Part shown: positions 1 to 64,000 of the stretch, piece by piece
How positions within the stretch are numbered: position 1 is the first letter of the stretch
How the letters are laid out: the number at the start of each line of letters is the position of its first letter
NCBI GenBank assembly: GCA_002839995.1
Contig: PGZC01000006.1
Coordinates: 5,804 to 69,803 of the forward strand
DNA: 64,000 nucleotides
Direction of reading: 5' to 3'
Source: Gammaproteobacteria bacterium HGW-Gammaproteobacteria-4
Lineage (GTDB): Bacteria > Pseudomonadota > Gammaproteobacteria > Xanthomonadales > Xanthomonadaceae
The notes under the pieces: generated by a model
Database searches by the model: none
What the model was told of the DNA's origin: nothing
Seen by the model: only the letters and a program-made list of their open reading frames with translations
Translations under genes and position numbers: made by a program

Positions 1-647
1 GTACGGATGTGGACATCGAAGTGTGGGATACCGGCCCGGGGATACCGCCGCATCACCTGCAGCAAATCTTCGAAGAATTTTCCCGGCTCGATCAATCCTC
101 GCCCTGGGGTGAGCATGGTCTCGGCCTTGGCCTGTCGATCTGCCAGCGTATCTCGCGGGTGCTCGACGCCCCGATCCGGGTGCGTTCGCAGAGCGGTCGC
201 GGCAGCGGGTTCAGCATTCGTGTGCCGTGTGCGACCCGCGCGCCGACGCGCACCGCGCCGCGCGCTGTCAGTGCCGACGGGCTTGCTGGATTGCGGGTGC
301 TGTGCCTGGACAATGACCGCGAGATTCTCGATGGCATGCAGGCACTGCTCGCGCGCTGGCAGGTGCAGGTCGAAACCGCGGAAACCATCGACGACGCATT
401 GCGCTGTGCGGTGCAGCAACAGCCGCAGGTTTTTCTGGTCGATTTCCACCTGCATGATCGCGCCGACGGCCTTGCCGCGCTCGACGCATTGCGCGCTGCG
501 TGCGGCGACACGGGCACCGGCGCGCTGCTCACCGCCGATGGCAGCGACGCCCTGAAACAGCGTGCGCGCAGGCACGGTTATGTGGTGCTGACCAAACCGA
601 TCAAGCCGGCGGTCCTGCGCGCCTTTCTGGCAGCGCAGCGCAGTTAG
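1..647 (+). CDS. hybrid sensor histidine kinase, C-terminal fragment (HATPase_c + CheY-like receiver); 5' end outside window
   Basis: Frame of ORF 9..647 stays open to the window edge. Translation shows ATP-lid motifs (VWDTGPGIP, GLGLGLSI) followed by a receiver domain (RVLCLDNDREILDG ... VFLVDFHLHD ... LTKPIKP). Confidence 0.85.
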   Translation, partial: TDVDIEVWDTGPGIPPHHLQQIFEEFSRLDQSSPWGEHGLGLGLSICQRISRVLDAPIRVRSQSGRGSGFSIRVPCATRAPTRTAPRAVSADGLAGLRVLCLDNDREILDGMQALLARWQVQVETAETIDDALRCAVQQQPQVFLVDFHLHDRADGLAALDALRAACGDTGTGALLTADGSDALKQRARRHGYVVLTKPIKPAVLRAFLAAQRS

Positions 648-1321
648 TCGATCGCGTTGGGCTCTTCCGGCGGCAGCGGCACCGCGCCCGGATCGACCGC
701 CAGCCGTGCCGCCAGCAGCACCGCCTGGGTGCGATTATTGGCACCCAGCTTGCGCAGGATCGCGGTCATGTGCGCCTTGATCGTCGCCTCCGAGACATTC
801 AGCTCGTAGGCGATCTGTTTGTTGAGCAGGCCAGTGCTCAACATCGCCAACACCCGGAATTGCTGCGGCGTGAGTTCGCGCACGCGCTCGGCTATCTGCG
901 CTTCCTCGCCGTCGATGCCATGCGCCTGCGACACCTGCGGTGGCGCCCAACTGCCGCCCGCCAGCACCTCGGCAATCGCCTCGCGCATGTGCGCGGCATC
1001 CGCCGACTTGGGAATGAAGCCCGAGGCGCCATGATCGAGCGCGCGGCGGATGACGGTGGGTTCTTCGCGTGCGGATACCACGATCACCGGCAACTGTGGC
1101 TGGCTGCCGCGCAAATGGATCAGGGTGCTGAATCCATGCGCGCCGGGCATGTTGAGGTCGAGCAACAACAGATCGGCATCCGGGTGGGCATCGGCGAGCG
1201 CCAGCAGCGAGGGCGCGTTGTCCGCTTCGAGGATCGCGGCATCCGGCAGCAGCCGTTGTACCGCGCCGCGCAAGGCTTCACGGAACAGCGGATGATCGTC
1301 GGCGATCAGGATCGTGGTCAT
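644..1321 (-). CDS. NarL/FixJ (LuxR-type) two-component response regulator
   Basis: ORF 644..1339. Receiver N-terminus MTTILIADDHPLFREAL and C-terminal LuxR HTH (LTPQQFRVLAMLSTGLLNKQIAYELNVSEATIKAHMTAILRKLG). ATG at 1321 preferred over the non-ATG start at 1339. Confidence 0.9.
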   Translation of the reverse strand: MTTILIADDHPLFREALRGAVQRLLPDAAILEADNAPSLLALADAHPDADLLLLDLNMPGAHGFSTLIHLRGSQPQLPVIVVSAREEPTVIRRALDHGASGFIPKSADAAHMREAIAEVLAGGSWAPPQVSQAHGIDGEEAQIAERVRELTPQQFRVLAMLSTGLLNKQIAYELNVSEATIKAHMTAILRKLGANNRTQAVLLAARLAVDPGAVPLPPEEPNAID

Positions 1322-1393
1322 CGCTGGAGTATGCCGCAATTGCGGCAGTCATTCGCGGCGATGCATCGCCGCCATGGCGTGGAAGGAAACAGA

Positions 1394-1470
1394 TGGTGGC
1401 TATGGGTGGACTCGAACCACCGACCCCAGCATTATGAGTGCTGTGCTCTAACCGGCTGAGCTACATAGCC
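1394..1470 (-). tRNA. tRNA-Met (CAT anticodon), elongator-like
   Basis: Reverse complement reads GGCTATGTAGCTCAGCCGGTTAGAGCACAGCACTCATAATGCTGGGGTCGGTGGTTCGAGTCCACCCATAGCCACCA. It has a 7-bp acceptor stem GGCTATG/CATAGCC, anticodon loop CTCATAA, T-arm GGTGG-TTCGAGT-CCACC and an encoded CCA. It is very similar to E. coli elongator tRNA-Met. A lysidine-modified tRNA-Ile2 cannot be excluded by eye. Confidence 0.9.
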
Positions 1471-1605
1471 ACGGGGAGCGACGGCGCTCCGAGCGAGCCG
1501 GGAATTGTCCATGCGCCGGGGGTTGCTGTCAATGCGGAGGCGCTTGCCTTGTGCCTGGCGGTGTGCCGTGGCACAGTCGCGGATAATGAATTCGGAGTCG
1601 GTTCC

Positions 1606-2187
1606 ATGATCGATCCCGACGGTTTTCGTCCAAATGTGGGTATCGTGCTGTTGCATCCCAGTGGCCAGGTGTTCTGGGCGCGGCGCTTGCAGCGTGATGG
1701 TTGGCAGTTTCCGCAGGGTGGCATGAACAGCGACGAGACGCCGCTGGAGGCCATGTACCGGGAATTGCACGAAGAAACCGGGTTGCAGCAAGACCAGGTC
1801 GATGTGCTCGGAACCACCCCAGGCTGGCTGCGTTACCGCTTGCCGCGGCGCTGTCTGCGCGCCAACAGCAAACCGCTGTGCATCGGCCAGAAGCAGGTCT
1901 GGTTCCTGTTGCGCATGCTCGGCAACGATCGCGATGTGCGCCTCGATGCGTCGGGCAAGCCGGAGTTCGACTCCTGGCGTTGGGTGGATTTCTGGTATCC
2001 GCTGGAACACGTGGTCGCCTTCAAGCGGGACGTCTACTGGAGTGCTTTGTTGCATCTGGCGCCGGCCGCGGATGCGGTGGCGGCGGGTGCCGCGATCATG
2101 AATCGCCGGCCGGAGCCTCCGGCCGCGGTCGGGCCGGGAAATGCGTCGCGCGGGCTGTCGCGGGCCACTATCTCCGGTCGCTATTGA
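1606..2187 (+). CDS. rppH: RNA pyrophosphohydrolase RppH (NUDIX)
   Basis: Within ORF 1438..2187. ATG at 1606 gives [16 protein letters not shown]...[28 protein letters not shown] (Nudix box). The upstream part of the ORF overlaps the tRNA. Confidence 0.9.
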
Positions 2188-2214
2188 CAAGCGTTCGCAT
2201 TCGCGTTCAAATAT
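2184..2214 (+). promoter_or_regulatory. possible sigma70-type promoter upstream of bfd
   Basis: Perfect -35 hexamer TTGACA at 2184-2189, followed by an A/T-rich -10 candidate (AAATAT, about 19 nt spacing). In between is the short direct repeat GCGTTCGC-ATTC-GCGTTC, which could be an operator. Weak evidence by eye only. Confidence 0.3.
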
Positions 2215-2242
2215 ACCTGCCGTTTCTGGCAGGAGTTATCCC

Positions 2243-2437
2243 ATGTACGTGTGCGTGTGCAATGGCGTGACCGAGCGCGATATCCAGCGTGCTGCACTGC
2301 TGGGTTGCGCCGATCTGGCCGAGCTCAGCGTGCGTACCGGCTGCGCCGGCACCTGCGGCTGTTGCGCCACAACCGCTCGGGAGGTGCTTGCCGATGCCGT
2401 CGCCACCCTGCGCCAGCCGCAGAGCGAAGCGGCCTGA
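2243..2437 (+). CDS. bfd: bacterioferritin-associated ferredoxin (Bfd, [2Fe-2S])
   Basis: MYVCVCNGVTERDIQRA...GCAGTCGCC: the characteristic CxC...CxxC Bfd cysteine pattern, located directly upstream of bfr. Confidence 0.9.
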   Translation: MYVCVCNGVTERDIQRAALLGCADLAELSVRTGCAGTCGCCATTAREVLADAVATLRQPQSEAA

Positions 2438-2549
2438 GAGAGTTTCCTGCGCTCGCCCGTGCCCGCCACGAAAGCGCGCTTCTTCGCTATAGTCACCATT
2501 CACACGAGCGTTGCCCGATGTGGGCGATGCGCTGCATGGGAGTGGCGAG

Positions 2550-3014
2550 ATGAAGGGCGATCCGAAGGTCATCGAGTTTCTCAACAAGGCGCTGTACAAC
2601 GAACTGGTCGCGATCAACCAGTATTTCCTGCACGCCAAGATGTTCGCCAACTGGGGCCTGAAGGCGCTGGCCGAGCACGAGCAGCACGAATCGATCGACG
2701 AGATGAAACACGCCGATCGGTTGATCGAGCGCATCCTGTTTCTGGAAGGCTTGCCCAACCTGCAAAATCTGGGCAAGTTGCAGATCGGCGAATCGCCCGA
2801 AGAGGCGCTGCAATGCGATCTGCGACTGGAACGTGAAGCATTGCCGACATTGCGCGAGGGCATCGCGCATTGCGAAGCGGTGGCCGATTACCCGAGCCGC
2901 GAACTGCTGGTGGCGATCATGGAGTCGGAAGAAGAACACATCGACTGGATCGAAACCCAGCTCGATCTGATTGCGCGGCTGGGCACGCAGATCTACTTGC
3001 AGAGCAAGCTCTGA
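2550..3014 (+). CDS. bfr: bacterioferritin
   Basis: [37 protein letters not shown]...[15 protein letters not shown]: a canonical Bfr sequence. ATG at 2550 within ORF 2511..3014. Confidence 0.95.
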
Positions 3015-3035
3015 GACGAACTGCCTTGAGCGCGA

Positions 3036-3686
3036 TCAGGGCAGTACGCGATCGCCCACGATCACAACATCGGCGCCGCGGCGGGCAAACAGGCCGACGC
3101 TGACCACGCCGACGATCTGGTTGATGTCGGTTTCCAGTGCCACCGGGTCGGTGATGTGCAGGTTGTGCACGTCGAGGATCCAGTTGCCGTTGTCGGTGAC
3201 CACGCCCTCGCGCCATGCCGGCTGGCCCCCGCGCAGCGCCAGTTCGCGCGCGACGTGGCTGCGCGCCATCGGGATCACTTCGACCGGCAACGGAAAGCGG
3301 CCCAGCACCGGAACCTGTTTGCCTGCGTCGATGATGCACACGAACCGCGTGCTGGCGGCGGCGATGATCTTTTCGCGCGTCAATGCCGCGCCGCCGCCCT
3401 TGATCAGGCGTCGGTGCGGGTCGCATTCATCGGCGCCATCGACATACAACGGCAGTGGGCCGACGGCGTTGAGATCGAACACCGCGATGCCCAGTTGCGT
3501 GAGCAACGCGGTGCTTTGCTCGGAACTCGACACCGCGCCTTCGATGCGATCGCGCATCCGGCCGAGGCCGCGGATGAAGTGGGCAACGGTCGATCCGGTT
3601 CCGACGCCGATGATGCTGCCTTCCTCGACGAACGCCAGCGCCTGTTCGGCGGCCTGGCGCTTCTGGGTGTCTGCATCGGTAGTCAT
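3036..3686 (-). CDS. rpiA: ribose-5-phosphate isomerase A
   Basis: 216-aa product starting [34 protein letters not shown]... with the DGADE and [11 protein letters not shown] motifs. The listed 381-aa ORF (3036..4181) is an upstream frame extension that overlaps the EVE gene. Confidence 0.92.
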
Positions 3687-4144
3687 GGGCTGTCGTGCTC
3701 CAGCGATAGGATGTGGTGGTATTGCGCCGGCGTCACCGGCATGACCGAAAGCCGGTTGCCGCGTCGGATCAGGGCCAGATCGCCCAGTTGTTCGGCCGCG
3801 TTGCGGATCGCATCGAGCGTGATCACGTGCTTGCAGCGGCGCACGAAGCGGATATCGACCAGCAGCCAGCGTGGATTCGCTGGCGTCGATTTCGGGTCGT
3901 AATAGGCGCTGTCCGGGTCGAACTGGGTCGGGTCGGGGTATGCGGCACTCGCCACTTCGGCGATGCCCGCAACGCCGGGTCGGGCGCAGTTGGAGTGGTA
4001 AAAAAGCACCTTGTCGCCCACCTGCATACCGTCGCGCATGTAGTTGCGTGCCTGGTAATTGCGTACGCCGCTCCACGGTTCGCGGGCAACCCTGGCCAGC
4101 GCATCGATCGAAAATTCCTCGGGCTCGGATTTCATCAGCCACAT
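3683..4144 (-). CDS. EVE (PUA-like) domain protein
   Basis: [52 protein letters not shown] is a typical EVE-domain N-terminus. The stop overlaps the rpiA start (ATGA). Confidence 0.85.
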
Positions 4145-4181
4145 GGTGTACGCACCGCTCCGTGTTGTTGCGCGCCGGCAA

Positions 4182-4727
4182 TCAGCGCAGCCGGTTGAAG
4201 CCGCGCTCGGTGACCACGGCATCCAGTGGTACATCCCAGGTTTGCGCGGCGATAGCATCGACTTGCTGAAAGGCATAGCCGACACCGATCAGCAGCGGCG
4301 TTGACTGACCATGCAGGCGGAATGCGAAGCTGCGATCGTACCAGCCGCCGCCCATGCCCAGCCGGTTGCCATGCAAATCGAAAGCGATCAGCGGCAGCAG
4401 CACCACGTCCAGTTGGTTCGGCTCCAGACAATCGGCGAGCGCGATGTCGGGTTCGGGAATGCCATAACGGTTGGGCAGCAACTCCACCGATGCCGACCAC
4501 GGAGCGAAGCGCAGCAGACCTTCGGGCGCGAGGCGGGGCAGGAGATAGCACGCCGGTGCGCGAATGCGCGTGGCGACGGCGTTCAGCGGCAATTCGCCGC
4601 CGACCGCCCAGTAGCCGGCGATCTGGCGCGCGCCATCCAACACCCCGCTGTCGAACAGGCGTGTGGCGACGGCCTGCGCGCTGCGTACCCGTTCGGTCGC
4701 CGAAAGGGCGGCGCGGCGCGTCTTCAT
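4182..4727 (-). CDS. ygfA: 5-formyltetrahydrofolate cyclo-ligase
   Basis: MKTRRAALSATERVRSAQAV...LLPLIAFDLHGNRLGMGGGWYDRSF (MTHFS signature). ATG at 4727 is preferred because the ORF start at 4778 would overlap the predicted 6S RNA 3' end. Confidence 0.85.
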   Translation of the reverse strand: MKTRRAALSATERVRSAQAVATRLFDSGVLDGARQIAGYWAVGGELPLNAVATRIRAPACYLLPRLAPEGLLRFAPWSASVELLPNRYGIPEPDIALADCLEPNQLDVVLLPLIAFDLHGNRLGMGGGWYDRSFAFRLHGQSTPLLIGVGYAFQQVDAIAAQTWDVPLDAVVTERGFNRLR

Positions 4728-4757
4728 TGCGGCTCTCAGGGATTGCTGCGGGTGCAC

Positions 4758-4953
4758 TGAGAAAACATCCTCCGCCATGCCGGTGCGTGCGAACGACCTT
4801 GATCCAGAGGATCAGGTGGGGACGCGTCCAGACCATCAGGCTTTCCGCAACGGGGCGGACATGCACACAGGGCTGGGGTGACGCCCCCGGGGTCGCTTGT
4901 TAAGGGTCAAGGCAAATGTTAGCGCACGCTGCCAAACACGGCAGAGGATGCAT
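4758..4953 (-). ncRNA. ssrS: 6S RNA (SsrS), approximate ends
   Basis: Sits in the conserved zapA-ssrS-ygfA position. The minus-strand 3' portion CACCUGAUCCUCUGGAUCAAGGUCGUUCGCACGCACCGGCAUGGCGGAGGAUG resembles the E. coli 6S 3' end (…CACCUUGAACCAAGGGUUCAAGG…GCGGCGGCAUCUCGGAG). The 5' CAUCCUCUGCC…GCGUGCG pairs with the 3' CGCACGC…GGCGGAGGAUG to form the closing stem. A TATACT -10 box lies at 4963-4958. Confidence 0.65.
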
Positions 4954-5035
4954 GTGCAGTATAGCCTTTGCCGATGGTCTTTATGTGCCGCGACCGGGGG
5001 CGCCATCGTCGCGGCGAACGCTTCGCGGGGTTTCC

Positions 5036-5335
5036 TCAGGCCAGATGACTGGCCGCCAGCACATCATCCAGCCGCTGCGTCAGCCGGGATATGGCGGTTT
5101 CCAGCGCATTGTCGCGCGCGGCGTGGGTCCTGCTCACCTGCTGGAACTCGTGCGCGATATCCAGCGCGGCAAGAATGGCGATGCGGTCGATCGATGCCAT
5201 GCGGTTGCCATTGCGCACCTCGCGCATCTTTTCATCGAGCAGACGTGCGGCCGCAAGCAGGCTGTCGCTTTCGCCGTCGGCGCAGCCCACGGTGTATTCG
5301 CGGTCGAGTATGTGCAGGCTGACGGCCTCGCTCAC
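5036..5335 (-). CDS. zapA: cell division protein ZapA
   Basis: VSEAVSLHILDREYTVGCADGESDSLLAAARLLDEKMREVRNGNRMASIDRIAILAALDIAHEF is a typical ZapA. The start is GTG at 5335 (no in-frame ATG) and overlaps the stop of the upstream small gene. Confidence 0.85.
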   Translation of the reverse strand: MSEAVSLHILDREYTVGCADGESDSLLAAARLLDEKMREVRNGNRMASIDRIAILAALDIAHEFQQVSRTHAARDNALETAISRLTQRLDDVLAASHLA

Positions 5336-5550
5336 GGGTTTTGCTCCAGCGATTTGAGGCGTTGAATCATGGCGTCCACACGCGCGCGCGCCTGCTCGCT
5401 CTTGGACAGCAGGGCTGCCCGCTCGCCGATCAGATGTTCCTGGCTTGCGCGCAGACTGCGATTTTCCTCGCTTAGACGACGGCACAGATCGAGCACCTGC
5501 TCCAGGCGGGAGGTGAGGATTTCGATCGAGGTGGGCGTGGCGGCGTTCAT
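5332..5550 (-). CDS. small coiled-coil protein (ZapB-like / TIGR02449-type) upstream of zapA
   Basis: 72-aa coiled-coil ORF (LEQVLDLCRRLSEENRSLRASQEHLIGERAALLSKSEQARARVDAMIQRLKSLE), overlapping the zapA start. Confidence 0.7.
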   Translation of the reverse strand: MNAATPTSIEILTSRLEQVLDLCRRLSEENRSLRASQEHLIGERAALLSKSEQARARVDAMIQRLKSLEQNP

Positions 5551-5614
5551 GCGGTTGCCAACAATAGGCCGCGACGGCAGCGGTGGTCAATACGGCGAAA
5601 CGCGCACGAATGGA

Positions 5615-7945
5615 TCATTGCACGGATACCGGTTGCCAACTGCGCATGAACGCGAGGCAATGATGGGCATCCAGTGGCGGCGACAACCAGTATCCCTGGA
5701 TTGCATCGCAGCCATGGTCGCGCAGGTAATCCATCTGCTCCTGGGTTTCCACGCCTTCGGCGACCACCTTCAGACCAAGCGAATGGGCCATGGTGATGAC
5801 CGTCGCGGTAATCGCTGCATCGTCCGGGTCGCGGCTGAGGTCGCCGACAAACTCCTTGTCGATCTTCAGGGTGTCGATCGGCAGGCGCTTGAGATACACC
5901 AGCGAGGAATAGCCGGTGCCGAAGTCGTCGATGGCGATGGTGGCACCGATGTGGCGCAGCGTGTTGAGCGCATGGTTGGTCTGCTCGGCCTTGGCCATCA
6001 CCATGCTTTCGGTGATTTCCAGCTCGACGCGGTTGGCGGGCACTTGCAACTCGTCGGTCATCTGCACCAGCAGTTCGGGCAGGTTGGCGCGCAGCAACTG
6101 CAGTACCGAAACGTTGATCGCCATGGTGATGTCGGTCAAACCGCTATGGCGCCAGCGTTTGAGCGTGACCAGCGATTCGCGCAGCACCCATTCGCCAATG
6201 GGCACGATCAACGCGGTTTCCTCGGCAATCGGAATGAACACGGCCGGCGGGATCTCGCCGAGGTCGGCACTGTGCCAGCGCAACAGCGCCTCGACACCGG
6301 TGATGTTGCCGGTGGCCAGATCGAGCTTGGGCTGAAACAGCAGGCGGAACTCGCCGCGATCGAGCGCCTTGCGCAATGCGCCTGCCATCAGCGCGCGCTC
6401 GCGGGCGACCGCATCCATGGCCTCGGTATAGAGCTGAAACGTGTTGCGGCCGCTGGCTTTGGCCTGGTACATCGCGGTGTCGGCGCACTTGAGCAGATCG
6501 GTCGGTACCAGGCCGTGATCGGGATACAGGCTGATGCCGATCGACGGCGAAATGATCACGTCGCGTTGATCGTCGATGTCGAGCGAGGCGGTAAAGCTGT
6601 CGATGATGAGCTGCGCCTTGCGCTCCACGGCTGCGATGTCGTGGATGTTTTCGAGCACCAGCGTGAACTCGTCGCCGCTCAGGCGCGCCACGGTATCGTC
6701 GCTACCCACCGCGGCCAGCAACCGTGCCGCCACCGCCTTCAGAATGCGATCGCCGGCGGAGTGGCCAAGCGAGTCGTTGATGTCCTTGAACCGATCCAGA
6801 TCGAGAAACAGGATCGCCACACGGCTATCCTGCCGGCGTGCACGGACGATGGCATGGGCCAGCCGCTCCGAGAGCAGCGCGCGATTGGCCAGACCGGTGA
6901 GATTGTCGTAGTTGGCGAGGTAGCGCAGCTCCTGCTCGAAGCGTTTGGTGTCGGTGATGTCGGTGAGCACGGCCACGAAATGGCTGCGTTCGTGCTCGCC
7001 ATCGACGACCTCGGAGATTTCGATCTGGCCGAGGAATTCCTCGCCATCCTTGCGTCGCTGCCACATTTCGCCGGCCCAGCGGCCATGATCGACAAGCTGC
7101 TCGTGGATGTTCTGGTAGAACACCGGTTGATGCTGGACGCTGTCGAGCAGCGCACTGGAGCGACCGATGACCTCGTCTTCGAGATAACCGGTGATCCGCG
7201 AGAACGCCGGGTTTACCGAGACGAAGTTGAAGTCGAGGTCGATCACCGCTACTGCCTCGCCCATCGAACGCAGCACTTCGCTGGCGATGCGGCGTTCGCG
7301 CGCGACACGGCGGTCGTTGGAAATATCGCGCGCGGTGCCGGCAATTCGCGTTGGCTTTCCTTCGCTGTCGCGCGCGACGATTTTGCCGCGCGAGCGCACC
7401 CAGACCCAGGTGCCGTTGCTGTGGCGGACGCGATGCTCGGTTTCGTAAAACTCCGACCGCCCGTCCAGGTGCGCCGTGACGGCGGCCTCGACGCGAGCGA
7501 TATCATCAGGATGCACCTGCCGGTCGCGCCACACGTCGATCGGCACGCTGTCGTGAACATCGGTGGTACCAAGCAATCGGTCGGCACCGATGCGGTAGAG
7601 TTCATTGCGGACGATATCCCAATCCCAGAACTCGTCGCCGGAACCCCACAGCGCCAGGCTAAGGCGTTCCTCACGCTCGATTAACTCGCTGCTGTACTCG
7701 CTGCGCTGTTCGCGCAGCGCGCGGTGGGCGCTCCAGCGCAGCAACGCCAGTGCGGATACGAGCAGCGCCAGCAGCACCAGCAGCCATTCCAGACTGATCG
7801 CGAAGGTGTTGTCGCCGACGCCAGCGGTCGCAGGTAGCGGCGCTGCCAGCAAAACCCAGCACGCCGCACGACGCCAGCACTCCACTGCCACGCCGGCTGA
7901 TGCAGGCGCGGGGATATACGGACGCTGGGACGTGCGCGTGTTCAA
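5615..7945 (-). CDS. membrane-anchored PAS-PAS-GGDEF-EAL signalling protein (c-di-GMP turnover)
   Basis: 776 aa. Two PAS domains, a GGDEF domain with the degenerate motif RLSGDEF, and an EAL domain (EALLRW...ELEITES...DDFGTGYSSL...KIDKEF). The exact start is uncertain. Confidence 0.9.
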   Translation of the reverse strand: MNTRTSQRPYIPAPASAGVAVECWRRAACWVLLAAPLPATAGVGDNTFAISLEWLLVLLALLVSALALLRWSAHRALREQRSEYSSELIEREERLSLALWGSGDEFWDWDIVRNELYRIGADRLLGTTDVHDSVPIDVWRDRQVHPDDIARVEAAVTAHLDGRSEFYETEHRVRHSNGTWVWVRSRGKIVARDSEGKPTRIAGTARDISNDRRVARERRIASEVLRSMGEAVAVIDLDFNFVSVNPAFSRITGYLEDEVIGRSSALLDSVQHQPVFYQNIHEQLVDHGRWAGEMWQRRKDGEEFLGQIEISEVVDGEHERSHFVAVLTDITDTKRFEQELRYLANYDNLTGLANRALLSERLAHAIVRARRQDSRVAILFLDLDRFKDINDSLGHSAGDRILKAVAARLLAAVGSDDTVARLSGDEFTLVLENIHDIAAVERKAQLIIDSFTASLDIDDQRDVIISPSIGISLYPDHGLVPTDLLKCADTAMYQAKASGRNTFQLYTEAMDAVARERALMAGALRKALDRGEFRLLFQPKLDLATGNITGVEALLRWHSADLGEIPPAVFIPIAEETALIVPIGEWVLRESLVTLKRWRHSGLTDITMAINVSVLQLLRANLPELLVQMTDELQVPANRVELEITESMVMAKAEQTNHALNTLRHIGATIAIDDFGTGYSSLVYLKRLPIDTLKIDKEFVGDLSRDPDDAAITATVITMAHSLGLKVVAEGVETQEQMDYLRDHGCDAIQGYWLSPPLDAHHCLAFMRSWQPVSVQ

Positions 7946-8074
7946 CGGTTCAAGCGTTCATGTTCAGGGGCCATGCGCGAATCCATCGCTGTGAGTGTAA
8001 TTGCGCCACCCCCAATCGCCAAGCGTTGCGTGTGCCCTGTTAATATTTGTCCCAAAGCCGCCGGATCGATAATC

Positions 8075-8611
8075 ATGACCGACACCCCTCTGCCCAGTTA
8101 TGCCGCGGCGCTGTCCGAAATCGAGCGCAGCCGGATGGCAGTCGATGCGTCCGAATTGCACGGCTCGCTGAGCGGCTTCCTGTGTGCGGGCGGCGAGGCA
8201 GACCCCGCTGGCTGGTTGCATCGGTTGGCGCTTGAAGGCGCCGCCGGCGACGTGTTGCAACAACTTTACCGGGCGACTACCGAGCAATTGCAATCGCCGA
8301 ACTTCGGCTTCGAGTTGTTCTTGCCGGCCGATGAACTGGAATTGGAGCAACGCGCCGACGCGCTGGTTGCATGGTGTCGCGGGTTTCTTGGTGGATTTGG
8401 CCTGGTCGCCGGCAGCAGTAACGCGTTGACCGACGAATCGGCCGAGGCGTTGGACGATCTGGGTCGCATCGCGTCCAGTGCCTTCAGTTACGACGATCCC
8501 GACGCCGATGAAGCGGCGCTCGCCGAAGTGATCGAATTCGTGCGGGTAGCGGCGCTGTTGCTGCACGGCGATTGCGTGCTGCGCCGACAAACCCGCCGCG
8601 AATTGCATTGA
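8075..8611 (+). CDS. ygfB: UPF0149 family protein YgfB
   Basis: MTDTPLPSYAAALSEIERSRMAVDASELHGSLSGFLCAGG... lies directly upstream of pepP, as in the E. coli ygfB-pepP arrangement. Confidence 0.8.
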   Translation: MTDTPLPSYAAALSEIERSRMAVDASELHGSLSGFLCAGGEADPAGWLHRLALEGAAGDVLQQLYRATTEQLQSPNFGFELFLPADELELEQRADALVAWCRGFLGGFGLVAGSSNALTDESAEALDDLGRIASSAFSYDDPDADEAALAEVIEFVRVAALLLHGDCVLRRQTRRELH

Positions 8612-8622
8612 GCCGCACGTCC

Positions 8623-9984
8623 ATGGACACACATGCACCGCGGCGAGCAGCCAAAAGCAGCAAGACCATCGGCATTGCGGCACCCGAGTACGCCCGCCGT
8701 CGCCGGCAATTGATGCGTATGGCCGGCGAGGATGCCATCGCGATCCTGCCGGCGGCGCCGTTGCGCGTGCGCAGCAATGACACCCATTACCCCTATCGCC
8801 AGGACAGCGATTTCTGGTACCTGAGCGGTTTCCCGGAACCGGAGGCGGTACTGGTGCTGGTGCCCGGACGGGCGCACGGCGAGGTGCTGCTGTTCTGCCG
8901 CGAGCGTGATCCAGAGCGCGAATCGTGGGACGGCGCGCGCGCCGGCCCGGAAGGTGCGGTGGATCGTTACGGTTGCGACGACGCCTGGCCGATTGCGGAT
9001 ATGGACGAGATCCTGCCGGGTCTGCTCGAAGGCCGTAGCCGCGTGTACTATCATTTCGGCCGCGATGTCGAGTTCGACATCAAGCTGATGGGCTGGGTCA
9101 ATCGCGTGCGCGCACAGGTACGCCACGGCGCCCAGCCGCCGCACGAGTTCCTCGAACTGGGCCATCTGCTGCATGAATTGCGCCTGTTCAAGAGTGCCGC
9201 GGAATTGCGTCTGATGCGACACGCGGCGGCGATCAGCGCCGAAGCGCATGCCGCGGCCATGGCAGCGGCACGACCAGGGGTGCACGAGTACGCGGTCGAA
9301 GCCGCCCTGCTGCATGCGTTCCGGCGCAATGATGCTTACGCGGCGTATCACCCCATCGTCGGCGGCGGCGCACGTGCCTGCGTACTGCATTACATCGACA
9401 ATAACCGGATGCTGGCCGACGGCGAGTTGCTGCTGATCGACGCCGGTGCCGAATACCAGAACTACGCCAGTGACGTGACCCGCACCTTTCCGGTCAACGG
9501 CCGCTATTCCGTTGAACAGCGACAGCTCTACGAGGTGGTGCTGGCGGCGCAGCAGGCGGCACTGGCGTGTGCCCGGCCCGGCAGCAACTGGATCGCCGGC
9601 CATGATGCCGCCGTGGCGGTGATCACCGATGGCTTGCTGCGCCTGGGGCTGCTCAAGGGCAGCCTGAAAAAAGCCTTGGCCAGCGAGAGCTACAAACGCT
9701 ACTACATGCACAAGACCGGTCACTGGCTCGGCCTGGACGTGCACGACGTCGGCGATTACCGGCTGGCCGGTGCCTATCGAGAGCTCGAAGCGGGCATGGT
9801 GTTCACCATCGAGCCCGGCATTTATATTGCGCCGGGCAGCAAGGTGGCGGAGCGCTGGCAGGGCATCGGCATCCGCATCGAAGATAACGTTGCAATCACT
9901 GATGGTGGCCACGAAGTGTTGACCGCGGCGATCCCCAGCGCGCCCGATGACGTGGAGGAGGCGTTGGCGCCGTGTGGCAAGTGA
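8623..9984 (+). CDS. pepP: Xaa-Pro aminopeptidase
   Basis: AMP_N plus M24 peptidase motifs (YRQDSDFWYLSGF, LLLIDAGAEYQNYASDVTRTFPVNG, HKTGHWLGLDVHD, EPGIY, IRIEDN). ATG at 8623 within ORF 8572..9984. Confidence 0.9.
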   Translation: MDTHAPRRAAKSSKTIGIAAPEYARRRRQLMRMAGEDAIAILPAAPLRVRSNDTHYPYRQDSDFWYLSGFPEPEAVLVLVPGRAHGEVLLFCRERDPERESWDGARAGPEGAVDRYGCDDAWPIADMDEILPGLLEGRSRVYYHFGRDVEFDIKLMGWVNRVRAQVRHGAQPPHEFLELGHLLHELRLFKSAAELRLMRHAAAISAEAHAAAMAAARPGVHEYAVEAALLHAFRRNDAYAAYHPIVGGGARACVLHYIDNNRMLADGELLLIDAGAEYQNYASDVTRTFPVNGRYSVEQRQLYEVVLAAQQAALACARPGSNWIAGHDAAVAVITDGLLRLGLLKGSLKKALASESYKRYYMHKTGHWLGLDVHDVGDYRLAGAYRELEAGMVFTIEPGIYIAPGSKVAERWQGIGIRIEDNVAITDGGHEVLTAAIPSAPDDVEEALAPCGK

Positions 9985-10100
9985 AGTGCTCACGGCGGCA
10001 CCGCGCGTAGCCAACGCAGGTCGGATCGAACGCCACCGGCATGGATCCGACATGGTCATGTCACCCTCGTTTCCACGAAGACTCTCGATAAAAATCTGGC

Positions 10101-13100
10101 GTGAACCCGATCCAACACTACCAACGCCAGCTTGCGAACGCGCTCAGCCGCGATCAACGTCGATTGCGGCAGTTGCTGGCGCGGCTGCGGCGTGCGCCGG
10201 CCGACGCGGCGGCTACCGCTGCCCTGGAACAGGCGTTGGCGGCGTCGATAGCCACCCGCGCGGCGCGCGCGGCCGCATTGCCGACACCGAAGCTCGACGA
10301 CAGCCTGCCGATTGCGCAGCATGCCGAGCGCATCGTCGACTGCATTCGCCGCCATCCGGTGGTGGTGATCGCCGGTGAAACCGGTTCGGGCAAGACCACG
10401 CAGTTGCCGCAGTTGTGCCTGGCCGCCGGACGCGGCGCAGCCGGCATCATCGGCTGCACCCAGCCGCGCCGGATCGCGGCACGCTCGGTCGCCAACCGGG
10501 TCGCATCGGAACTTGGCGTGAATCTCGGTTCGGCGGTGGGCTATCAGGTGCGCTTCACCGAGCGGACCGCCGAGAACACCTGCATCAAGTTCATGACCGA
10601 CGGCATCCTGCTGGCCGAGATCCAGTCCGATCGCATGCTGTCGAACTACGACACCATCATTCTCGATGAAGCGCACGAGCGCAGCCTGAATATCGATTTC
10701 CTGCTCGGCTACCTGAAAACGCTGCTCGTGCGGCGCCGCGATCTGAAGCTGGTGGTGACCTCCGCAACCATCGATACCGAGCGCTTCTCGCGCTTTTTCG
10801 ACGACGCGCCGGTGATCGCGGTCGAAGGCCGCACGTTCCCGGTCGAGGTGCGCTACCGGCCGCCGCAGGGCGAGTCCGGCGACGGCGAAGATGGCGGTCG
10901 TGAACCGGTGCGCGACACCGTGGACGCCATCGTTGCGGCGGTGGACGAACTCACTCGTGAAGACCCGTTCGGCGACGTGCTGGTGTTCCTCGCCGGCGAG
11001 CGCGAGATTCGCGACACGCACCTGGCGCTGGAGCGGCGCAAACACCGTGCAACCAGCGTGCTGGCGCTATATGCGCGGCTTTCGACCCGCGAGCAGGATC
11101 GCGTGTTCAACCCCGAGCCCGGGCGACGCATCGTGCTCGCCACCAATGTTGCGGAAACCTCGCTGACGGTGCCGCGCATCCGCTACGTGATCGATCCGGG
11201 TTTCGCGCGGGTGAAGCGCTACAGCCCGCGCCAGAAACTCGATCGCCTGCACATCGAGCCGATCGCGCGCGCCAGTGCCGATCAGCGCAAGGGACGTTGC
11301 GGCCGCGTCGCGGCGGGTGTGTGCATCCGCCTGTACGCGGAGAGCGATTACCTGTCGCGGTCGCTGTATACCGATCCGGAAATCCGCCGTTCGAGTCTCG
11401 CCGGCGTGATCTTGCGCATGCTCGATCTGGGCCTGGGCAACATCGAGGACTTTCCGTTTCTGGAGCCGCCCGATGGCCGCGCGATTGCCGATGGCTGGCA
11501 GCAGTTGCAGGAACTGGGCGCGGTCGATCACGAGCGCAAGCTCAGCGCGACCGGCCGCAAGATGGCGCGACTCCCGGTCGATGTGAAACTGGCGCGGATG
11601 CTGGCGGCGGCCTGCGAGCATGGCTGCCTGCGCGAGACCACGGTGATCGCCGCGTTCCTGGGCATTGCCGATCCGCGCGAGCGCCCGGCGCAGGCGCGGC
11701 AGGCGGCCGATACCGCGCACGCGCAATTCAACGACGGCAAGTCCGAGTTCACCAGCATCTACGCGCTGTGGCTGGCGTATCGCGAGGCGCACGAAGCGCT
11801 GACCCAGTCGGCATTGCGCAACTGGTGCGAAAAGCATTTCCTTTCATTCCTGCGCATGCGCGAATGGCGCGAGCTGCATCGGCAACTGCTGTTGATGTGC
11901 GAGCAATTGGGCTGGTCGCTGAACGCGGAGGCCGCAGGTTACGCCGATATTCACCGCGCCCTGATTACCGGCTTGCCGACCCAGATCGGGCATCGCCTGG
12001 ACAAGGGGCAGTACGAAGGCCCGCGCGGGCGGCGTTACAGCCTGTTCCCCGGCTCGCCGCTGAGCAAGGCACCGCCGCCTTGGGTGTTGTCGGCGGTGTT
12101 GCTCGACACGCAACGGGTGTGGGGGTTGGTCAATGCCCGCATCGAGCCCGATTGGGTGATCGCGCAGGTTCCGCATCTGCTCGCGCGCAAGCATTTCGAC
12201 CCGCACTGGTCGCGGGCGCAGGGCCGGGTGCTGGCGTCGGAACAGATCAGCCTGTTCGGACTGGTGCTGGCGCCGAAGCGGCCGGTGCATTACGGCTCGA
12301 TCGCGCCGCTCGAAGCGTTCGATCTGTTCGTGCGCCAGGGTCTGGTGACCGGCGAAATCAATACCCGTGCCGGGTTTCTGGCGCGCAATCTGGCCATGCT
12401 CGAACAGGCGCGCGATGAAGAAGCCAAGTTGCGTCGCGCCGGACTGGTGGCCGACGAGGACTGGCAGGCGCGCTGGTATCTGGACCGGATTCCGGCGGAC
12501 ATCTGCACGGCGGTGGGTCTGGATGCCTGGTATCGAAAACTTCCCCCGGCACAACGGAAAAACCTTGAATGGCCACTGAGCGAATTGTTGCCCGGCGAGG
12601 GCAGCGAGGCCGACCGCTTTCCCAGGTTCCTGCGTCTGGGCGATACGCGGCTGGCGCTCAGCTACCGTTTCGAGCCGGGCGCAGCCGATGACGGGGTGAC
12701 CCTGGAGCTGCCGTTGCATCTGCTCGGCGCGCTCGATGGCGCACGTCTGGACTGGCTGGTTCCCGGTCTGGTCGAAGACAAGGCCAGCGCCCTGATCCGC
12801 AGCCTGCCCAAGGCCCTGCGCCGCAACTACGTGCCGGCGCCGGATTTTGCCCGCGCGTTCGCGCAGGCCTGGCCGCAGCCGTCGGCCGACAGCCTGGGCG
12901 GCGAGTTGGCGCGTTTTCTCGGCCGCGTCACCGGCGCGCCGCTGGCGGCGACCGACTTCGATCGCGCTGCGTTGCCGATCCACCTGCAGATGAATTTGCG
13001 CGTGCGCGACAGCAGCAACACGGTGCTGGCCGAGGGCCGCGATCTGGACGCGTTGCGCGCCGATCTGGGCGAGCGCGCCGAGCGCGCGTTCGCACGCCAT

Positions 13101-13997
13101 GCCGGCGAGGGCGTGCGGCAGCACGGGCTGCGTACCTTTCCCGCGGACGGGGTGCCCGAGACGATTTCCGGCGAGGCCGGATTGCCGGCGTATCCGGCGT
13201 TATGCGTGCGCGGCGATGAGGTGCAACTGGAGGTGTTCGCCGACGCCGAACGCGCGCGCGCGGAACACCGACGCGGCGTCCGCGCCCTGCTGCGTATCGC
13301 GCTCGCCGAGCGCCTGAAACAATTGCCACGGCAATTGCCGGTGTCGGCAAAGCTGGGCCTGGTTTACTCGGCGATTGAAAGTGCCGAGCGCCTGCGCGGC
13401 GACCTGATCGAGGCGGCGTTTGCGGCATTGACCGCCGACGCCGTGAACGCCATCCGCACCGCCGAAACATTTGCCGCGTGCGCCGAGCGCATCGGCCGCG
13501 AACTGTTGGCCACGGCAGTCGAGCGGCTGCAACTGGCGGAGACGATTCTGGCCGCCTATGTCGGCCTCAAATCCCTGCTCGAACCGCCGTTGATGGGCTG
13601 GGCCAGCGCCAGCTATGCCGACATGCATGCGCAGTTGGCGGCCTTGGTGTACCCCAGTTTTTTGCGCGAAACCCCTGAAGCGGTATTGCCGGAGCTGCCG
13701 CGTTACCTGCGCGCCATCGCCCAGCGCGCCGAGCGCGTGCGGCTGGATCCACAGCGCGATCAGGCGAGATTGCTGGAGTTGACCCCGTTTCTCGACGCCT
13801 TCGACGCCGCCCGGGAGGCCGGCGTGGGCGATGAGCCGCGTTGGCAGGCGCTGCGCTGGAACATCGAAGAGCTGCGGGTGTCGCTGTTCGCGCAATCGCT
13901 GGGCACGCGGCAGCCGATTTCGGTCAAGCGCCTTGCCCGCGAGCTGGAGCATCTCAAGGCGGCATTACCCTCGATTCGCAGGATGGGTAGAGCGTAG
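10101..13997 (+). CDS. hrpA: ATP-dependent RNA helicase HrpA (DEAH box)
   Basis: 1298 aa with GETGSGKTTQLPQ, ILDEAHERSLNIDFLLG, TSATID, TNVAETSLT and QRKGRCGR motifs, plus the long HrpA C-terminal extension. Confidence 0.95.
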   Translation: MNPIQHYQRQLANALSRDQRRLRQLLARLRRAPADAAATAALEQALAASIATRAARAAALPTPKLDDSLPIAQHAERIVDCIRRHPVVVIAGETGSGKTTQLPQLCLAAGRGAAGIIGCTQPRRIAARSVANRVASELGVNLGSAVGYQVRFTERTAENTCIKFMTDGILLAEIQSDRMLSNYDTIILDEAHERSLNIDFLLGYLKTLLVRRRDLKLVVTSATIDTERFSRFFDDAPVIAVEGRTFPVEVRYRPPQGESGDGEDGGREPVRDTVDAIVAAVDELTREDPFGDVLVFLAGEREIRDTHLALERRKHRATSVLALYARLSTREQDRVFNPEPGRRIVLATNVAETSLTVPRIRYVIDPGFARVKRYSPRQKLDRLHIEPIARASADQRKGRCGRVAAGVCIRLYAESDYLSRSLYTDPEIRRSSLAGVILRMLDLGLGNIEDFPFLEPPDGRAIADGWQQLQELGAVDHERKLSATGRKMARLPVDVKLARMLAAACEHGCLRETTVIAAFLGIADPRERPAQARQAADTAHAQFNDGKSEFTSIYALWLAYREAHEALTQSALRNWCEKHFLSFLRMREWRELHRQLLLMCEQLGWSLNAEAAGYADIHRALITGLPTQIGHRLDKGQYEGPRGRRYSLFPGSPLSKAPPPWVLSAVLLDTQRVWGLVNARIEPDWVIAQVPHLLARKHFDPHWSRAQGRVLASEQISLFGLVLAPKRPVHYGSIAPLEAFDLFVRQGLVTGEINTRAGFLARNLAMLEQARDEEAKLRRAGLVADEDWQARWYLDRIPADICTAVGLDAWYRKLPPAQRKNLEWPLSELLPGEGSEADRFPRFLRLGDTRLALSYRFEPGAADDGVTLELPLHLLGALDGARLDWLVPGLVEDKASALIRSLPKALRRNYVPAPDFARAFAQAWPQPSADSLGGELARFLGRVTGAPLAATDFDRAALPIHLQMNLRVRDSSNTVLAEGRDLDALRADLGERAERAFARHAGEGVRQHGLRTFPADGVPETISGEAGLPAYPALCVRGDEVQLEVFADAERARAEHRRGVRALLRIALAERLKQLPRQLPVSAKLGLVYSAIESAERLRGDLIEAAFAALTADAVNAIRTAETFAACAERIGRELLATAVERLQLAETILAAYVGLKSLLEPPLMGWASASYADMHAQLAALVYPSFLRETPEAVLPELPRYLRAIAQRAERVRLDPQRDQARLLELTPFLDAFDAAREAGVGDEPRWQALRWNIEELRVSLFAQSLGTRQPISVKRLARELEHLKAALPSIRRMGRA

Positions 13998-14044
13998 GTC
14001 GGCGAAACCCATCCTATGGACTCGGGACTCGGGAAAAGCGAATG

Positions 14045-14124
14045 GTCCGCAAAGGACGCAAAGTTCGCAAAGGAAAGCCCACATGTTGATTCTTTTTTTT
14101 GCGCCCTTCGCGTTCTTTGCGGAC
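14045..14124. terminator. imperfect inverted repeat between convergent hrpA and 14191..15894; possible bidirectional terminator
   Basis: GGTCCGCAAAGGACGCAAAGTTCGCAAAGG ... T-rich core (GATTCTTTTTTTT) ... GCGCCCTTCGCGTTCTTTGCGGAC. The arms are built from CGCAAAG / CTTTGCG heptamers. Confidence 0.4.
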
Positions 14125-14190
14125 TATCCGCTCTTGCTCTTGTTGGGAACAGGAGCTTCGTGATTGACGGGTTTTATAGCTGATTGCGCC

Positions 14191-15894
14191 TCAGGGCAAC
14201 ACCGACTGCTGCGAAAATTCGATGCCGCGTTCGGTGATGTCCATGCGCACCCGCGTGCGCTTGAACATGCTCGGATAAATTCGTGCAATGGCCAGGTCCT
14301 GCTCGGCCTTGGCGCGGGCTTCGGGGCTGGCGTCTGCTGCCAATTGGCGCAGGTTCCACTGCGCGATATCCACATACAGCGCGCTGTTCATGCCGATCAC
14401 CAGCAACGGCTGCTGCGCATCGTCGCTGCGCAGCAGTTGCGGCATCGCGTTCTCCTCGCCCGCGCCGATGCTCACTGCCAGCGCGTTGTCGCTCATTGCG
14501 GCAAACATCGGCGCCTGCAAACCCAGTTCGGGCATCGCCGGCAACGGCACCGGTTGACTGTCGGCCTTCAATTGCACCGCGCCCAGGGCCGGCGCCATGC
14601 TGCGCGCGATGCCAAGCAGCGATGCCGGGTTGTCGCCGGCGACGACCAGCGCGCCGGCAACGTCGGGCATGGCCGCGCCATTGGGCCATTGCAAGCGGTT
14701 GATGACGGCGAACACGCTGCGCACCATCGCTGCCGAGCCGAGCAGCGCCGGGTTGGTGGAAAGCGTTTTCAGGTTCTTGGCCGCGTCGTTGAGCGATGTC
14801 AGTTCGGGACATTGCCACGGTGTCTGTTCGGTGGCCTTGACCAGTGCGCCGATCACGGCGGGAACCTGTTGCAGCGCGATGCTCACGCCCAGATCGAGCA
14901 CGCTGTCTTCGTTGACCGCGTCCAATCCGGGCATCGGAGCACGCAGCCGCATCAGGTTGCTCGCGATATCGGCGCGCAATTGCAACACGCTGAGCGCTTC
15001 CACTTGGCGATCGCCGACCTGCGTGTACCCGACAACCAGGCGCGGCATCGCGTCGGCAATTTGCCCGAACTCGCTGCTGCACTGCGCGCCCGGCTGCGAC
15101 TGCGGCATGCCGAGTGCAACCTGCAGCGCGCTATCGGGTGCGCTGAGCGGCGCGGTGGTGGCATGCAACAGCGCGGTGCTGTCGATGTAGCCGGCAATCC
15201 CCGAATGCAGGCCATAGTCCGCGATGACCGTATCCAGCGTGCCCGCCGCTTGCAGCGAGCGATCCGGCAAATCCAGGCCGAGCACGGCGCGCGTCGCTGC
15301 ATCCGGTGCCGGATCCGATGCGAGGCTGAGTACGAGGGTGGAATCGATCACCGCCATCACCAGGCGCAACGGCGATTGGCCCAGCGGCAGATACCAATAT
15401 TCATGCTCGCCGATTTTCGCTTGCGCCAGGCGTTGCCCGGCATGTTGCTCGATGCGTGCCACGCTCTGGGCAAATGCCTGCGGTTGATCCAGCTCCATGC
15501 GCAATACCGGGGTCAGGCCCACGCCATAAAGCACGTTGCGGCCGCCCAGTCGCACGCCGAGCACGGCATGGATCTGCTCCAGATCCTTGCCGGCAAATTC
15601 GCTTTCGAACGCAGCGATCAGCTTGCCGAGCTCGCCATTTCCGCTGTCGCCGGCAAGCAAGGCGGCTTTCACCGGCTCGACCAGCATCGCCAACACGTCG
15701 CTGCTCAAGCCGTACTGGCGCAACATCGCGCGTGCCTGATCGGCGGACAGTGCCTTGTTGGCAGCGAACACATACGGCGTATCGGCCGGTACGTAAGCGA
15801 GTGGGTTGCCGGTCTCTTCGCGGCGTCCTTGGTACCACCACACGGCGGATGCCACGGCGATTAACAGCATTACAGCAGCAACGGACTTGCGCAT
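14191..15894 (-). CDS. hypothetical membrane-anchored/secreted protein (no family recognised)
   Basis: 567-aa ORF with N-terminal hydrophobic anchor MRKSVAAVMLLIAVASAVWWY and coding-like composition. It lies downstream of hemY on the same strand. Confidence 0.6.
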   Translation of the reverse strand: MRKSVAAVMLLIAVASAVWWYQGRREETGNPLAYVPADTPYVFAANKALSADQARAMLRQYGLSSDVLAMLVEPVKAALLAGDSGNGELGKLIAAFESEFAGKDLEQIHAVLGVRLGGRNVLYGVGLTPVLRMELDQPQAFAQSVARIEQHAGQRLAQAKIGEHEYWYLPLGQSPLRLVMAVIDSTLVLSLASDPAPDAATRAVLGLDLPDRSLQAAGTLDTVIADYGLHSGIAGYIDSTALLHATTAPLSAPDSALQVALGMPQSQPGAQCSSEFGQIADAMPRLVVGYTQVGDRQVEALSVLQLRADIASNLMRLRAPMPGLDAVNEDSVLDLGVSIALQQVPAVIGALVKATEQTPWQCPELTSLNDAAKNLKTLSTNPALLGSAAMVRSVFAVINRLQWPNGAAMPDVAGALVVAGDNPASLLGIARSMAPALGAVQLKADSQPVPLPAMPELGLQAPMFAAMSDNALAVSIGAGEENAMPQLLRSDDAQQPLLVIGMNSALYVDIAQWNLRQLAADASPEARAKAEQDLAIARIYPSMFKRTRVRMDITERGIEFSQQSVLP

Positions 15895-15932
15895 ACCGGC
15901 GATCCTGTGAAGACTACGACAAAGGGGTCAAC

Positions 15933-17186
15933 TTACCCGCGCAGGCGCGGCATGCCATGTGCGTCGCGTTCCTCAGGTACCGCCTCGTCCTGAATCTGCT
16001 GGCGCAGGCTGCGGCCAGTGAGCGCGACGGCGCGCTTGCCGCCGCGTACGGCCAGCGCATTGGCGAACGCCTGACGTGCACGCTTGTCGTCGTTCTGGCT
16101 GGCAAAGCACTGGCCCAACACTTCCCAGGCCTCACCGCCGGCACCCTGCGCGATGGCGCGATGGGCGTATTCTTCGGCGTCGGTCCAGCGTGCTTCGCTG
16201 CGGCAGATGCGACTCAACGCCAACAACAGTTCCGGGCTGGACGAATGCGCCGTCAGCCAGGCCTCCGCATCGGCCAGCCGCGAGCCGCTGCGCGGCTTCG
16301 GCAACTCGCCATACAGCGAAGCCAGGGAGTCGGACCAATTGCGTTTGAGCGCATGTTCGATCGCCTGCGCCGCCTGTTCTTCCATGCCCAGGTCCATTGC
16401 CCGTCGGGCATAACCGGCAACCACATCGGCGTCTTCGCGCAGCGCGCCGGAGACCCGGCGCCACAGTCCATCCAGTGCGCCGGCATCCGCGCACTGACGC
16501 AGAGCAAGCACATGCAACTCACGGTCGAATACGTCAGCGGCGACATCGGATAGCACCCGGCTGCGACGAATGGCGGCCATCAGCGGCAACGCTTCAGCGG
16601 CACGGCCGGCGCCGGCGAGCGCTCGTGCGCGAACTTCATGGCTGGCTGGCGGCAGCGGCCGCTCGCTGATCCGGTCGAGCTGCACCAACGCCGCAGCGGG
16701 CTGCTTTGCGGCGAGCGCCAGGCGCGCGCGCTCCAGCGCCACGGCACCGCGATCGGGCTGCGCCGCGGCCAGATCGAGCAGGTGTTCGGCGTCTGCCTCG
16801 TCGCCGCGCGCGCGCGCGGCGCGGGCGGCGGCAAGCAACGCCGGCAAGCGCACCCGTGATTCATCGGCGGCCTTTTCCAAGAGCTTCTGCGCGCGCAACC
16901 AGCGCCCCTCGTGCAACGCAACCAGGCCATCGCTCAGACGTGCGCGCGCGCGCCGCCGCCGGTAACGGATCCAGACCCGAAACGGGATGCGGATGATCGA
17001 CAGCAGCAGCCAGACGGCAAGGGTGGCAAGGATGAGAAACAGGGCGGCGACCGGTACCGAGGTGCTGATGTCGTAGCCGCGAAAGCGCACGATCACCAGG
17101 CCCGGATCGCTGGATATAACCTGCCACAGCAGCGCGCCGGCCAGCATCGACAGCAACAACCAGAGCAAGGTCCGTAACAGCTTCAT
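15933..17186 (-). CDS. hemY: HemY-like protein (HemY_N + TPR)
   Basis: Two N-terminal TM segments (LLWLLLSMLAGALLW; VAALFLILATLAVWLLLSII), then RYRRRRARARL...LHEGRW and TPR-like repeats. It follows hemX. Confidence 0.8.
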   Translation of the reverse strand: MKLLRTLLWLLLSMLAGALLWQVISSDPGLVIVRFRGYDISTSVPVAALFLILATLAVWLLLSIIRIPFRVWIRYRRRRARARLSDGLVALHEGRWLRAQKLLEKAADESRVRLPALLAAARAARARGDEADAEHLLDLAAAQPDRGAVALERARLALAAKQPAAALVQLDRISERPLPPASHEVRARALAGAGRAAEALPLMAAIRRSRVLSDVAADVFDRELHVLALRQCADAGALDGLWRRVSGALREDADVVAGYARRAMDLGMEEQAAQAIEHALKRNWSDSLASLYGELPKPRSGSRLADAEAWLTAHSSSPELLLALSRICRSEARWTDAEEYAHRAIAQGAGGEAWEVLGQCFASQNDDKRARQAFANALAVRGGKRAVALTGRSLRQQIQDEAVPEERDAHGMPRLRG

Positions 17187-18175
17187 GACCGGCTCCCGCT
17201 GACGATGGTGTTGTCGCGCAACACGCGCAATTGCTCCAGGGTGCTGCCGAGCACCGGCAAATCCAGGCTCAGCGGCTGGCTGCGCAGCGCCTCCAGCTGT
17301 GCCAGATGCGCCTGTCGTGCATCGGATGCGGGGTACAGACGTTGCAGGGCATCGACGATACGCGCAAGCGCACTGCGAAAGCCGGCTTCGTCACGGCGCT
17401 CGAGCGCGGCCCGCGCCAGCGCCAATTCCAGATTCAGCGCGGTTCGCGCCAGGCCGCGCTCATCGGCGGCCAGCAATTGCTGCGGATCGGTGCGCCGCAC
17501 CTGAACCAGATGGCCGAGCAACTCGCGCCAGCGCGGCTGCGGCGCATCCGTTGCATCGGCTTTGGGTGCGGCGCCGAGGTCGTCGAGCGCCGCTTCCAGC
17601 GTGTCCAACGTCGCCGTGGCGCGTGTGCGCGGGTCTTCCGGCGCTGCACGCAGGGCGGCGAGCTCCTGGGCAAGGGTTTGCCGCAAGCTGACGAACCGCG
17701 GATTGGCGACGCCGGCAAAAATTGCTTCGGCCAGCACATAGGCACGCTCCGCGGCGGCGCGGTCGTTGGCCAGGTCGAGCCGTTCGATCGCCATGACCAG
17801 CAACAACTCGGCTTCATCCAGGCGCAATGTCTGCGCGCTGCCGATTTCCGGGTCGGCGAGCCGATTGACGGCGTCCTCGAGCAGGGCGGCGCGCTCGCCG
17901 ATGCCGAGCAGGTCATCGCGGATGATGCGCTGCGCCGCCGCGTTGGCGACGATGCGTTCGCCGATCTGGCGCAGCTCGTTGCTCTGGGCTTGCACCTGCG
18001 ATTCGAGCAGCGCGATGCGCTGCGCGGTATCGTCTACCGGCGCCGGCGCAAACCATTGTCCGATGGCGTCATGCCAGCGCCACCAGGCCAGTGCCAGCAC
18101 TGCCAGCAGCAGCAAAAGCGACAGGGCAAAACCGATCAGACGGCTTCGATTGCGGGGGGCGGGTGCTTCACTCAC
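17183..18175 (-). CDS. hemX: HemX-family membrane protein (putative uroporphyrinogen-III C-methyltransferase family)
   Basis: N-terminal TM segment (LIGFALSLLLLLAVLALAWW) and a coiled-coil periplasmic region. Position between hemD and hemY. 4-nt overlap with hemY. Confidence 0.7.
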   Translation of the reverse strand: MSEAPAPRNRSRLIGFALSLLLLLAVLALAWWRWHDAIGQWFAPAPVDDTAQRIALLESQVQAQSNELRQIGERIVANAAAQRIIRDDLLGIGERAALLEDAVNRLADPEIGSAQTLRLDEAELLLVMAIERLDLANDRAAAERAYVLAEAIFAGVANPRFVSLRQTLAQELAALRAAPEDPRTRATATLDTLEAALDDLGAAPKADATDAPQPRWRELLGHLVQVRRTDPQQLLAADERGLARTALNLELALARAALERRDEAGFRSALARIVDALQRLYPASDARQAHLAQLEALRSQPLSLDLPVLGSTLEQLRVLRDNTIVSGSRS

Positions 18176-18208
18176 GGCGATGGCGTTCTAAGCAAGATGG
18201 TGCCCATG

Positions 18209-18997
18209 CTACCGGAACCGTGATTCGGCGTGAAATTCGGCCAGTGCATCGAGCATGGCCAATGGCCTCGCGCTGGCGGCATGAACGACGCGCTCGAACC
18301 CGGCCAGGCGCAGGTGTTTCTCCAGCCGTGCGCTGGCGGCCACGATCAGCGCACGGTCCAGGATGGCACGCGCGCTGGCCGGGCACTGTTGGAGCAGGGC
18401 ATCAAGCGCCTCGCCACTGCTCACCATGAGCGCCAGTGGCGTTGTGATGTGCGCCAGTTTTGCCCAGACATCGTTGCCGATCGTGCGCAGTACCCGTTGG
18501 TAGACTTCGGCGACATGCAGTTGCCGCGCACGTTGGGCCAACACCGCGGCCAGGATGCCGCGACCGCCCGGTGCGGTGATCAGGCCGACGCTGAGCGTGG
18601 CGATTTGCTGCAACTGCGGCAGCGACAGCAGGCCCTCGCTGTCCATGCGTTCGAGCGGATGCGCGGCGTCGATACCCAGACTGGCCAGGGCCGTTGCCGT
18701 GCCGGCACCGACTGCCAGCACCACCCGTGCATTACCCGGTGCCAATGCGCGTTGCGCGTCGGCGAAGTGCACCGCCGCCGGGCTGCTGAACACGACCCGG
18801 TCGGCGTTCAGGGCGCGCTCCAGTGCCTCGCCCGCGGGCAGGGCTCGCAACGCCAGCGGCGATAGCGCGAGCAGCCTGGCGCCGCGTCGCATCGCCGCCC
18901 GGCGCAGCGGCGCATGCTCGCCACTCGGGCGCAGCGAGAGGATCGTCCAACCCGGTAGATCGGGTGGCAGCGGGTTGCCGGGCGTCGATTTGGACAT
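18209..18997 (-). CDS. hemD: uroporphyrinogen-III synthase
   Basis: ATG at 18997 (MSKSTPGNPLPP...). HEM4-like alpha/beta repeats. hemD-hemX-hemY synteny. The upstream part of ORF 18209..19132 runs into a REP hairpin. Confidence 0.8.
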   Translation of the reverse strand: MSKSTPGNPLPPDLPGWTILSLRPSGEHAPLRRAAMRRGARLLALSPLALRALPAGEALERALNADRVVFSSPAAVHFADAQRALAPGNARVVLAVGAGTATALASLGIDAAHPLERMDSEGLLSLPQLQQIATLSVGLITAPGGRGILAAVLAQRARQLHVAEVYQRVLRTIGNDVWAKLAHITTPLALMVSSGEALDALLQQCPASARAILDRALIVAASARLEKHLRLAGFERVVHAASARPLAMLDALAEFHAESRFR

Positions 18998-19102
18998 GCC
19001 TGTTAATGTCGCACAACTCCGACCGCGTCGTCGTGCAGTCCGCCCGGCACACGCGTGGCGATGGGTTTGAGCGTGCGGCTGATGCGCGTATCCGTCTGAT
19101 AG

Positions 19103-19172
19103 GTCGCCCACAGGGTGGGCTCCTACAAACAAGCGTCAACGCGTCCTTGTAGGAGCCCACCCTGTGGGCGAC
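19103..19172. repeat. REP-like hairpin
   Basis: GTCGCCCACAGGGTGGGCTCCTACAA ... TTGTAGGAGCCCACCCTGTGGGCGAC forms a near-perfect inverted repeat. The same arms recur near 30130-30205 and 52375-52445. Confidence 0.85.
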
Positions 19173-19331
19173 CGAGCGCAGCGAAGGCGTAGGCCGCGCA
19201 GCGGCCGCTGCTGCGAAGCAGCCGACCGAGCGCAGCGAAGGCGTAGGCCGCGCAGCGGCCGCTGTTGCGAAGCAGCCGACCGAGCGCAGCGAAGGCGTAG
19301 GCCGCGCAGCGGCCGCTGCTGCGAAGCGACC
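19170..19331. repeat. 54-bp tandem repeat, 3 copies
   Basis: Unit GACCGAGCGCAGCGAAGGCGTAGGCCGCGCAGCGGCCGCTGCTGCGAAGCAGCC at 19170, 19224 and 19278 (1-3 mismatches). Related in reverse orientation to sequence at about 52270-52330. Confidence 0.9.
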
Positions 19332-19514
19332 GACCGGTATGAGGCATCGGGCTAGTCGTGGGCCGGTGTCGTGTCGCATAATCGGATTCCGCATCCGACT
19401 GGCCGCGAGACCCGCCTTGAACATCCCCCGCGTTACCACCGTCCGGCAGATCACTGTGCCGATTGCGGGCGGGCGAGCGCATGATCGGGTGTACGCGTCG
19501 ATCGGGCCGAATCG

Positions 19515-21539
19515 ATGACCGAGGTGGCGGCTATGGGCGCGTGGCAGCCACTGGATTGGTTGCTGCTGCTGATCGTGCTGTGGCTGCTGCTCGGGGTGGC
19601 GGGTCTGCTCGCCCTGCGCCGCTTCGACTTCGTGGCGCGCGTGCTGTTCCCCCTCGGTGGGCTGGTCGCACTCGCGGTTGCGCTGGTCGCGGCGAGCGCG
19701 ATCACCGCGGCGCCGCAATCGGTGGTGCTGGCGATCGGCTTGCCGAGTCTGCCGTTTCACTTCCGGCTCGATGCGCTGGCGGCATTCTTCCTGATGGTGA
19801 TCGGCGCTACCACGGCCGGCGTGTCGGTGTTCGCCGCCGGCTATTTCCGGCAGGGCGAAGGCACGCCGCCGGGATTGCTGTGCCTGGAATACCACCTGTT
19901 CGTGGCCAGCATGGCACTGGTGGTGCTGGCCGACGACGCCTACGCGTTCATGGTGATGTGGGAAACCATGGCGCTGTCGTCGTTCTTTCTGGTCACCGCC
20001 AACCACCGCATTCCGGAAATCCGCCGTGCCGGCTACCTGTACCTGTTGATTGCGCACGTCGGTGCGATCGGGATCCTGTTGTGTTTCGGAGTGCTGCAGG
20101 CCAACACCGGCGATTACACGTTCGCCAACATGCGGGCGCAGGAACTGGCGTCGATCCCGGCCTCGCTGGCGTTGCTGCTGGCACTGTTCGGATTCGGCGC
20201 CAAGGCCGGTATCGTGCCGCTGCACGTGTGGTTGCCCGAAGCGCATCCGGCGGCGCCATCGCCGGTATCGGCGCTGATGAGCGCGGTGATGCTCAAGACC
20301 GCGGTATACGGTTTCCTGCGCGTGTCGCTGGACTTGCTGCACGCGCCGATCTGGTGGTGGGGCGTGCTGTTGTTGGCGGTGGGCATGGTGACAGCGCTGT
20401 TTGGCGTGGTATTCGCGGCGGTGCAAACCGACATGAAGCGCCTGCTCGCCTATTCGTCGATCGAGAACATCGGCCTCCTGTTCACCGGCATCGGCCTCAC
20501 CTTGCTGTTTTCCGCCTATGACATGCAGCCGATGGCGGCGCTGGCGCTGACCGCCGTGCTTTATCACGTGGCCAGCCACGCGCTGTTCAAAAGCCTGTTG
20601 TTCGTCGGCACCGGCTCGGTGCTGCATGCAACGTCCGAACGCAGCCTGGGCAAGCTCGGCGGCCTGATCCGGTTCATGCCGTGGGTCGGTTGGCTGACCC
20701 TGCTGGCGGTGCTGGCCAGCGCCGGATTGCCGCCGTTTGGCGGCTTCGTGTCGGAATGGCTGTTGCTGCAGGGCTTCGTGTTCGCACCGGGACTGCCCGG
20801 CGCCTTCCTGAGCATGTTGGTGCCGGCGCTGGCGGCGCTGGTGGCGCTGGTCGCAGCGTTGTCGGGCTACACCATGGTCAAGTTCTTCGGCGTGATTTTT
20901 CTGGGCCAACCGCGCGAGGAAAAGCTGCACCAAGCCACCGACGCCGGCATCTGGGAACGCGCCGGCATGATCTGGCTGGCGCTGGGCTGCATCGGCCTTG
21001 GCTTGTTGCCCAGTCAGTTCATCGCGCTGATCGATCCGGTGACGACGCAACTGGTAGCCGCCGGTATCGGCGAGTCGGTGGCGGAGCGTGGCTGGTTGCT
21101 GGTGCCGGTGGCGATCGAGCGCGCGAGCTACGGCCCGGTGATCTTCCTGCTCGGCGTCGCCGCCTGCTTCGCGCTGGCATTCGTGCTGGTGCGCCTGTTC
21201 TACCACGGCCGGGTGCGCCGCGCGCCGCCGTGGGATTGCGGGTTTGCGGCACAGACCGCGCGCATGCAGGACACCGCCGAGGGCTTTGGCCAGCCGATCC
21301 GCCACATCTTCGGCACCGCCTTTCGCATGAGCCGCGTGCTGCCGTCGCCGTTCGACCGCCAGCCGCAGTACGAAGTCACCGTGTCCGATCACGTCTGGCA
21401 TGGCCTGTACCTGCCGGTGGCACGCATCACCGCGCGCATCGCGAAACTGGTTGGCCGCTTGCAGCAGGGGCGGATCGCGATCTATCTGTTGTACAGCTTC
21501 GTCACCCTGATTCTCACTTTGATTCTGGTGCACCGATGA
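19515..21539 (+). CDS. HyfB/HycC-like antiporter-type membrane subunit (NuoL/M/N family)
   Basis: 674 aa, polytopic, with typical NuoL-like motifs (WETMALSSFFLV, AKAGIVPLHVWLPEAHPAAPSPVSALMSAVMLK). Confidence 0.9.
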   Translation: MTEVAAMGAWQPLDWLLLLIVLWLLLGVAGLLALRRFDFVARVLFPLGGLVALAVALVAASAITAAPQSVVLAIGLPSLPFHFRLDALAAFFLMVIGATTAGVSVFAAGYFRQGEGTPPGLLCLEYHLFVASMALVVLADDAYAFMVMWETMALSSFFLVTANHRIPEIRRAGYLYLLIAHVGAIGILLCFGVLQANTGDYTFANMRAQELASIPASLALLLALFGFGAKAGIVPLHVWLPEAHPAAPSPVSALMSAVMLKTAVYGFLRVSLDLLHAPIWWWGVLLLAVGMVTALFGVVFAAVQTDMKRLLAYSSIENIGLLFTGIGLTLLFSAYDMQPMAALALTAVLYHVASHALFKSLLFVGTGSVLHATSERSLGKLGGLIRFMPWVGWLTLLAVLASAGLPPFGGFVSEWLLLQGFVFAPGLPGAFLSMLVPALAALVALVAALSGYTMVKFFGVIFLGQPREEKLHQATDAGIWERAGMIWLALGCIGLGLLPSQFIALIDPVTTQLVAAGIGESVAERGWLLVPVAIERASYGPVIFLLGVAACFALAFVLVRLFYHGRVRRAPPWDCGFAAQTARMQDTAEGFGQPIRHIFGTAFRMSRVLPSPFDRQPQYEVTVSDHVWHGLYLPVARITARIAKLVGRLQQGRIAIYLLYSFVTLILTLILVHR

Positions 21540-22483
21540 GCGTGCTCGCGTTGACCTCGCAAGTTCTGGAGATCGTGCTGGCACTGCTGTTGGCGCCGCT
21601 GCTGACCGGCTGGATCAATCAATGCCGCGCCTGGCTGCAAAACCGCTCGGCCCCGGGCCTGTTGCAGCCGTTCCGGATGCTGCACAAGCTGCTCAACAAG
21701 GATTCCGTGCTCGCCGAACATGCCTCGCCGCTGTTCCGGGCGGCACCCTACGTGGTGTTCGGCTGCATGGTGCTGGCTACCGCCATCATCCCGACCGTAT
21801 CCACCAACCTGCCGTTGGCGCCGGCCGCCGATGCGATCGCGCTGGTCGGGCTGTTCGCGCTGGCGCGCGTGTTCATTGCGCTGGCGGCGATGGATATCGG
21901 CACCGCATTCGGCAGCCTGGGCGCGCGGCGCGAGATGCTGGTCGGATTTCTGGCCGAGCCGGCGCTGTTGATCGTGCTGTTTACAACGGCCTTGATCGCA
22001 GGTTCCACCTCGCTGACCAGCATCGTGCATACGCTGGCCGCAAGTTCGTTGGTGATTTCGCCGAGTCTGGTGTTCGCCGGGGTTGCGTTCACCATGGTGT
22101 CGCTGGCCGAAAATGCGCGGGTGCCGGTGGACAACCCGGCGACCCATCTCGAGCTGACCATGATCCACGAGGCGTTGATCCTGGAGTATTCCGGCCGCCA
22201 TCTGGCGCTGATCGAGTGGGCCGCCAGCCTGAAATTGTTCGCCTATTCGTGCATTGGTCTGGCGCTGTTCTTCCCGTGGGGTATCGGCACCGGCGGTTCG
22301 CCGGCGTCGCTGCTGCTGGCGCTGCCGATCCTGGTCGCCAAGCTGGCGGTCGGTGGTGCATTGATGGCGTTTCTGGAGATGGTCAGCGCCAAGATGCGCA
22401 TCTTCCGGGTACCGGAGTTTCTCGGCACCGCATTCATGATTGCGGTGCTGGCGATGCTCGTGCACATGCTGCTGGGAGCCTGA
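21536..22483 (+). CDS. HyfC/HycD-like membrane subunit (NuoH family)
   Basis: 315 aa. The ATG overlaps the upstream stop (ATGA). NuoH-like AENARVPVDNPATHLELTMIHEALILEYSG. Confidence 0.88.
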   Translation: MSVLALTSQVLEIVLALLLAPLLTGWINQCRAWLQNRSAPGLLQPFRMLHKLLNKDSVLAEHASPLFRAAPYVVFGCMVLATAIIPTVSTNLPLAPAADAIALVGLFALARVFIALAAMDIGTAFGSLGARREMLVGFLAEPALLIVLFTTALIAGSTSLTSIVHTLAASSLVISPSLVFAGVAFTMVSLAENARVPVDNPATHLELTMIHEALILEYSGRHLALIEWAASLKLFAYSCIGLALFFPWGIGTGGSPASLLLALPILVAKLAVGGALMAFLEMVSAKMRIFRVPEFLGTAFMIAVLAMLVHMLLGA

Positions 22484-22484
22484 C

Positions 22485-23144
22485 ATGAGCGGGCTCTCCG
22501 GCCAGTTCATCAACCTGTTCGCGGCGCTGCTGCTGTTGCTGGCGTTTGCGATGATTTCGCAGCGGCGGATCGTGTCGCTGATTACCCTGTTCACCCTGCA
22601 AGGGGCGACCCTGGTGGCGGCGACGGCACTGGTGGGTTACGTCACCCAGCAGCCGCATCTGTATCTGTCGGCAGCGCTCACCTTCGCGCTCAAGGTGGTG
22701 CTGATCCCCTGGCTGCTGCATCGGGTGATCGATCGCCTGAACGTGCGCTGGGACGTGGAGACCCTGATCAACATCCCGACCACCATGCTGGTCGGCATCG
22801 GTCTGGTGATGTTGTCGTTCTATCTCGCGTCGCCGATTTCGCAGCTGTCGACGACGATCATGCGCGGTACCCTGGGTATCGCGCTGGCGTGCGTGCTGCT
22901 GTCGTTCCTGATGATGATCACCCGTTCCAAGGCGGTACCGCAGGTGATCGGTTTTCTGGCGATGGAGAACGGCCTGTTCTTTGCAGCGACCTCGGCCACC
23001 TATGGCATGCCGATGGTGGTCGAACTGGGCATCGCGCTGGATGTGCTGGTTGGCATCCTGATCCTTGGCGTGTTCATGTTCCAGATTCGCGAGCAGTTCG
23101 ACAGCCTCGATATCCGCCACCTCGAATCGTTGAAGGAAGACTGA
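22485..23144 (+). CDS. HyfE-like small membrane subunit (NuoK-related)
   Basis: 219 aa, multi-TM. MENGLFFAA motif typical of HyfE. Confidence 0.8.
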   Translation: MSGLSGQFINLFAALLLLLAFAMISQRRIVSLITLFTLQGATLVAATALVGYVTQQPHLYLSAALTFALKVVLIPWLLHRVIDRLNVRWDVETLINIPTTMLVGIGLVMLSFYLASPISQLSTTIMRGTLGIALACVLLSFLMMITRSKAVPQVIGFLAMENGLFFAATSATYGMPMVVELGIALDVLVGILILGVFMFQIREQFDSLDIRHLESLKED

Positions 23145-23146
23145 GC

Positions 23147-24601
23147 ATGTCGGCGCTTTATTTCGTGCTCGGTGTTCCGCTGTTGGGCAGCGCTGTGCTG
23201 GCATGGTGCGGGCATCGTGGTTTCGCCCGCGATGTCAATGTCGGCTTCAGCCTCGCAACGTTCGTCGCCGCGTGCGCAATGACGGCGGCGGTGATTTCCG
23301 GCGGCCCGCTGTTTGTCTGGCAACACGAGTTCTACATCGACCCGCTGAATGTCTTTCTGGTGACGCTGACCGCGTTTGTCGGCCTGACCACCGCCATCTT
23401 TTCGCGGCCGTACATGCGGGTGGAAGAACAGCGCGGCAAGATGACGCCGCCGCGCCTGCGCCTGTATCACAGCATGTATCAACTGTTCAGTTTCACGATG
23501 CTGCTGGCGTTGACCACCAACAACATGGGCATCCTGTGGGTGGCGATGGAAGCGGCCACGCTGACCACGGTGATGCTGGTCAGTGTCTATCGCACCGCGG
23601 CCAGCCTGGAGGCGGCGTGGAAATACTTCATCCTGTGCGGGGTCGGTATCGCCCAGGCGCTGTTCGGCACGGTGCTGTTGTTCATGGCGGCGGAAAAGGT
23701 GATCGGCGCCGAGGGCGGGGCATTGCTGTGGACGCACCTGGATGCGGTGAAGACGCAACTGGATCCCGACATCATCACCCTGGCGTTTGCGTTCCTGTTC
23801 ATCGGCTATGGCACCAAGGTCGGCCTGGTGCCGCTGCACAACTGGTTGCCCGATGCCCACGCCGAAGGCCCGACCCCGGTTTCCGCGGTGTTGTCGGGCT
23901 TGCTGCTCAATGTCGCCCTGTATGCGATCCTGCGCTTCAAGGTGCTTACCGATGGCGCGTTGGCGAATCAGCTTGCCGGCCATTTGATGATGGGCTTCGG
24001 CCTGACCTCGGTGGTGGTGGCGGCGTTTTTCCTGTGGGGCCGGCGCGACGTGAAGCGCATGTTCGCGTACTCGTCGATCGAGCACATGGGCCTGATCACC
24101 TTCGCATTCGGCATGGGCGGGCCGATCGCCACCTATGCCGGCCTGCTGCACATGACCGTGCACTCGCTGATCAAGTCGGCGATCTTCTTCGCAGTCGGTC
24201 ACGCCACCCAGCAGGCCGGCACCCAGCTCATGGCCGAGATCCGCGGCTTGATGAAGGTCAGCCCGACCGTCGGTTGGGGCCTGATGCTGGGCACCTTGGC
24301 GATACTCGGCATGCCGCCGTTTGGCGTGTTCGCGAGCGAGTTCCTGATCCTGACCACGGCGATGCGCGAGCATGCCTGGGCGACGCCGTTTTTGTTGCTG
24401 GCGCTCGGCGTTGCGTTCGCCGCGATCTTTGCGCGGGTGCAGCCGATGGTCTTTGGCGACACCACGCTGCAACCGTTGCCGCATCCGCCCGCGCTGTTGC
24501 CGGTGTTCGTGCACCTGGGCCTGGGCCTGATGCTGGGCCTGTATATCCCGCCCTACCTGGACGAGTGGTATCGCCAGGCGGCGCGGATGATCGGAGGCTG
24601 A
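23147..24601 (+). CDS. HyfF-like antiporter-type membrane subunit (NuoN/M family)
   Basis: 484 aa. GTKVGLVPLHNWLPDAHAEGPTPVSAVLSGLLLN motif. Starts 2 nt after the hyfE-like stop. Confidence 0.9.
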   Translation: MSALYFVLGVPLLGSAVLAWCGHRGFARDVNVGFSLATFVAACAMTAAVISGGPLFVWQHEFYIDPLNVFLVTLTAFVGLTTAIFSRPYMRVEEQRGKMTPPRLRLYHSMYQLFSFTMLLALTTNNMGILWVAMEAATLTTVMLVSVYRTAASLEAAWKYFILCGVGIAQALFGTVLLFMAAEKVIGAEGGALLWTHLDAVKTQLDPDIITLAFAFLFIGYGTKVGLVPLHNWLPDAHAEGPTPVSAVLSGLLLNVALYAILRFKVLTDGALANQLAGHLMMGFGLTSVVVAAFFLWGRRDVKRMFAYSSIEHMGLITFAFGMGGPIATYAGLLHMTVHSLIKSAIFFAVGHATQQAGTQLMAEIRGLMKVSPTVGWGLMLGTLAILGMPPFGVFASEFLILTTAMREHAWATPFLLLALGVAFAAIFARVQPMVFGDTTLQPLPHPPALLPVFVHLGLGLMLGLYIPPYLDEWYRQAARMIGG

Positions 24602-24605
24602 TGCC

Positions 24606-26162
24606 ATGCCGATAGCGCCACAGGGTTTGAATCTGCGCCGGCTCGACGCGCCGCTGCCGATGTTTCGCGGCGCGATCGATTCCGCGCAATGGGCGCAAGC
24701 GGCGCGCGATATCGCGCAGGCGGGCGGCCGCTTGCTGGCGTTGTGGGGCAGCGATCGCCGCGACGATGGCGTAATGGTTGTATGCGCGGCGTACGCGGTC
24801 GAGCGCGGCCTGCTGTGGCTGGAATTGCCGCTGCCCATGCCAGCGTCCGGCTATCCCGATCTCGCCACCTGCTTTCCCTGTGCCGAGCGGATGCAGCGCG
24901 CATTGGCCGACATGCTCGGCGTGCGTGCGCAAAATCCGGAAGACGACCGGCCGTGGCTGGATCACGGGTTGTGGCCGCACGGCTTCAAGCCGTTGGCGCA
25001 CGGTGCCGGGGATGTGCCCGCTGCCGCGACGTTCACCCCCGCCCCCTATCCGTTTGTTCGCGTGGCCGGCGATGGCGTGCACGAGATTGCGGTGGGGCCG
25101 GTACATGCCGGCATCATCGAGCCCGGGCATTTCCGCTTCTCGGTGGTTGGCGAAAAAGTGCTGCGGCTGGAACAGCGGCTCGGCTATGTCCACAAGGGCA
25201 TCGAGCGGCGCTTCACCGAACTGGCGCCGCTCGACGGCTACCGGCTCGCCGGGCGGGTCAGCGGCGATTCGACCGTGGCCTACGCCTGGGCTTACGGCAT
25301 GGCGCTGGAATCGGCAGCCGCTGCCACCATCCCTGCACGTGCCGCCTGGTTGCGCGCGCTGCTGCTGGAACGCGAGCGCGTCGCCAATCACCTCGGCGAT
25401 CTGGGCGCGTTGGGGAACGATGCCGGGCTGGCGGTCGGGTTGGCGCAGTTCTCGCGCCTGCGCGAGGATTGGCAGCGCCTGTCGCGCACGCTGTTTGGCC
25501 ACCGCCTGATGATGGATTGCGTGGTGCCGGGTGGCGTCGCGGTCGATCTCGATGTCCAAGGCGTGCGCCTGATCGCCGCGCAATGCGATGCCATCGAAGC
25601 CGAGGTGCAGGCAATGCACCGCCTGTACGACGAGCATGCCGGCCTGCAGGATCGTTTCATCGGCACCGGCCGGGTGACGCCAGCGCTTGCGGCGCAACTG
25701 GGCCTGAGCGGGCTGGCCGGACGCGCCAGCGGCCAGGCGGTGGATCTGCGCAGCCAATTCCCGTTTGCCCCCTACGATGCGCTGGATGTGCGCATTGCCA
25801 CCCATCGCAATGGCGATGTTGCGGCGCGGGTGAATCTGCGCTTTGAAGAAGTGCTGGAGTCGCTGCAGCTGATCCGCCGCATCGCGCGCGAACTGCCGGC
25901 CGGCGCGATTCGCAGCACGATCGAACTGCCGCAGCGGCCGGCATTCGGCGCCGGCTGGGTCGAGGGCTGGCGTGGCGAGATCCTGGTGGCGCTGGAATTG
26001 GTGCCGCACGAGGGTGCCGTGCGCATTCGCCGCTGCCATTGCCACGACCCGTCATGGCAGAACTGGCCGGTGCTCGAACACGCGATGATCGGCAACATCG
26101 TTCCCGACTTTCCGTTGATCAACAAGTCCTTCAACCTCAGTTATTCAGGACATGACTTGTAA
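24606..26162 (+). CDS. HycE/HyfG-like large subunit (NuoC-NuoD fusion type) lacking the Ni-Fe cysteine ligands
   Basis: 518 aa. GPVHAGIIEPGHFRFSVVGEKVLRLEQRLGYVHKGIER aligns with HycE/NuoD. The RxCGxC position reads RVSGDS, and the C-terminal DPCxxC position reads NLSYSG (…INKSFNLSYSGHDL*). Confidence 0.9.
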   Translation: MPIAPQGLNLRRLDAPLPMFRGAIDSAQWAQAARDIAQAGGRLLALWGSDRRDDGVMVVCAAYAVERGLLWLELPLPMPASGYPDLATCFPCAERMQRALADMLGVRAQNPEDDRPWLDHGLWPHGFKPLAHGAGDVPAAATFTPAPYPFVRVAGDGVHEIAVGPVHAGIIEPGHFRFSVVGEKVLRLEQRLGYVHKGIERRFTELAPLDGYRLAGRVSGDSTVAYAWAYGMALESAAAATIPARAAWLRALLLERERVANHLGDLGALGNDAGLAVGLAQFSRLREDWQRLSRTLFGHRLMMDCVVPGGVAVDLDVQGVRLIAAQCDAIEAEVQAMHRLYDEHAGLQDRFIGTGRVTPALAAQLGLSGLAGRASGQAVDLRSQFPFAPYDALDVRIATHRNGDVAARVNLRFEEVLESLQLIRRIARELPAGAIRSTIELPQRPAFGAGWVEGWRGEILVALELVPHEGAVRIRRCHCHDPSWQNWPVLEHAMIGNIVPDFPLINKSFNLSYSGHDL

Positions 26163-26695
26163 TGTGGAAGATCATCAAACGCATCGCCCATGCCGGCATC
26201 GCCACTGAAGCGATCCCGCCGCCCGTGGCCGAGCCTGGCGACGATGTCGCGCACATCCAGCAGCGGCTGCTCGACATCCTCGGCAAGGCATTGACCATCC
26301 GCATGGTGGACGCCGGTTCGTGCAACGGCTGCGAACTGGAAATCCACGCGCTCGGCAATCCGTACTACAACATCGAGGGCCTGGGCATCAAGTTCGTGGC
26401 CAGCCCGCGCCATGCCGACCTGTTGCTGGTGACCGGGCCGGTGTCGCGGCACATGGCGCAGGCGCTGCAACGCACCTGGGAAGCGATGCCCGATCCCAAG
26501 CTGGTGGTGGCGGTGGGCGACTGCGGCTGTAGCGGCGGCGTGTTTGGCGAGAACTACGCCAGTTGCGGGCGCGTCGCCAACGTCATCCCGGTGCATTGCA
26601 CCATCCCCGGCTGCCCGCCGGCGCCGATCGACGTCCTGCGCGGCATCCTCAGTGCGGTGAGCGCGCATGCTTCGCCGCGAGCGGTCAGCTCATGA
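26162..26695 (+). CDS. HycG/HyfI-like small subunit (NuoB family, [4Fe-4S] ligands retained)
   Basis: 177 aa. SCNGCELE ... GDCGCSGG ... GCPP cysteine pattern. The ATG overlaps the large-subunit stop (TAATG). Confidence 0.9.
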   Translation: MWKIIKRIAHAGIATEAIPPPVAEPGDDVAHIQQRLLDILGKALTIRMVDAGSCNGCELEIHALGNPYYNIEGLGIKFVASPRHADLLLVTGPVSRHMAQALQRTWEAMPDPKLVVAVGDCGCSGGVFGENYASCGRVANVIPVHCTIPGCPPAPIDVLRGILSAVSAHASPRAVSS

Positions 26696-27180
26696 GCAGC
26701 GTGCCCCCGGCGCAGGCAGTGTTGCAGGCCAGGCTCGATGCCATGCCGCCGGTGCGCGCGATGGCGGTGCAGGTGGCTTCGGCAACGCCGGAGCGGGTGT
26801 GCCTGCACGCGCCGCTGGCGGCCAACGTCAACGACAAGGGCTGTGCCTTTGGCGGCAGCATCGCCGGGCTGATGACCCTGGCCGGCTGGGGGTTGCTGGT
26901 GGCGCGTGTCGATGGCGCGGCGCTGCCGGCGGTGGAGGTCTATGTCGCCGACAGCACGATTCGTTACCTGGCACCGCTGTATCAGGCGATCGAAGCGCAG
27001 GCCTGGCTGCACGACGCATCGCACTGGGAGCCGACGCTGCAACGTCTGCGCGAACGCGGCCGCGCCAGCCTGAACGTGCAGGCGCAGGTGCTCGGGCCCG
27101 ATGGCAAGCCGGTGGCGAGCATGGATGCGCGCTTCGCCCTGGTCACGGCAATGGCTGGCGACACAGCACGACTTGGGTAA
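26692..27180 (+). CDS. hotdog-fold protein, YiiD C-terminal-like putative thioesterase
   Basis: 162 aa. ...HAPLAANVNDKGCAFGGSIAGLMTLAGWGLLV... resembles the YiiD_C/PaaI-like hotdog family. The ATG overlaps the small-subunit stop (ATGA). Confidence 0.6.
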   Translation: MSSVPPAQAVLQARLDAMPPVRAMAVQVASATPERVCLHAPLAANVNDKGCAFGGSIAGLMTLAGWGLLVARVDGAALPAVEVYVADSTIRYLAPLYQAIEAQAWLHDASHWEPTLQRLRERGRASLNVQAQVLGPDGKPVASMDARFALVTAMAGDTARLG

Positions 27181-27189
27181 CAATGGGCC

Positions 27190-27603
27190 ATGCGCAAACT
27201 CACCGTTCTGCTGATCGTGCTCGTGCTTGCTCTCGCCGGCTGCGCCAGTGAGAGCAAGAAGTCCAAATCGCTGGACGCCACCCTCTATGCCTACGCGGGC
27301 GCGGTGCGCTGGGGCGAGTTCGAGCGGGCTTGGGAGATGGTCGATCCGCAGGTGCGCAAGGATCGCCCGCTGAGCGATCTGGAGTGGTCGCGTTTTGCGC
27401 AGGTGCAGATCACCGGCTACAAGGTGCAAAGCAGCGCGCCGACGGCCAACGGCGATATCGCGCAGTTCGTGCAGATTGGCGTGGTCAACAAGCTGTCGCA
27501 GGCCGAGCGCGTGGTAACCACGAGTGAGCTCTGGCATTGGGACGAGGATGCCAAGCGCTGGTGGCTGGTCAGCGGCTTTCCGGATATTTCGGTAACGCGC
27601 TGA
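27190..27603 (+). CDS. hypothetical lipoprotein
   Basis: MRKLTVLLIVLVLALAGCASE: signal peptide with lipobox LAG|C. 137 aa. Confidence 0.7.
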   Translation: MRKLTVLLIVLVLALAGCASESKKSKSLDATLYAYAGAVRWGEFERAWEMVDPQVRKDRPLSDLEWSRFAQVQITGYKVQSSAPTANGDIAQFVQIGVVNKLSQAERVVTTSELWHWDEDAKRWWLVSGFPDISVTR

Positions 27604-27612
27604 TCGCTTCGT

Positions 27613-27690
27613 AGGTCGGCTCAAGCGCAGCGGAGCCGACGTTTTGCCACCGCGAAATCGCTGTCGGCTCCGCTGCGCTTGAGCCGACCT
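27613..27690. repeat. REP-like perfect hairpin (28-bp arms)
   Basis: AGGTCGGCTCAAGCGCAGCGGAGCCGAC - 22 nt (27641-27662) - GTCGGCTCCGCTGCGCTTGAGCCGACCT. It may also act as a terminator after the lipoprotein gene. Confidence 0.85.
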
Positions 27691-27866
27691 GCAGCCAAGA
27701 TGCCGTCGTAGTGGCGCTCCCCGGCATCAAGGGTGTGCCGTTGGTACTGGCAGGCTTCGGGCCTGATTTGCGCGCCCTGAAGGCGGCTACCCGATCGTCC
27801 GCCTTTGCGCCCGGGCGCGTGCTGGGCGACAATCGCGCCCCCTGATCTTTATTGGTGTGTACCGCG

Positions 27867-28298
27867 ATGTCTGCGCAGTTTTCCGAGTTTGTAACCGAGC
27901 ATGCGGCGATTGCCTTTGCCTTTGCCGGTGTCACCGTGGCGCTGGTGTACACCGAGCTGAGCCGGCTGACGCGCGGCTACAAGGCCATCACCCCAGCGCA
28001 ACTCACCGCCCTGATCAACCACGAAAATGCGCTGGTGATCGATATCCGCGCCAGCGCCGAGTTCGAGAAAGGCCACATCGTCGGCGCAAAAAACTTGACG
28101 CCGAGTCAGTTCGACCCGGAAAACAAGGTGCTGGCCAAGGTCAAGGAGTTGCCGGTGGTGCTGGTCTGCCGCACCGGGATCACGGTCAGCGCGCCGGCAA
28201 AACGCCTGGTCAAGGCCGGCTTCAGCCGCGTGCATGTACTCGATGGCGGCATCGCCGCCTGGCAGCAGGCGGAACTGCCGCTGGCGCGCGGTAAATAA
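27867..28298 (+). CDS. rhodanese-domain membrane protein (YibN-like)
   Basis: N-terminal TM segment, then a rhodanese fold (ALVIDIRASAEFEKGHIVGAKNL ... VVLVCRTGITVSAPAKRL). Lies upstream of secB-gpsA, as yibN does in E. coli. Confidence 0.8.
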   Translation: MSAQFSEFVTEHAAIAFAFAGVTVALVYTELSRLTRGYKAITPAQLTALINHENALVIDIRASAEFEKGHIVGAKNLTPSQFDPENKVLAKVKELPVVLVCRTGITVSAPAKRLVKAGFSRVHVLDGGIAAWQQAELPLARGK

Positions 28299-28382
28299 GT
28301 CCGACCCAGGTAATTTGGTTGGCGACCGGCGGACGTGGGATAATCGCCGGTCTTTGGTTTTCCCCTTTCAGGAGTTGTTGCA

Positions 28383-28922
28383 ATGGCTGACGAACAAACC
28401 AACGGTGCCGCCGGCGCTGCCGAGCCACAGGGTACGCAGGCACAGTTCAACCTGCAGAAGGTCTACGTCAAGGATGCGTCGTTCGAAGCGCCCAATTCGC
28501 CGGCGATCTTCAACGAACAGACCACACCCGCATTGCAGTTGAATCTGGCTCAAAACGTCACCGTGCTGGGCGAAGGCGTTTTCGAGGTGGTGCTCGGGCT
28601 CACCCTCACCTGCACCGCCGGCGAGAAGACGGCCTATCTGGCCGAAGTGAAGCAGGCCGGTATTTTCTCCTTCAGCGGGTTCGACGCGCGCACCCAGGAC
28701 ATGATGCTCGGCATCTATTGCCCGAACGCGCTGTTCCCGTTCGGCCGCCAGGCGATCAGCGATCTGGTGCAGGCTGGCGGCTTCCCGCCCTACCTGCTGC
28801 AGCCGATCAACTTCGAGGCGCTGTACGCCGAGCAGCTGCGCCGTCGCGCGCAGGAGCAGCAACCCGCGGCCGACACCGTCGACGCCAGCTTCGCGCAGCC
28901 GGGCGATGCCGACAAAGCCTGA
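28383..28922 (+). CDS. secB: protein-export chaperone SecB
   Basis: [22 protein letters not shown] ... [17 protein letters not shown] ... [40 protein letters not shown]. Confidence 0.93.
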
Positions 28923-28928
28923 TCGCGC

Positions 28929-29954
28929 ATGAACAAGGCCGTGTCGCAAGTTGCGGTCCTCGGTGCCGGTTCCTGGGGCACGGCCCTTGCCATGCTGCTG
29001 GCCCGCAACGGCCACGACGCCTGTTTGTGGGGGCGCGACCAAGCCCAGATGCAGGCCATCGCGCTGCGACACGAAAACCCGCGTTATCTGCCCGGCATCC
29101 CGCTGCCGGGCAACCTGCGCGCCACCGATGTCATGGCCGATGCCATTGCCGGCGCGCACTGGCTGTTGGTCGCTGTGCCCAGCCACGCGTTTGCCGACAC
29201 CTTGCGCATGCTCGCAACGCTGCGCCCATCGGTTGCCGGCATCGCCTGGGCGAGCAAGGGCTTCGAGCCCGGTTCGGGCCGGTTTTTGCATGAAGTGGCG
29301 CGCGATCATGTCGGTGAGGCGGTGCCGCTGGCCGTGATCACCGGCCCGTCGTTCGCGCGCGAAGTGGCGCAGGGCTTGCCAACCGCCGTCACGGTGCATG
29401 GCCTCGATGATGTCTTCGCCACGCAGGTTGCGGAAGCCCTGCACGGCCCCACGTTCCGTGCCTACACCGGCAACGACATGCTCGGCGCGGAACTGGGCGG
29501 CGCGATGAAAAACGTGCTCGCAGTCGCCACCGGTGTGGCCGATGGCATGGCCTTGGGTTTGAACGCGCGTGCCGGCCTGATCACCCGCGGCCTGAACGAA
29601 ATGCTGCGGTTGAATGTTGCCCTCGGTGGCCGCGCCGAAACCCTGATCGGCCTGGCTGGTCTGGGCGATCTGGTGCTGACCTGTACTGGCGATCTGTCGC
29701 GCAACCGGCGCCTGGGCCTCGCTCTGGGCAAGGGACAATCGGTGGCGGCGGCGGTGGCGGCCATCGGCCAGGTCGTGGAAAGCGTACAAACGGTGGATGA
29801 GGTAATGCGGCTGGCCGAGCGCCATGGCCTGGATCTGCCGATATCGGCATTGGTGCAGCAGGTATTGCACGAAACCATCACCCCGGCCGAAGGACTGAAG
29901 CTGCTGCTCGCGCGCGAGCAGAAACCGGAATACCCGGTCGGATTATTCAATTAG
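28929..29954 (+). CDS. gpsA: NAD(P)H-dependent glycerol-3-phosphate dehydrogenase
   Basis: [15 protein letters not shown]-terminal Rossmann motif, [20 protein letters not shown]. Confidence 0.93.
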
Positions 29955-29974
29955 GGAACCTCTGAATAAGCCAC

Positions 29975-30290
29975 ATCTGGCGTCATTGCGAGCGTAGCGA
30001 AGCAATCCAGCGTCTTGATTCTCCGAGTATTTCTGGATTGCCACGTCGCCCGGGAAAACCGCGCCTTTGCTTCACTCGGTCGGTTGCTTCGCAACAGCGC
30101 TCCCTACGCTCGCTAGACCTTCGCTGCGCCCGGTCGCCCACAGGGTGGGCTCAGGTAAGCGCAATCGTGATTTTGTAGGAGCCCACGCTGTGGGCGACAT
30201 GCCGAAGCGACGAACGACACGCGTACCCGCACCAAATCGGCTTTCCCTCACGATGATCGGCAAGGCTGACTGGCTGCCAAGGCCCCAAAA
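29975..30290. repeat. composite REP/BIME-like repeat cluster
   Basis: Contains GTCATTGCGAGCGTAGCGAAGCAATCCAG...CTGGATTGCC (related to the element at 52610-52772). It also contains CGGTTGCTTCGCAACA...TCGCCCACAGGGTGGGCTC...GTAGGAGCCCACGCTGTGGGCGAC...CGCACCAAATCGGCTTTCCCTCACGATGATCGGCAAG, which is colinear with 52270-52515. Confidence 0.8.
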
Positions 30291-30337
30291 GAAGCCCGGC
30301 AATTGCCGGGCTTCTTGGTTGTACGGGTGTGCCGAAA

Positions 30338-30892
30338 TCAGAAGCTCAAGCGCGGGCCGATGAAGTACTGCTCATCGCCGCTGATGAACTTGGCCTCAGC
30401 CACCAGGCCCCATGCCTTGGTGAACTTGTATTGCACGCCGAACTTGCCGTACACGTCGCCGCTGGCGACATCGGAGTCTTCATAGCCGGCCAGTGCCCAG
30501 CCTTCCAGGCGATCGGCGACCAGTGCGCTGCGCACACCGGTTTCCGCGCGCCAGATATCGGGGTCACGCAAGCCGTGATCGAGGTTGGCTTTTTCATAGG
30601 CGGCGCGAACCAGAAGATCGGTGTTCGCATTCAGGCCATAGCGATAGCCCAGGCCGATATTCCACAGGTCGAGATCGACCGGTGTGGAGTCGAAGTCGAG
30701 CTTGCTGTAGCCACCGAACACATGGAAATTGTCGTTGATCGCATACGAGCCGTTCAACGTCGGGCCTTCGGCATCCGGATTGGTATTGAACAGCGTATAG
30801 CCCGCTTCAAGGTAGTTGTAGCTCAACTCGTCCGCGTTTGCAGCGAACGGGAGAGCGGCGGCGAGGGCCAAGGTGATCAAAGTAACCTTCAT
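30338..30892 (-). CDS. small outer-membrane beta-barrel protein (OmpA-like/opacity porin family)
   Basis: MKVTLITLALAAALPFAANA signal peptide, alternating beta-strand pattern, C-terminal ...FIGPRLSF (terminal Phe). Confidence 0.8.
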   Translation of the reverse strand: MKVTLITLALAAALPFAANADELSYNYLEAGYTLFNTNPDAEGPTLNGSYAINDNFHVFGGYSKLDFDSTPVDLDLWNIGLGYRYGLNANTDLLVRAAYEKANLDHGLRDPDIWRAETGVRSALVADRLEGWALAGYEDSDVASGDVYGKFGVQYKFTKAWGLVAEAKFISGDEQYFIGPRLSF

Positions 30893-31148
30893 GGATTGCA
30901 TCCTTGTAAAGTGTTGCCGGTTGGGGGAAGCCCCATCGTGGCGATGGGTGCGCGCAGTATTCGTGCCGGTCGTCGAACCGATCATTAACCAGCGCCGAGC
31001 ATTGCGACGAATATTCAGACGCTATTCGGGTACTGATCGTTCCCGCGATCACTGCGCATGCGCGATGCGATGTTCAGCATGTAGCCAGTGAACAGGTATG
31101 ATCGGCGCTGGTTTGCCGATCGATTCGATCCAATCAACCGGGGTATCC

Positions 31149-31610
31149 ATGAGCAAGAGTGCAATCGTTGGCGGGGTACTGGTCGCTGCGTTGACGCTGA
31201 CCGGATCCGCACACGCAGGCTGGGAGCTGGGTGTCGGTGGCACGCAGAAAATCGATGGCGAGGCAACGTGGTTGACGACGGTCAGCTACGTCACGTCGCA
31301 ACAACGTTTTCCGTGGGAATTGATGGCTGGCTTCATCGACGGTCGTGGTTCGATCGGTTCGGGCGCGGTACCGGATCAGTATTTCGTCGGCGTCAGCAAG
31401 CGCTACAACTTTGTCGACAACTTCTACGCCAGTTTCGGCGTCGCGTTCAATGATCGCGACACCGATGTGCTCTCCGGCCATGTGCAATTCCAGTCGGCGC
31501 TGGGCTGGCATTACCGGCGTGTCGGTCTGTCGATACGGCATCTCTCCAATGCCAGCATCGAGGGTCGCAACCGCGGCGAGACGTTCGTGCTGTTGCAAGT
31601 GGGTTTTTGA
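31149..31610 (+). CDS. PagL-like acyloxyacyl hydrolase (lipid A deacylase family)
   Basis: Signal peptide MSKSAIVGGVLVAALTLTGSAHA. Small beta-barrel with IRHLSNASIEGRNRGETF (H-x-S-N ... E catalytic-type motif). Confidence 0.7.
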   Translation: MSKSAIVGGVLVAALTLTGSAHAGWELGVGGTQKIDGEATWLTTVSYVTSQQRFPWELMAGFIDGRGSIGSGAVPDQYFVGVSKRYNFVDNFYASFGVAFNDRDTDVLSGHVQFQSALGWHYRRVGLSIRHLSNASIEGRNRGETFVLLQVGF

Positions 31611-31639
31611 CATGTGCCAACGGTCCGGCTGAGCGTGCC

Positions 31640-32608
31640 ATGGAGCGATACGAGCGCATCCTTGCCATCCACCGCGTGCTCAAGAGCGCGCGTCACCCAG
31701 TGCCGCTGTCGCGCCTGCTCGACGAGACCGGCGCTTCGCGCGCGACCGTCTACCGCGACATCGCCTTTTTGCGCGATGCGCTTGGCGCGCCCGTCGAAGC
31801 CGATGGCGATGCCCGGATCAGTTACCACGCCGATGCGGCCGACCGGTTCGAATTGCCCGGCCTGTGGCTCAGCCCCGAAGAGTTGCATGCCCTGCTTGCT
31901 GCGCACCAGTTGCTGGCACGCACCGGCCCGGATGTGCTGGGCAGCGCGTTGGCCCCGCTCAAGGGTCGCATCGATTCCTTGTTGGCGCAGCAGGCGGGCG
32001 GCAAGCGCTGGCCGCTGGAGCGGGTGCGGGTAATCGCCACCGGCAAACGGCGCATCGACGAGCATGCGTTTCGTGTGGTTGCCACTGCGGTGCTGGAACG
32101 CAAACGCCTGACCTTCGACTACCGCGCGCGTTCCACCGACGCCGCCAGCAAACGCAGCGTTTCGCCGCAGCGGCTGACCCATTACCGCGACAACTGGTAT
32201 CTCGACGCCTTCGATCATGAGCGCGAGGCATTGCGCAGCTTTGCCGTCGACCGGATCGCCGCCGCCCACATGCGCGATGCCAACGCGCACGATGTGCCCG
32301 ACGATGAACTCAATCAGCAACTGGCTTCGAGCTACGGCATTTTCTCCGGTACGCCCAAGGCGATCGCCACCGTGCTGTTTACCGCCAAGGCGGCACGCTG
32401 GGTGGCCGATGAACACTGGCATTCCAAACAGCAGGGCCGGTTTTTGCCGGATGGCCGTTATGAGCTCAAACTGCCGTACAGCAATGCCCGCGAGCTGCTG
32501 ATGGATGTGCTGCGTTATGGTGCCGATGCCGAGGTGGTGGAGCCGCCGGCGCTGCGCGCGCAGATTCGAACCCTGTTGCAACTGGCCGTAAGCGCCTATG
32601 AGCACTAA
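31640..32608 (+). CDS. HTH + WYL domain transcriptional regulator (YafY/BrxR/CapW-like architecture)
   Basis: MERYERILAIHRVLKSARHPVPLSRLLDETGASRATVYRDIAFLRD (wHTH) ... RSVSPQRLTHYRDNWYLDAFDHEREALRSFAVDRI (WYL core) ... a WCX-like C-terminus. Confidence 0.88.
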   Translation: MERYERILAIHRVLKSARHPVPLSRLLDETGASRATVYRDIAFLRDALGAPVEADGDARISYHADAADRFELPGLWLSPEELHALLAAHQLLARTGPDVLGSALAPLKGRIDSLLAQQAGGKRWPLERVRVIATGKRRIDEHAFRVVATAVLERKRLTFDYRARSTDAASKRSVSPQRLTHYRDNWYLDAFDHEREALRSFAVDRIAAAHMRDANAHDVPDDELNQQLASSYGIFSGTPKAIATVLFTAKAARWVADEHWHSKQQGRFLPDGRYELKLPYSNARELLMDVLRYGADAEVVEPPALRAQIRTLLQLAVSAYEH

Positions 32609-33551
32609 AGAGACGAGCAAACGGATCGCACTGGTGCTGGGTGCGGGCGGCGCGCGTGGCCTGGCCCATATCGGCGTGATCGATGTGCTGCGCGAGCGCG
32701 GCCACGAGATCGTAGCGGTCGCCGGTTCATCGATGGGCGCGCTGGTCGGCGGCATCCATGCCGCTGGCCGCCTGCAGGAGTACACGCGTTGGGCGAGCGC
32801 GTTGCAACGCAGCGACGTGGTACGTCTGCTCGACTTCGCGTTTGGCCACCCGGGCCTGTTCAAGGGCGATCGCGTGATTGGCGTGCTGCGCGAGTTGATC
32901 GGCAGTTACGAGATCGAATCGCTGCCGATTCCGTTCACCGCCGTCGCGACCGACGTGCAACGCCAACGCGAGGTCTGGTTGCAACGCGGGCCGTTGTTCG
33001 ATGCCATCCGCGCGTCGATTGCCATCCCGATGGTGTTCACGCCATATTGCGTCGCTGGCCGCGAGCTGGTGGATGGTGGCCTGTTGTCGCCGATGCCGAT
33101 GGCGGCAACGCGCATGACCTCGGCCGACTGGGTGGTTGCCGTCGATTTGAACGCGCACGTGCACCCGGCCGATAACGGCATGCCGATACCGAGCGTGGCG
33201 GCAGAGAAAAAACAGGCGGGTAACGATGCCGTGCAAGGCGACAGCCTGCGCGAGCGCATTGGCGGATTTCTCGACGGCTTCATCGAAAAGCGCAACAAGC
33301 CCGCGATATCGCAGCCCGGCATCGTCGATCTGATGTCGCAGGCGCTGGACACCATGCAGGCGCAGATTGCGCGCATGCAACTCGCGCTCGACCCACCCGA
33401 CGTGCTGGTTCGCGTGCCGCACGATTCCTGCGCGTTCTACGAGTTCTGGCGTGCCAGGGAGCTGATCGATATCGGCCGTGGTGCTGCTGAACATGCATTG
33501 GAAGCGCTGGCGCGGCAAAACGGTGATGCGGCTCCCGATAGCCGCCATTGA
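32598..33551 (+). CDS. patatin-like phospholipase
   Basis: IALVLGAGGARGLAHIGV (GGxR oxyanion hole), AGSSMGALVG (GxSxG serine) and LVDGGL (catalytic Asp). The start overlaps the WYL gene by 11 nt. Confidence 0.9.
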   Translation: MSTKETSKRIALVLGAGGARGLAHIGVIDVLRERGHEIVAVAGSSMGALVGGIHAAGRLQEYTRWASALQRSDVVRLLDFAFGHPGLFKGDRVIGVLRELIGSYEIESLPIPFTAVATDVQRQREVWLQRGPLFDAIRASIAIPMVFTPYCVAGRELVDGGLLSPMPMAATRMTSADWVVAVDLNAHVHPADNGMPIPSVAAEKKQAGNDAVQGDSLRERIGGFLDGFIEKRNKPAISQPGIVDLMSQALDTMQAQIARMQLALDPPDVLVRVPHDSCAFYEFWRARELIDIGRGAAEHALEALARQNGDAAPDSRH

Positions 33552-33640
33552 GTGCGCGCATCGGGTCAACAGCGCTGCGTCTCATCTGGTGAGACAAGCT
33601 CCGGGCACACTGCGGTCGAACCCGTAGCCCGGAGACCGCC

Positions 33641-33973
33641 ATGCCCCGCTTGCTGCCCCTTTCCCGATCAAACCCGGTCGATCCGCGACTCGCACGCATG
33701 CTGTGGCAATGGCTCGTGCTCGGGCTGTTGCTGAGTGCCGCGCTGCCCGCAGCACGCGGCTACAGCGTCGCCATCGGCTGGCTGTGGTACTGGCTGATCG
33801 CCGCGCCATTGCTGGCGCAATGCGTATTGCATCGACGGCGTTTGTGGTTGGCACTGCGTGCTGGCCTGCGTCGCGATCCGGTGCCGCGCACGAATGCGCG
33901 CAAGTTGGCGAGCGGGCAGGCGCGGCGTTCGCCGGCGCCCACCCGCAAGCGGCTGTGGTTGCGGGCAGCATGA
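33641..33973 (+). CDS. hypothetical small Arg-rich membrane protein
   Basis: 110-aa ORF with two hydrophobic segments (MLWQWLVLGLLLSAALPAA; IGWLWYWLIAAPLLA) and GC3-rich codons. No family recognised. Confidence 0.35.
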   Translation: MPRLLPLSRSNPVDPRLARMLWQWLVLGLLLSAALPAARGYSVAIGWLWYWLIAAPLLAQCVLHRRRLWLALRAGLRRDPVPRTNARKLASGQARRSPAPTRKRLWLRAA

Positions 33974-34051
33974 GCCCGGAAGGGGCCGCGTGTTGTCGCT
34001 GTAGGCTTCAAAGAATAACATGACCACCTCATATGGTCACGAGGATCTCCC

Positions 34052-34330
34052 ATGCGCATCAACGCCGCAGAATTCAAGGCCAAGTGCCTGAAACTCATCG
34101 ATGACGTCGCCACAACGCACGAGCCGCTGGTCATCACCAAGCGCGGCAAGCCGGTTGCACGCGTGGTGCCCATCGAGGATGAGCAACCGCGCGGACTGTT
34201 TGGCCATATGAAAGGCACCGGGAAAATCGTCGGCGACATCATCAACGTGCCACACGTGCCCTGGGCCGCGGAGACGGGCGAGGAAGACCATCTGTACCTG
34301 CCTGTGAACCCGCAGGACGGCAAGTCATGA
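34052..34330 (+). CDS. type II antitoxin, Phd/YefM family
   Basis: MRINAAEFKAKCLKLIDDVATTHEPLVITKRGKPVARVVPI is a typical Phd/YefM N-terminus. GAGGA SD upstream. 4-nt overlap with the PIN gene. Confidence 0.85.
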   Translation: MRINAAEFKAKCLKLIDDVATTHEPLVITKRGKPVARVVPIEDEQPRGLFGHMKGTGKIVGDIINVPHVPWAAETGEEDHLYLPVNPQDGKS

Positions 34331-34758
34331 GCGTTGAGGACAGGCCGCTCCTGCTCGATACCCACACCTGGATCTGGCTGTCGTTCGGCACGCCCGGTGT
34401 GTTCAGCCCCGTCATGCAGAAGCGGCTTGATCTTGCCAACCGCGCAAACCCCCTGCACGTCTCGTTCATTTCGACCTGGGAAGTGGCGATGCTCAGTGTC
34501 AAGGGGCGGCTGAATCTGGACATGCCCACGCAAGCCTGGATCGAACAATCGCTGTCGCATCCCGCGATGCGTCTGCTCGCGCTCGCTGACCCCGCCATCG
34601 CCGTCGAATGCAACGAACTGCCTGGCGATTTCCACGCCGACCCGGCGGATCGCCTGCTCGTCGCCACAGCGCGCATCGGCGGCTACACCCTGGTCACCCG
34701 CGACCAGAAGATTCTGGACTATGGCAAAGCGGGCCATGTGAGCGTTTTGGCCGCATGA
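34327..34758 (+). CDS. vapC: type II toxin, PIN-domain VapC family
   Basis: LLLDTHTWIWL ... FISTWEVAML ... DPADRLLVATA ... TRD: the conserved acidic PIN residues are in place. Confidence 0.85.
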   Translation: MSVEDRPLLLDTHTWIWLSFGTPGVFSPVMQKRLDLANRANPLHVSFISTWEVAMLSVKGRLNLDMPTQAWIEQSLSHPAMRLLALADPAIAVECNELPGDFHADPADRLLVATARIGGYTLVTRDQKILDYGKAGHVSVLAA

Positions 34759-34788
34759 GCGCTGGATACCAATGGGAACGTTGACCGC

Positions 34789-37359
34789 ATGAGCCCTGAA
34801 ACTCCTGACGAAGTTGAGATTCTGCGAACAATGCGGGTCGACAACGAGCCGCAGTACATCGCGCATGTCCGACCTGACAGTACATGCCGTCAGTCGCTTG
34901 AGTCGCATCTACGCGGCGTTGCTCGCCTCGCCGCAGAATTCGCCGCGAAATTTGGGCTGTCCACGCACGGCGAATTGATTGGGCTTTTGCATGATCTGGG
35001 TAAATACAGCGCGGCGTTCCAAGCCTACATCAAGTCCGCAGCCAACTTGTTGGATCAGGATACCGACGAAGAATTTGTCGATGCGAAGGGTCTGAAAGGC
35101 AAGATCGATCATTCGACCAGTGGCGCGCAGTTCATCTGGCAAAACCTGGCAGATAAAGACGCCTTGGCGCAAATTGCCGGGCAAGTTCTCGCGTTATGCG
35201 TCGCATCCCATCATTCCGGCCTGATCGACTGTCTGACATCCACACCCGGAAAGCCCGCGGAAGACGGTTTCACAAAACGCATGGGCAAGCCGGATTCGAA
35301 GACGAATCTGCAAGAAGTGCTTGCCAAAGCCGATCCGGCACTGTTGGCCGAGGCGGGCCGCCTCATCGCGCAACCACAGGTCGCATCGGCATTCCAGGTC
35401 TGGCTTTCGAAGCTCCTCAACAAGGCGCCCGGCGATACACCGAACGCCAAGGTGGCGAGCCCTGTCATACAACAACAAATCGGTCTGCTCGTGCGCGCGT
35501 TGTTCAGCTGCCTGATCGACGCCGATCGCATCGACACCGCCGATTTCGAACACCCCGGTCGTGCCCGACGTCGGCTTCGCGGGAATTACACGGCTTGGGA
35601 GACGTTGATCGCGCGGCTCGAATCGCGTCTGGCGGAGTTCGAGCCGACCCAGCCCATCGACGCGCTGCGTCGGGACATTTCACGTCATTGCCTCGAGGCC
35701 GCCACGCGCGATACCGGCATCTACACGCTGACCGTGCCGACCGGTGGCGGCAAGACGCTGGCGAGCCTGCGCTTCGCGCTTCACCATGCGCACAAACACA
35801 GCCTCGACCGCGTCATTTACGTCATTCCGTTCACATCCATCATCGACCAGAACGCCGAAGTCGTCCGCAAGATTCTCGAACCGGAAGGTGTCGAAGCGGG
35901 GAGCGTGGTGCTGGAACATCACTCCAACCTAACGCCAGAAGATCAGACCTGGCGCTCCAAAATCCTCTCCGAAAACTGGGACGCGCCGGTTGTCTACACC
36001 ACGATGGTTCAGTTGCTGGAAACGTTGTTCGGCGCGGGCACGCGCGGCGCGCGGCGGATGCACCAGCTTGCCAATGCCGTGCTGGTTTTCGACGAAATCC
36101 AAAGCCTGCCTGTGCGTTGCGTGCATCTTTTCAACAACGCCATGAATTTCCTTGCCGACCACTGCCACAGCACGGTCGTGCTTTGCACCGCCACCCAGCC
36201 GTTGTTGGATCGGGTTGATGCGGTCAAAGGCGCGATCCGCATACCGCCCGGCAACGAGCTCATCCGCGACGTTCGGCAACTTTTCGATGATCTGAAACGA
36301 GTCGATGTGCTGAACCTTCGCAAGCCAGGCGGCTGGCCGCAGGAAGACATCGCGGCGCTGGCGCAACAGCAAATCGAAGCCGTCGGCAGTTGCCTCGTGA
36401 TCGTGAACACGAAAAAAGCCGCGCAGGCGCTTTATCGCTTGAGCCGCAATCATCCCGATACCGCCGTTTTCCACCTCAGTACCAGTATGTGCCCGGCGCA
36501 CCGCAAGGCCCGTCTTGAGGTCATCCGCAGCCGTCTGGAAGCAAATCCGCCGTTACCGACCCTGTGCTTCAGCACGCAGCTGATCGAAGCTGGGGTTGAT
36601 GTCGATTTTGCGTCCGTGATCCGTTACGCCGCCGGTCTCGATTCCATCGCGCAAGCGGCCGGCCGATGCAACCGCAACGGTCGGCTCGACCGTGGCAATG
36701 TCTACATCGTCAACCCGCGCGACGAAGACGAAAACTTGGGAAAATTGCCCGACATTCTGATCGGGCGCGAAAAGGCCATCCGCGTGCTCGACGACTACGA
36801 CGCGGACCCTGAAAAGTACGGCTGGAACCGCATCGGCCCGGAAGCGATGGCTTGGTACTACACCAACTACTTTTTCCAGCGCGCCAATGAAATGAGCTAC
36901 CCCGTGTCCGGTAACGAGATCGGTCGCGACGATACCTTGCTCAATCTTCTATCGGGCAACCCGCATGCCGTCAGCGATTACGCGCGCACTCACAACAGAC
37001 AGCCTCCGGCGCGCTTTCTGCGACAATCCTTCATGGCTGCCGCACGCGCTTTCAAGGCCATCGACGCCCCGACGCGCGGCGTGATCGTGCCGCACGGCGA
37101 AGCCGGCAAAGCGCTGATCGCCGACTTGTGCGCGGCTTACCTGCCCGACAAGGAATTCGAGCTGTTGCGCCGCGCCCAGCAATACAGCGTCAACGTCTTG
37201 CCACGCCAACTCGAAGCCCTTAGCAAGGCGAGTGTCGTGCGCGAAGTCCAGGACGGCACCGGCATCCTGTATCTGGTCGATTCCCGCTACTACAGCGAAG
37301 AATTCGGTCTTTCCGACACCCCCGAAGGCTTGATGGAGGTTCTCTGTGTCTCATCGTAA
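34789..37359 (+). CDS. cas3: CRISPR-associated helicase/nuclease Cas3 (HD + SF2 helicase), type I-C context
   Basis: HD motif (HLRGVARLA...[10 protein letters not shown]...HHSG...DADRID). Helicase motifs ([44 protein letters not shown]). Confidence 0.95.
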
Positions 37360-38059
37360 CAACATCGAATTCAAAGTCAGCGCGCGCTATGCGCTCTTCA
37401 CCGATCCGCTCACCCGAATCGGCGGCGAGAAGTGCTCGTACCACTTGCCAACCTACGAAGCCCTCAAGGGCATCGCCAAGTCGATCTACTGGAAGCCGAC
37501 CTTCATCTGGGTCATCGACGAAGTGCGGGTGATGAAGCCGATCCGAACCCAGACCAAGGGCACGAAGCCGATCGACTATGGCGGCGGCAATACGCTGGCC
37601 ATCTACACCTTCCTTGCGGATGTCGAATACCAGGTCCGCGCGCACTTCGAGTGGAACCAACATCAGCCCGGGCTGGCGGACGACCGTATCGACGGCAAGC
37701 ACTTCGCCATCGCCCGACGCATGCTGGAACTCGGTGGGCGACAGGACATTTTTCTTGGCACGCGCGATTGCCAGGGCTACGTCGAACCCTGCGAGTTCGG
37801 TTCGGCGGGGGGGCACTACGACGATATCGACCGCATGGACTACGGTCTGACTTTCCACGGCTTCGACTACCCCGACGAAACCGGCGAAGCGATTCTCACC
37901 GCTCGCTTCTGGCGGCCCGTCATGGAATTCGGCCGAGTGCGCTTCCCGAAGCCGGAAGCCTGCGACATCCGCAAGCCCATACGCCCCATGACCGCGAAGC
38001 AGTTCGGAAAGGGCAAGTTGCGTGGCGTCGAAGCCGAAGCCACCGAGCTGGGGGTGTGA
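37346..38059 (+). CDS. cas5: Cas5c/Cas5d (type I-C pre-crRNA endonuclease subunit)
   Basis: GTG start. [57 protein letters not shown] is typical of Cas5d. Overlaps the cas3 end by 14 nt. Confidence 0.92.
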
Positions 38060-38060
38060 G

Positions 38061-39968
38061 ATGAGCTGGATACAGAAGCTCTACGAGACCTACGAGCAAT
38101 GCAAGGGGCACGAACCGGAGGGTGCGGAGCGTCTACTCCCCGTCAGCCACACCTTTCAGCAAGCGCATGTGGAAGTCTCGCTCGATTCACTGGGCAACTT
38201 CAAATCTGCACGGACGCTGGGCAAGGAAGACACCGTCATCCCCGCGACCGAGAAATCGGCTGGCCGGACAGGTAAAGCGCCGCCGCCGCATCCCCTGTGC
38301 GACAAGGTGCAGTATTGCGCGGGGGACTACACAGAGATGGGGGGTGGCAAGCCTTCGTTCTTCAAAGACTACGAAACGCAGTTGGCGGCCTGGTGTGCGT
38401 CCGCTCATAGGCACCCCAAAGCGGAAGCGATTCTTGCCTATGTACGAAAAAACCGGGTCATCGCAGATTTGGTTACCGAAAGCGTCCTGCATCTCGGGCC
38501 TGACGGAAAACTGCTGAACAACTGGGGCCGCGATACCCCAGTGCCCGAGGTGTTCAAGGTTCTTACGTCTGATGCCAAGACCAAGTTACGTGATCAGGGG
38601 AATGTTTTTATCCGCTGGCGAGTTCATGAGCCAGACAATCCATGCTCGGCAGTCTGGGAAGACGAGGGCTTGCAAGCAGCCTGGGCGAAATACGATGCCA
38701 GCGCCAAGGCAACGCCTGGCATCTGCATGGTGACGGGTGAAGCCGGGGTCAACTTGGCGTTGAGCCATCCCAAGCGTATTCGCCACGCGGGCGACGGCGC
38801 AAAACTCATCAGTGCCAATGACGGTTCGGGCTTCACTTTCCGTGGCAGGTTTACCGACGACACCGGCCAGCAAGCTTGCGGCGTAGGCTACGAAGTCACG
38901 CAAAAAGCCCACAACGCGCTGCGCTGGCTGATCCAGCGTCAGGCCTACCGCAACGGCGATCAGGTCATCGTCTCGTGGGCTGTTGGCGGGGCTCCCATTC
39001 CCGATCCTTTCGGCAGCTCGCTCACGCTACTGCTTGCAGGCGGCGACGCGGCGGAAGCACCCACTGTCATCGTCGACACCGACGCAGGGCAAGCCTTCGC
39101 CAAACGCCTGAGTCTGGCGATGAGAGGGTATCGCGCACGACTCGGTCCGGCCGACGACATTGTCGTGATGGGGCTGGATTCCGCTACGCCCGGGCGAATG
39201 GCGATCACCTTTTACCGAGAGTTGACCGGTTCGGAATTTCTTGCGCGGATCGAACGCTGGCACATCGACTTCGCCTGGCATCAGAACTTCGGCAAGGACA
39301 AGCACTTCGTCGGCGCACCCGCGCCGCACGACATTGCCGAGGCTGCGTATGGGCGCCGCCTCGACGACAAGCTCAAGAAGGCTACAGTTGAGCGCTTGCT
39401 GCCGTGCATCATCGATGGTCAGGCGCTGCCGCGCGACCTCCTTGATTCGACCATCCGCCGCGCCTGCAATCGGGTCGGGCTGGAGCGCTGGGAGTGGGAA
39501 AAATTTCTGGGTATCGCCTGCGGTCTGTACCGAGGCGCTTTCAAAAACGAGGGGTACGAGATGACACTGGAGACAAACCGGCGTAGCCGGGACTACCTGT
39601 ATGGGCGTTTGCTGGCGGTCGCCGAGCACATTGAAAGTCGCGCCTTGTACGTAGCAGGCGAAAAGCGCGACACCACTTCCTCCAAGCTGATGCAGCGATT
39701 CGCTGACCGGCCTGCGAGCACATGGCGAATTATTGAGCCTGCTCTAACACCCTACATCTCCCGTTTGCGAGCAAAGCGCGCTGGATTCATGTTCGAGATG
39801 GACAAGTTGCTGGATCAAATTATCTCCTGCTTCATGGACGATGACTTTCTTGACGACAGCAAGCTTTCCGGCGAATTCCTGCTCGGCTACCACTGCCAGC
39901 GTCAGGCGCTGAACCCGCCAAAACCCGATGTTGCCACTGCGGTTGAAGAAGACACCTCCGCCGACTAA
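38061..39968 (+). CDS. cas8c: Cas8c/Csd1 large subunit
   Basis: MSWIQKLYETYEQC...VSHTFQQAHVEVSLD...VIPATEKSAGRTGKAPPPHPLCDKVQY: a Csd1-family N-terminus in the canonical position between cas5c and cas7c. Confidence 0.92.
   Translation: MSWIQKLYETYEQCKGHEPEGAERLLPVSHTFQQAHVEVSLDSLGNFKSARTLGKEDTVIPATEKSAGRTGKAPPPHPLCDKVQYCAGDYTEMGGGKPSFFKDYETQLAAWCASAHRHPKAEAILAYVRKNRVIADLVTESVLHLGPDGKLLNNWGRDTPVPEVFKVLTSDAKTKLRDQGNVFIRWRVHEPDNPCSAVWEDEGLQAAWAKYDASAKATPGICMVTGEAGVNLALSHPKRIRHAGDGAKLISANDGSGFTFRGRFTDDTGQQACGVGYEVTQKAHNALRWLIQRQAYRNGDQVIVSWAVGGAPIPDPFGSSLTLLLAGGDAAEAPTVIVDTDAGQAFAKRLSLAMRGYRARLGPADDIVVMGLDSATPGRMAITFYRELTGSEFLARIERWHIDFAWHQNFGKDKHFVGAPAPHDIAEAAYGRRLDDKLKKATVERLLPCIIDGQALPRDLLDSTIRRACNRVGLERWEWEKFLGIACGLYRGAFKNEGYEMTLETNRRSRDYLYGRLLAVAEHIESRALYVAGEKRDTTSSKLMQRFADRPASTWRIIEPALTPYISRLRAKRAGFMFEMDKLLDQIISCFMDDDFLDDSKLSGEFLLGYHCQRQALNPPKPDVATAVEEDTSAD
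39561..39968 (+). CDS. cas11: putative Cas11c small subunit from an internal in-frame start within cas8c
   Basis: In-frame ATG at 39561, preceded by GAGGGG (39549-39554, 6-nt spacer). It would give a 135-aa helical product (MTLETNRRSRDYLYGRLLAVAEHIE...). Internal translation of Cas11 from cas8c is established for type I-C systems. Confidence 0.5.
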   Translation: MTLETNRRSRDYLYGRLLAVAEHIESRALYVAGEKRDTTSSKLMQRFADRPASTWRIIEPALTPYISRLRAKRAGFMFEMDKLLDQIISCFMDDDFLDDSKLSGEFLLGYHCQRQALNPPKPDVATAVEEDTSAD

Positions 39969-39986
39969 TTTCACGAGGACACACCC

Positions 39987-40871
39987 ATGAGCACCCTGCA
40001 AAACAAAATCGACTTCGCCGTGATCTTTCGCGTCACCAATGCCAATCCGAACGGCGACCCGCTCAACGGCAACCGCCCGCGCACCGACTACTCGAACTAC
40101 GGCGAGATGAGCGACGTGTCGATCAAGCGCAAAATCCGCGACCGCCTGCTGGAACGTTGGATCGAGGCCGGCCGCAGCGATGACGGCACCATGATTTTCG
40201 TCCAGTCGGACGACCGCAAGGCGGATGATGCCAAGAGCCTTCGGGCACGGGCCGAAGCCGGGCTTGGCAAAGAGTTGGGGTCGGACAAAACCGTAGAGCT
40301 GGCCTGCAGGAAATGGCTGGATGTCCGCGCCTTCGGCCAGCTTTTCGCGCTCAAGAGCAACAAGAAAGCGGGAAAGAAAAATGAAGATGGATCGGATGCC
40401 GAGGGCGATACCGGCGTATCCATTGGCATACGCGGGCCGGTCACGGTGCAATCCGCTTTCAGCGTCGAGCCCATCGATATCACCAGCCTACAAATCACCA
40501 AGAGCGTAAGCGGCGAAGGTGATGGCGCCAAACGCAGTTCGGACACCATGGGCATGAAGCATCGTGTTGACCAGGGCGTGTATGTCTTCAAGGGCAGCAT
40601 GAACCCGCAACTTGCGGAAAGAACGGGCTTCGCCGACACCGACGCCGCAGCGATCAAGGCTGTGTTGCCTCGACTTTTCGAGAACGACGAAGCCGCGGCG
40701 CGCCCCGCTGGCAGCATGGAAGTGCTGAAAGTGATCTGGTGGCAACACAACTGCAAGGCCGGGCAATACTCGTCGGCCAAGGTGCATCAGACCCTTGATG
40801 TTGCCGCCGATGGCAGTTACACGCTGAAGCCGCTTGAAAAGCTCGTTCCTGAGGAAATCAACGGATTCTGA
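39987..40871 (+). CDS. cas7: Cas7c/Csd2 backbone subunit
   Basis: IDFAVIFRVTNANPNGDPLNGNRPRTDYSNYGEMSDVSIKRKIRD: the Csd2/Cas7 signature. Confidence 0.93.
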   Translation: MSTLQNKIDFAVIFRVTNANPNGDPLNGNRPRTDYSNYGEMSDVSIKRKIRDRLLERWIEAGRSDDGTMIFVQSDDRKADDAKSLRARAEAGLGKELGSDKTVELACRKWLDVRAFGQLFALKSNKKAGKKNEDGSDAEGDTGVSIGIRGPVTVQSAFSVEPIDITSLQITKSVSGEGDGAKRSSDTMGMKHRVDQGVYVFKGSMNPQLAERTGFADTDAAAIKAVLPRLFENDEAAARPAGSMEVLKVIWWQHNCKAGQYSSAKVHQTLDVAADGSYTLKPLEKLVPEEINGF

Positions 40872-40875
40872 CCCG

Positions 40876-41169
40876 CTATCGCCGCCCAGCCCAATACCCC
40901 GGGCGGCGGGCGTGGTGGGCGAGGGCAATGATCCGCACGCTGTCGGGCGATACCCGGTAGATCAAGGAGTAGGGAAACGTGGGCAAGATGAAGACGCGGG
41001 TTCGGTATCGACCAATGCTTCCCATCTCGGGAAAGGATTGGAGCTGCGTCAACGCGCGCTCGAACGCGTCCGCGAAACGATCGGCCGCATCGAATGCCAA
41101 TTCGCCCAGATACCAGTCGAGCGCAGCGTCGAAATCGGCCTGTGCTTCGCTGGAGACGCTAATCCGCAC
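40876..41169 (-). CDS. type II toxin, RelE/ParE family
   Basis: 97 aa. ...AQADFDAALDWY...FADAFERALTQLQSFPEMGS...YSLIYRVSPDSVRIIALAHHARRP matches the ParE/RelE plasmid-stabilisation fold pattern. Antisense to the cas operon. Confidence 0.85.
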   Translation of the reverse strand: MRISVSSEAQADFDAALDWYLGELAFDAADRFADAFERALTQLQSFPEMGSIGRYRTRVFILPTFPYSLIYRVSPDSVRIIALAHHARRPGYWAGRR

Positions 41170-41422
41170 AGGCCGCCTTGGCGGCGGCGATGCGTTCGCG
41201 AATGCGGCGCATGACTTCGTCGGCCGGCACCCACGTCGTCCGCCCTGCGTCCATATCCTTCACTCGCCGCGCGATCTCCTCATCCCACGCCTGTGCAATG
41301 GCCGCTGGCGTGTCTTCGGCCGGCGCTTCAAGGCTGAGGATCAAGCGCTCGATCAACTCGCCGCGCTCGCGCGCGCTGAGCTGCAATGCCTGCGCCTCGA
41401 CATCTTTCAATATGGCGGCCAT
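41159..41422 (-). CDS. addiction-module antitoxin (TIGR02574-like component)
   Basis: 87 aa. LSARERGELIERLILSLEAP...AWDEEIARRVKDMDAGRTTWVPADEVMRRI is typical of this antitoxin family. Overlaps the toxin start by 11 nt. Confidence 0.8.
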   Translation of the reverse strand: MAAILKDVEAQALQLSARERGELIERLILSLEAPAEDTPAAIAQAWDEEIARRVKDMDAGRTTWVPADEVMRRIRERIAAAKAACAD

Positions 41423-41463
41423 GACGTACTCCAGATCGGGCGACCGAACCCAATCTTAGCACC

Positions 41464-42081
41464 GTGAACGACACCGACCCCATCCCCATCTCCGCGCTCC
41501 AGCACTGGAGCTACTGCCCACGCCAATGCGCACTGATTCATGTGGAGCAGGTGTTCGCCGATAACGTCTACACCGCACGCGGCAATGCGGTGCATGCGCT
41601 GGTCGATGAGCCCGGCGCCGAGCGCAAAGGCACGGTACGTATCGAGCGCGCCATGCCCTTGTGGTGCGATCGCCTGGGCCTGATCGGCAAGGCCGATCTG
41701 GTGGAGTTCGATTCCGGCGGCAACGCCTACCCGGTGGAATACAAACACGGTCCGCGCCGGCAAAAACAGCACGACGACCTGCAACTGGCGGCGCAAGCCC
41801 TGTGTCTCGAAGAAATGACCGGAAAACCGGTAACCGAGGGAGCGATCTATCACTTCAGCTCGCGGCGTCGGCGCGAAGTGCCGATTACGCCCGAGTTGCG
41901 GGCGCTCGTGACGCAGGCAACGAGCGAGGTGCGCGCCATGATGAGCAACGCGCAGTTGCCCGCGCCGGTGAACGATGCGCGCTGTCGCCATTGTTCGCTC
42001 AGCGAAATCTGCCAGCCAAAAGTGGTCGCCGAAGTCGATCGCTACCACGTCCTGCTGCGCAACCTCCGCGAGCCGACATGA
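41464..42081 (+). CDS. cas4: Cas4 (RecB-like nuclease with Fe-S cysteines)
   Basis: GTG start. ISALQHWSYCPRQCAL ... GKADLVEF...EYK ... ARCRHCSLSEIC: one N-terminal and three C-terminal Cys, plus the D..E.K nuclease motif. Confidence 0.92.
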   Translation: MNDTDPIPISALQHWSYCPRQCALIHVEQVFADNVYTARGNAVHALVDEPGAERKGTVRIERAMPLWCDRLGLIGKADLVEFDSGGNAYPVEYKHGPRRQKQHDDLQLAAQALCLEEMTGKPVTEGAIYHFSSRRRREVPITPELRALVTQATSEVRAMMSNAQLPAPVNDARCRHCSLSEICQPKVVAEVDRYHVLLRNLREPT

Positions 42082-43118
42082 CCGCCTATCACCTGCTTAA
42101 TACGCTGTACGTCACTACCGGTGGCGCCTACCTGCACCTGGACAACGACACCGTGCGCATCGAGGTGGAGCGCGAGACGCGCCTGCGTGTGCCGCTGCAC
42201 CATCTGGGCGGCATTGTCAGCCTGGGCGATGTGTTGATTTCACCGGCACTGATCGGCCGCTGCGCCGAAAGCGGTATCGGCATGACCCTGCTCGATCGCA
42301 ACGGTCGCTTTCGTGCCCGCATCGAGGGCCCGGTCAGCGGCAACGTGCTGTTGCGCAAAGCGCAGCATGAGATCAGCAGCAGCCCGGAAAGCGCGCTGGC
42401 GCTGGCCCGGCAAATGGTGCTCGGCAAGATCAAGAACACACGCACCGTGTTGCAGCGCGGTGCGCGCGAAGCCAAGGCCGACACGGATCGCGAAGCACTC
42501 GATGCTGCGGTACGCAAGCTCGATGCCTCGCTGCGTGCGGTGACTGTTGCCGACGAAATGAATGGCTTGCGCGGTGTGGAGGGCGAAGCCGCACGCACCC
42601 ATTTTTCGGTGTTAGATCGCCTTGTGAAACCGGAGTTGCGGCAGGCGTTCGCCTTTGCTGGCCGCACCCGCCGCCCGCCGCGCGATGCCGTCAACGCGGT
42701 GCTGTCTTTTCTGTACACCATGCTTACTCACGATTGCCGCTCCGCGCTGGAAACCGTCGGGCTCGACCCGCAGGTTGGCTTCCTGCATGTGTTGCGGCCG
42801 GGCCGGCCCGCATTGGCACTCGATCTGGTCGAAGAGTTTCGCGCCGTCATGGCGGACCGGCTCGCGCTTACCTTGATCAATCGCGGCCAGATAAAGCCCA
42901 CTGACTTTCGCACTACCGAGGGTGGCGGCGTGCTGCTGGAAGGCGACGCGCGGCGCACCGTGGCGATCGCCTGGCAGGAGCGCAAGCAGGAGTTGCTGCG
43001 GCACCCATTGCTGGATAGCGAAGTGCCGTTTGGCTTGCTGCCGCAAATCCAGGCACGCCTGCTTGCGCGCACTCTGCGCGGTGACGTCGAAGCCTATCTC
43101 CCGTTCCAGGCGCGCTGA
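42078..43118 (+). CDS. cas1: Cas1 integrase, type I-C
   Basis: ATG at 42078 ([29 protein letters not shown]...). [26 protein letters not shown] and [23 protein letters not shown] motifs. The listed ORF 41661..43118 is an upstream frame extension. Confidence 0.93.
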
Positions 43119-43120
43119 AC

Positions 43121-43411
43121 ATGCTCGTCATCGTGTGCTATGACGTTTCCACCGAAACCCGGGAAGGGCGACGCCGCCTGCGTCAGGTGGCAAAAGCTTG
43201 CGAAGGCGTTGGCCAGCGCGTACAAAAGTCGGTGTTCGAGTGCCGCGTCGATCAGACGCAGATCGAAGCGCTGGAGCGTCGATTGCTGGATATCATCGAA
43301 GCGGAGCAGGACTGTTTGCGCTTCTACCGGTTGACCGAACCAGTTGAACTGCATGTCAAAGAGTTCGGCAATTTCAAGGCAGTGGATTTTGATGGCCCCC
43401 TGGTGGTGTAG
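43121..43411 (+). CDS. cas2: Cas2
   Basis: [41 protein letters not shown]: canonical Cas2. Confidence 0.93.
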
Positions 43412-43594
43412 AGCCGTGCGCGAACCCACAGCGATCCCCATTTCCCGGCCCTGTTCGCGCAGCCCGCAACTGCGCGATTTCATGGCGTTTTGCCCTTGCA
43501 TGTTGCCCGCGCGCAGGGCAATCTCACTCACGTCGCGGCGGTTCGCGCAAAGCTGCCCACAAACCCTTGTGGCTCAATGCGCTGCCTTCACGGC
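43412..43594 (+). promoter_or_regulatory. CRISPR leader
   Basis: Non-coding 183 bp between cas2 and the first repeat. The repeat orientation (…ATTGAAAC at the 3' end, as in type I-C) places the leader here. It contains three copies of GTTCGCGCA and several short palindromes. Confidence 0.75.
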
Positions 43595-46500
43595 GTCGCC
43601 GGCTCTCATGGGAGCCGGCGCGGATTGAAACGTGCGAGCCGACCACCGGGCGATATATGCCGCGATGGTCGCCGGCTCTCATGGGAGCCGGCGCGGATTG
43701 AAACGGCTGGTACCGCGCGGACGGCACACGCAGATTCCGTCGCCGGCTCTCATGGGAGCCGGCGCGGATTGAAACAAACTCAGCACTGAGACTTGCGCGC
43801 TGTGCAGGAGGTCGCCGGCTCTCATGGGAGCCGGCGCGGATTGAAACCAACAATGCGCGCAAGACCCGTGGATGGCTGGCAGTCGCCGGCTCTCATGGGA
43901 GCCGGCGCGGATTGAAACGGCAGGCATCACGCTTGAGCAGGCGATGAAGCTAGTCGCCGGCTCTCATGGGAGCCGGCGCGGATTGAAACATGATCACGAA
44001 CTCCGGCACAGACAGGAACTCCATGTCGCCGGCTCTCATGGGAGCCGGCGCGGATTGAAACAGCGGACTCAAGGCGCGCGCGCTCCGCGGCATCGTCGCC
44101 GGCTCTCATGGGAGCCGGCGCGGATTGAAACTTTACCAGGACGCCCGCCGGGAAGTACAAGGAAGGTCGCCGGCTCTCATGGGAGCCGGCGCGGATTGAA
44201 ACAGCGCCACTCTTTCCGCGTGTTGTTTCGCCAACGGTCGCCGGCTCTCATGGGAGCCGGCGCGGATTGAAACGCTCGACACAATAGACTTGGTATCAGC
44301 CCCGATGTCGCCGGCTCTCATGGGAGCCGGCGCGGATTGAAACTCGCGGACGATCTCGGCATACGCCACCACGTTTGCGTCGCCGGCTCTCATGGGAGCC
44401 GGCGCGGATTGAAACACCGGCGGCGGGCTTGATGGCCTGATTGACCGCGTCGCCGGCTCTCATGGGAGCCGGCGCGGATTGAAACACCGCTGAGGGCGAT
44501 CCCAGCGCAGAAGCAGAACAGTCGCCGGCTCTCATGGGAGCCGGCGCTCATGGGAGCCGGCGCGGATTGAAACCGTGCAATTTTGATACAACCGCCGAAT
44601 GGGTCAACGTCGCCGGCTCTCATGGGAGCCGGCGCGGATTGAAACGCGTCGGTGAGCGCGCGCTGCTGTCCGTCCAGCCGTCGCCGGCTCTCATGGGAGC
44701 CGGCGCGGATTGAAACACCGGGCCGCTCATGCCACCGCCGCGGTATTCCTGTCGCCGGCTCTCATGGGAGCCGGCGCGGATTGAAACGCTCCTGCTGAGT
44801 TTACGGACACGCAAAACGTGCGTCGCCGGCTCTCATGGGAGCCGGCGCGGATTGAAACCTCGCTGAGGTGGATCTGGCGATCCTCGGTTTGCGTCGCCGG
44901 CTCTCATGGGAGCCGGCGCGGATTGAAACCGTGAGCATGTCGTAGGCGCTGATGCCTTCGGCCTGTCGCCGGCTCTCATGGGAGCCGGCGCGGATTGAAA
45001 CCAGCTTATTGCGAGTGACGTGGCGGCGTCGAACGGTCGCCGGCTCTCATGGGAGCCGGCGCGGATTGAAACAGCACGAAGCCGTGCGCCGGCTTGGTGT
45101 TATCAAGTCGCCGGCTCTCATGGGAGCCGGCGCGGATTGAAACGCTCGATAACCTCAACGCGCACAACGGCTCAGTGTCGCCGGCTCTCATGGGAGCCGG
45201 CGCGGATTGAAACTTTTTGCCTGTTGCAATTCCATATGGCGGGTCAGGTCGCCGGCTCTCATGGGAGCCGGCGCGGATTGAAACACGATCAAGCCATCTG
45301 ACAGCCGGATCACCGGGGTCGCCGGCTCTCATGGGAGCCGGCGCGGATTGAAACCCCACACGCCGCCAGGAACTCCGGCATGCTCAAGGTCGCCGGCTCT
45401 CATGGGAGCCGGCGCGGATTGAAACGGATTTCGGCACCAAGCCCGATGGCTGGTTCGCGGTCGCCGGCTCTCATGGGAGCCGGCGCGGATTGAAACTCAC
45501 CGCAACGCCACGCAGCGCCGCCTACCGCGGTCGCCGGCTCTCATGGGAGCCGGCGCGGATTGAAACTACGGCTTGCCCCTGCCGAAATGCCGTGCATGCT
45601 GGTCGCCGGCTCTCATGGGAGCCGGCGCGGATTGAAACCTACGCGCTTCCATCCGCAGCCGGATCTGCACCGGTCGCCGGCTCTCATGGGAGCCGGCGCG
45701 GATTGAAACACGGGCGTTTCAGAACTGAATGCAAGCTCGACGGGTCGCCGGCTCTCATGGGAGCCGGCGCGGATTGAAACAGCCTGCCCGCCGCCGTGTT
45801 TGCTGTGCCAGGCGGTCGCCGGCTCTCATGGGAGCCGGCGCGGATTGAAACATCTGGCGAGATGGAAGCAATGCGCAAGGATGCGGGTCGCCGGCTCTCA
45901 TGGGAGCCGGCGCGGATTGAAACATCGAGCAGGGCATCTCGTACGGCCTGCGGCGCGGTCGCCGGCTCTCATGGGAGCCGGCGCGGATTGAAACGGCTTC
46001 GAACAGGTTCGGCATCAGCGGCCTCTCGTCGCCGGCTCTCATGGGAGCCGGCGCGGATTGAAACAGGAGTCGCGCCTCGATCCGTCCGCCGTGTCGCGGT
46101 CGCCGGCTCTCATGGGAGCCGGCGCGGATTGAAACGATGTAATCGAGCGTCCAGGCTTGCAGACCACGGGTCGCCGGCTCTCATGGGAGCCGGCGCGGAT
46201 TGAAACAATGAAGTCGCTGAGCGCGCGTTGTGAGTGCTTGTCGCCGGCTCTCATGGGAGCCGGCGCGGATTGAAACCCGCTGCCTTCCGCGAGCTGCGGC
46301 TTGTAAGAGGTCGCCGGCTCTCATGGGAGCCGGCGCGGATTGAAACACCGGGCGCCGAGTACATCCCGATTGAAAACACGTCGCCGGCTCTCATGGGAGC
46401 CGGCGCGGATTGAAACACGTCGAGCGCCACACCGAGCGCGCGCGGCGGCGTCGCCGGCTCTCATGGGAGCCGGCGCGGATTGAAACGAGATCGAGTGCAG

Positions 46501-49500
46501 CGAGGCCGCTGCCGAACGCGTCGCCGGCTCTCATGGGAGCCGGCGCGGATTGAAACAACGCCGTGGTGCAGGAGTTTTTGCCATCCGGCCCGTCGCCGGC
46601 TCTCATGGGAGCCGGCGCGGATTGAAACAGGGCGTCTCGCGCATCGAAGCGCTGTGGCTGGGCAGTCGCCGGCTCTCATGGGAGCCGGCGCGGATTGAAA
46701 CGTCGCGTTGGCGGTCAATGCCGGGCTGGTCAAAGTCGCCGGCTCTCATGGGAGCCGGCGCGGATTGAAACATCATGCTCGAATTCGAGGAAACCGCATA
46801 ATGCGCGTCGCCGGCTCTCATGGGAGCCGGCGCGGATTGAAACGCGCGTGAGGCAGGCATCGCGCATGTCAGACAACGGTCGCCGGCTCTCATGGGAGCC
46901 GGCGCGGATTGAAACGATCCGCGTCAACCTCGACGCGCGCGGCATCATGTCGCCGGCTCTCATGGGAGCCGGCGCGGATTGAAACGGGGTAGTGCTCGAC
47001 ATCGTAGCTGATGCCATCGTCGCCGGCTCTCATGGGAGCCGGCGCGGATTGAAACCTGCCAGGTTGGGATTGGCGCTGGTGGAAAGCCCGTCGCCGGCTC
47101 TCATGGGAGCCGGCGCGGATTGAAACTCGCCCGTAGACGACCCGCCGCCCTGACCACCCCGTCGCCGGCTCTCATGGGAGCCGGCGCGGATTGAAACGGT
47201 TGCGAGCAATGCGGCGCGGGCCTTGGCCTGATGTCGCCGGCTCTCATGGGAGCCGGCGCGGATTGAAACGCGCTCAACGCCGGCGTCGCCGGCAGCGACA
47301 TCGTCGCCGGCTCTCATGGGAGCCGGCGCGGATTGAAACCAGGTTGGGCAGATCACCAACCTGCGCGATCAAGTCGCCGGCTCTCATGGGAGCCGGCGCG
47401 GATTGAAACTGGCGCAAGCGCAAGCACGTCGGCGCGCACGTCGGCGTCGCCGGCTCTCATGGGAGCCGGCGCGGATTGAAACGCGCCCGTAGACGACCCG
47501 CCGCCCTGACCACCCGTCGCCGGCTCTCATGGGAGCCGGCGCGGATTGAAACCCCAAGCCCGCACGTGTAGGGCACCCCCGCTGGCTGTCGCCGGCTCTC
47601 ATGGGAGCCGGCGCGGATTGAAACCCGCGAAACGCGAGGGTGAGAAAGACGCGCGCGCGGGTCGCCGGCTCTCATGGGAGCCGGCGCGGATTGAAACGCA
47701 GGCGCCGAGGTACAGCACACCATGCGGTCCAGTCGCCGGCTCTCATGGGAGCCGGCGCGGATTGAAACTACCCGTACACCAGCACGATGCCGATCGACGG
47801 GATCGTCGCCGGCTCTCATGGGAGCCGGCGCGGATTGAAACAGACGTATACACCAACTCGCCGGCCTGGCGTTGCGTCGCCGGCTCTCATGGGAGCCGGC
47901 GCGGATTGAAACTCGTTGCCGTAGTACGCAATCAGGAATGCGCGAACGTCGCCGGCTCTCATGGGAGCCGGCGCGGATTGAAACAACGATCTCGCTGCAG
48001 AAACTACAGCCGCTGCAGGTCGCCGGCTCTCATGGGAGCCGGCGCGGATTGAAACCAGCGCAACGATGTCGTCCCACACTGGCGCCGCGTCGCCGGCTCT
48101 CATGGGAGCCGGCGCGGATTGAAACCACGCTGCGGCGATCGCGCTGCGCGCGGCTGGAGTCGCCGGCTCTCATGGGAGCCGGCGCGGATTGAAACTGGCC
48201 GCTACCCGTACGGATCGGCCCCTGACGTAGTCGCCGGCTCTCATGGGAGCCGGCGCGGATTGAAACGACAAGGGAATCAAAGGCATGCTCCGCGGCTTTA
48301 TGTCGCCGGCTCTCATGGGAGCCGGCGCGGATTGAAACCTCCATCGAGCGGGTGAGCGTGGGCAGGGCGAGCTCGTCGCCGGCTCTCATGGGAGCCGGCG
48401 CGGATTGAAACTGTACGTCGATGTCGATCTCGACGTCGTGCCCATGTCGCCGGCTCTCATGGGAGCCGGCGCGGATTGAAACCACCCGGCGCGCTGATAC
48501 TCACGTGTGGCGTTGGTCGCCGGCTCTCATGGGAGCCGGCGCGGATTGAAACGCAGTTTTTGCGGAGTTGGCGATTGGTAGCGTTACGTCGCCGGCTCTC
48601 ATGGGAGCCGGCGCGGATTGAAACATGGCCAACAATTGAGTAGCAAACTGCAGCACGAAGTCGCCGGCTCTCATGGGAGCCGGCGCGGATTGAAACATCA
48701 ACGATCGCCTGGCTGAAACCTTCGAAGATCGTCGCCGGCTCTCATGGGAGCCGGCGCGGATTGAAACGGTTTTGCCGCTGCTGCCACGCGGCTTCGGTGG
48801 CGTCGCCGGCTCTCATGGGAGCCGGCGCGGATTGAAACATCACCAAACGTGGTGACCGATTGCAGGCTCGAGTCGCCGGCTCTCATGGGAGCCGGCGCGG
48901 ATTGAAACAACATCGACCTGACCGCCAACCCAGCCGCCGCAAGGGTCGCCGGCTCTCATGGGAGCCGGCGCGGATTGAAACGTGGCCATGGCGGTCATCT
49001 CTGGTGAGTTGGTTCGTCGCCGGCTCTCATGGGAGCCGGCGCGGATTGAAACCGGCGCGCGTGGACGCTGCGCCCTGGCGACACCGGTCGCCGGCTCTCA
49101 TGGGAGCCGGCGCGGATTGAAACGAACTGAGCAAGCGAGGCCGCTGATGCTTAACCGTCGCCGGCTCTCATGGGAGCCGGCGCGGATTGAAACACGAAGA
49201 TCGGCCGCGACGTGTTCCCCAAGGCGCAAGGTCGCCGGCTCTCATGGGAGCCGGCGCGGATTGAAACAGCCGGTGCCGGAGGGTGGCAAATGAAACGCCT
49301 TGTCGCCGGCTCTCATGGGAGCCGGCGCGGATTGAAACATGGCCGCCCGGCTGCTCGTACCGGCGCACCCGTGGTCGCCGGCTCTCATGGGAGCCGGCGC
49401 GGATTGAAACGCGCAGGGAGTTTGGCTTGATCATTGGGCGTTGGTCGCCGGCTCTCATGGGAGCCGGCGCGGATTGAAACCTCGAACTCGATGGTGGCTT

Positions 49501-52183
49501 CGGTGGCGGCTGTGGTCGCCGGCTCTCATGGGAGCCGGCGCGGATTGAAACGGCAGGCGCTTGCCGCCGATGCCGATGTCGATCAGTCGCCGGCTCTCAT
49601 GGGAGCCGGCGCGGATTGAAACGCCCACGGCATCGGAATATGCAGGGTCCGGCTCGTCGCCGGCTCTCATGGGAGCCGGCGCGGATTGAAACAGGAGTCG
49701 CGCCTCGATCCGTCCGCCGTGTCGCCGTCGCCGGCTCTCATGGGAGCCGGCGCGGATTGAAACGCTGCCTCCCGGCGGCTCGCCTTTGGTCTGACTGGTC
49801 GCCGGCTCTCATGGGAGCCGGCGCGGATTGAAACTAGCTCTGGAAAACGTCAAGGTACGCGCCGGCCAGTCGCCGGCTCTCATGGGAGCCGGCGCGGATT
49901 GAAACAGTCATGACCCCAACCAGAGAGATCGACATGAGCAAGTCGCCGGCTCTCATGGGAGCCGGCCGGATTGAAACTTGGCATCATCGACGCAGGGACT
50001 GCAAGAGCAGGTCGCCGGCTCTCATGGGAGCCGGCGCGGATTGAAACAACGGCAGTGGGCCGTTGGCGTCGTTTGCCGGTCAGGGTCGCCGGCTCTCATG
50101 GGAGCCGGCGCGGATTGAAACGTCAAAACCAACGGCCTTGAGGCAGTGATCGGGGTCGCCGGCTCTCATGGGAGCCGGCGCGGATTGAAACCAAAACAAA
50201 CCCCGGGGGCCATCCATGGCCGCGCTGTCGCCGGCTCTCATGGGAGCCGGCGCGGATTGAAACCGATGGTGGCGTTGTCACCGATGGCCTGGCCATCTAG
50301 TCGCCGGCTCTCATGGGAGCCGGCGCGGATTGAAACAGCCCGACCTCGCCATGTGCAACATCGACCAGCGTCGCCGGCTCTCATGGGAGCCGGCGCGGAT
50401 TGAAACTTTCCCTGCGGATTTCCAAGGCCTATGGCGTGGGTCGCCGGCTCTCATGGGAGCCGGCGCGGATTGAAACATCGAGCGCGAAGGCGATGCTTCG
50501 GCTGCAGCGGTCGCCGGCTCTCATGGGAGCCGGCGCGGATTGAAACGCCGAGCTCGAGCTCAGCGAGTCGTGCCTTGGCCAGGTCGCCGGCTCTCATGGG
50601 AGCCGGCGCGGATTGAAACTCTGAGCAAGGCCGAGGCCCGCGCGATCGGCTGCGTCGCCGGCTCTCATGGGAGCCGGCGCGGATTGAAACCCGGCCGCGA
50701 GGACGATCGCGCCGTGGCATTGAACGGTCGCCGGCTCTCATGGGAGCCGGCGCGGATTGAAACTCCTGCGGCGTACATCCGGGTGGATCGGGTCTGACTG
50801 TCGCCGGCTCTCATGGGAGCCGGCGCGGATTGAAACATTGTTGTCTCCCGGCCGCAGGGTGCGGCGTGGGGGTCGCCGGCTCTCATGGGAGCCGGCGCGG
50901 ATTGAAACCGCGATATCTGCGGCGTACGCGACCTCGAAAACGTCGCCGGCTCTCATGGGAGCCGGCGCGGATTGAAACAGCCCGTCGATGGTGTTTGACT
51001 ACCGCGGCGCCGGCGTCGCCGGCTCTCATGGGAGCCGGCGCGGATTGAAACCCCGTGCTGCTGGAAAACACCCTGCACAAGATGGTCGCCGGCTCTCATG
51101 GGAGCCGGCGCGGATTGAAACTTCGATTACGCGAAAAATGCTCGATAGCACGGCGGGTCGCCGGCTCTCATGGGAGCCGGCGCGGATTGAAACACGCGCG
51201 GTACCGCCAAGCGACTGCGGGCCGAGGTCGCCGGCTCTCATGGGAGCCGGCGCGGATTGAAACAACGCGCAGGCCGCCGCCGGCGGTGCGGTTGCGGTCG
51301 CCGGCTCTCATGGGAGCCGGCGCGGATTGAAACCATCGGGTCGATCCACGGCATTGGCGGCGGCAGGGTCGCCGGCTCTCATGGGAGCCGGCGCGGATTG
51401 AAACATCGGCCAGTTCGTCAATGCGCGCTTTGGCGCGGGGTCGCCGGCTCTCATGGGAGCCGGCGCGGATTGAAACTTTTCCAGCTCATCTGCGGTACTC
51501 CTTGCGATTGTCGCCGGCTCTCATGGGAGCCGGCGCGGATTGAAACCCGCCAGTCCACGGTGTATCGCGGTCCATTACTGTCGCCGGCTCTCATGGGAGC
51601 CGGCGCGGATTGAAACCGTGTCGCTCCGAGACAAGCGCGACCCTATAGGAAGTCGCCGGCTCTCATGGGAGCCGGCGCGGATTGAAACCACAAACGCGGT
51701 GCGCAGACACGCATGCAGCATGGTCGCCGGCTCTCATGGGAGCCGGCGCGGATTGAAACACTCACTCGTGGACAATCATCAGCGGCACCGACTGTCGCCG
51801 GCTCTCATGGGAGCCGGCGCGGATTGAAACGAGACCGAAGAGGATGCACGCGCATTCGCCGACTGTCGCCGGCTCTCATGGGAGCCGGCGCGGATTGAAA
51901 CGCGCAAGTGCGATCACCGATATGCCAACTCGGTGTCGCCGGCTCTCATGGGAGCCGGCGCGGATTGAAACGCGAGGGCCACCAACGGGCGTTACTCGCC
52001 CACATGTCGCCGGCTCTCATGGGAGCCGGCGCGGATTGAAACTTCGTGTGCCGCAGGGTGATCGCGCCTTGCTCGGGTCGCCAGCTCTCATGGGAGCCGG
52101 CGCGGATTGAAACTTGCCAGTGCCCTGCGGCCCGTGAATGACCATGGTCGCCGGCTCTCATGGGAGCCGGCGCGGATTGAAAC
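43595..52183 (+). CRISPR. type I-C CRISPR array: 121 contiguous repeats, 120 spacers
   Basis: I walked the array repeat by repeat. The 37-nt repeat is GTCGCCGGCTCTCATGGGAGCCGGCGCGGATTGAAAC (8-bp stem GCCGGCTC/GAGCCGGC). The first copy is 43595-43631 and the last is 52147-52183. Spacers are 33-37 nt. Variant repeats are at 44521-44573, 49942-49977 and 52077-52113. Confidence 0.97.
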
Positions 52184-52524
52184 GCGTAGGCATGGATCAA
52201 TACTGGATTAGCACCAGGAGCCTATCGGACTTGAGCCGTTGCGATGAAACCGGAGCCTTCGCTTCGCTCGATCGGTTGCTTCGCAACAACGCCTGCTGCG
52301 CAGGCTACGCCGTCGACTGCTTCGCGGTTACGCGGGGCTGCGCCCGACACTTCGCCGCTATCCGGCTCGCTCGGTCGCCCACAGGGTGGGCTCCTACAAA
52401 AAACGGTTGCGCTTACCAGTAGCAGCCCACCCCGTTGGCGACCTGTCGGAAAGACCATCAATGCGTGCATTCGCACCAAACCGGCTTTCCCTCGCTACGA
52501 TCGGTCAAGTTCGACAGGCTGCTA
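52184..52524. repeat. 341-bp REP/BIME-like cluster occupying a spacer position in the array
   Basis: Lies between repeat 121 and an intact repeat at 52525. Contains CGGTTGCTTCGCAACAACGCC..., TCGCCCACAGGGTGGGCTCCTACAAAA...GTAGCAGCCCACCCCGTTGGCGAC and CGCACCAAACCGGCTTTCCCTCGCTACGATCGGTCAAG, colinear with the cluster at 30060-30290. Confidence 0.8.
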
Positions 52525-52800
52525 GTCGCCGGCTCTCATGGGAGCCGGCGCGGATTGAAACCTCATTGGGGGCCGCGTTTTCTTTTGTGATAGGGGTCGC
52601 CAGCTCTCAGGATGCTCTGAACAACCGCCATCCGCCGTCATTGCGAGCGTTCAAGCCTTTAGCCGCGAGGCCGAAGGCCGTGGCGGGAAGCAATCCAGCT
52701 CTTTGTTTTTCCGAACACTCTGGATTGCCGCGTCGCTTCGCTCCTCGCAATGACAGCTTGTTCAGAGCATCCTTCATGGGAGCGGGCGTGGATTGAAAAC
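52525..52800 (+). CRISPR. distal array remnant: one intact repeat, one spacer, one degenerate terminal repeat split by an insertion
   Basis: Repeat at 52525-52561 and a 34-nt spacer at 52562-52595. The terminal repeat is present as GTCGCCAGCTCTCA (52596-52609) plus TTCATGGGAGCGGGCGTGGATTGAAAAC (52773-52800). Confidence 0.85.
52610..52772. mobile_element. MITE-like nested-palindrome element inserted in the terminal CRISPR repeat
   Basis: 163 bp with perfect 15-bp terminal inverted repeats GGATGCTCTGAACAA / TTGTTCAGAGCATCC. Inner inverted pairs are GTCATTGCGAGCG / CGCTCCTCGCAATGAC and GCAATCCAG / CTGGATTGC. The flanking repeat halves share TCA, a possible target-site duplication. A partial relative lies at 29975-30050. 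Confidence 0.7.
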
Positions 52801-53213
52801 ACCGTGTCGGCAGTCTCGTTGAGCGAGTGCCACTCGCCACGCTGTGATAGGCTCCGGCGCAGCGGTGACCGACAGATCGGAATAGGCGCCCGGTCGCGCT
52901 GATCTTCGCAGTCGATGCGGATTTCTGGATGGAGGAACAGCCGCCCTCCCGGTCACCGCGCCTTACATCAGGCGCGCGTGCAAGGCGATGGCACCGACGT
53001 CGACGGCTCTCCATGCAAGCCGCATCGGTTCGGCGGTGATGCCCGCGCCGCGACCACAATCACACAATGACCACACCGATTCTTGTTATGAAACCAAGGT
53101 CACCGAAGGATCGGTTTTTGCTGCGTATCGTGTGTTACACATGCGCCGGTTGCCGCTGCGGCGGGCACGGGTTTGTTGATGATCAGCCGCGCTGATCGAC
53201 AGGGGATTAACGA

Positions 53214-56200
53214 ATGTCGCTACATCTCACACCGGCGAGCACGGCGCTCGCTGCGGCGATTTCCATGGCGTTGTTGGCGCCGTCGGCGCTGGCTGTCGAA
53301 AGCGATTGGCAAGCGGTCGATGGCGACTGGTTTGCGCCGGCAAACTGGAGTGCGGGTTTGCCCGGGTTGCTGGACATTGCGCGAATCGACAACGCGGGTA
53401 GCGCGCGCATCGCGGCGCCTGGAGCGCTGGCGCAGGCGCTGATCATCGGCGATAGCGGCAGCGGTTTTGTCGAGTTGGCGCCGGGCGGCGTGCTCGATGT
53501 AGGTTCCGGTACGGGCACCATCGAGTTGGCCCGAGGTGTCGGGTCGATCGGTACGCTCACTATTTCCGGTGACGCTGCCGGTACCATTCGCGCCGGCCAG
53601 ATACACGGTGACAGCGGCAGCGCGGTCCTCAACTTCGCGCACAGCGATAGTGGATACGAGTTTTTCACCACCGTCACCGGTTCGGTTTCGCTGAACCATG
53701 TCGGCAGCGGCAGCACCAGCCTTTACGGCGAGCACAGTTACAGCGGCGATACCCGGGTCGATGCCGGGCAGTTGTTCATCGAGGGCAGCATCGTTTCCCA
53801 CACGTTCGTGGGTGCCGCCGGCACGCTGGGCGGTACCGGCACGATCATGGCAACGCTCACGGTGGAAGACGGCGGCACCCTGGCGGCAGGTCGTGCCGAC
53901 ACCGGGCCGAGCATCGGCGTGCTGACCGTGGGCGATTTGTTTCTCAGCGATGACGCCTCGCTGCGCTTCGATCTCAACGCCGCCGATGGCTTGCCGGGGA
54001 TCGATGGCGATTTGATTCGCGTGGCGGCTGGCTTGAATGGCTCCAGTGGCGATCTGGTGCTCGATGGCGTGCTGCAGATCACCGATCTGGCCGGTTTCGG
54101 CATGGGCAGTTACCGCTTGTTCGAATACGACGGCACCCTGACCGACAACAGCTTGCGCATTGGGGGGATTCCGGTCACGTTCGACCCGGCGCAGTTTTTC
54201 ATCCAGACCGGCGTCGATGGCCAGGTCAACCTGATCGTCGGCGATGCCAGCGGCGTGCAGTTCTGGGACGGCGGCGGCACGGCGGGCGATGGGGTGATCG
54301 TGGGCGGCAGCGGCGTGTGGGACAACGCCAACCGCAATTTCAGCAATGCCGACGACAGCCTGGGCCTGCCATGGCGCGGAGCGATGGCGGTGTTCAACGG
54401 CGAGGGCGGCACGGTGACGCTGGGCGACGATGTTGCCTTCGAATCGTTGCAGTTCGCCAGCGATGGCTATGTCGTTACCACCGATGCGGCCAATCCGTTC
54501 GCGCTGCTGGCCGATTTCGGCGTGCGCTCGATCCGGGTCGATATCGGCAGCAGCGCCACCATTGCCGCCGCGATCCGCGGCGAGGGCATACTCGAGAAGA
54601 CGTATTTCGGCACGCTGGTGCTGACCGGCGACAACAGCTACAACGGTGGCACCATCATCCGGCAGGGCGAGTTGCATGTCGATGGCGGCGCCATCCGCCA
54701 TGCCGATTCGGGCATGAGCATCGGTGAGTTCGATCGCGATGAAGGCGCGTTGTCGATCAGCAATGGCGGTGTGGTGGAAGCCGCATTCGCCCGGCTCGCC
54801 GAGGGTCACGGCAGCGTCGGCATTGCCACGGTAACCGGCGCCGGCACGCAATGGTTGCTCGGCCAGGATATTTCGGTGGGCGTGCAGGGCGCGGGCTTCT
54901 TGAACGTCAGCGACCGCGGCAGTGTGCTCACCGCCGGGCTTTACGCAGGCGAGCGCGCCGGCAGTCGCGGCGAGGTGCTGGTGGATGGCGCCGGGACGCA
55001 AATTCTCAGCAGCGCGGATGTGTTCATTGGCGTGAACGGCGATGGCGTGCTTGCGCTGCACGAGCGCGGCGCGCTGGACGTCATGGCCGGCACCGGCACG
55101 GTCTTTCTGGGCAGCGGCACCGGCAGCGGCGAACTCGTGCTCGGCAATGGCGGCCTGGCGGGCACGCTGGTGGCGGCACAGGTGCTCGGTGGCAGCAACG
55201 CGAGTGTCGTATTCAACCATGCCGAGGCCGGTTACCAGTTCGATACGATGCTGGCAGGCGATCTGAATGTAAGCGTGCTCGGCAGCGGCAGCACCACACT
55301 GACTGCGGACAACACCTACACCGGTGCGACCCGCATCGACGGCGGACACCTGCTGGTCAATGGCCGCATCGTCGGCGATACCCAGGTCCATGCGGGCGGA
55401 CGCCTGGGTGGAGCGGGCCGTGTCGGCAATGTCGCGCTCGATGCCGGTGCGTCGATCAATCCGGGCGACGGCATCGGCACGCTTGTGGTCGATGGCGCGC
55501 TGACGTTTGCTGCCGGCGCGTTGTTGCAGGTCGATGTGGCTGCCGACGGCAGTGGCGACCGGTTGCAGGTCAGCGGTACCACCACCATCGATGGCGGCGC
55601 CGTGCAGGTGCTGGCCGGGCCGGGCGAGTTCGCTTACGAAACGCGCTACACCCTGATCGACTCGGCAGCCGGCCTCAGCGGGCAGTTCGATAGCGTCAGC
55701 AGCGATCTGGCGTTCTTCAGTTCATCGTTGGGCTACGACGCCAATCGCGCGTTCCTGCTGTTGCAGCGCAATGCAACGGCATTCGGCGATGTGGCGCAAA
55801 CCTTCAATCAACGCGCACTTGCCAACACGTTCGATCGGTTGCAGGCCACCGACCCGGTGCCGGTGCTCGACGTGATCAACGCGTTCGCCGCAGCCAACGT
55901 CGAACAGGTGGTGACGGGGCTGGAAGCAGTGTCCGGCGATGCCGCTGCGCAAAGTGCGGCGCTGCGTCTGGCCTGGGAGCAACGGCATTTCGCGCGCGTA
56001 CTCGACCGGCTCGGGCCGGCGCGTGCGGGTGCGAAAGGTACGCAAGCGCAGGGCTTCTGGATGCGCGGCGAGGCCGATTCGGGTTCGCTGGCCGACGCCA
56101 ATGCCGGCGACGCGGATTACGACGCCGGCGGCCTGAGTGTGGGTTACGACAAGGCGCTGGGCGAGCGTTGGCGCGCTGGAGTCGGCTTGGGCCTGGCGCA

Positions 56201-56879
56201 ACTCAACGGCGATGTCGCGTCGCGGGCGGCGGATCTGCGCGAGGACAGCGTGCGCGTCAGCGGCTATGGCGCGTATGACGCCGGTGCGCTGAGCGTGGCG
56301 GCAGTGGCCGGCATCGGCTTTGGCGAAACCCGAGTCGAGCGCGATGTGCGCGTCGGCAACGTCGATCTTGGCCGCAACCGTGGCGACACCGACAATGTCA
56401 CCGTGATGGCGGCGGTGCAGGCCAGCTACACCTTCACACCGAGTGCGGCGTGGGTGGTGTCGCCACTGGCGGCGCTGGACGTGGCGCATCTGGATCGCGC
56501 GCGTTTTGCTGAGCGCGGTGCGGGCCAGGCCAGCCTGCAGTACCACGGGTTGCAACACATCAGCGTGCGCTCACGTCTCGGCTTCAGCTCCAGCGCGATC
56601 GCCACGCTCGGCGACGCCCGGCTGCGGCCACGCGTCAACCTGGCGTGGCAGCACACGTACGGCGACCGTGCGCTGGATCAGGATGCGGCGTTTGCGGCCA
56701 TCGCCGGACAACGCTTCACCGTGCGCAGTGCGGCTCGCAGTCGCGATCAGGCGCTGCTCGGTATCGGGCTTGATGGCGATGCCGGCGCCAACTGGACGTG
56801 GTTCATGGACGTGACGGCGACGCTCGGCGGCGGCGATGAGGATTACAGCGCCAGCGCCGGCGTGCGCTATCGCTTCTGA
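53214..56879 (+). CDS. autotransporter (type Va) with beta-helical passenger and C-terminal beta-barrel
   Basis: Signal peptide MSLHLTPASTALAAAISMALLAPSALA. Repeated autotransporter-associated beta-strand units (GSGSTSLYGEHSYSGDTRVDAGQLFIEG; GTLVLTGDNSYNGGTIIRQGELHVDG; GSGSTTLTADNTYTGATRIDGGHLLVNG). Barrel domain ending ...SAGVRYRF. Confidence 0.92.
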   Translation: MSLHLTPASTALAAAISMALLAPSALAVESDWQAVDGDWFAPANWSAGLPGLLDIARIDNAGSARIAAPGALAQALIIGDSGSGFVELAPGGVLDVGSGTGTIELARGVGSIGTLTISGDAAGTIRAGQIHGDSGSAVLNFAHSDSGYEFFTTVTGSVSLNHVGSGSTSLYGEHSYSGDTRVDAGQLFIEGSIVSHTFVGAAGTLGGTGTIMATLTVEDGGTLAAGRADTGPSIGVLTVGDLFLSDDASLRFDLNAADGLPGIDGDLIRVAAGLNGSSGDLVLDGVLQITDLAGFGMGSYRLFEYDGTLTDNSLRIGGIPVTFDPAQFFIQTGVDGQVNLIVGDASGVQFWDGGGTAGDGVIVGGSGVWDNANRNFSNADDSLGLPWRGAMAVFNGEGGTVTLGDDVAFESLQFASDGYVVTTDAANPFALLADFGVRSIRVDIGSSATIAAAIRGEGILEKTYFGTLVLTGDNSYNGGTIIRQGELHVDGGAIRHADSGMSIGEFDRDEGALSISNGGVVEAAFARLAEGHGSVGIATVTGAGTQWLLGQDISVGVQGAGFLNVSDRGSVLTAGLYAGERAGSRGEVLVDGAGTQILSSADVFIGVNGDGVLALHERGALDVMAGTGTVFLGSGTGSGELVLGNGGLAGTLVAAQVLGGSNASVVFNHAEAGYQFDTMLAGDLNVSVLGSGSTTLTADNTYTGATRIDGGHLLVNGRIVGDTQVHAGGRLGGAGRVGNVALDAGASINPGDGIGTLVVDGALTFAAGALLQVDVAADGSGDRLQVSGTTTIDGGAVQVLAGPGEFAYETRYTLIDSAAGLSGQFDSVSSDLAFFSSSLGYDANRAFLLLQRNATAFGDVAQTFNQRALANTFDRLQATDPVPVLDVINAFAAANVEQVVTGLEAVSGDAAAQSAALRLAWEQRHFARVLDRLGPARAGAKGTQAQGFWMRGEADSGSLADANAGDADYDAGGLSVGYDKALGERWRAGVGLGLAQLNGDVASRAADLREDSVRVSGYGAYDAGALSVAAVAGIGFGETRVERDVRVGNVDLGRNRGDTDNVTVMAAVQASYTFTPSAAWVVSPLAALDVAHLDRARFAERGAGQASLQYHGLQHISVRSRLGFSSSAIATLGDARLRPRVNLAWQHTYGDRALDQDAAFAAIAGQRFTVRSAARSRDQALLGIGLDGDAGANWTWFMDVTATLGGGDEDYSASAGVRYRF

Positions 56880-57086
56880 GCGCGGTAATTCAGGAACCTC
56901 TTGAAACCGTCGCGAGCGGCCCGAGTGCAAGGCGCACGGAGCGGTCGCTTCCGGCATCGTGCCTTACGCGACACTTGCACATCCATGTGCGGCGCAGGAA
57001 CCGCAGTGTACATTCACGTACGTGAGGATTCCGAGCACCGCGCAACGCCGCAATCGGATCGCGCAGTAGGTTTCAAGAGGTTACCT

Positions 57087-59129
57087 TCAGTCCTCCTCGA
57101 CGCGCGGTTTGAACGCGTCGGCCAATTGCTTTTGCACCGGCGCCGGTACTGCATCGTAATGACTGAACTCGATGTCGTAACGGCCGCGGCCGGCGCTGGC
57201 GCTTTTCAGTTCAGTGGCAAAGCCGGTTATTTCCGATAGCGGCACCTGCGCGCGGATCAGGATTTCGCCGCTGCCGCTGGCATCGGTGCCGTGGATGCGC
57301 GCGCGCTTGGCGGCCAGGTTGCCGGTGATGTCGCCGGTCTGCGCTTCCGGCACCACCACTTGCAACTCGACGATCGGTTCGAGCAATTGCGGCCTGCCTT
57401 TGCCAACGGCATCGATAAACGCCTTGCGGCCGGCGGTGACAAAGGCGATTTCCTTCGAGTCCACCGGGTGATGTTTGCCGTCGTGCACCACCACGCGCAC
57501 ATCCTGGATCGGGTAACCGGCCACGACGCCCTGTGCGATCGCCTGGCGCACGCCCTTTTCGACAGCCGGGATGAACTGGCCGGGAATGGTGCCGCCCTTG
57601 ACCGCATCGACAAACTCGAATCCGGTACCGCGCGCGAGCGGTTCCACACGCAAAAAAACCTCGCCGAACTGACCGGCGCCACCAGTCTGTTTCTTGTGCC
57701 GATAATGCCCCTCCGCCGCAGTGGCCACGGTTTCGCGGTAGGCGATGCGTGGCGGCCGGGTGGTTACCGCCACGCCGTAACGTTGGTCGATGCGCTCGAG
57801 CATCACCCGCAGATGCAACTCGCCCAGGCCGCGGATTACGGTTTCATTGAGTTCGGCGTGGTGCTCGATCTGGAAGCAGGGATCCTCTTCGGCCAGTTTT
57901 TGCAGTGCGGTGGCCAGTTTTTGCTCCTGGCCGCGGGTCGCCGCCTGGATCGCCAGGCCGAACATCGGTTTGGGATAGTCCAGCGGCTTGAGGTGGATGT
58001 GATCCTCGTCGTGCGAGTCATGCAGGATCGCATCGAAATGGATGTCATCGACCTTGGCGACCGCGGCGATGTCGCCGGCCACCGCGCTGTCGATTTCGAC
58101 GTGATCCTTGCCCTGCATCCGAAACAGATGGCTCACCTTGAACGGCTTTTTGCCATCGTCGATGAACAACTGGCTGTCGCGCCGCACCGTGCCCTGGTAA
58201 ATGCGGAACACGCTGAGCTTGCCGACGAACGGGTCGTTGACGATCTTGAACACGTCGGCAATGACATGGGCCCCGGGATCGGGCCGCGCAACGATCGGCT
58301 CGGCGTTGGCGCCGCTGCCCTTGATGAATGGTGGCGGGTTGCCTTCTGCCGGGTTGGGCAGCAGGCGATCGATAAATGCCAACAATTCGGGAACGCCAAC
58401 GCCGCTGCGCGCATTGACGAAGCAGATCGGCACCAGGTGGCCCTCGCGCAGGCATTGTTCGAAGGCGTCGTGCAGTTCCTGGCCGGACAGCGCGGTTTCG
58501 CCCTCTTCCAGGTAGTGGTTCATCACCTGCTCGTTGATTTCAACGACCTGGTCGATGATTTGCTGGTGCGCGGCGGCGACATCGGCGCTGTCGCACTCGC
58601 CGCCCGGCTGAAAGAAACAGTCCACCACCGCGCTGCCATCGCGGCGGGGCAGGTTGATCGGCAGGCACTGCGCGCCAAAGTTGGCGCGCAGTTGCGCGAT
58701 CAGCGCCGGAAAATCGCCACCGGCATCGATGCGGTTGACGATCAGTACCCGGGCGAGGCCGCGCTGCTTGCCGTACTCCATCAGCCGGCGGGTGCCGTGC
58801 TCGATCCCGGTGCCGGCATTGACCACCACCGCCAGCGTTTCCACCGCCGCCAGTGCCGACAGGGTCTGGCCACGGAAGTCCGGGTAGCCCGGGGTGTCGA
58901 TCAGGTTGATGTGGCTGTCGCCATGGGCCAACGAGGCAATGGTGGAGTTCAAGGAATGACCACTGGCATGCTCCATCGGGTCGAAATCCGACACGGTCGT
59001 GCCGCGCTCGACGCTGCCGGTGCTGGCGATCGCGCCCCCCGCGTGCAACAGCGCTTCGAACAGCGTGGTCTTGCCCGAGCCGGGATGGCCGGCCAATGCG
59101 ACGTTGCGGATCTGTTCACTGCGGGACAT
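57087..59129 (-). CDS. elongation factor G-like translational GTPase (paralogue outside the str operon)
   Basis: ATG at 59129 (MSRSEQIRNVALAGHPGSGKTTLFEALL...). G motifs GHPGSGKT, DTPGYPDF and NRID. EF-G domains II-V are recognisable (…GDIAAVAKVDD…, …ELHLRVMLERI…, …PQLLEPIVELQVVVPE…). Confidence 0.88.
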   Translation of the reverse strand: MSRSEQIRNVALAGHPGSGKTTLFEALLHAGGAIASTGSVERGTTVSDFDPMEHASGHSLNSTIASLAHGDSHINLIDTPGYPDFRGQTLSALAAVETLAVVVNAGTGIEHGTRRLMEYGKQRGLARVLIVNRIDAGGDFPALIAQLRANFGAQCLPINLPRRDGSAVVDCFFQPGGECDSADVAAAHQQIIDQVVEINEQVMNHYLEEGETALSGQELHDAFEQCLREGHLVPICFVNARSGVGVPELLAFIDRLLPNPAEGNPPPFIKGSGANAEPIVARPDPGAHVIADVFKIVNDPFVGKLSVFRIYQGTVRRDSQLFIDDGKKPFKVSHLFRMQGKDHVEIDSAVAGDIAAVAKVDDIHFDAILHDSHDEDHIHLKPLDYPKPMFGLAIQAATRGQEQKLATALQKLAEEDPCFQIEHHAELNETVIRGLGELHLRVMLERIDQRYGVAVTTRPPRIAYRETVATAAEGHYRHKKQTGGAGQFGEVFLRVEPLARGTGFEFVDAVKGGTIPGQFIPAVEKGVRQAIAQGVVAGYPIQDVRVVVHDGKHHPVDSKEIAFVTAGRKAFIDAVGKGRPQLLEPIVELQVVVPEAQTGDITGNLAAKRARIHGTDASGSGEILIRAQVPLSEITGFATELKSASAGRGRYDIEFSHYDAVPAPVQKQLADAFKPRVEED

Positions 59130-59287
59130 GGCAGGCGCTCCTCTCGATTGTGTTGCAAGCGTTGCAGCGTGGACGGGCGAGGTCAAGTCTGAGCGGCGAC
59201 TGACCATCGGCATGCCCGGTTTGTCCGGTTCAGCCGCTTTTCATTGCCCTCGGGAGAGCATCAAACCAGCTCGAACGGAGTGGCGCC

Positions 59288-59989
59288 ATGACCCGAATCA
59301 ATATTGCGGCTGCGATCATGCTGGCCTTGCCCATGGGCCTGGCGGCGCAGGACGGCAGCCGTTACGTGCTGGCCGAGGTGGTCGCGGTGGAGCCGATCCA
59401 CGAGGTGATCAGCACCCCGGTTTCCTCGCGGACCTGCTGGGAGGAGCCGGTTTACGAGACGGTATACGCCGAGCCGGAGCCCTATTACGGTCGCAGCTAC
59501 GGTCCGAGCTATGCGATCGGAATCAGCAGCGGCCATCATCGCGGCCGAGGTTACGGGCATGGCGGCGGTCACCACCGCGGGCATGGCGGCCACACCAGCT
59601 ACGCATTCGGCTATTCCGGCGGTGGCTACGGCTATCCCGGTGGAGCCGGTGAGCGGGTCCTGGGCGCCGTCGCCGGTGGCCTGCTCGGCAATCAGATCGG
59701 CAGCGGCAGCGGCAAGGCGGCGGCGACCTTTTTCGGCGCCGTGCTCGGCGATGCGCTGGTGGCCGACAGCCAGGCGCGCCGCTATGCCGGCTATGCGCCG
59801 GCACCGACCGCGCGCACGGTGGTGTCCTACCGCGAACGCTGCCGCGAACAAACCATCTACCGCCGTGAACAACAGGCGCAGTGGTTCGATGTCACCTACC
59901 GCTGGGGCGGCGAGCTGTACCACACCCGAACCGGGTTCGACCCGGGCGACCGCATCCGGGTGCGGGTGGACGTGACGTCATCGCAGTGA
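59288..59989 (+). CDS. secreted glycine-zipper (Rick_17kDa_Anti-like) protein with Gly/His-rich linker
   Basis: Signal peptide MTRINIAAAIMLALPMGLAAQ. HHRGRGYGHGGGHHRGHGGH low-complexity tract. Glycine zipper GAVAGGLLGNQIGSGSGKAAATFFGAVLGDAL. Confidence 0.75.
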   Translation: MTRINIAAAIMLALPMGLAAQDGSRYVLAEVVAVEPIHEVISTPVSSRTCWEEPVYETVYAEPEPYYGRSYGPSYAIGISSGHHRGRGYGHGGGHHRGHGGHTSYAFGYSGGGYGYPGGAGERVLGAVAGGLLGNQIGSGSGKAAATFFGAVLGDALVADSQARRYAGYAPAPTARTVVSYRERCREQTIYRREQQAQWFDVTYRWGGELYHTRTGFDPGDRIRVRVDVTSSQ

Positions 59990-60102
59990 CGAAACGCACA
60001 CTGGCGTCGCCGGTCACGCAAAGGTCGAGTATGTGCTGAATTCGCATGGCAGTCTGCCCCGGACTGCTTTATGCTCGGCTTGACGACGTCGGGGGGAATC
60101 GG

Positions 60103-63100
60103 ATGCGGCGCGGGGAAGCGGTCTGTCATGCGGTGACCGTGAGCTTGGCGTTGATCGCCACAGCGACCTCGGTGACTGCGGCCGTGTCGCGCGAAGTGCG
60201 CGCGCCGCTGGTAGTGATTGCAGCGGCGAGCAGCCTGCTGCTGATCATCGTTCTGCTGCGGCTCTGGCTCGCGCTGCGCAGCGAGCACAGCGTCAAGATC
60301 GCTACGCTCCTGGTTGTGTCCGCCGTAGTGTCGTTGTTCGCCATCGTTGCCCTGGGCTGGGTTGCCTGGATCGGTGCGGTTGATCTGGACGTTGCTGGCG
60401 ACGCTGCAACCGGGAACAGTGCCGGGGTTCTCGCATTTGTCCTGTCGGCGACATTTGCCGCGCAGATACTGCAATGGAACCCGCTGACCGCCAGCGTCCG
60501 CAAGCGCCAGGCCTCGGCGATCCTCTCCTTGCTGGCGTTGGTAAGCGCACTGGGGGTAATGTTTTTATGCGCGGTTTCAGGGAAACCGCTGGATGCAGTG
60601 CCATTGCTGGTCGCTTTCGCATTTGCCGCATTGGCCTTGCGCCTGATCTGCGTTGCCGGCGATGACACCTGGCCAGCCAGTGTCTTTACCCTCCCGTCCA
60701 GCGCCGCCACACGACGAAAAGGTTCCGGCGCGTCGGGGTTTGTGATGCTGGCGCTGGTGTTGTTGGGTTTTCTGGGCGGCACCGGCTATTACTACATCAA
60801 CCGCGAAGCCGCGCTGGCGCGCGATGCGGCAAATGCCAACCTGGCAACCATTGCCGATCTCAAGACGCAGAGCATCGCCAGTTGGTATGGCAACCAGTTG
60901 AACTCCGCGCGTTTGTTGCTCGCACCAACCGTTGCGCGCGACGATCTCGACGCGGTGTTGCGCGGCAGCATCGAACCCCGGCGACGCGACGACATCGTGC
61001 GCTGGATGCGTGCCCTGATGAACGCAAACGGCTATGCCGCGGTTGCGATCCATGACCAGCACGGTCAGGTTCGATTGTCGGTCGGCGCGGCACTTGCCGA
61101 TGGTGATGCGTCGAGACGGCGTATCCGCAGCACCTTGACGGAACACACGGTGCAAGTCGACGACATTTATCGCGATCCCGACACGGGCGCGGTGTCGCTC
61201 GATTTCCGGGTGCCGTTGCGCGTTTCCGGTGTCGATGGCGGGCTGGCCGACGGTGTGTTGTTGCTGCGCCTGGATCCGGCGCAGTATCTCTATCCGATGG
61301 TGCAAACGTGGCCGACGACCAGTACCAGCGCGGAAACCTTGCTGGTGCGCCGGGACGGCGATTCGGTGCTGTTCCTCAACGAGTTGCGCCACCGCACCGG
61401 TACGGCATTGCGTTTGCACCTGCCGTTGACGGGCTCATTGGGCGTGCCGGCATTGATCGCCGTTGGTGGTGGTGGTGCGTCGGTTGCCGAAGGCCCCGAT
61501 TACCGCGGCGAGCCGGTGCTGGCGGCGGTGCGAGCGGTGCCGCAATCGCCCTGGTTTCTGGTCGCGAAGACCGATCGCGCCGAAATCTACGCGCCGGTGA
61601 ACGATCGTGTCGCGTTGCTGTCGGCACTGATTGCCGTCGTCGGTCTGGCCGCGTTGCTGGGGGCAGCGATCCTGTGGCGGCAGCGAAGCTATGCGCAGGT
61701 CTGGCGCGAACTGCAATTGCAGAAGGCGAGCGCGATCGGGGAGCAGCGCTACCGCCGGCTGGTGGAGAACATCAGCGATGCCTTGATGATCGATGATCTG
61801 CACGGATACGTCGTGTACGTGAACGATCGGTTTTTGGCGATGTACGGCTACGAACGCGACGAGGTGATCGGGCGGCACTTTTCCGAGTTCAGTGCGCCGC
61901 AATGGCGCGACTCGGGCCGTTATCGCCATCAACAACGTGTTGCCGGCGAACCGGTTGCCGACACCTTCGAGTACCAGGCGTTGCGCAAGGATGGCTCGCA
62001 ATTCTGGGGCGAGGTGCGGGTCTCGACCGTGGTCGAAGATGGTCGCCTGATCGGAACCCAGTCGACAGTGCAGGACATCAGCGAGCGCAGACGCGCGCAA
62101 GAGCTGCAGGCGGCACTGCTGCACATCTCGGAGGCGGCGCATGAAGCCAGCGACATGGACGATCTGTACCGGCGCATTCACCAGATCATCAGTTCGCTGC
62201 TGCCGGCGCAAAACTTTTATGTCGCGCTGTACGACGAGACAAGCGACATGGTCAGCTTCCCCTGTTTCATCGATGCGCACGACCCGCAGCCGGTGCCGCA
62301 GAAGCTGGGCGAAATCAGCCTCACCGCCGTTGTGTTGCGCTCCGGACAGACGATTTTGCTGCATCCGGAGTCGGCGCACGATGCGGAGCGATTCGGCGGC
62401 GTGATGGTGGGCACGGCACCGGTCGAGTGGCTGGGCGTGCCGTTGCGTGCCCGAGGCTGCACCATCGGTGTGCTCGCTGTGCAAAGCTATGACCCGGCCG
62501 TGCGCTTCAGCGATAGCGACAAGGAACTGCTGCAGTTCGTCAGTACCCAGATTGCCGCAGCGATCGAACGCAAGCGTACCGAAGCCGCGATGCGCGACAG
62601 CGAAGAGAAGTTTCGCGCCGTATTCGAGGAAAGCCCCAACGCGATCGGCTTGTTCGAGATTCCGGGCGGACGGATGGTCGAGGCCAACAAAGCGGCGATC
62701 ACGGTGTTTGCCCGGCCTTATCGCGAGTTGGTCGGCAAAACCGCCTCCGAGCTGGGGATCTGGGCGGTCGAGAGCGAGCGTCAGGAATACCTGCTGAAAC
62801 TCGGCGAAAGTGGCAGTGTTCGAGACTTCGAGACCACCATGCGTCGCCAGAACGGCGACACCGTGCCGGTGCTCTACAGCGGCACCCTGGTCACGATTTC
62901 GGGCCGGAATTACAGCCTGAGCGTCATGCAGGACATCAGCGCGCGCAAGAAGGCCGAGCAGCAACTGCGTGAATCGGTGGCGATGATCAAGAACCTGGAG
63001 ACGGCGCTCAACGAGCATGCGATCGTGACCATTGCCGATCCCGAGGGGCGGATCATCGAAGTCAACGACACGTTCTGCGCGGTGTCGGGCTACAGCAGGG

Positions 63101-64000
63101 AAGAAGTCATCGGAGTGAGCCACAGCATCCTCAACTCCGGCGTGCACCCTGGCGGCTTTTTTGAAGATGTCTGGCGTACCATCGGCAGCGGCAGGGCCTG
63201 GCATGGCGAGGTCTGCGATCGCGCCAAGGACGGCACGCTGTTCTGGCTCGATTCGACCATCGTGCCGTTTCTCGATTCGAACGGAAGGCCGTATCAGTTC
63301 GTCTCGATCAATACCGTTACCACCGAACGCAAGCGCGCCGAGCAATGGCAGCGGCACTACGCCGATATCCTGGGCCTGATCAGCGCCGAGTCGCCGGTCG
63401 CTACCGTGCTCGAACGTATTGCCGATTTTGCCGAGCAGCAGAGCGACGATGCATGTGCGCTGATTCAATGGCAGGAAGGGCAGGCGTGTTCGGTTGTGCG
63501 CGGCGCCAAGGCGCAGGCTGTCGTCAGTGGTGCTTTGCGCTGCATTTCGACGGGGTCGGCGCGCGCATTGCCGGCGTCCTGTCGCCTGCTTGCGCCCGGC
63601 AACGGGGTTCCGCCGGATGCTGTTGGCCTGGATGACGCTGGGGCCGACGCTGCGGCCGATTTTTCGGCTGTCGGCTGTGCGTTGCACAGCAGTGAGCCGA
63701 TCATCGCGGCCGACCAGCAGGTATTGGGCGCGCTGATGTTGTGTCGGACGCGAGGCAGCATGGCGCCGCCTCAACAGGTGGCGATGCTGCGGCAGTCGGC
63801 GGCCTTGGCGGCGCTGGCAATCGAGCGCGCACAGCATCAGTCCGACCAACGTCTGGCCAAGGTGGTGTTCGAGCAAACGGTCGAGGCGATCATCGTCAGC
63901 GATCAGCATGACCGGATCGTGATGGTCAATCCGGCGTTCGAGGAACTGACCGGTTATTCCGCCGCCGATGTGATCGGAAAAACCCCGGGTTTGCTGGAGT
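60103..64000 (+). CDS. large multi-domain sensor protein (N-terminal TM bundle, periplasmic sensor region, PAS-GAF-PAS-PAS-GAF-PAS...); 3' end outside window
   Basis: Not in the ORF track because it has no stop in the window. I translated the frame from ATG 60103 by hand and found no stop through 64000. It has hydrophobic N-terminal segments, PAS (EQRYRRLVENISDALMIDDLHGYVVYVNDRFLAMYGYERDEVIG), GAF (DMDDLYRRIHQIISSLLPAQNFYVALYDE...WLGVPL) and further PAS units (EEKFRAVFEESPNAIGLFE; LNEHAIVTIADPEGRIIEVNDTFCAVSGYSREEVIG; VVFEQTVEAIIVSDQHDRIVMVNPAFEELTGYSAADVIG). Confidence 0.8.
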   Translation, partial: MRRGEAVCHAVTVSLALIATATSVTAAVSREVRAPLVVIAAASSLLLIIVLLRLWLALRSEHSVKIATLLVVSAVVSLFAIVALGWVAWIGAVDLDVAGDAATGNSAGVLAFVLSATFAAQILQWNPLTASVRKRQASAILSLLALVSALGVMFLCAVSGKPLDAVPLLVAFAFAALALRLICVAGDDTWPASVFTLPSSAATRRKGSGASGFVMLALVLLGFLGGTGYYYINREAALARDAANANLATIADLKTQSIASWYGNQLNSARLLLAPTVARDDLDAVLRGSIEPRRRDDIVRWMRALMNANGYAAVAIHDQHGQVRLSVGAALADGDASRRRIRSTLTEHTVQVDDIYRDPDTGAVSLDFRVPLRVSGVDGGLADGVLLLRLDPAQYLYPMVQTWPTTSTSAETLLVRRDGDSVLFLNELRHRTGTALRLHLPLTGSLGVPALIAVGGGGASVAEGPDYRGEPVLAAVRAVPQSPWFLVAKTDRAEIYAPVNDRVALLSALIAVVGLAALLGAAILWRQRSYAQVWRELQLQKASAIGEQRYRRLVENISDALMIDDLHGYVVYVNDRFLAMYGYERDEVIGRHFSEFSAPQWRDSGRYRHQQRVAGEPVADTFEYQALRKDGSQFWGEVRVSTVVEDGRLIGTQSTVQDISERRRAQELQAALLHISEAAHEASDMDDLYRRIHQIISSLLPAQNFYVALYDETSDMVSFPCFIDAHDPQPVPQKLGEISLTAVVLRSGQTILLHPESAHDAERFGGVMVGTAPVEWLGVPLRARGCTIGVLAVQSYDPAVRFSDSDKELLQFVSTQIAAAIERKRTEAAMRDSEEKFRAVFEESPNAIGLFEIPGGRMVEANKAAITVFARPYRELVGKTASELGIWAVESERQEYLLKLGESGSVRDFETTMRRQNGDTVPVLYSGTLVTISGRNYSLSVMQDISARKKAEQQLRESVAMIKNLETALNEHAIVTIADPEGRIIEVNDTFCAVSGYSREEVIGVSHSILNSGVHPGGFFEDVWRTIGSGRAWHGEVCDRAKDGTLFWLDSTIVPFLDSNGRPYQFVSINTVTTERKRAEQWQRHYADILGLISAESPVATVLERIADFAEQQSDDACALIQWQEGQACSVVRGAKAQAVVSGALRCISTGSARALPASCRLLAPGNGVPPDAVGLDDAGADAAADFSAVGCALHSSEPIIAADQQVLGALMLCRTRGSMAPPQQVAMLRQSAALAALAIERAQHQSDQRLAKVVFEQTVEAIIVSDQHDRIVMVNPAFEELTGYSAADVIGKTPGLLE

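Follow-up and report, generated by a model that had tools for sequence, protein, structure and literature searches.

Previous studies described several relatives of the locus reported here. Ehr complexes, named for Geobacter (GSU0739-0745; Coppi 2005) and later generalised (Marreiros et al. 2013; both as cited in PMC6688271), contain NuoL-, NuoH-, HyfE-, and NuoM/N-like membrane subunits together with a small [4Fe-4S] subunit and a large subunit that lacks the Ni-Fe cysteines; no function is assigned to them in PMC7894505, PMC10284858, or PMC6349859. The hyfBCEFGI genes of Cupriavidus metallidurans and C. necator were described in 2010 (PMC2864759), and the literature also notes the cassette in Acidithiobacillus, Geobacter, Nitrospira, and Mycobacterium. 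The copy of Acidithiobacillus ferrooxidans is classed by HydDB as a non-hydrogenase, and its hyf proteins are not produced during growth on H2 (PMC7735108). The closest studied relative is the HyqBCEFGI 'endo-hydrogenase' of Azorhizobium caulinodans (Ng 2009; Sprecher 2012), also known from other alphaproteobacterial diazotrophs. The hyq genes show NifA-dependent induction in diazotrophic (N2-fixing, low-O2) culture (PMC2650096), and hyq-dependent H2 recycling and evolution were reported in vivo: deletion slows diazotrophic growth, and in a hupSL mutant about 80% of microaerobic H2 evolution depends on hyq, in a nifK background too (PMC2650096; PMC3357923). For HyqG, the authors of these studies themselves regarded a Ni-Fe site as 'uncertain, if not unlikely' (PMC2650096; PMC3357923). 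An initial annotation of the present locus missed Hyq; its statement that no physiological role had been demonstrated overlooks the Azorhizobium work (PMC2650096, PMC3357923), and its expectation that H2 assays would be negative is unsafe, since hyq-dependent H2 turnover has been reported in vivo. The cluster is thus not new, and its family is widespread and already described.

We analysed a 64-kb stretch of DNA, hereafter the window, in which a hyfBCEFGI-like cassette of six genes in one direction occupies positions 19515-26695. Families were assigned with Pfam, NCBIfam, and tblastn using E. coli proteins. The features of the region are as follows.

19103-19336, no strand: upstream cassette junction, a REP-like inverted pair followed by a tandem repeat (repeats read in the sequence)
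19515-21539, + strand: hyfB-like gene, HyfB/NuoL-like antiporter-type membrane subunit (674 aa, PF00361)
21536-22483, + strand: hyfC/nuoH-like gene, HyfC/HycD/NuoH-like membrane subunit (315 aa, PF00146 NADHdh)
22485-23144, + strand: hyfE-like gene, small membrane subunit (219 aa, NCBIfam PRK11492)
23147-24601, + strand: hyfF-like gene, HyfF/NuoM/N-like antiporter-type membrane subunit (484 aa, PF00361)
24606-26162, + strand: large subunit, a NuoC-NuoD (HycE/HyfG-type) fusion (518 aa, PF00329 and PF00346)
26162-26695, + strand: small subunit, NuoB/HycG/HyfI-like (177 aa, PF01058)
26692-27180, + strand: YiiD_C hotdog/thioesterase-domain gene (162 aa, PF09500 and TIGR02447)

The gene map confirmed the tight, co-directional arrangement that had been read from the sequence: hyfB and hyfC overlap by ATGA (21536), the large- and small-subunit genes overlap by TAATG (26162), and the spacers between hyfC and hyfE, hyfE and hyfF, and hyfF and the large-subunit gene measure 1, 2, and 4 nt, respectively. 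Two coordinates were corrected, as hyfF starts at 23147 and the hotdog gene at 26692, where an ATGA overlaps the hyfI stop. The order B-C-E-F-G-I is collinear in 54 of the 54 loci that hold all six genes. Homologues of NuoB, NuoD, NuoH, and the antiporter-like subunits are encoded together (PF01058, PF00346, PF00146, and PF00361 twice), as in Ehr. The locus is almost certainly a horizontally acquired six-gene cassette of the Ehr/Hyq type that encodes a minimal complex-I-like membrane complex.

The antiporter-like membrane subunits retain their transport residues. The HyfB-like protein matches NCBIfam PRK06521 'hydrogenase 4 subunit B' above cut-off (893 bits), shows 33% identity to E. coli HyfB across residues 67-670 (tblastn), and keeps the TM5 Glu (E150), TM7 Lys (K230), TM8 Lys (K261), and TM12 Glu (E414); the HyfF-like protein matches PRK06458.1-5 'hydrogenase 4 subunit F' above cut-off (896 bits), is 40% identical to E. 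coli HyfF (tblastn), and keeps E135, K224, and E398. Both thus have the Glu (TM5), Lys (TM7), and Glu/Lys (TM12, here Glu) that are conserved in Mrp-type antiporter subunits. The HyfC-like protein matches PF00146 NADHdh (E=5e-37) and is 35% identical to HycD, while the HyfE-like protein matches PRK11492 'hydrogenase 4 membrane subunit' below cut-off (E=1e-27) and is 23% identical to E. coli HyfE. Relative to the closest locus, L088, dN/dS is 0.064 for hyfB, 0.047 for hyfC, 0.026 for hyfE, 0.028 for hyfF, and 0.16 for the large subunit, so that the strongest constraint falls on the membrane subunits (0.03-0.06, up to 91% identity). The small subunit is 43% identical to E. coli HycG (tblastn) and retains C54, C57, C121, and C151 in CNGC...GDC...GCPP; these predicted [4Fe-4S] ligands, whose intactness had been noted earlier and was upheld by alignment, align with those of HycG, HyfI, and NuoB and are found in 75-78 of 78 family members.

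The large subunit, 31% identical to E. coli HycE (tblastn), has lost its metal site. Ligand columns were checked twice, by phmmer against PDB 7z0s_E (HycE, E=6e-52) and by MAFFT with E. coli HycE, HyfG, and NuoCD. In both, RVCGIC corresponds to RVSGDS (S219, S222) and DPCYSC to NLSYSG (S512, G515), and the protein ends in ...SGHDL without a C-terminal extension. The loss of all four Ni-Fe cysteines (S, S, S, G) claimed in the initial annotation therefore stands on these HycE/NuoD-type alignments. The ligands are replaced in 69 of 69 clade representatives, except that a few have a Cys at the first of the four positions, and the Cys-less state was seen in about 70 of the 90 top family representatives. 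The substituted residues form a conserved signature of their own, SGD[ST]...NLSYSG.DL, of which [SA]GD[STNEH] and NKSFNLSY[SA]G.DL are kept across phyla down to about 35% identity. D221 (65/69), D272 (60/69), and D481 (51/69) are typical of the Cys-less clade, and E172, H175, R456, and D517 also occur in Ni-Fe relatives. At the D272 position, E. coli NuoCD has the Asp equivalent to Asp139 of the Nqo4 quinone site; the two canonical complex I quinone ligands are gone, with G220 at the Tyr87 and I171 at the His38 equivalent.

These data bear on the label that pipelines give the cassette, a genuine Ni-Fe hydrogenase-4 or formate hydrogenlyase. The HyfB and HyfF equivalogs above cut-off and the hydrogenase names in public records speak for that label, but the large subunit reaches no NCBIfam hydrogenase cut-off (its NuoD matches are also below cut-off), and all four metal ligands are replaced throughout the clade representatives. 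Moreover, of all genes in the window, only these six were hit by the Hyc, Hyf, Hyp, and Nuo queries from E. coli: HycA, HycB, HycF, HycH, HycI, HypA-E, HyfA, HyfH, and HyfJ gave no match in the 64-kb window, nor did NuoA, E, F, G, I, J, and K (tblastn, E<=0.01). Pfam found no molybdopterin/formate-dehydrogenase domain in the seven scanned long ORFs (>=648 aa) of the window. The earlier reading that the window lacks hyp, HycI-protease, HycB/HycF/HyfA/HyfH, and formate dehydrogenase genes was thereby borne out, within those scanned ORFs for the last. As the complex cannot bind a Ni-Fe(CN)2CO centre, it is not a hydrogenase-4 or formate hydrogenlyase; this identity has a vanishingly small probability and is in effect ruled out by the ligand alignment.

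The comparison with E. coli hydrogenase-3 (HycB-G, FHL-1; PDB 7Z0S), the best match of solved structure (HycE, E=6e-52), and hydrogenase-4 (HyfA-J, FHL-2) shows homologous subunits at only 23-43% identity. The large subunits share the NuoC-NuoD fusion, the EPGHFR loop, and the Arg of the xRG motif, and the small subunits a CxxC-type motif; however, both hydrogenases have the four Ni-Fe cysteines and a C-terminal extension for a HycI-type protease, and HyfA, HyfD, HyfH, HyfJ, HycB, HycF, formate dehydrogenase, and the hyp genes are missing from the window. Complex I (NuoA-N) shares the NuoB, NuoC/D, and NuoH core and antiporter-like subunits with a Glu/Lys relay, whereas the window lacks NuoA, E, F, G, I, J, and K, has Gly and Ile in place of the quinone-binding Tyr and His, and carries CxxC instead of the tandem CC of NuoB. 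The Pyrococcus membrane-bound sulfane reductase (MBS/Mbx), a group-4 relative, lost H2 chemistry and kept a respiratory architecture; it retains two of the four cysteines, a three-Cys proximal cluster, and a NuoI-type two-cluster subunit (PMC8165549), whereas the window has none of the four cysteines, a four-Cys cluster, and no NuoI-type subunit. Likewise, no two-cluster ferredoxin-like subunit (HycF/HyfH/NuoI type) lies inside the cassette in 54 complete loci.

The family is broadly distributed: species-level genomes with a relative of the cassette number at least 592, and among clusters built at 50% identity, 6368 are matched at E<1e-3 and 965 still at E<1e-30. A rough NJ tree (no bootstrap) unites the Cys-less proteins, the window large subunit included, in a single clade whose sister comprises Cys-containing (CCCC) group-4 relatives; HycE/HyfG and NuoCD lie outside. 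This grouping agrees with the Ehr-type placement proposed earlier. Identity within the beta/gammaproteobacterial sub-branch that includes the window copy is 47-70%. Loss of catalytic ligands and accessory genes might suggest the remnant of a decaying hydrogenase operon, a set of pseudogenes, which had been named as a reading that could overturn the original interpretation. It has next to no likelihood: the six frames are intact here and, collinearly, in all 54 complete loci, the translationally coupled junctions are maintained, the replaced motifs are conserved across phyla, and dN/dS is 0.026-0.16 at unsaturated dS (0.41-0.67, against L088). The cassette genes are under strong purifying selection, and the selection analysis rules out a pseudogene set.

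The insertion site was also evident. Upstream, a 24-nt REP-like element forms an inverted pair (19103-19126 and 19149-19172), after which a 54-bp unit is repeated 3.1 times in tandem (19169-19336); further copies of the element occur at 30175 and 52374/52419, against a chance expectation of 0 matches. There is no ORF between hemD and hyfB, and no HTH or RHH gene adjoining the cassette was found. In Arenimonas oryziterrae, which lacks the cassette, the hotdog gene (yiiD) directly adjoins hemD. The cassette is inserted between hemD and yiiD, and the hotdog gene belongs to the backbone rather than to the core of the complex. Its protein, which had been proposed for modelling together with the six subunits, is not a subunit; linkage of the gene to the cassette is confined to L001 and L088, the two closest loci, both of Lysobacterales type.

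The resemblance to Hyq raises the alternative that the cassette encodes a Hyq-type 'endo-hydrogenase', which would be a six-subunit H2:ubiquinone oxidoreductase with an H2 site other than a Ni-Fe centre. The six subunits match in identical order, with identities of 39-59% between the window proteins and those of the rhizobial Hyq operon of R. johnstonii (L089). HyqG has likewise lost both CxxC motifs by the S-S-S-G replacement (SGDS...SYSGHDL), HyqI keeps the four cluster cysteines, and the window clade and Hyq fall in the same sub-branch of the Cys-less clade in the rough NJ tree without bootstrap. The A. caulinodans deletion phenotypes in growth and H2 evolution would also fit (PMC2650096; PMC3357923). 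However, this support is genetic and in vivo only, the phenotypes may be indirect, through reductant supply, and the authors' own doubts about HyqG were noted above. HyqG has invariant C258, C491, and C497 (A. caulinodans), whereas the window has G270, I505, and L511, and I and L occupy the two C-terminal positions in 77 of 81 clade members; since the window lacks all three cysteines and at least 77 of the 81 members lack the two C-terminal ones, a cysteine-based H2 chemistry is not transferable. In addition, Hyq operons begin with the HTH regulator hyqR and are NifA-controlled in Azorhizobium, whereas the window has neither hyqR nor a nif context, and the failure of A. ferrooxidans to make its hyf proteins on H2 (PMC7735108) also counts against this alternative, which we consider improbable.

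A second alternative is an Mrp-like cation/proton antiporter, redox-independent or redox-gated, in which the cap and cluster would be structural or sensory, with no net electron transfer. The intact transport residues, the high constraint on the membrane subunits (dN/dS 0.03-0.06), the lack of a NuoI/HycF-type electron-input subunit and of a conserved partner gene, and the absence of both Ni-Fe and quinone ligands point in this direction. Yet the four cluster cysteines are essentially invariant family-wide, and the pocket below the cluster is highly conserved, seemingly beyond structural need. Mrp antiporters (MrpA-G only) have no peripheral redox module, whereas the operon has NuoB- and NuoC/D-type subunits; to our knowledge, Mrp antiporters function without a NuoB or NuoD homologue, which also argues against an antiporter. 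We regard it as unlikely, with some residual weight.

Judged from sequence, the most likely function is that of a redox-coupled ion-translocating complex rather than a Ni-Fe hydrogenase. The initial annotation had likewise proposed an ion-translocating membrane module, which the Ehr-type placement and the retained antiporter residues support. As a whole, this explanation is the best that we can offer, held at close to an even chance. The membrane arm would comprise two antiporter-like subunits (HyfB and HyfF), HyfE, and the NuoH-like HyfC, and the small cytoplasmic cap the NuoC-NuoD fusion and the NuoB-type subunit, whose single [4Fe-4S] cluster would be the sole redox cofactor. We tentatively propose, at somewhat under an even chance, a working mode in which this cluster passes electrons between the quinone pool of the membrane and a soluble partner of low potential, in either direction, coupled to ion movement. 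The quinone may make contact at the interface of the large subunit, the small subunit, and HyfC, and the soluble partner may dock at the place normally held by the missing HycF/NuoI subunit. The former Ni-Fe cavity would be filled by a conserved polar/charged network (D221, D272, D481, R456, E172, and H175) that would hand a redox change to HyfC and from there to the Glu/Lys relay conserved in HyfB and HyfF, so coupling electron transfer to proton or cation movement. The structure model around the former Ni-Fe site is of too poor a quality to probe this network. In aerobes, the complex might work in the opposite direction and use proton-motive force to oxidise quinol, which, if true, would be of use to cells with an over-reduced quinone pool. 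The quinone and soluble partners, the direction in which electrons flow, and the identity of the ion are all inferred; among the loci compared, no conserved ferredoxin or flavodoxin gene was found linked to the cassette, and the soluble partner is therefore a guess. Two points count against the explanation: the canonical quinone ligands are absent (G220, I171), and genetic data, which for relatives come from Hyq alone, indicate H2 turnover and not a quinol:ferredoxin reaction (PMC3357923).

Published expression and regulation of relatives fit electron-acceptor limitation: besides the NifA-dependent induction of hyq, the Geobacter Ehr is highly abundant on formate (PMC7894505), and the M. tuberculosis relative is under the Rv0081 regulator (PMC6728331). 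The mislabelling that had been predicted is real, as shown by the above-cut-off equivalogs for 'hydrogenase 4 subunit B' and 'hydrogenase 4 subunit F'. In public records, the large subunit goes by names such as 'Ni,Fe-hydrogenase III large subunit', 'NADH-quinone oxidoreductase subunit C', and 'Formate hydrogenlyase subunit', and one Hyq-clade relative is named 'hydrogenase expression protein HypE'.

ORF listing and translation placed six genes at 19515-26695 of the + strand, in agreement with the initial annotation; we refer to this hyfBCEFGI set as the cassette:

19515-21539, + strand, hyfB-like gene
21536-22483, + strand, hyfC-like gene
22485-23144, + strand, hyfE-like gene
23147-24601, + strand, hyfF-like gene
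24606-26162, + strand, large subunit gene
26162-26695, + strand, small subunit gene

The junctions, in gene order, are ATGA, 1 nt, 2 nt, 4 nt, and TAATG, and the Pfam domains comprise Proton_antipo_M (twice), NADHdh, Complex1_30kDa with Complex1_49kDa, and Oxidored_q6. When the 518-aa large subunit was searched against the PDB with phmmer, its best relative of solved structure was E. coli HycE (7z0s_E, E=6e-52), with RVSGDS opposite RVCGIC and NLSYSG opposite DPCYSC; MAFFT alignment with E. coli HycE, HyfG, and NuoCD gave the same ligand columns (S219, S222, S512, and G515). Both methods thus bear out the earlier claim that all four Ni-Fe cysteines are replaced. The MAFFT alignment also showed that the large subunit ends in ...SGHDL, the 32-residue tail of HycE/HyfG being missing. 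The small subunit keeps its [4Fe-4S] ligands, as proposed, since C54, C57, C121, and C151 occupy the columns of the cluster ligands of HycG, HyfI, and NuoB. A tblastn search of the whole window with E. coli HycA-I, HypA-E, HyfA-J, and NuoA-N matched only the six cassette genes, so the reported lack of hyp, HycI, and ferredoxin-subunit genes in the window also stands; by Pfam, none of the seven window ORFs of at least 648 aa is a molybdopterin enzyme. In NCBIfam, HyfB and HyfF exceed the cut-offs of the 'hydrogenase 4 subunit B/F' equivalogs, and the large subunit reaches the cut-off of no model. Collectively, these results show that the complex is unable to hold a Ni-Fe centre, and the chance that it is a real hydrogenase-4, as the two equivalog names would have it, is vanishingly small. 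Apart from its cluster ligands, the small subunit has the additional cysteines C123 and C135. The former, within GDCGCS, is shared by 64 of 78 relatives and the latter by 54 of 78, and HycG, HyfI, NuoB, and the rhizobial HyqI lack both.

In the Cys-less clade, i.e., the large subunits without the four Ni-Fe cysteines, the former ligand motifs have the consensus forms R[VI][S>A,C]GD[S,T,E,N]... and NKSFNLSY[S/A]G.DL. The only positions that are at least 85% conserved in this clade yet rare in Ni-Fe relatives are D221, P482, S512, and G515, and the Cys-less representatives carry D221 in 65, D272 in 60, and D481 in 51 of 69 cases. E172, H175, H196, R456, S508, Y513, and D517 are common to true hydrogenases and the Cys-less clade. 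Judged from these alignments, the replaced site is a conserved signature and not drift, which the window sharpens to three aspartates that are typical of the clade and surround the position once occupied by the metal. Given the shared residues versus the clade-typical ones, the cavity has kept the hydrogenase scaffold, lost every thiolate, and gained carboxylates. D272 aligns with the NuoCD Asp that is the equivalent of Asp139 in the quinone site of Thermus Nqo4, and in the window large subunit G220 and I171 stand in the Tyr87 and His38 columns. The roles of these three Nqo4 residues are established from complex I structures. A 'CHCH' motif (C477-H480) was considered as a substitute metal site and rejected; it is invariant in close relatives and variable across the family, with C, P, L, A, or V at position 479 and sometimes V, L, or A at position 477. 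An AlphaFold2 model of the large subunit, built from a 14-sequence alignment (mean pLDDT 65), was dropped because its poorest stretches (pLDDT <50 at residues 132-198 and 484-518) coincide with the site of interest.

One four-cysteine cluster is left in the complex, and its transport relay is complete: each antiporter-like subunit retains the NuoL/M/N residues Glu (TM5), Lys (TM7), and Glu (TM12). A NuoI/HycF-type input subunit is absent. A non-redox or redox-gated antiporter is an unlikely alternative. We tentatively favour a reading in which the [4Fe-4S] cluster would shuttle electrons between the quinone pool and a putative soluble low-potential partner, while a new network of charged residues, occupying what was the metal cavity, would tie electron transfer to ion movement, perhaps in the reverse direction when acceptors are limiting.

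When one genome per species was scanned, at least 592 genomes carried a relative, and an exhaustive profile-free search returned 6368 protein clusters (50% identity) at E<1e-3 and 965 at E<1e-30. Among the matches listed, the hosts are mostly Burkholderiales, Gallionellaceae, Nitrosomonadales, Rhodocyclaceae, Nevskiales, Steroidobacterales, Lysobacterales, and Acidithiobacillus, with further matches in Actinomycetota, Acidobacteriota, and Nitrospirota MAGs. [quoted passage not shown] Among the 90 top representatives of full length, the cysteines are missing from approximately 70, and all four are present in 11. In a rough neighbor-joining tree, the Cys-less proteins, including the window large subunit, form one clade that is sister to the Cys-containing relatives, with HycE/HyfG and NuoCD outside; this supports the Ehr-type interpretation and indicates that the ligand loss is old and was followed by a large radiation. 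Beyond the window's own lineage, the best matches of the large subunit are betaproteobacterial (67-83% identity).

The order B-C-E-F-G-I is collinear in 54/54 loci with all six genes. Relative to the closest locus available (L088, a Xanthomonadaceae MAG), dN/dS in operon order is 0.064, 0.047, 0.026, 0.028, 0.161, and 0.086, at a dS of 0.41-0.67 that is therefore unsaturated; the strongest constraint falls on the membrane subunits. These results show that the operon is alive and under strong selection. Decay into a pseudogene cluster, raised as a counter-possibility when the genes were first annotated, is contradicted by both the dN/dS values and the collinearity, and is almost inconceivable.

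In Arenimonas oryziterrae, hemY-hemX-hemD on one strand are directly followed by yiiD_C, a gene for a 138-aa protein, a rhodanese gene, secB, and gpsA on the opposite strand, with no cassette between hemD and yiiD_C. The six genes lie exactly between hemD and yiiD_C both in the window and at L001 and L088, two related loci from MAGs. The large subunit and the YiiD_C protein of the window each match a protein of the MAG 'Gammaproteobacteria bacterium HGW-Gammaproteobacteria-4' at 100% identity. Because Arenimonas has the same backbone uninterrupted, the cassette was placed there by insertion; the window copy is horizontally inserted, and it adds a clean, selected example in a groundwater Lysobacterales-like genome. 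The hotdog (YiiD_C) gene now overlaps the hyfI stop. We considered this protein and the next lipoprotein as additional subunits and rejected both, as the linkage occurs only in L001 and L088 and the yiiD-138aa-rhodanese-secB-gpsA block abuts hemD in the cassette-free Arenimonas. The hotdog gene is a backbone neighbour, not a subunit, and the window shows it to be outside the system. Two kinds of repeat occur at the upstream junction of the cassette, and the first of them also lies elsewhere in the window:

19103-19172, 30175-30198, and 52374-52442, five copies of a REP-like 24-nt element, GTAGGAGCCCACCCTGTGGGCGAC
19169-19336, intergenic tandem repeat just upstream of hyfB (54 bp, 3.1 copies, 96% matches)

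Four of the five REP-like copies (0 matches expected by chance) form two inverted pairs, of which one lies between hemD and hyfB and one where the CRISPR array ends. A sigma-70 promoter scan of the locus gave no match. Elsewhere, a small RHH_9 (ribbon-helix-helix) regulator gene lies beside hyfB in 19/50 loci, directly upstream or divergent, in many Betaproteobacteria, and a spermidine-synthase-like gene lies near the cassette in 14/71 loci; the C. necator locus (L081) has the following:

4604-4879 and 12139-13606 of L081, RHH_9 / spermidine-synthase-like neighbours

HPr-like and DUF1275 genes are found near the Cupriavidus/Ralstonia copies. All four kinds of neighbour are absent from the window, and they were set aside as functional hints, as none points to a substrate.

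The initial annotation overstated the novelty of the cluster, which belongs to the known Ehr/Hyq kind. As cited in PMC6688271, the name Ehr was given for Geobacter (Coppi 2005) and the concept was generalised by Marreiros et al. 2013. The orthologous hyfBCEFGI of C. necator (H16_A2196-A2201) and C. metallidurans (Rmet_4666-4671), 67-69% identical to the window set, were described in 2010, with lithotrophic use judged unlikely (PMC2864759); a literature search for these locus tags matched only that genome paper. Both species are indicated as tractable hosts, and the window alone makes the question of function no more tractable than the Cupriavidus and Azorhizobium copies do. In A. ferrooxidans, the hyfBCEFGI catalytic subunit is a non-hydrogenase according to HydDB, and the proteins were undetected on H2 (PMC7735108); in Geobacter on formate, Ehr subunits are abundant (PMC7894505). 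Ehr also occurs in comammox Nitrospira, ammonia-oxidising archaea, and M. tuberculosis, and the literature assigns it no function.

Also missing from the earlier account was Azorhizobium caulinodans hyqRBCEFGI, for which H2 phenotypes are reported. Its authors see a six-subunit core version of complex I, and HyqG lacks both CxxC motifs, a Ni-Fe site being 'uncertain, if not unlikely'; hyq induction is NifA-dependent, hyq deletion slows diazotrophic growth, and in a hupSL mutant ~80% of microaerobic H2 evolution is hyq-dependent, also when nitrogenase is absent (PMC2650096, PMC3357923). We found a rhizobial Hyq orthologue on a Rhizobium johnstonii plasmid, whose six proteins share 46, 53, 39, 54, 49, and 59% identity with their window counterparts. 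Its HyqG (504 aa) has Cys 491 and 497, matching the published numbering, and its motif RTSGDS...CNKSFNCSYSGHDL resembles that of the window large subunit. The three "invariant" cysteines of the Hyq family are replaced in nearly all of the window's clade, and are G270, I505, and L511 in the window. Because these three cysteines are missing, the window complex is a sister subfamily of Hyq rather than an orthologue, and cysteine-dependent Hyq chemistry cannot be transferred to it. The window draws attention to the fact that the H2 phenotypes of Hyq and the loss of the metal site are at odds, and a Hyq-type H2:quinone oxidoreductase is improbable here. That the Hyq reports are right and apply family-wide, with the conserved SGD[ST]/NLSYSG pocket acting as a new kind of catalytic site below the four-cysteine [4Fe-4S] cluster, is highly improbable; if true, H2 or another small molecule would be converted in this pocket with no need for nickel, Hyp machinery, or thiolate ligands, and in aerobic bacteria the reaction would drive or be driven by ion translocation.

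Ehr/Hyq annotation is systematically wrong. As had been forecast, hydrogenase-4 and formate hydrogenlyase names are routine in databases; names of NADH dehydrogenase subunits are routine there too, and H2-metabolism predictions in metagenomics are inflated as a result. In Falsiroseomonas spp. (protein cluster P0136), Hyq-type large subunits are misnamed 'hydrogenase expression protein HypE'.

Related sets adjoin the cassette in other genomes. In L083 (Methylibium sp.; 1-2959 and 7210-7869), the cassette is directly preceded by another Cys-less set of greater divergence. This second set has an antiporter-like gene and a 496-aa large subunit containing IVGDSS...SYCGNDL, and its small subunit is a fusion with a 2x[4Fe-4S] ferredoxin domain; this locus also has a GST gene between hyfC and hyfE. 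L022 (Aquabacterium) carries an upstream set homologous to the second set of L083. In L036 (a groundwater betaproteobacterium), the region ~1.2-3 kb upstream of hyfB has a large-subunit gene with an intact RICGVC, predicted from this motif to belong to the genuine Ni-Fe proteins of group 4, and a ferredoxin-NuoB fusion alongside; this hints that a true complex may be encoded next to a Cys-less one. The window also contains a type I-C CRISPR-Cas locus and three genes unrelated to the cassette:

34789-37359, cas3, type I-C locus
38022-39968, csd1/cas8c, type I-C locus
43595-52183, CRISPR array, type I-C locus
5615-7945, - strand, PAS-GGDEF-EAL signalling protein
53214-56879, + strand, autotransporter with passenger repeats
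57087-59213, - strand, EF-G-family GTPase

The array is very long, with ~120 copies of the 37-nt repeat GTCGCCGGCTCTCATGGGAGCCGGCGCGGATTGAAAC at a period of ~71 nt.

Follow-up and report, generated by a model that had tools for sequence, protein, structure and literature searches.

[quoted passage not shown] 2015, PMC4390879). These toxin-antitoxin (TA) pairs are archaeal, mostly of the VapBC kind, and have no fixed slot. CreTA works differently (PMC9458426; reviewed in PMC12737573): its antitoxin, an RNA derived from a repeat, depends on Cascade, and the cell is therefore killed when cas function is lost. In the type VI Cas13a-HicAB system, called 'CCTA', direct Cas13a-HicB and crRNA-HicAB interactions have been demonstrated (Chen et al. 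2026, PMC13448076). [quoted passage not shown] 2020, PMC7157771). Type I-C, ParE, and HicA go unmentioned in a 2025 review on the coupling of TA and CRISPR systems, where type II TA systems appear only through the homology between VapD and Cas2. The full texts searched contain no description of TA pairs at the cas7-cas4 junction of type I-C loci, which is not proof of novelty. Here, we focus on a type I-C locus that carries such a pair, located in a stretch of 64,000 nucleotides (the window), and on its relatives.

The type I-C operon of the window and its antisense gene pair

Window positions 34789–43411 on the plus strand hold a full type I-C set in the order cas3-cas5-cas8c-cas7 ... cas4-cas1c-cas2, as assigned with Pfam and NCBIfam. 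The interference module consists of cas3 (34789–37359), cas5d (37346–38059), and cas8c/Csd1 (38022 or 38061 to 39968), all three recognized by Pfam, and ends with cas7 (Csd2; 39987–40871; PF05107, E=5.8e-67; TIGR02589 Cas7/Csd2, E=2e-90). The adaptation module opens with cas4 (41464–42081, GTG start; TIGR00372, E=7e-36) and continues with cas1c (42078–43118; TIGR03640, E=2.5e-152) and cas2 (43121–43411; TIGR01573, E=8.9e-20). All of these genes are on the plus strand, as is the CRISPR array (43595–52561), in which 121 repeats (GTCGCCGGCTCTCATGGGAGCCGGCGCGGATTGAAAC) alternate with spacers of 33–37 nt. The gene content, the lack of cas6, and the repeat end ATTGAAAC identify the locus as type I-C.

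Between the two modules, on the minus strand, lie the genes of a ParE-family toxin of 97 amino acids with a GTG start (40876–41169; PF05016 ParE_toxin, E=1.3e-13) and an antitoxin of 87 amino acids with an ATG start (41159–41422; PF09720, E=5e-11; TIGR02574 'addiction module component', E=6.6e-13). The two genes overlap by 11 nt; 4 nt separate the cas7 stop from the toxin stop, and 41 nt separate the antitoxin ATG from the cas4 GTG. An earlier note on this DNA had described an antisense ParE-family TA pair between cas7 and cas4, and this description is correct in all its coordinates and distances. In the public annotation, Cas7 is PKM08758.1, and PKM08759.1, from a gammaproteobacterial MAG, is a member of the toxin cluster. 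A different pair, made of a Phd/YefM antitoxin (34052–34330, plus strand; PF02604, E=5.3e-12) and a PIN toxin (34327–34758, plus strand; PF01850, E=3.2e-8), is encoded on the same strand as the cas genes and ends 30 nt ahead of cas3.

The toxin scores 51.7 bits against PF05016, for which the curated cut-off is 23, and thus belongs to the ParE branch by sequence; it has no match in NCBIfam. Its AlphaFold (AF2) model, built with 33 homologs, has a pLDDT of 90. When the model was used to search PDB folds, the top 23 matches were all ParE toxins (TM 0.74–0.82). TM values are 0.78–0.82 against ParE of P. aeruginosa, PaaA2-ParE2, ParE1/2 of M. tuberculosis, and ParE1 of Caulobacter, and 0.43–0.64 against RelE, YoeB, and YafQ; the predicted fold is therefore of the ParE type and not of the RelE/YoeB type. 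The antitoxin is modeled as four helices with no recognizable DNA-binding fold, and neither a sequence search nor a fold search found a solved relative in the PDB. In alignments, the N-terminal ~60 amino acids of the antitoxin are conserved, about as well as Cas4 (median 69%), and the C-terminal ~20 amino acids form at least three classes that co-vary with the toxin classes.

Within the class of the window, dN/dS is 0.04–0.30 for the toxin and 0.08–0.24 for the antitoxin, values indicating that both genes are under purifying selection and are kept as coding genes. Because the curated family cut-offs are passed, the toxin model matches the ParE fold, and dN/dS is 0.04–0.30, the reading frames are not chance ones. 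The layout is that of a type II TA operon: small adjacent genes, the antitoxin upstream, the 11-nt overlap, and a Shine-Dalgarno sequence and an extended -10-like motif ahead of them. The antitoxin C-terminus also tracks the toxin class (rho 0.58), as partners in a type II system do.

The gene pair itself is ordinary. It shares with ParDE and PaaA2-ParE2 (PDB 6xrw, 5cw7, 3kxe, 8c26) the toxin fold, as the TM values of 0.78–0.82 indicate, and a small helical antitoxin whose gene lies upstream of the toxin gene and overlaps it. It differs in that the antitoxin belongs to PF09720 and not to the ribbon-helix-helix family of ParD, and in that the toxin bears a conserved basic tail, SRRPGYWAGRR.

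Like CreTA, the pair is an element of the addiction type that lies inside a type I cas operon, and the parallel drawn in the earlier note goes no further than this concept. There is no ectopic CRISPR repeat (up to 3 mismatches) between 33.5 and 43.6 kb, and Rfam finds nothing in the cas region besides the array. With neither a degenerate ectopic repeat giving an antitoxin RNA nor a small RNA toxin, a CreTA-type mechanism is absent from the cas operon of the window. In contrast to CreTA, both parts of the self-contained TA pair are proteins and Cas-independent; the cas genes can go while the pair stays.

A recurrent toxin-antitoxin slot between cas7 and cas4

The exact toxin occurs on 16 metagenome contigs, always in the arrangement cas7-[ParE<-antitoxin]-cas4. 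Toxin homologs at 73, 71, 56, and 40% identity share the cas7|cas4 slot in other I-C loci, and two homologs at 44–46% identity are located outside the slot. Cas4 was used as the query of an alignment scan with one genome per species, and the best 80 loci (62–83% Cas4 identity) were kept. Most of them belong to Lysobacterales, Thiobacillus, Gallionella, Nitrotoga, or Burkholderiales and their relatives; isolates are represented, for example by Tepidimonas sp. HKU77, Denitratimonas tolerans, and Thiocapsa sp. KS1. Both cas7 and cas4 are present in 78 of the 80 loci, which form the denominator for the junction counts.

A TA cassette or its remnant is found between cas7 and cas4 in 67 of these 78 species-level loci (86% of the Cas4 clade nearest the query). 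The remaining 11 have a canonical short junction of 15–109 nt. The interrupted junctions span 220–2785 nt, most commonly ~600 nt, and clustering of their open reading frames shows that every insert holds a TA gene or a remnant of one. The comparison of related loci with and without the cassette, suggested in the earlier note, comes out at 67 to 11 when TA cassettes of any family and their remnants are counted, and the interruption that the note took to be unusual for a type I-C operon is the majority state in the related clade. Since the sample consists of the Cas4 sequences closest to the query, the 86% occupancy is not to be extended to all I-C loci; in the distant I-C loci of Thermus plasmids, cas4 is contiguous with cas7c.

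The slot is occupied by at least six TA families, on either strand and sometimes stacked. The combination of PF09720 antitoxin and ParE, on the minus strand with respect to the cas genes, is the only occupant in 22 loci. HicA with an unassigned upstream partner is the only occupant in 16 loci, and DUF433 with DUF5615 in 7, both on the plus strand. Also on the plus strand, a few loci each carry a putative antitoxin with PIN, MNT with HEPN, or Gp49/HigB with an HI1420-type antitoxin. Two-family cassettes, intact or partial and of mixed strands, are present in 10 loci, and some loci retain single-gene remnants on one strand or the other. The named isolates of this sample (Tepidimonas sp. HKU77, Denitratimonas tolerans KACC 17565, Extensimonas soli, and Thiocapsa sp. 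KS1) have HicA-type or DUF433/DUF5615 cassettes oriented like the cas genes, and the loci with ParE all come from MAGs. Pfam supports the assignment of HicA, DUF433+DUF5615, PIN, MNT+HEPN, and Gp49+HI1420; the presumed HicB-like partner of HicA, which matches nothing in Pfam or NCBIfam, is named by its position. Packing is tight: 3–7 nt separate the cassettes from cas7, and same-direction cassettes abut or overlap the cas4 start. Most of the families run in the direction of the cas genes. Because the families are many and mostly co-directional, a general explanation of the slot cannot rest on collision with antisense transcription, as had been supposed for the window.

Genomes commonly contain TA pairs, which are mobile, and it could be argued on that ground that the cassette is a neutral, one-off insertion limited to this strain. 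Nothing else speaks for this explanation. Of the 78 species, 67 have the slot filled, as do 16 independent contigs from this population; toxins within the slot have diverged down to 40% identity, and the genes are under purifying selection. A neutral accident is thus effectively refuted, and the outcome 'unique to this strain', which the earlier note had set as one that would speak against its proposal, is contradicted by the same counts. The cas7|cas4 junction is a recurrent TA slot at the seam between interference and adaptation modules in beta- and gammaproteobacterial I-C loci. A tblastn search of 72,556 plasmids with the toxin gave no match, and thus no sign of a plasmid origin; Cas4 matched only distant I-C and I-D loci on plasmids, at <60% identity.

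Other junctions of the same operons differ in how often they are interrupted. The cas8|cas7 junction has a median gap of 0 nt and an insert of >150 nt in 1 of 74 loci. At cas4|cas1, an insert of ~700 nt is present in 14 of 78 loci, and 11 of the 14 inserts are verified minus-strand TA pairs (RHH+MazF/PemK in 8 loci, Phd+PIN_3 in 3). Among the 11 loci with a canonical cas7|cas4 junction, three have an insert at cas4|cas1: L074 and L085 with RHH+MazF, and L073 with an unclassified insert. A TA pair upstream of cas3 is also seen in L001/L002 and in L103/L104, where it is a Phd/PIN pair of the window type; a homolog of this pair lies between cas3 and cas5 in L092, and one operon (L084) contains three TA pairs.

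Expression signals, reassortment, and survival of the cassette

A generic scan found no terminator-like site and no two-hexamer sigma-70 promoter at the cas7-cas4 junction, and neither a two-hexamer promoter nor a relevant terminator upstream of cas3. The earlier claim that no terminator is present where cas7 and the toxin gene converge is borne out by the junction scan. The spacer between antitoxin and cas4 measures 35–75 nt across loci, mostly 41–57 nt, and is unconserved except for two blocks seen in an alignment of ~34 loci. One is CTCC, conserved in at least 80% of the aligned loci; on the TA strand it is the GGAG that would act as Shine-Dalgarno sequence of the antitoxin (41429–41432, minus strand, 6 nt ahead of the ATG). 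The other is ATGnTAGCAC, 2–12 nt ahead of the cas4 start. On the TA strand it reads TG[CG]TAnCAT and resembles an extended -10 element, 37–45 nt upstream of the antitoxin ATG. In the window, the candidate element of the TA operon is TGCTAAGAT (41453–41461, minus strand); 2 nt lie between it and the cas4 start codon. Transcription of the TA operon is predicted to begin near 41446 (minus strand).

The motif TG[CG]TAnCAT is found in TA copies adjoining cas4 and also in copies away from cas4. Because of the latter, it is assigned to the TA operon, where it would serve as the operon's own promoter element and is not evidence of a cas4 promoter. Since the generic scan returned no two-hexamer promoter, the conserved motif is what this proposal is built on. 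A promoter within the 41-bp spacer had been suggested earlier; a candidate element is indeed located there, but it is assigned to the TA pair and is also conserved in copies away from cas4. The cas4 gene has no recognizable ribosome-binding site, in the window or in any aligned locus. A leaderless cas4 mRNA, starting from a plus-strand -10-like hexamer (nATGnT), was considered and dropped: the spacing suits the window but fails in loci of the Thiobacillus type, and TA copies away from cas4 still have the motif. The cas4-cas1-cas2 genes are most likely expressed by transcription that reads through the antisense cassette, which is the simplest possibility, or from a weak start near the TA promoter. 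The 121-repeat array suggests that adaptation is not abolished and has been working.

These signals bear on the idea that the TA cassette controls the adaptation module. In the antisense ParE form, convergent transcription and a TA promoter at the cas4 start would throttle or condition cas4-cas1-cas2; in the same-strand form, an autoregulated TA promoter would drive the three genes. Stress leading to breakdown of the antitoxin would then raise spacer acquisition. The idea draws on the position of the -10-like element within 2–12 nt of a cas4 start that lacks a Shine-Dalgarno sequence, on the absence of a terminator between the modules, and on co-directional toxins that stop ~20 nt ahead of the cas4 start or overlap it. 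In addition, conservation of the N-terminal domain of the antitoxin equals that of Cas4 (median 69%). The Phd/PIN_3 and RHH/MazF inserts at cas4|cas1 are oriented with their antitoxin start toward cas1, and Tn3 elements, in which TA pairs are located where a regulatory region is shared, provide a precedent (PMC7157771). However, the motif goes with the TA pair even where cas4 is missing, and the antitoxin model has no recognizable DNA-binding fold and no PDB match. A single regulatory logic is improbable for cassettes that belong to unrelated families and face in opposite directions, and 11 of 78 related loci work with no insert at cas7|cas4. Regulatory coupling of this kind is therefore an unlikely explanation.

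Comparison of loci indicates that modules have been exchanged at the junction. Between the window and L011/L013, identity is 25–41% for Cas3/5/8/7, 70–75% for toxin and antitoxin, and 84–97% for Cas4/1/2, and a sliding window places the jump in nucleotide identity, the first breakpoint, at the cas7 stop/toxin stop. Between the window and L017 the pattern is different: Cas5/8/7 are 73–86% identical and Cas4/1/2 87–97%, and toxin and antitoxin are 39% and 64% identical, respectively. Here a block of ~45% nucleotide identity (40937–41187) is flanked by sequence of ~80%, and it covers the toxin core and the antitoxin C-terminus. L013 and L017 share 25–35% identity in Cas3/5/8/7 and 95–100% in Cas4/1/2. 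When vectors of pairwise identity across 29 loci were compared by Spearman correlation, toxin and antitoxin C-terminus correlated with rho 0.58; the coefficients were 0.15 for toxin and Cas4, 0.17 for toxin and Cas7, and 0.12 for Cas4 and Cas7. From the mosaic identities and the correlations it follows that reassortment at the junction has affected the interference modules, the adaptation modules, and the TA specificities alike. The ParE cassette is co-inherited with the adaptation module, and the toxin core and antitoxin C-terminus are exchanged together as one specificity unit.

What becomes of the cassette when cas genes are lost can be read from a second scan, centered on the antitoxin, in which 80 loci on metagenome contigs were kept (62–94% identity to the antitoxin of the window). 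In about 45 of them a divergent cas4 lies 35–57 nt upstream. In another 15 (and 3 weak cases), only the first 5–30 codons of cas4 are present at the right offset, followed by unrelated sequence, as in L129 (MTEADPIPLSAVH); 17 show no trace of cas4. L140 has a cas4 stub and, beyond the toxin stop, the last 10 codons of cas7, and in L120 and L169 the place expected for cas7 is taken by a CRISPR array directly next to the TA pair. By these traces, at least three quarters of the sampled TA copies are, or once were, in the I-C slot. That this ParE lineage is exclusive to cas loci was ruled out by homologs at ordinary chromosomal sites. Many of the ParE homologs at ordinary sites carry cas4 or cas7 stubs.

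Retention of the cassette while the flanking cas genes decay fits a self-preserving addiction cassette and not a guard of cas function. The earlier note had proposed an addiction module against loss of the locus. The question of retention was a sensible one to raise, but decayed loci keep the TA pair when cas4 is gone, or when cas7 and more is gone; the cassette secures itself better than the cas genes around it. Nor is addiction absolute, since the toxin has become a pseudogene in two otherwise intact loci (L039 and L046, with in-frame stops at the same aligned codon) and several slot cassettes are down to one gene.

The same observations weigh against the idea that embedded TAs are back-up abortive-infection modules tied to CRISPR, set off when a phage halts transcription of the host or of the cas genes, when it blocks Cascade, or through direct contact between Cas and TA proteins. 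In favor of the idea, many TA families are enriched at cas7|cas4, cas4|cas1, cas3|cas5, and upstream of cas3. A coupling of immunity and dormancy has been hypothesized (PMC3632139), that of Cas13a and HicAB is experimental (PMC13448076), and RelE/ParE toxins are reported to act in defense (PMC11980606). However, no sequence feature ties release of the toxin to the activity of Cas proteins, this TA lineage persists when cas genes are gone, toxins are pseudogenized in some intact loci, and the diversity of families disfavors a specific protein-protein interface with Cas proteins. We consider immune synergy doubtful.

Proposed explanation and comparison with known systems

The explanation we favor, with a probability of about 0.6, is that a functional, self-contained ParE/PF09720 addiction cassette occupies a conserved, permissive slot at the module seam, where it has ratcheted itself in, is co-transferred with the adaptation module, is swapped by recombination, and opposes deletions that span it, without guarding the cas genes. 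Its action would be that of classical addiction, with a stable ParE that poisons gyrase and a labile antitoxin. It would have landed at a junction without translational coupling, of which the operon has few. Once landed, the cassette would be costly to delete and thus ratcheted in, and it would ride along with cas DNA in horizontal transfer and recombination. It would oppose deletions across the middle of the locus and leave the function of the cas genes unpoliced; cas4-cas1-cas2 would be expressed by upstream read-through over the antisense cassette, or from a weak start near the TA promoter.

The 86% occupancy, the tight packing, and the conserved N-terminus of the antitoxin could equally fit selection for a function at the level of the host. 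A stronger version holds that the cas4-flanking junctions are dedicated TA slots under selection, in which a swappable third module ties acquisition-gene expression or abortive infection to TA status and also acts as a recombination linker for the shuffling of interference and adaptation modules among lineages; we put it forward as a tentative and rather improbable extension. The favored explanation and its rivals are not mutually exclusive.

Should the slot prove to be more than a permissive landing site, the I-C systems of many environmental Proteobacteria have a built-in, swappable TA component, which would bear on adaptation-gene expression, on the persistence and spread of the locus, and on module recombination. 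On the selfish reading, the slot is a clean natural case of a TA pair that ratchets into an operon seam and outlives its host genes, with a bearing on the retention and loss of CRISPR loci and on the clustering of TA pairs with defense genes. In practice, programs that call cas operons automatically and expect an I-C operon to be contiguous will split such loci, and TA pairs flanked by cas4 stubs could mark extinct CRISPR loci.

Among known systems, Cas13a-HicAB (PMC13448076) resembles the slot in the physical integration of a type II TA pair into a CRISPR-cas locus; pairs of the HicA type are also common among the occupants of the I-C slot. In contrast to the interactions demonstrated in the type VI system, the sequence of the I-C slot suggests no such link. 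The Sulfolobales cassettes (PMC4390879) are similar in having type II TA pairs between or within exchangeable cas modules, sometimes several per cassette. The recurrent, multi-copy placement of TA pairs between cas modules that characterizes them is also seen here, with Phd/PIN and ParE pairs in the window and up to three pairs in a relative (L084). A maintenance role for TA pairs in cas cassettes, as raised for the window, is the same idea that had already been proposed for the Sulfolobales; here, the cassette outlives the cas genes. The clade of the window differs from the Sulfolobales in being bacterial and of type I-C, in its conserved cas7|cas4 slot and secondary cas4|cas1 slot with at least six families, and in its tight packing, demonstrable breakpoints, and survival of TA pairs after cas decay.

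The closest formal analogue is found in the Tn3-family transposons. In both cases unrelated TA families (ParE, Gp49, PIN, HEPN/MNT) have been independently acquired at one position adjoining the core genes and their promoter region, in both orientations, and are exchanged through recombination. The two differ in the host element and in the slot, which is beside the res site in the transposon and at the module seam in the cas operon. TA pairs in cas cassettes are already known; it is the conserved multi-family slot, its reassortment, and the survival of the cassette after cas decay that make up the interesting part.

TA pairs at other positions of the I-C operon

Among the 78 related species-level I-C loci, those with the Cas4 nearest to that of the window, cas4 and cas1 are separated by an insert of about 700 nt in 14: L039, L046, L056, L068, L073, L074, L077, L082, L084, L085, L086, L088, L089, and L097 (L-numbers are handles of related loci, and coordinates given after a handle count within that locus). 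Minus-strand toxin-antitoxin (TA) pairs are confirmed in 11 of these inserts, that is, in all but L073, L086, and L088. The confirmed pairs are of two kinds: RHH with MazF/PemK (eight loci) and Phd with PIN_3 (three loci). It is the antitoxin start that faces cas1 in the confirmed pairs, and the antitoxins at this junction are more conserved than the toxins. L103 and L104 are also listed with inserts at cas4-cas1, beside the 14 loci.

Three TA cassettes can be stacked within a single operon, as in L084 (L084:4924-7355), where the gene order is cas7, HicA pair, ParE pair, cas4, PIN_3/Phd, and cas1. The window itself contains a second TA pair, a Phd/YefM antitoxin and a PIN toxin (34052-34758), which shares the orientation of the cas genes; 30 nt separate its end from cas3. 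The position upstream of cas3 is likewise filled in L001/L002 and L103/L104, and a homolog of the window pair (62%/44% identical) is placed between cas3 and cas5 at L092:1375-2129.

Variation at the cas7-cas4 junction

Two minus-strand ParE genes, L039:5423-5713 and L046:5393-5683, are interrupted by an in-frame stop. Both genes are divergent, and their slots between cas7 and cas4 are otherwise intact. The stop codons (TAA and TGA) share aligned codon 59, directly past an invariant arginine; they could represent independent inactivation of the toxin, or something else. In L102, from a Sideroxydans MAG, cas7 is separated from the ParE cassette by a 97-aa ORF (7556-7849) that runs in the same direction as the cas genes and matched neither Pfam nor NCBIfam. 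A Shine-Dalgarno sequence is missing ahead of cas4 both in the window (cas4 start 41464) and in about 30 related aligned loci, and the cas4 start lies 2-12 nt beyond a -10-like motif of the TA.

Array irregularities, and cassette copies at apparently decayed loci

The window array is irregular at 52183-52561, with a 341-nt interval ahead of the last full repeat (52525-52561). The repeat end at 52785-52799 is degenerate, carrying 2 mismatches, and one degenerate repeat lies inside the array (49963-49977).

In two metagenome loci collected around antitoxin homologs, a CRISPR array with an I-C-type repeat (L120:1106-1216 and L169:973-2265) adjoins the ParE/antitoxin cassette at the expected place of cas7, and a degraded cas4 5' end lies alongside the cassette. 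Both appear to be remnants of I-C loci that decayed and left behind the TA or the antitoxin alone. Free-standing TA copies in two further such loci, L140 (antitoxin 2426-2647, toxin 2679-2963) and L129, are bordered by 9-13 cas4 codons; in L140 the final 10 cas7 codons (QLAPEEIDGF) also border the TA. Either both flanks were deleted near the cassette, or the cassette and short cas stubs moved jointly.
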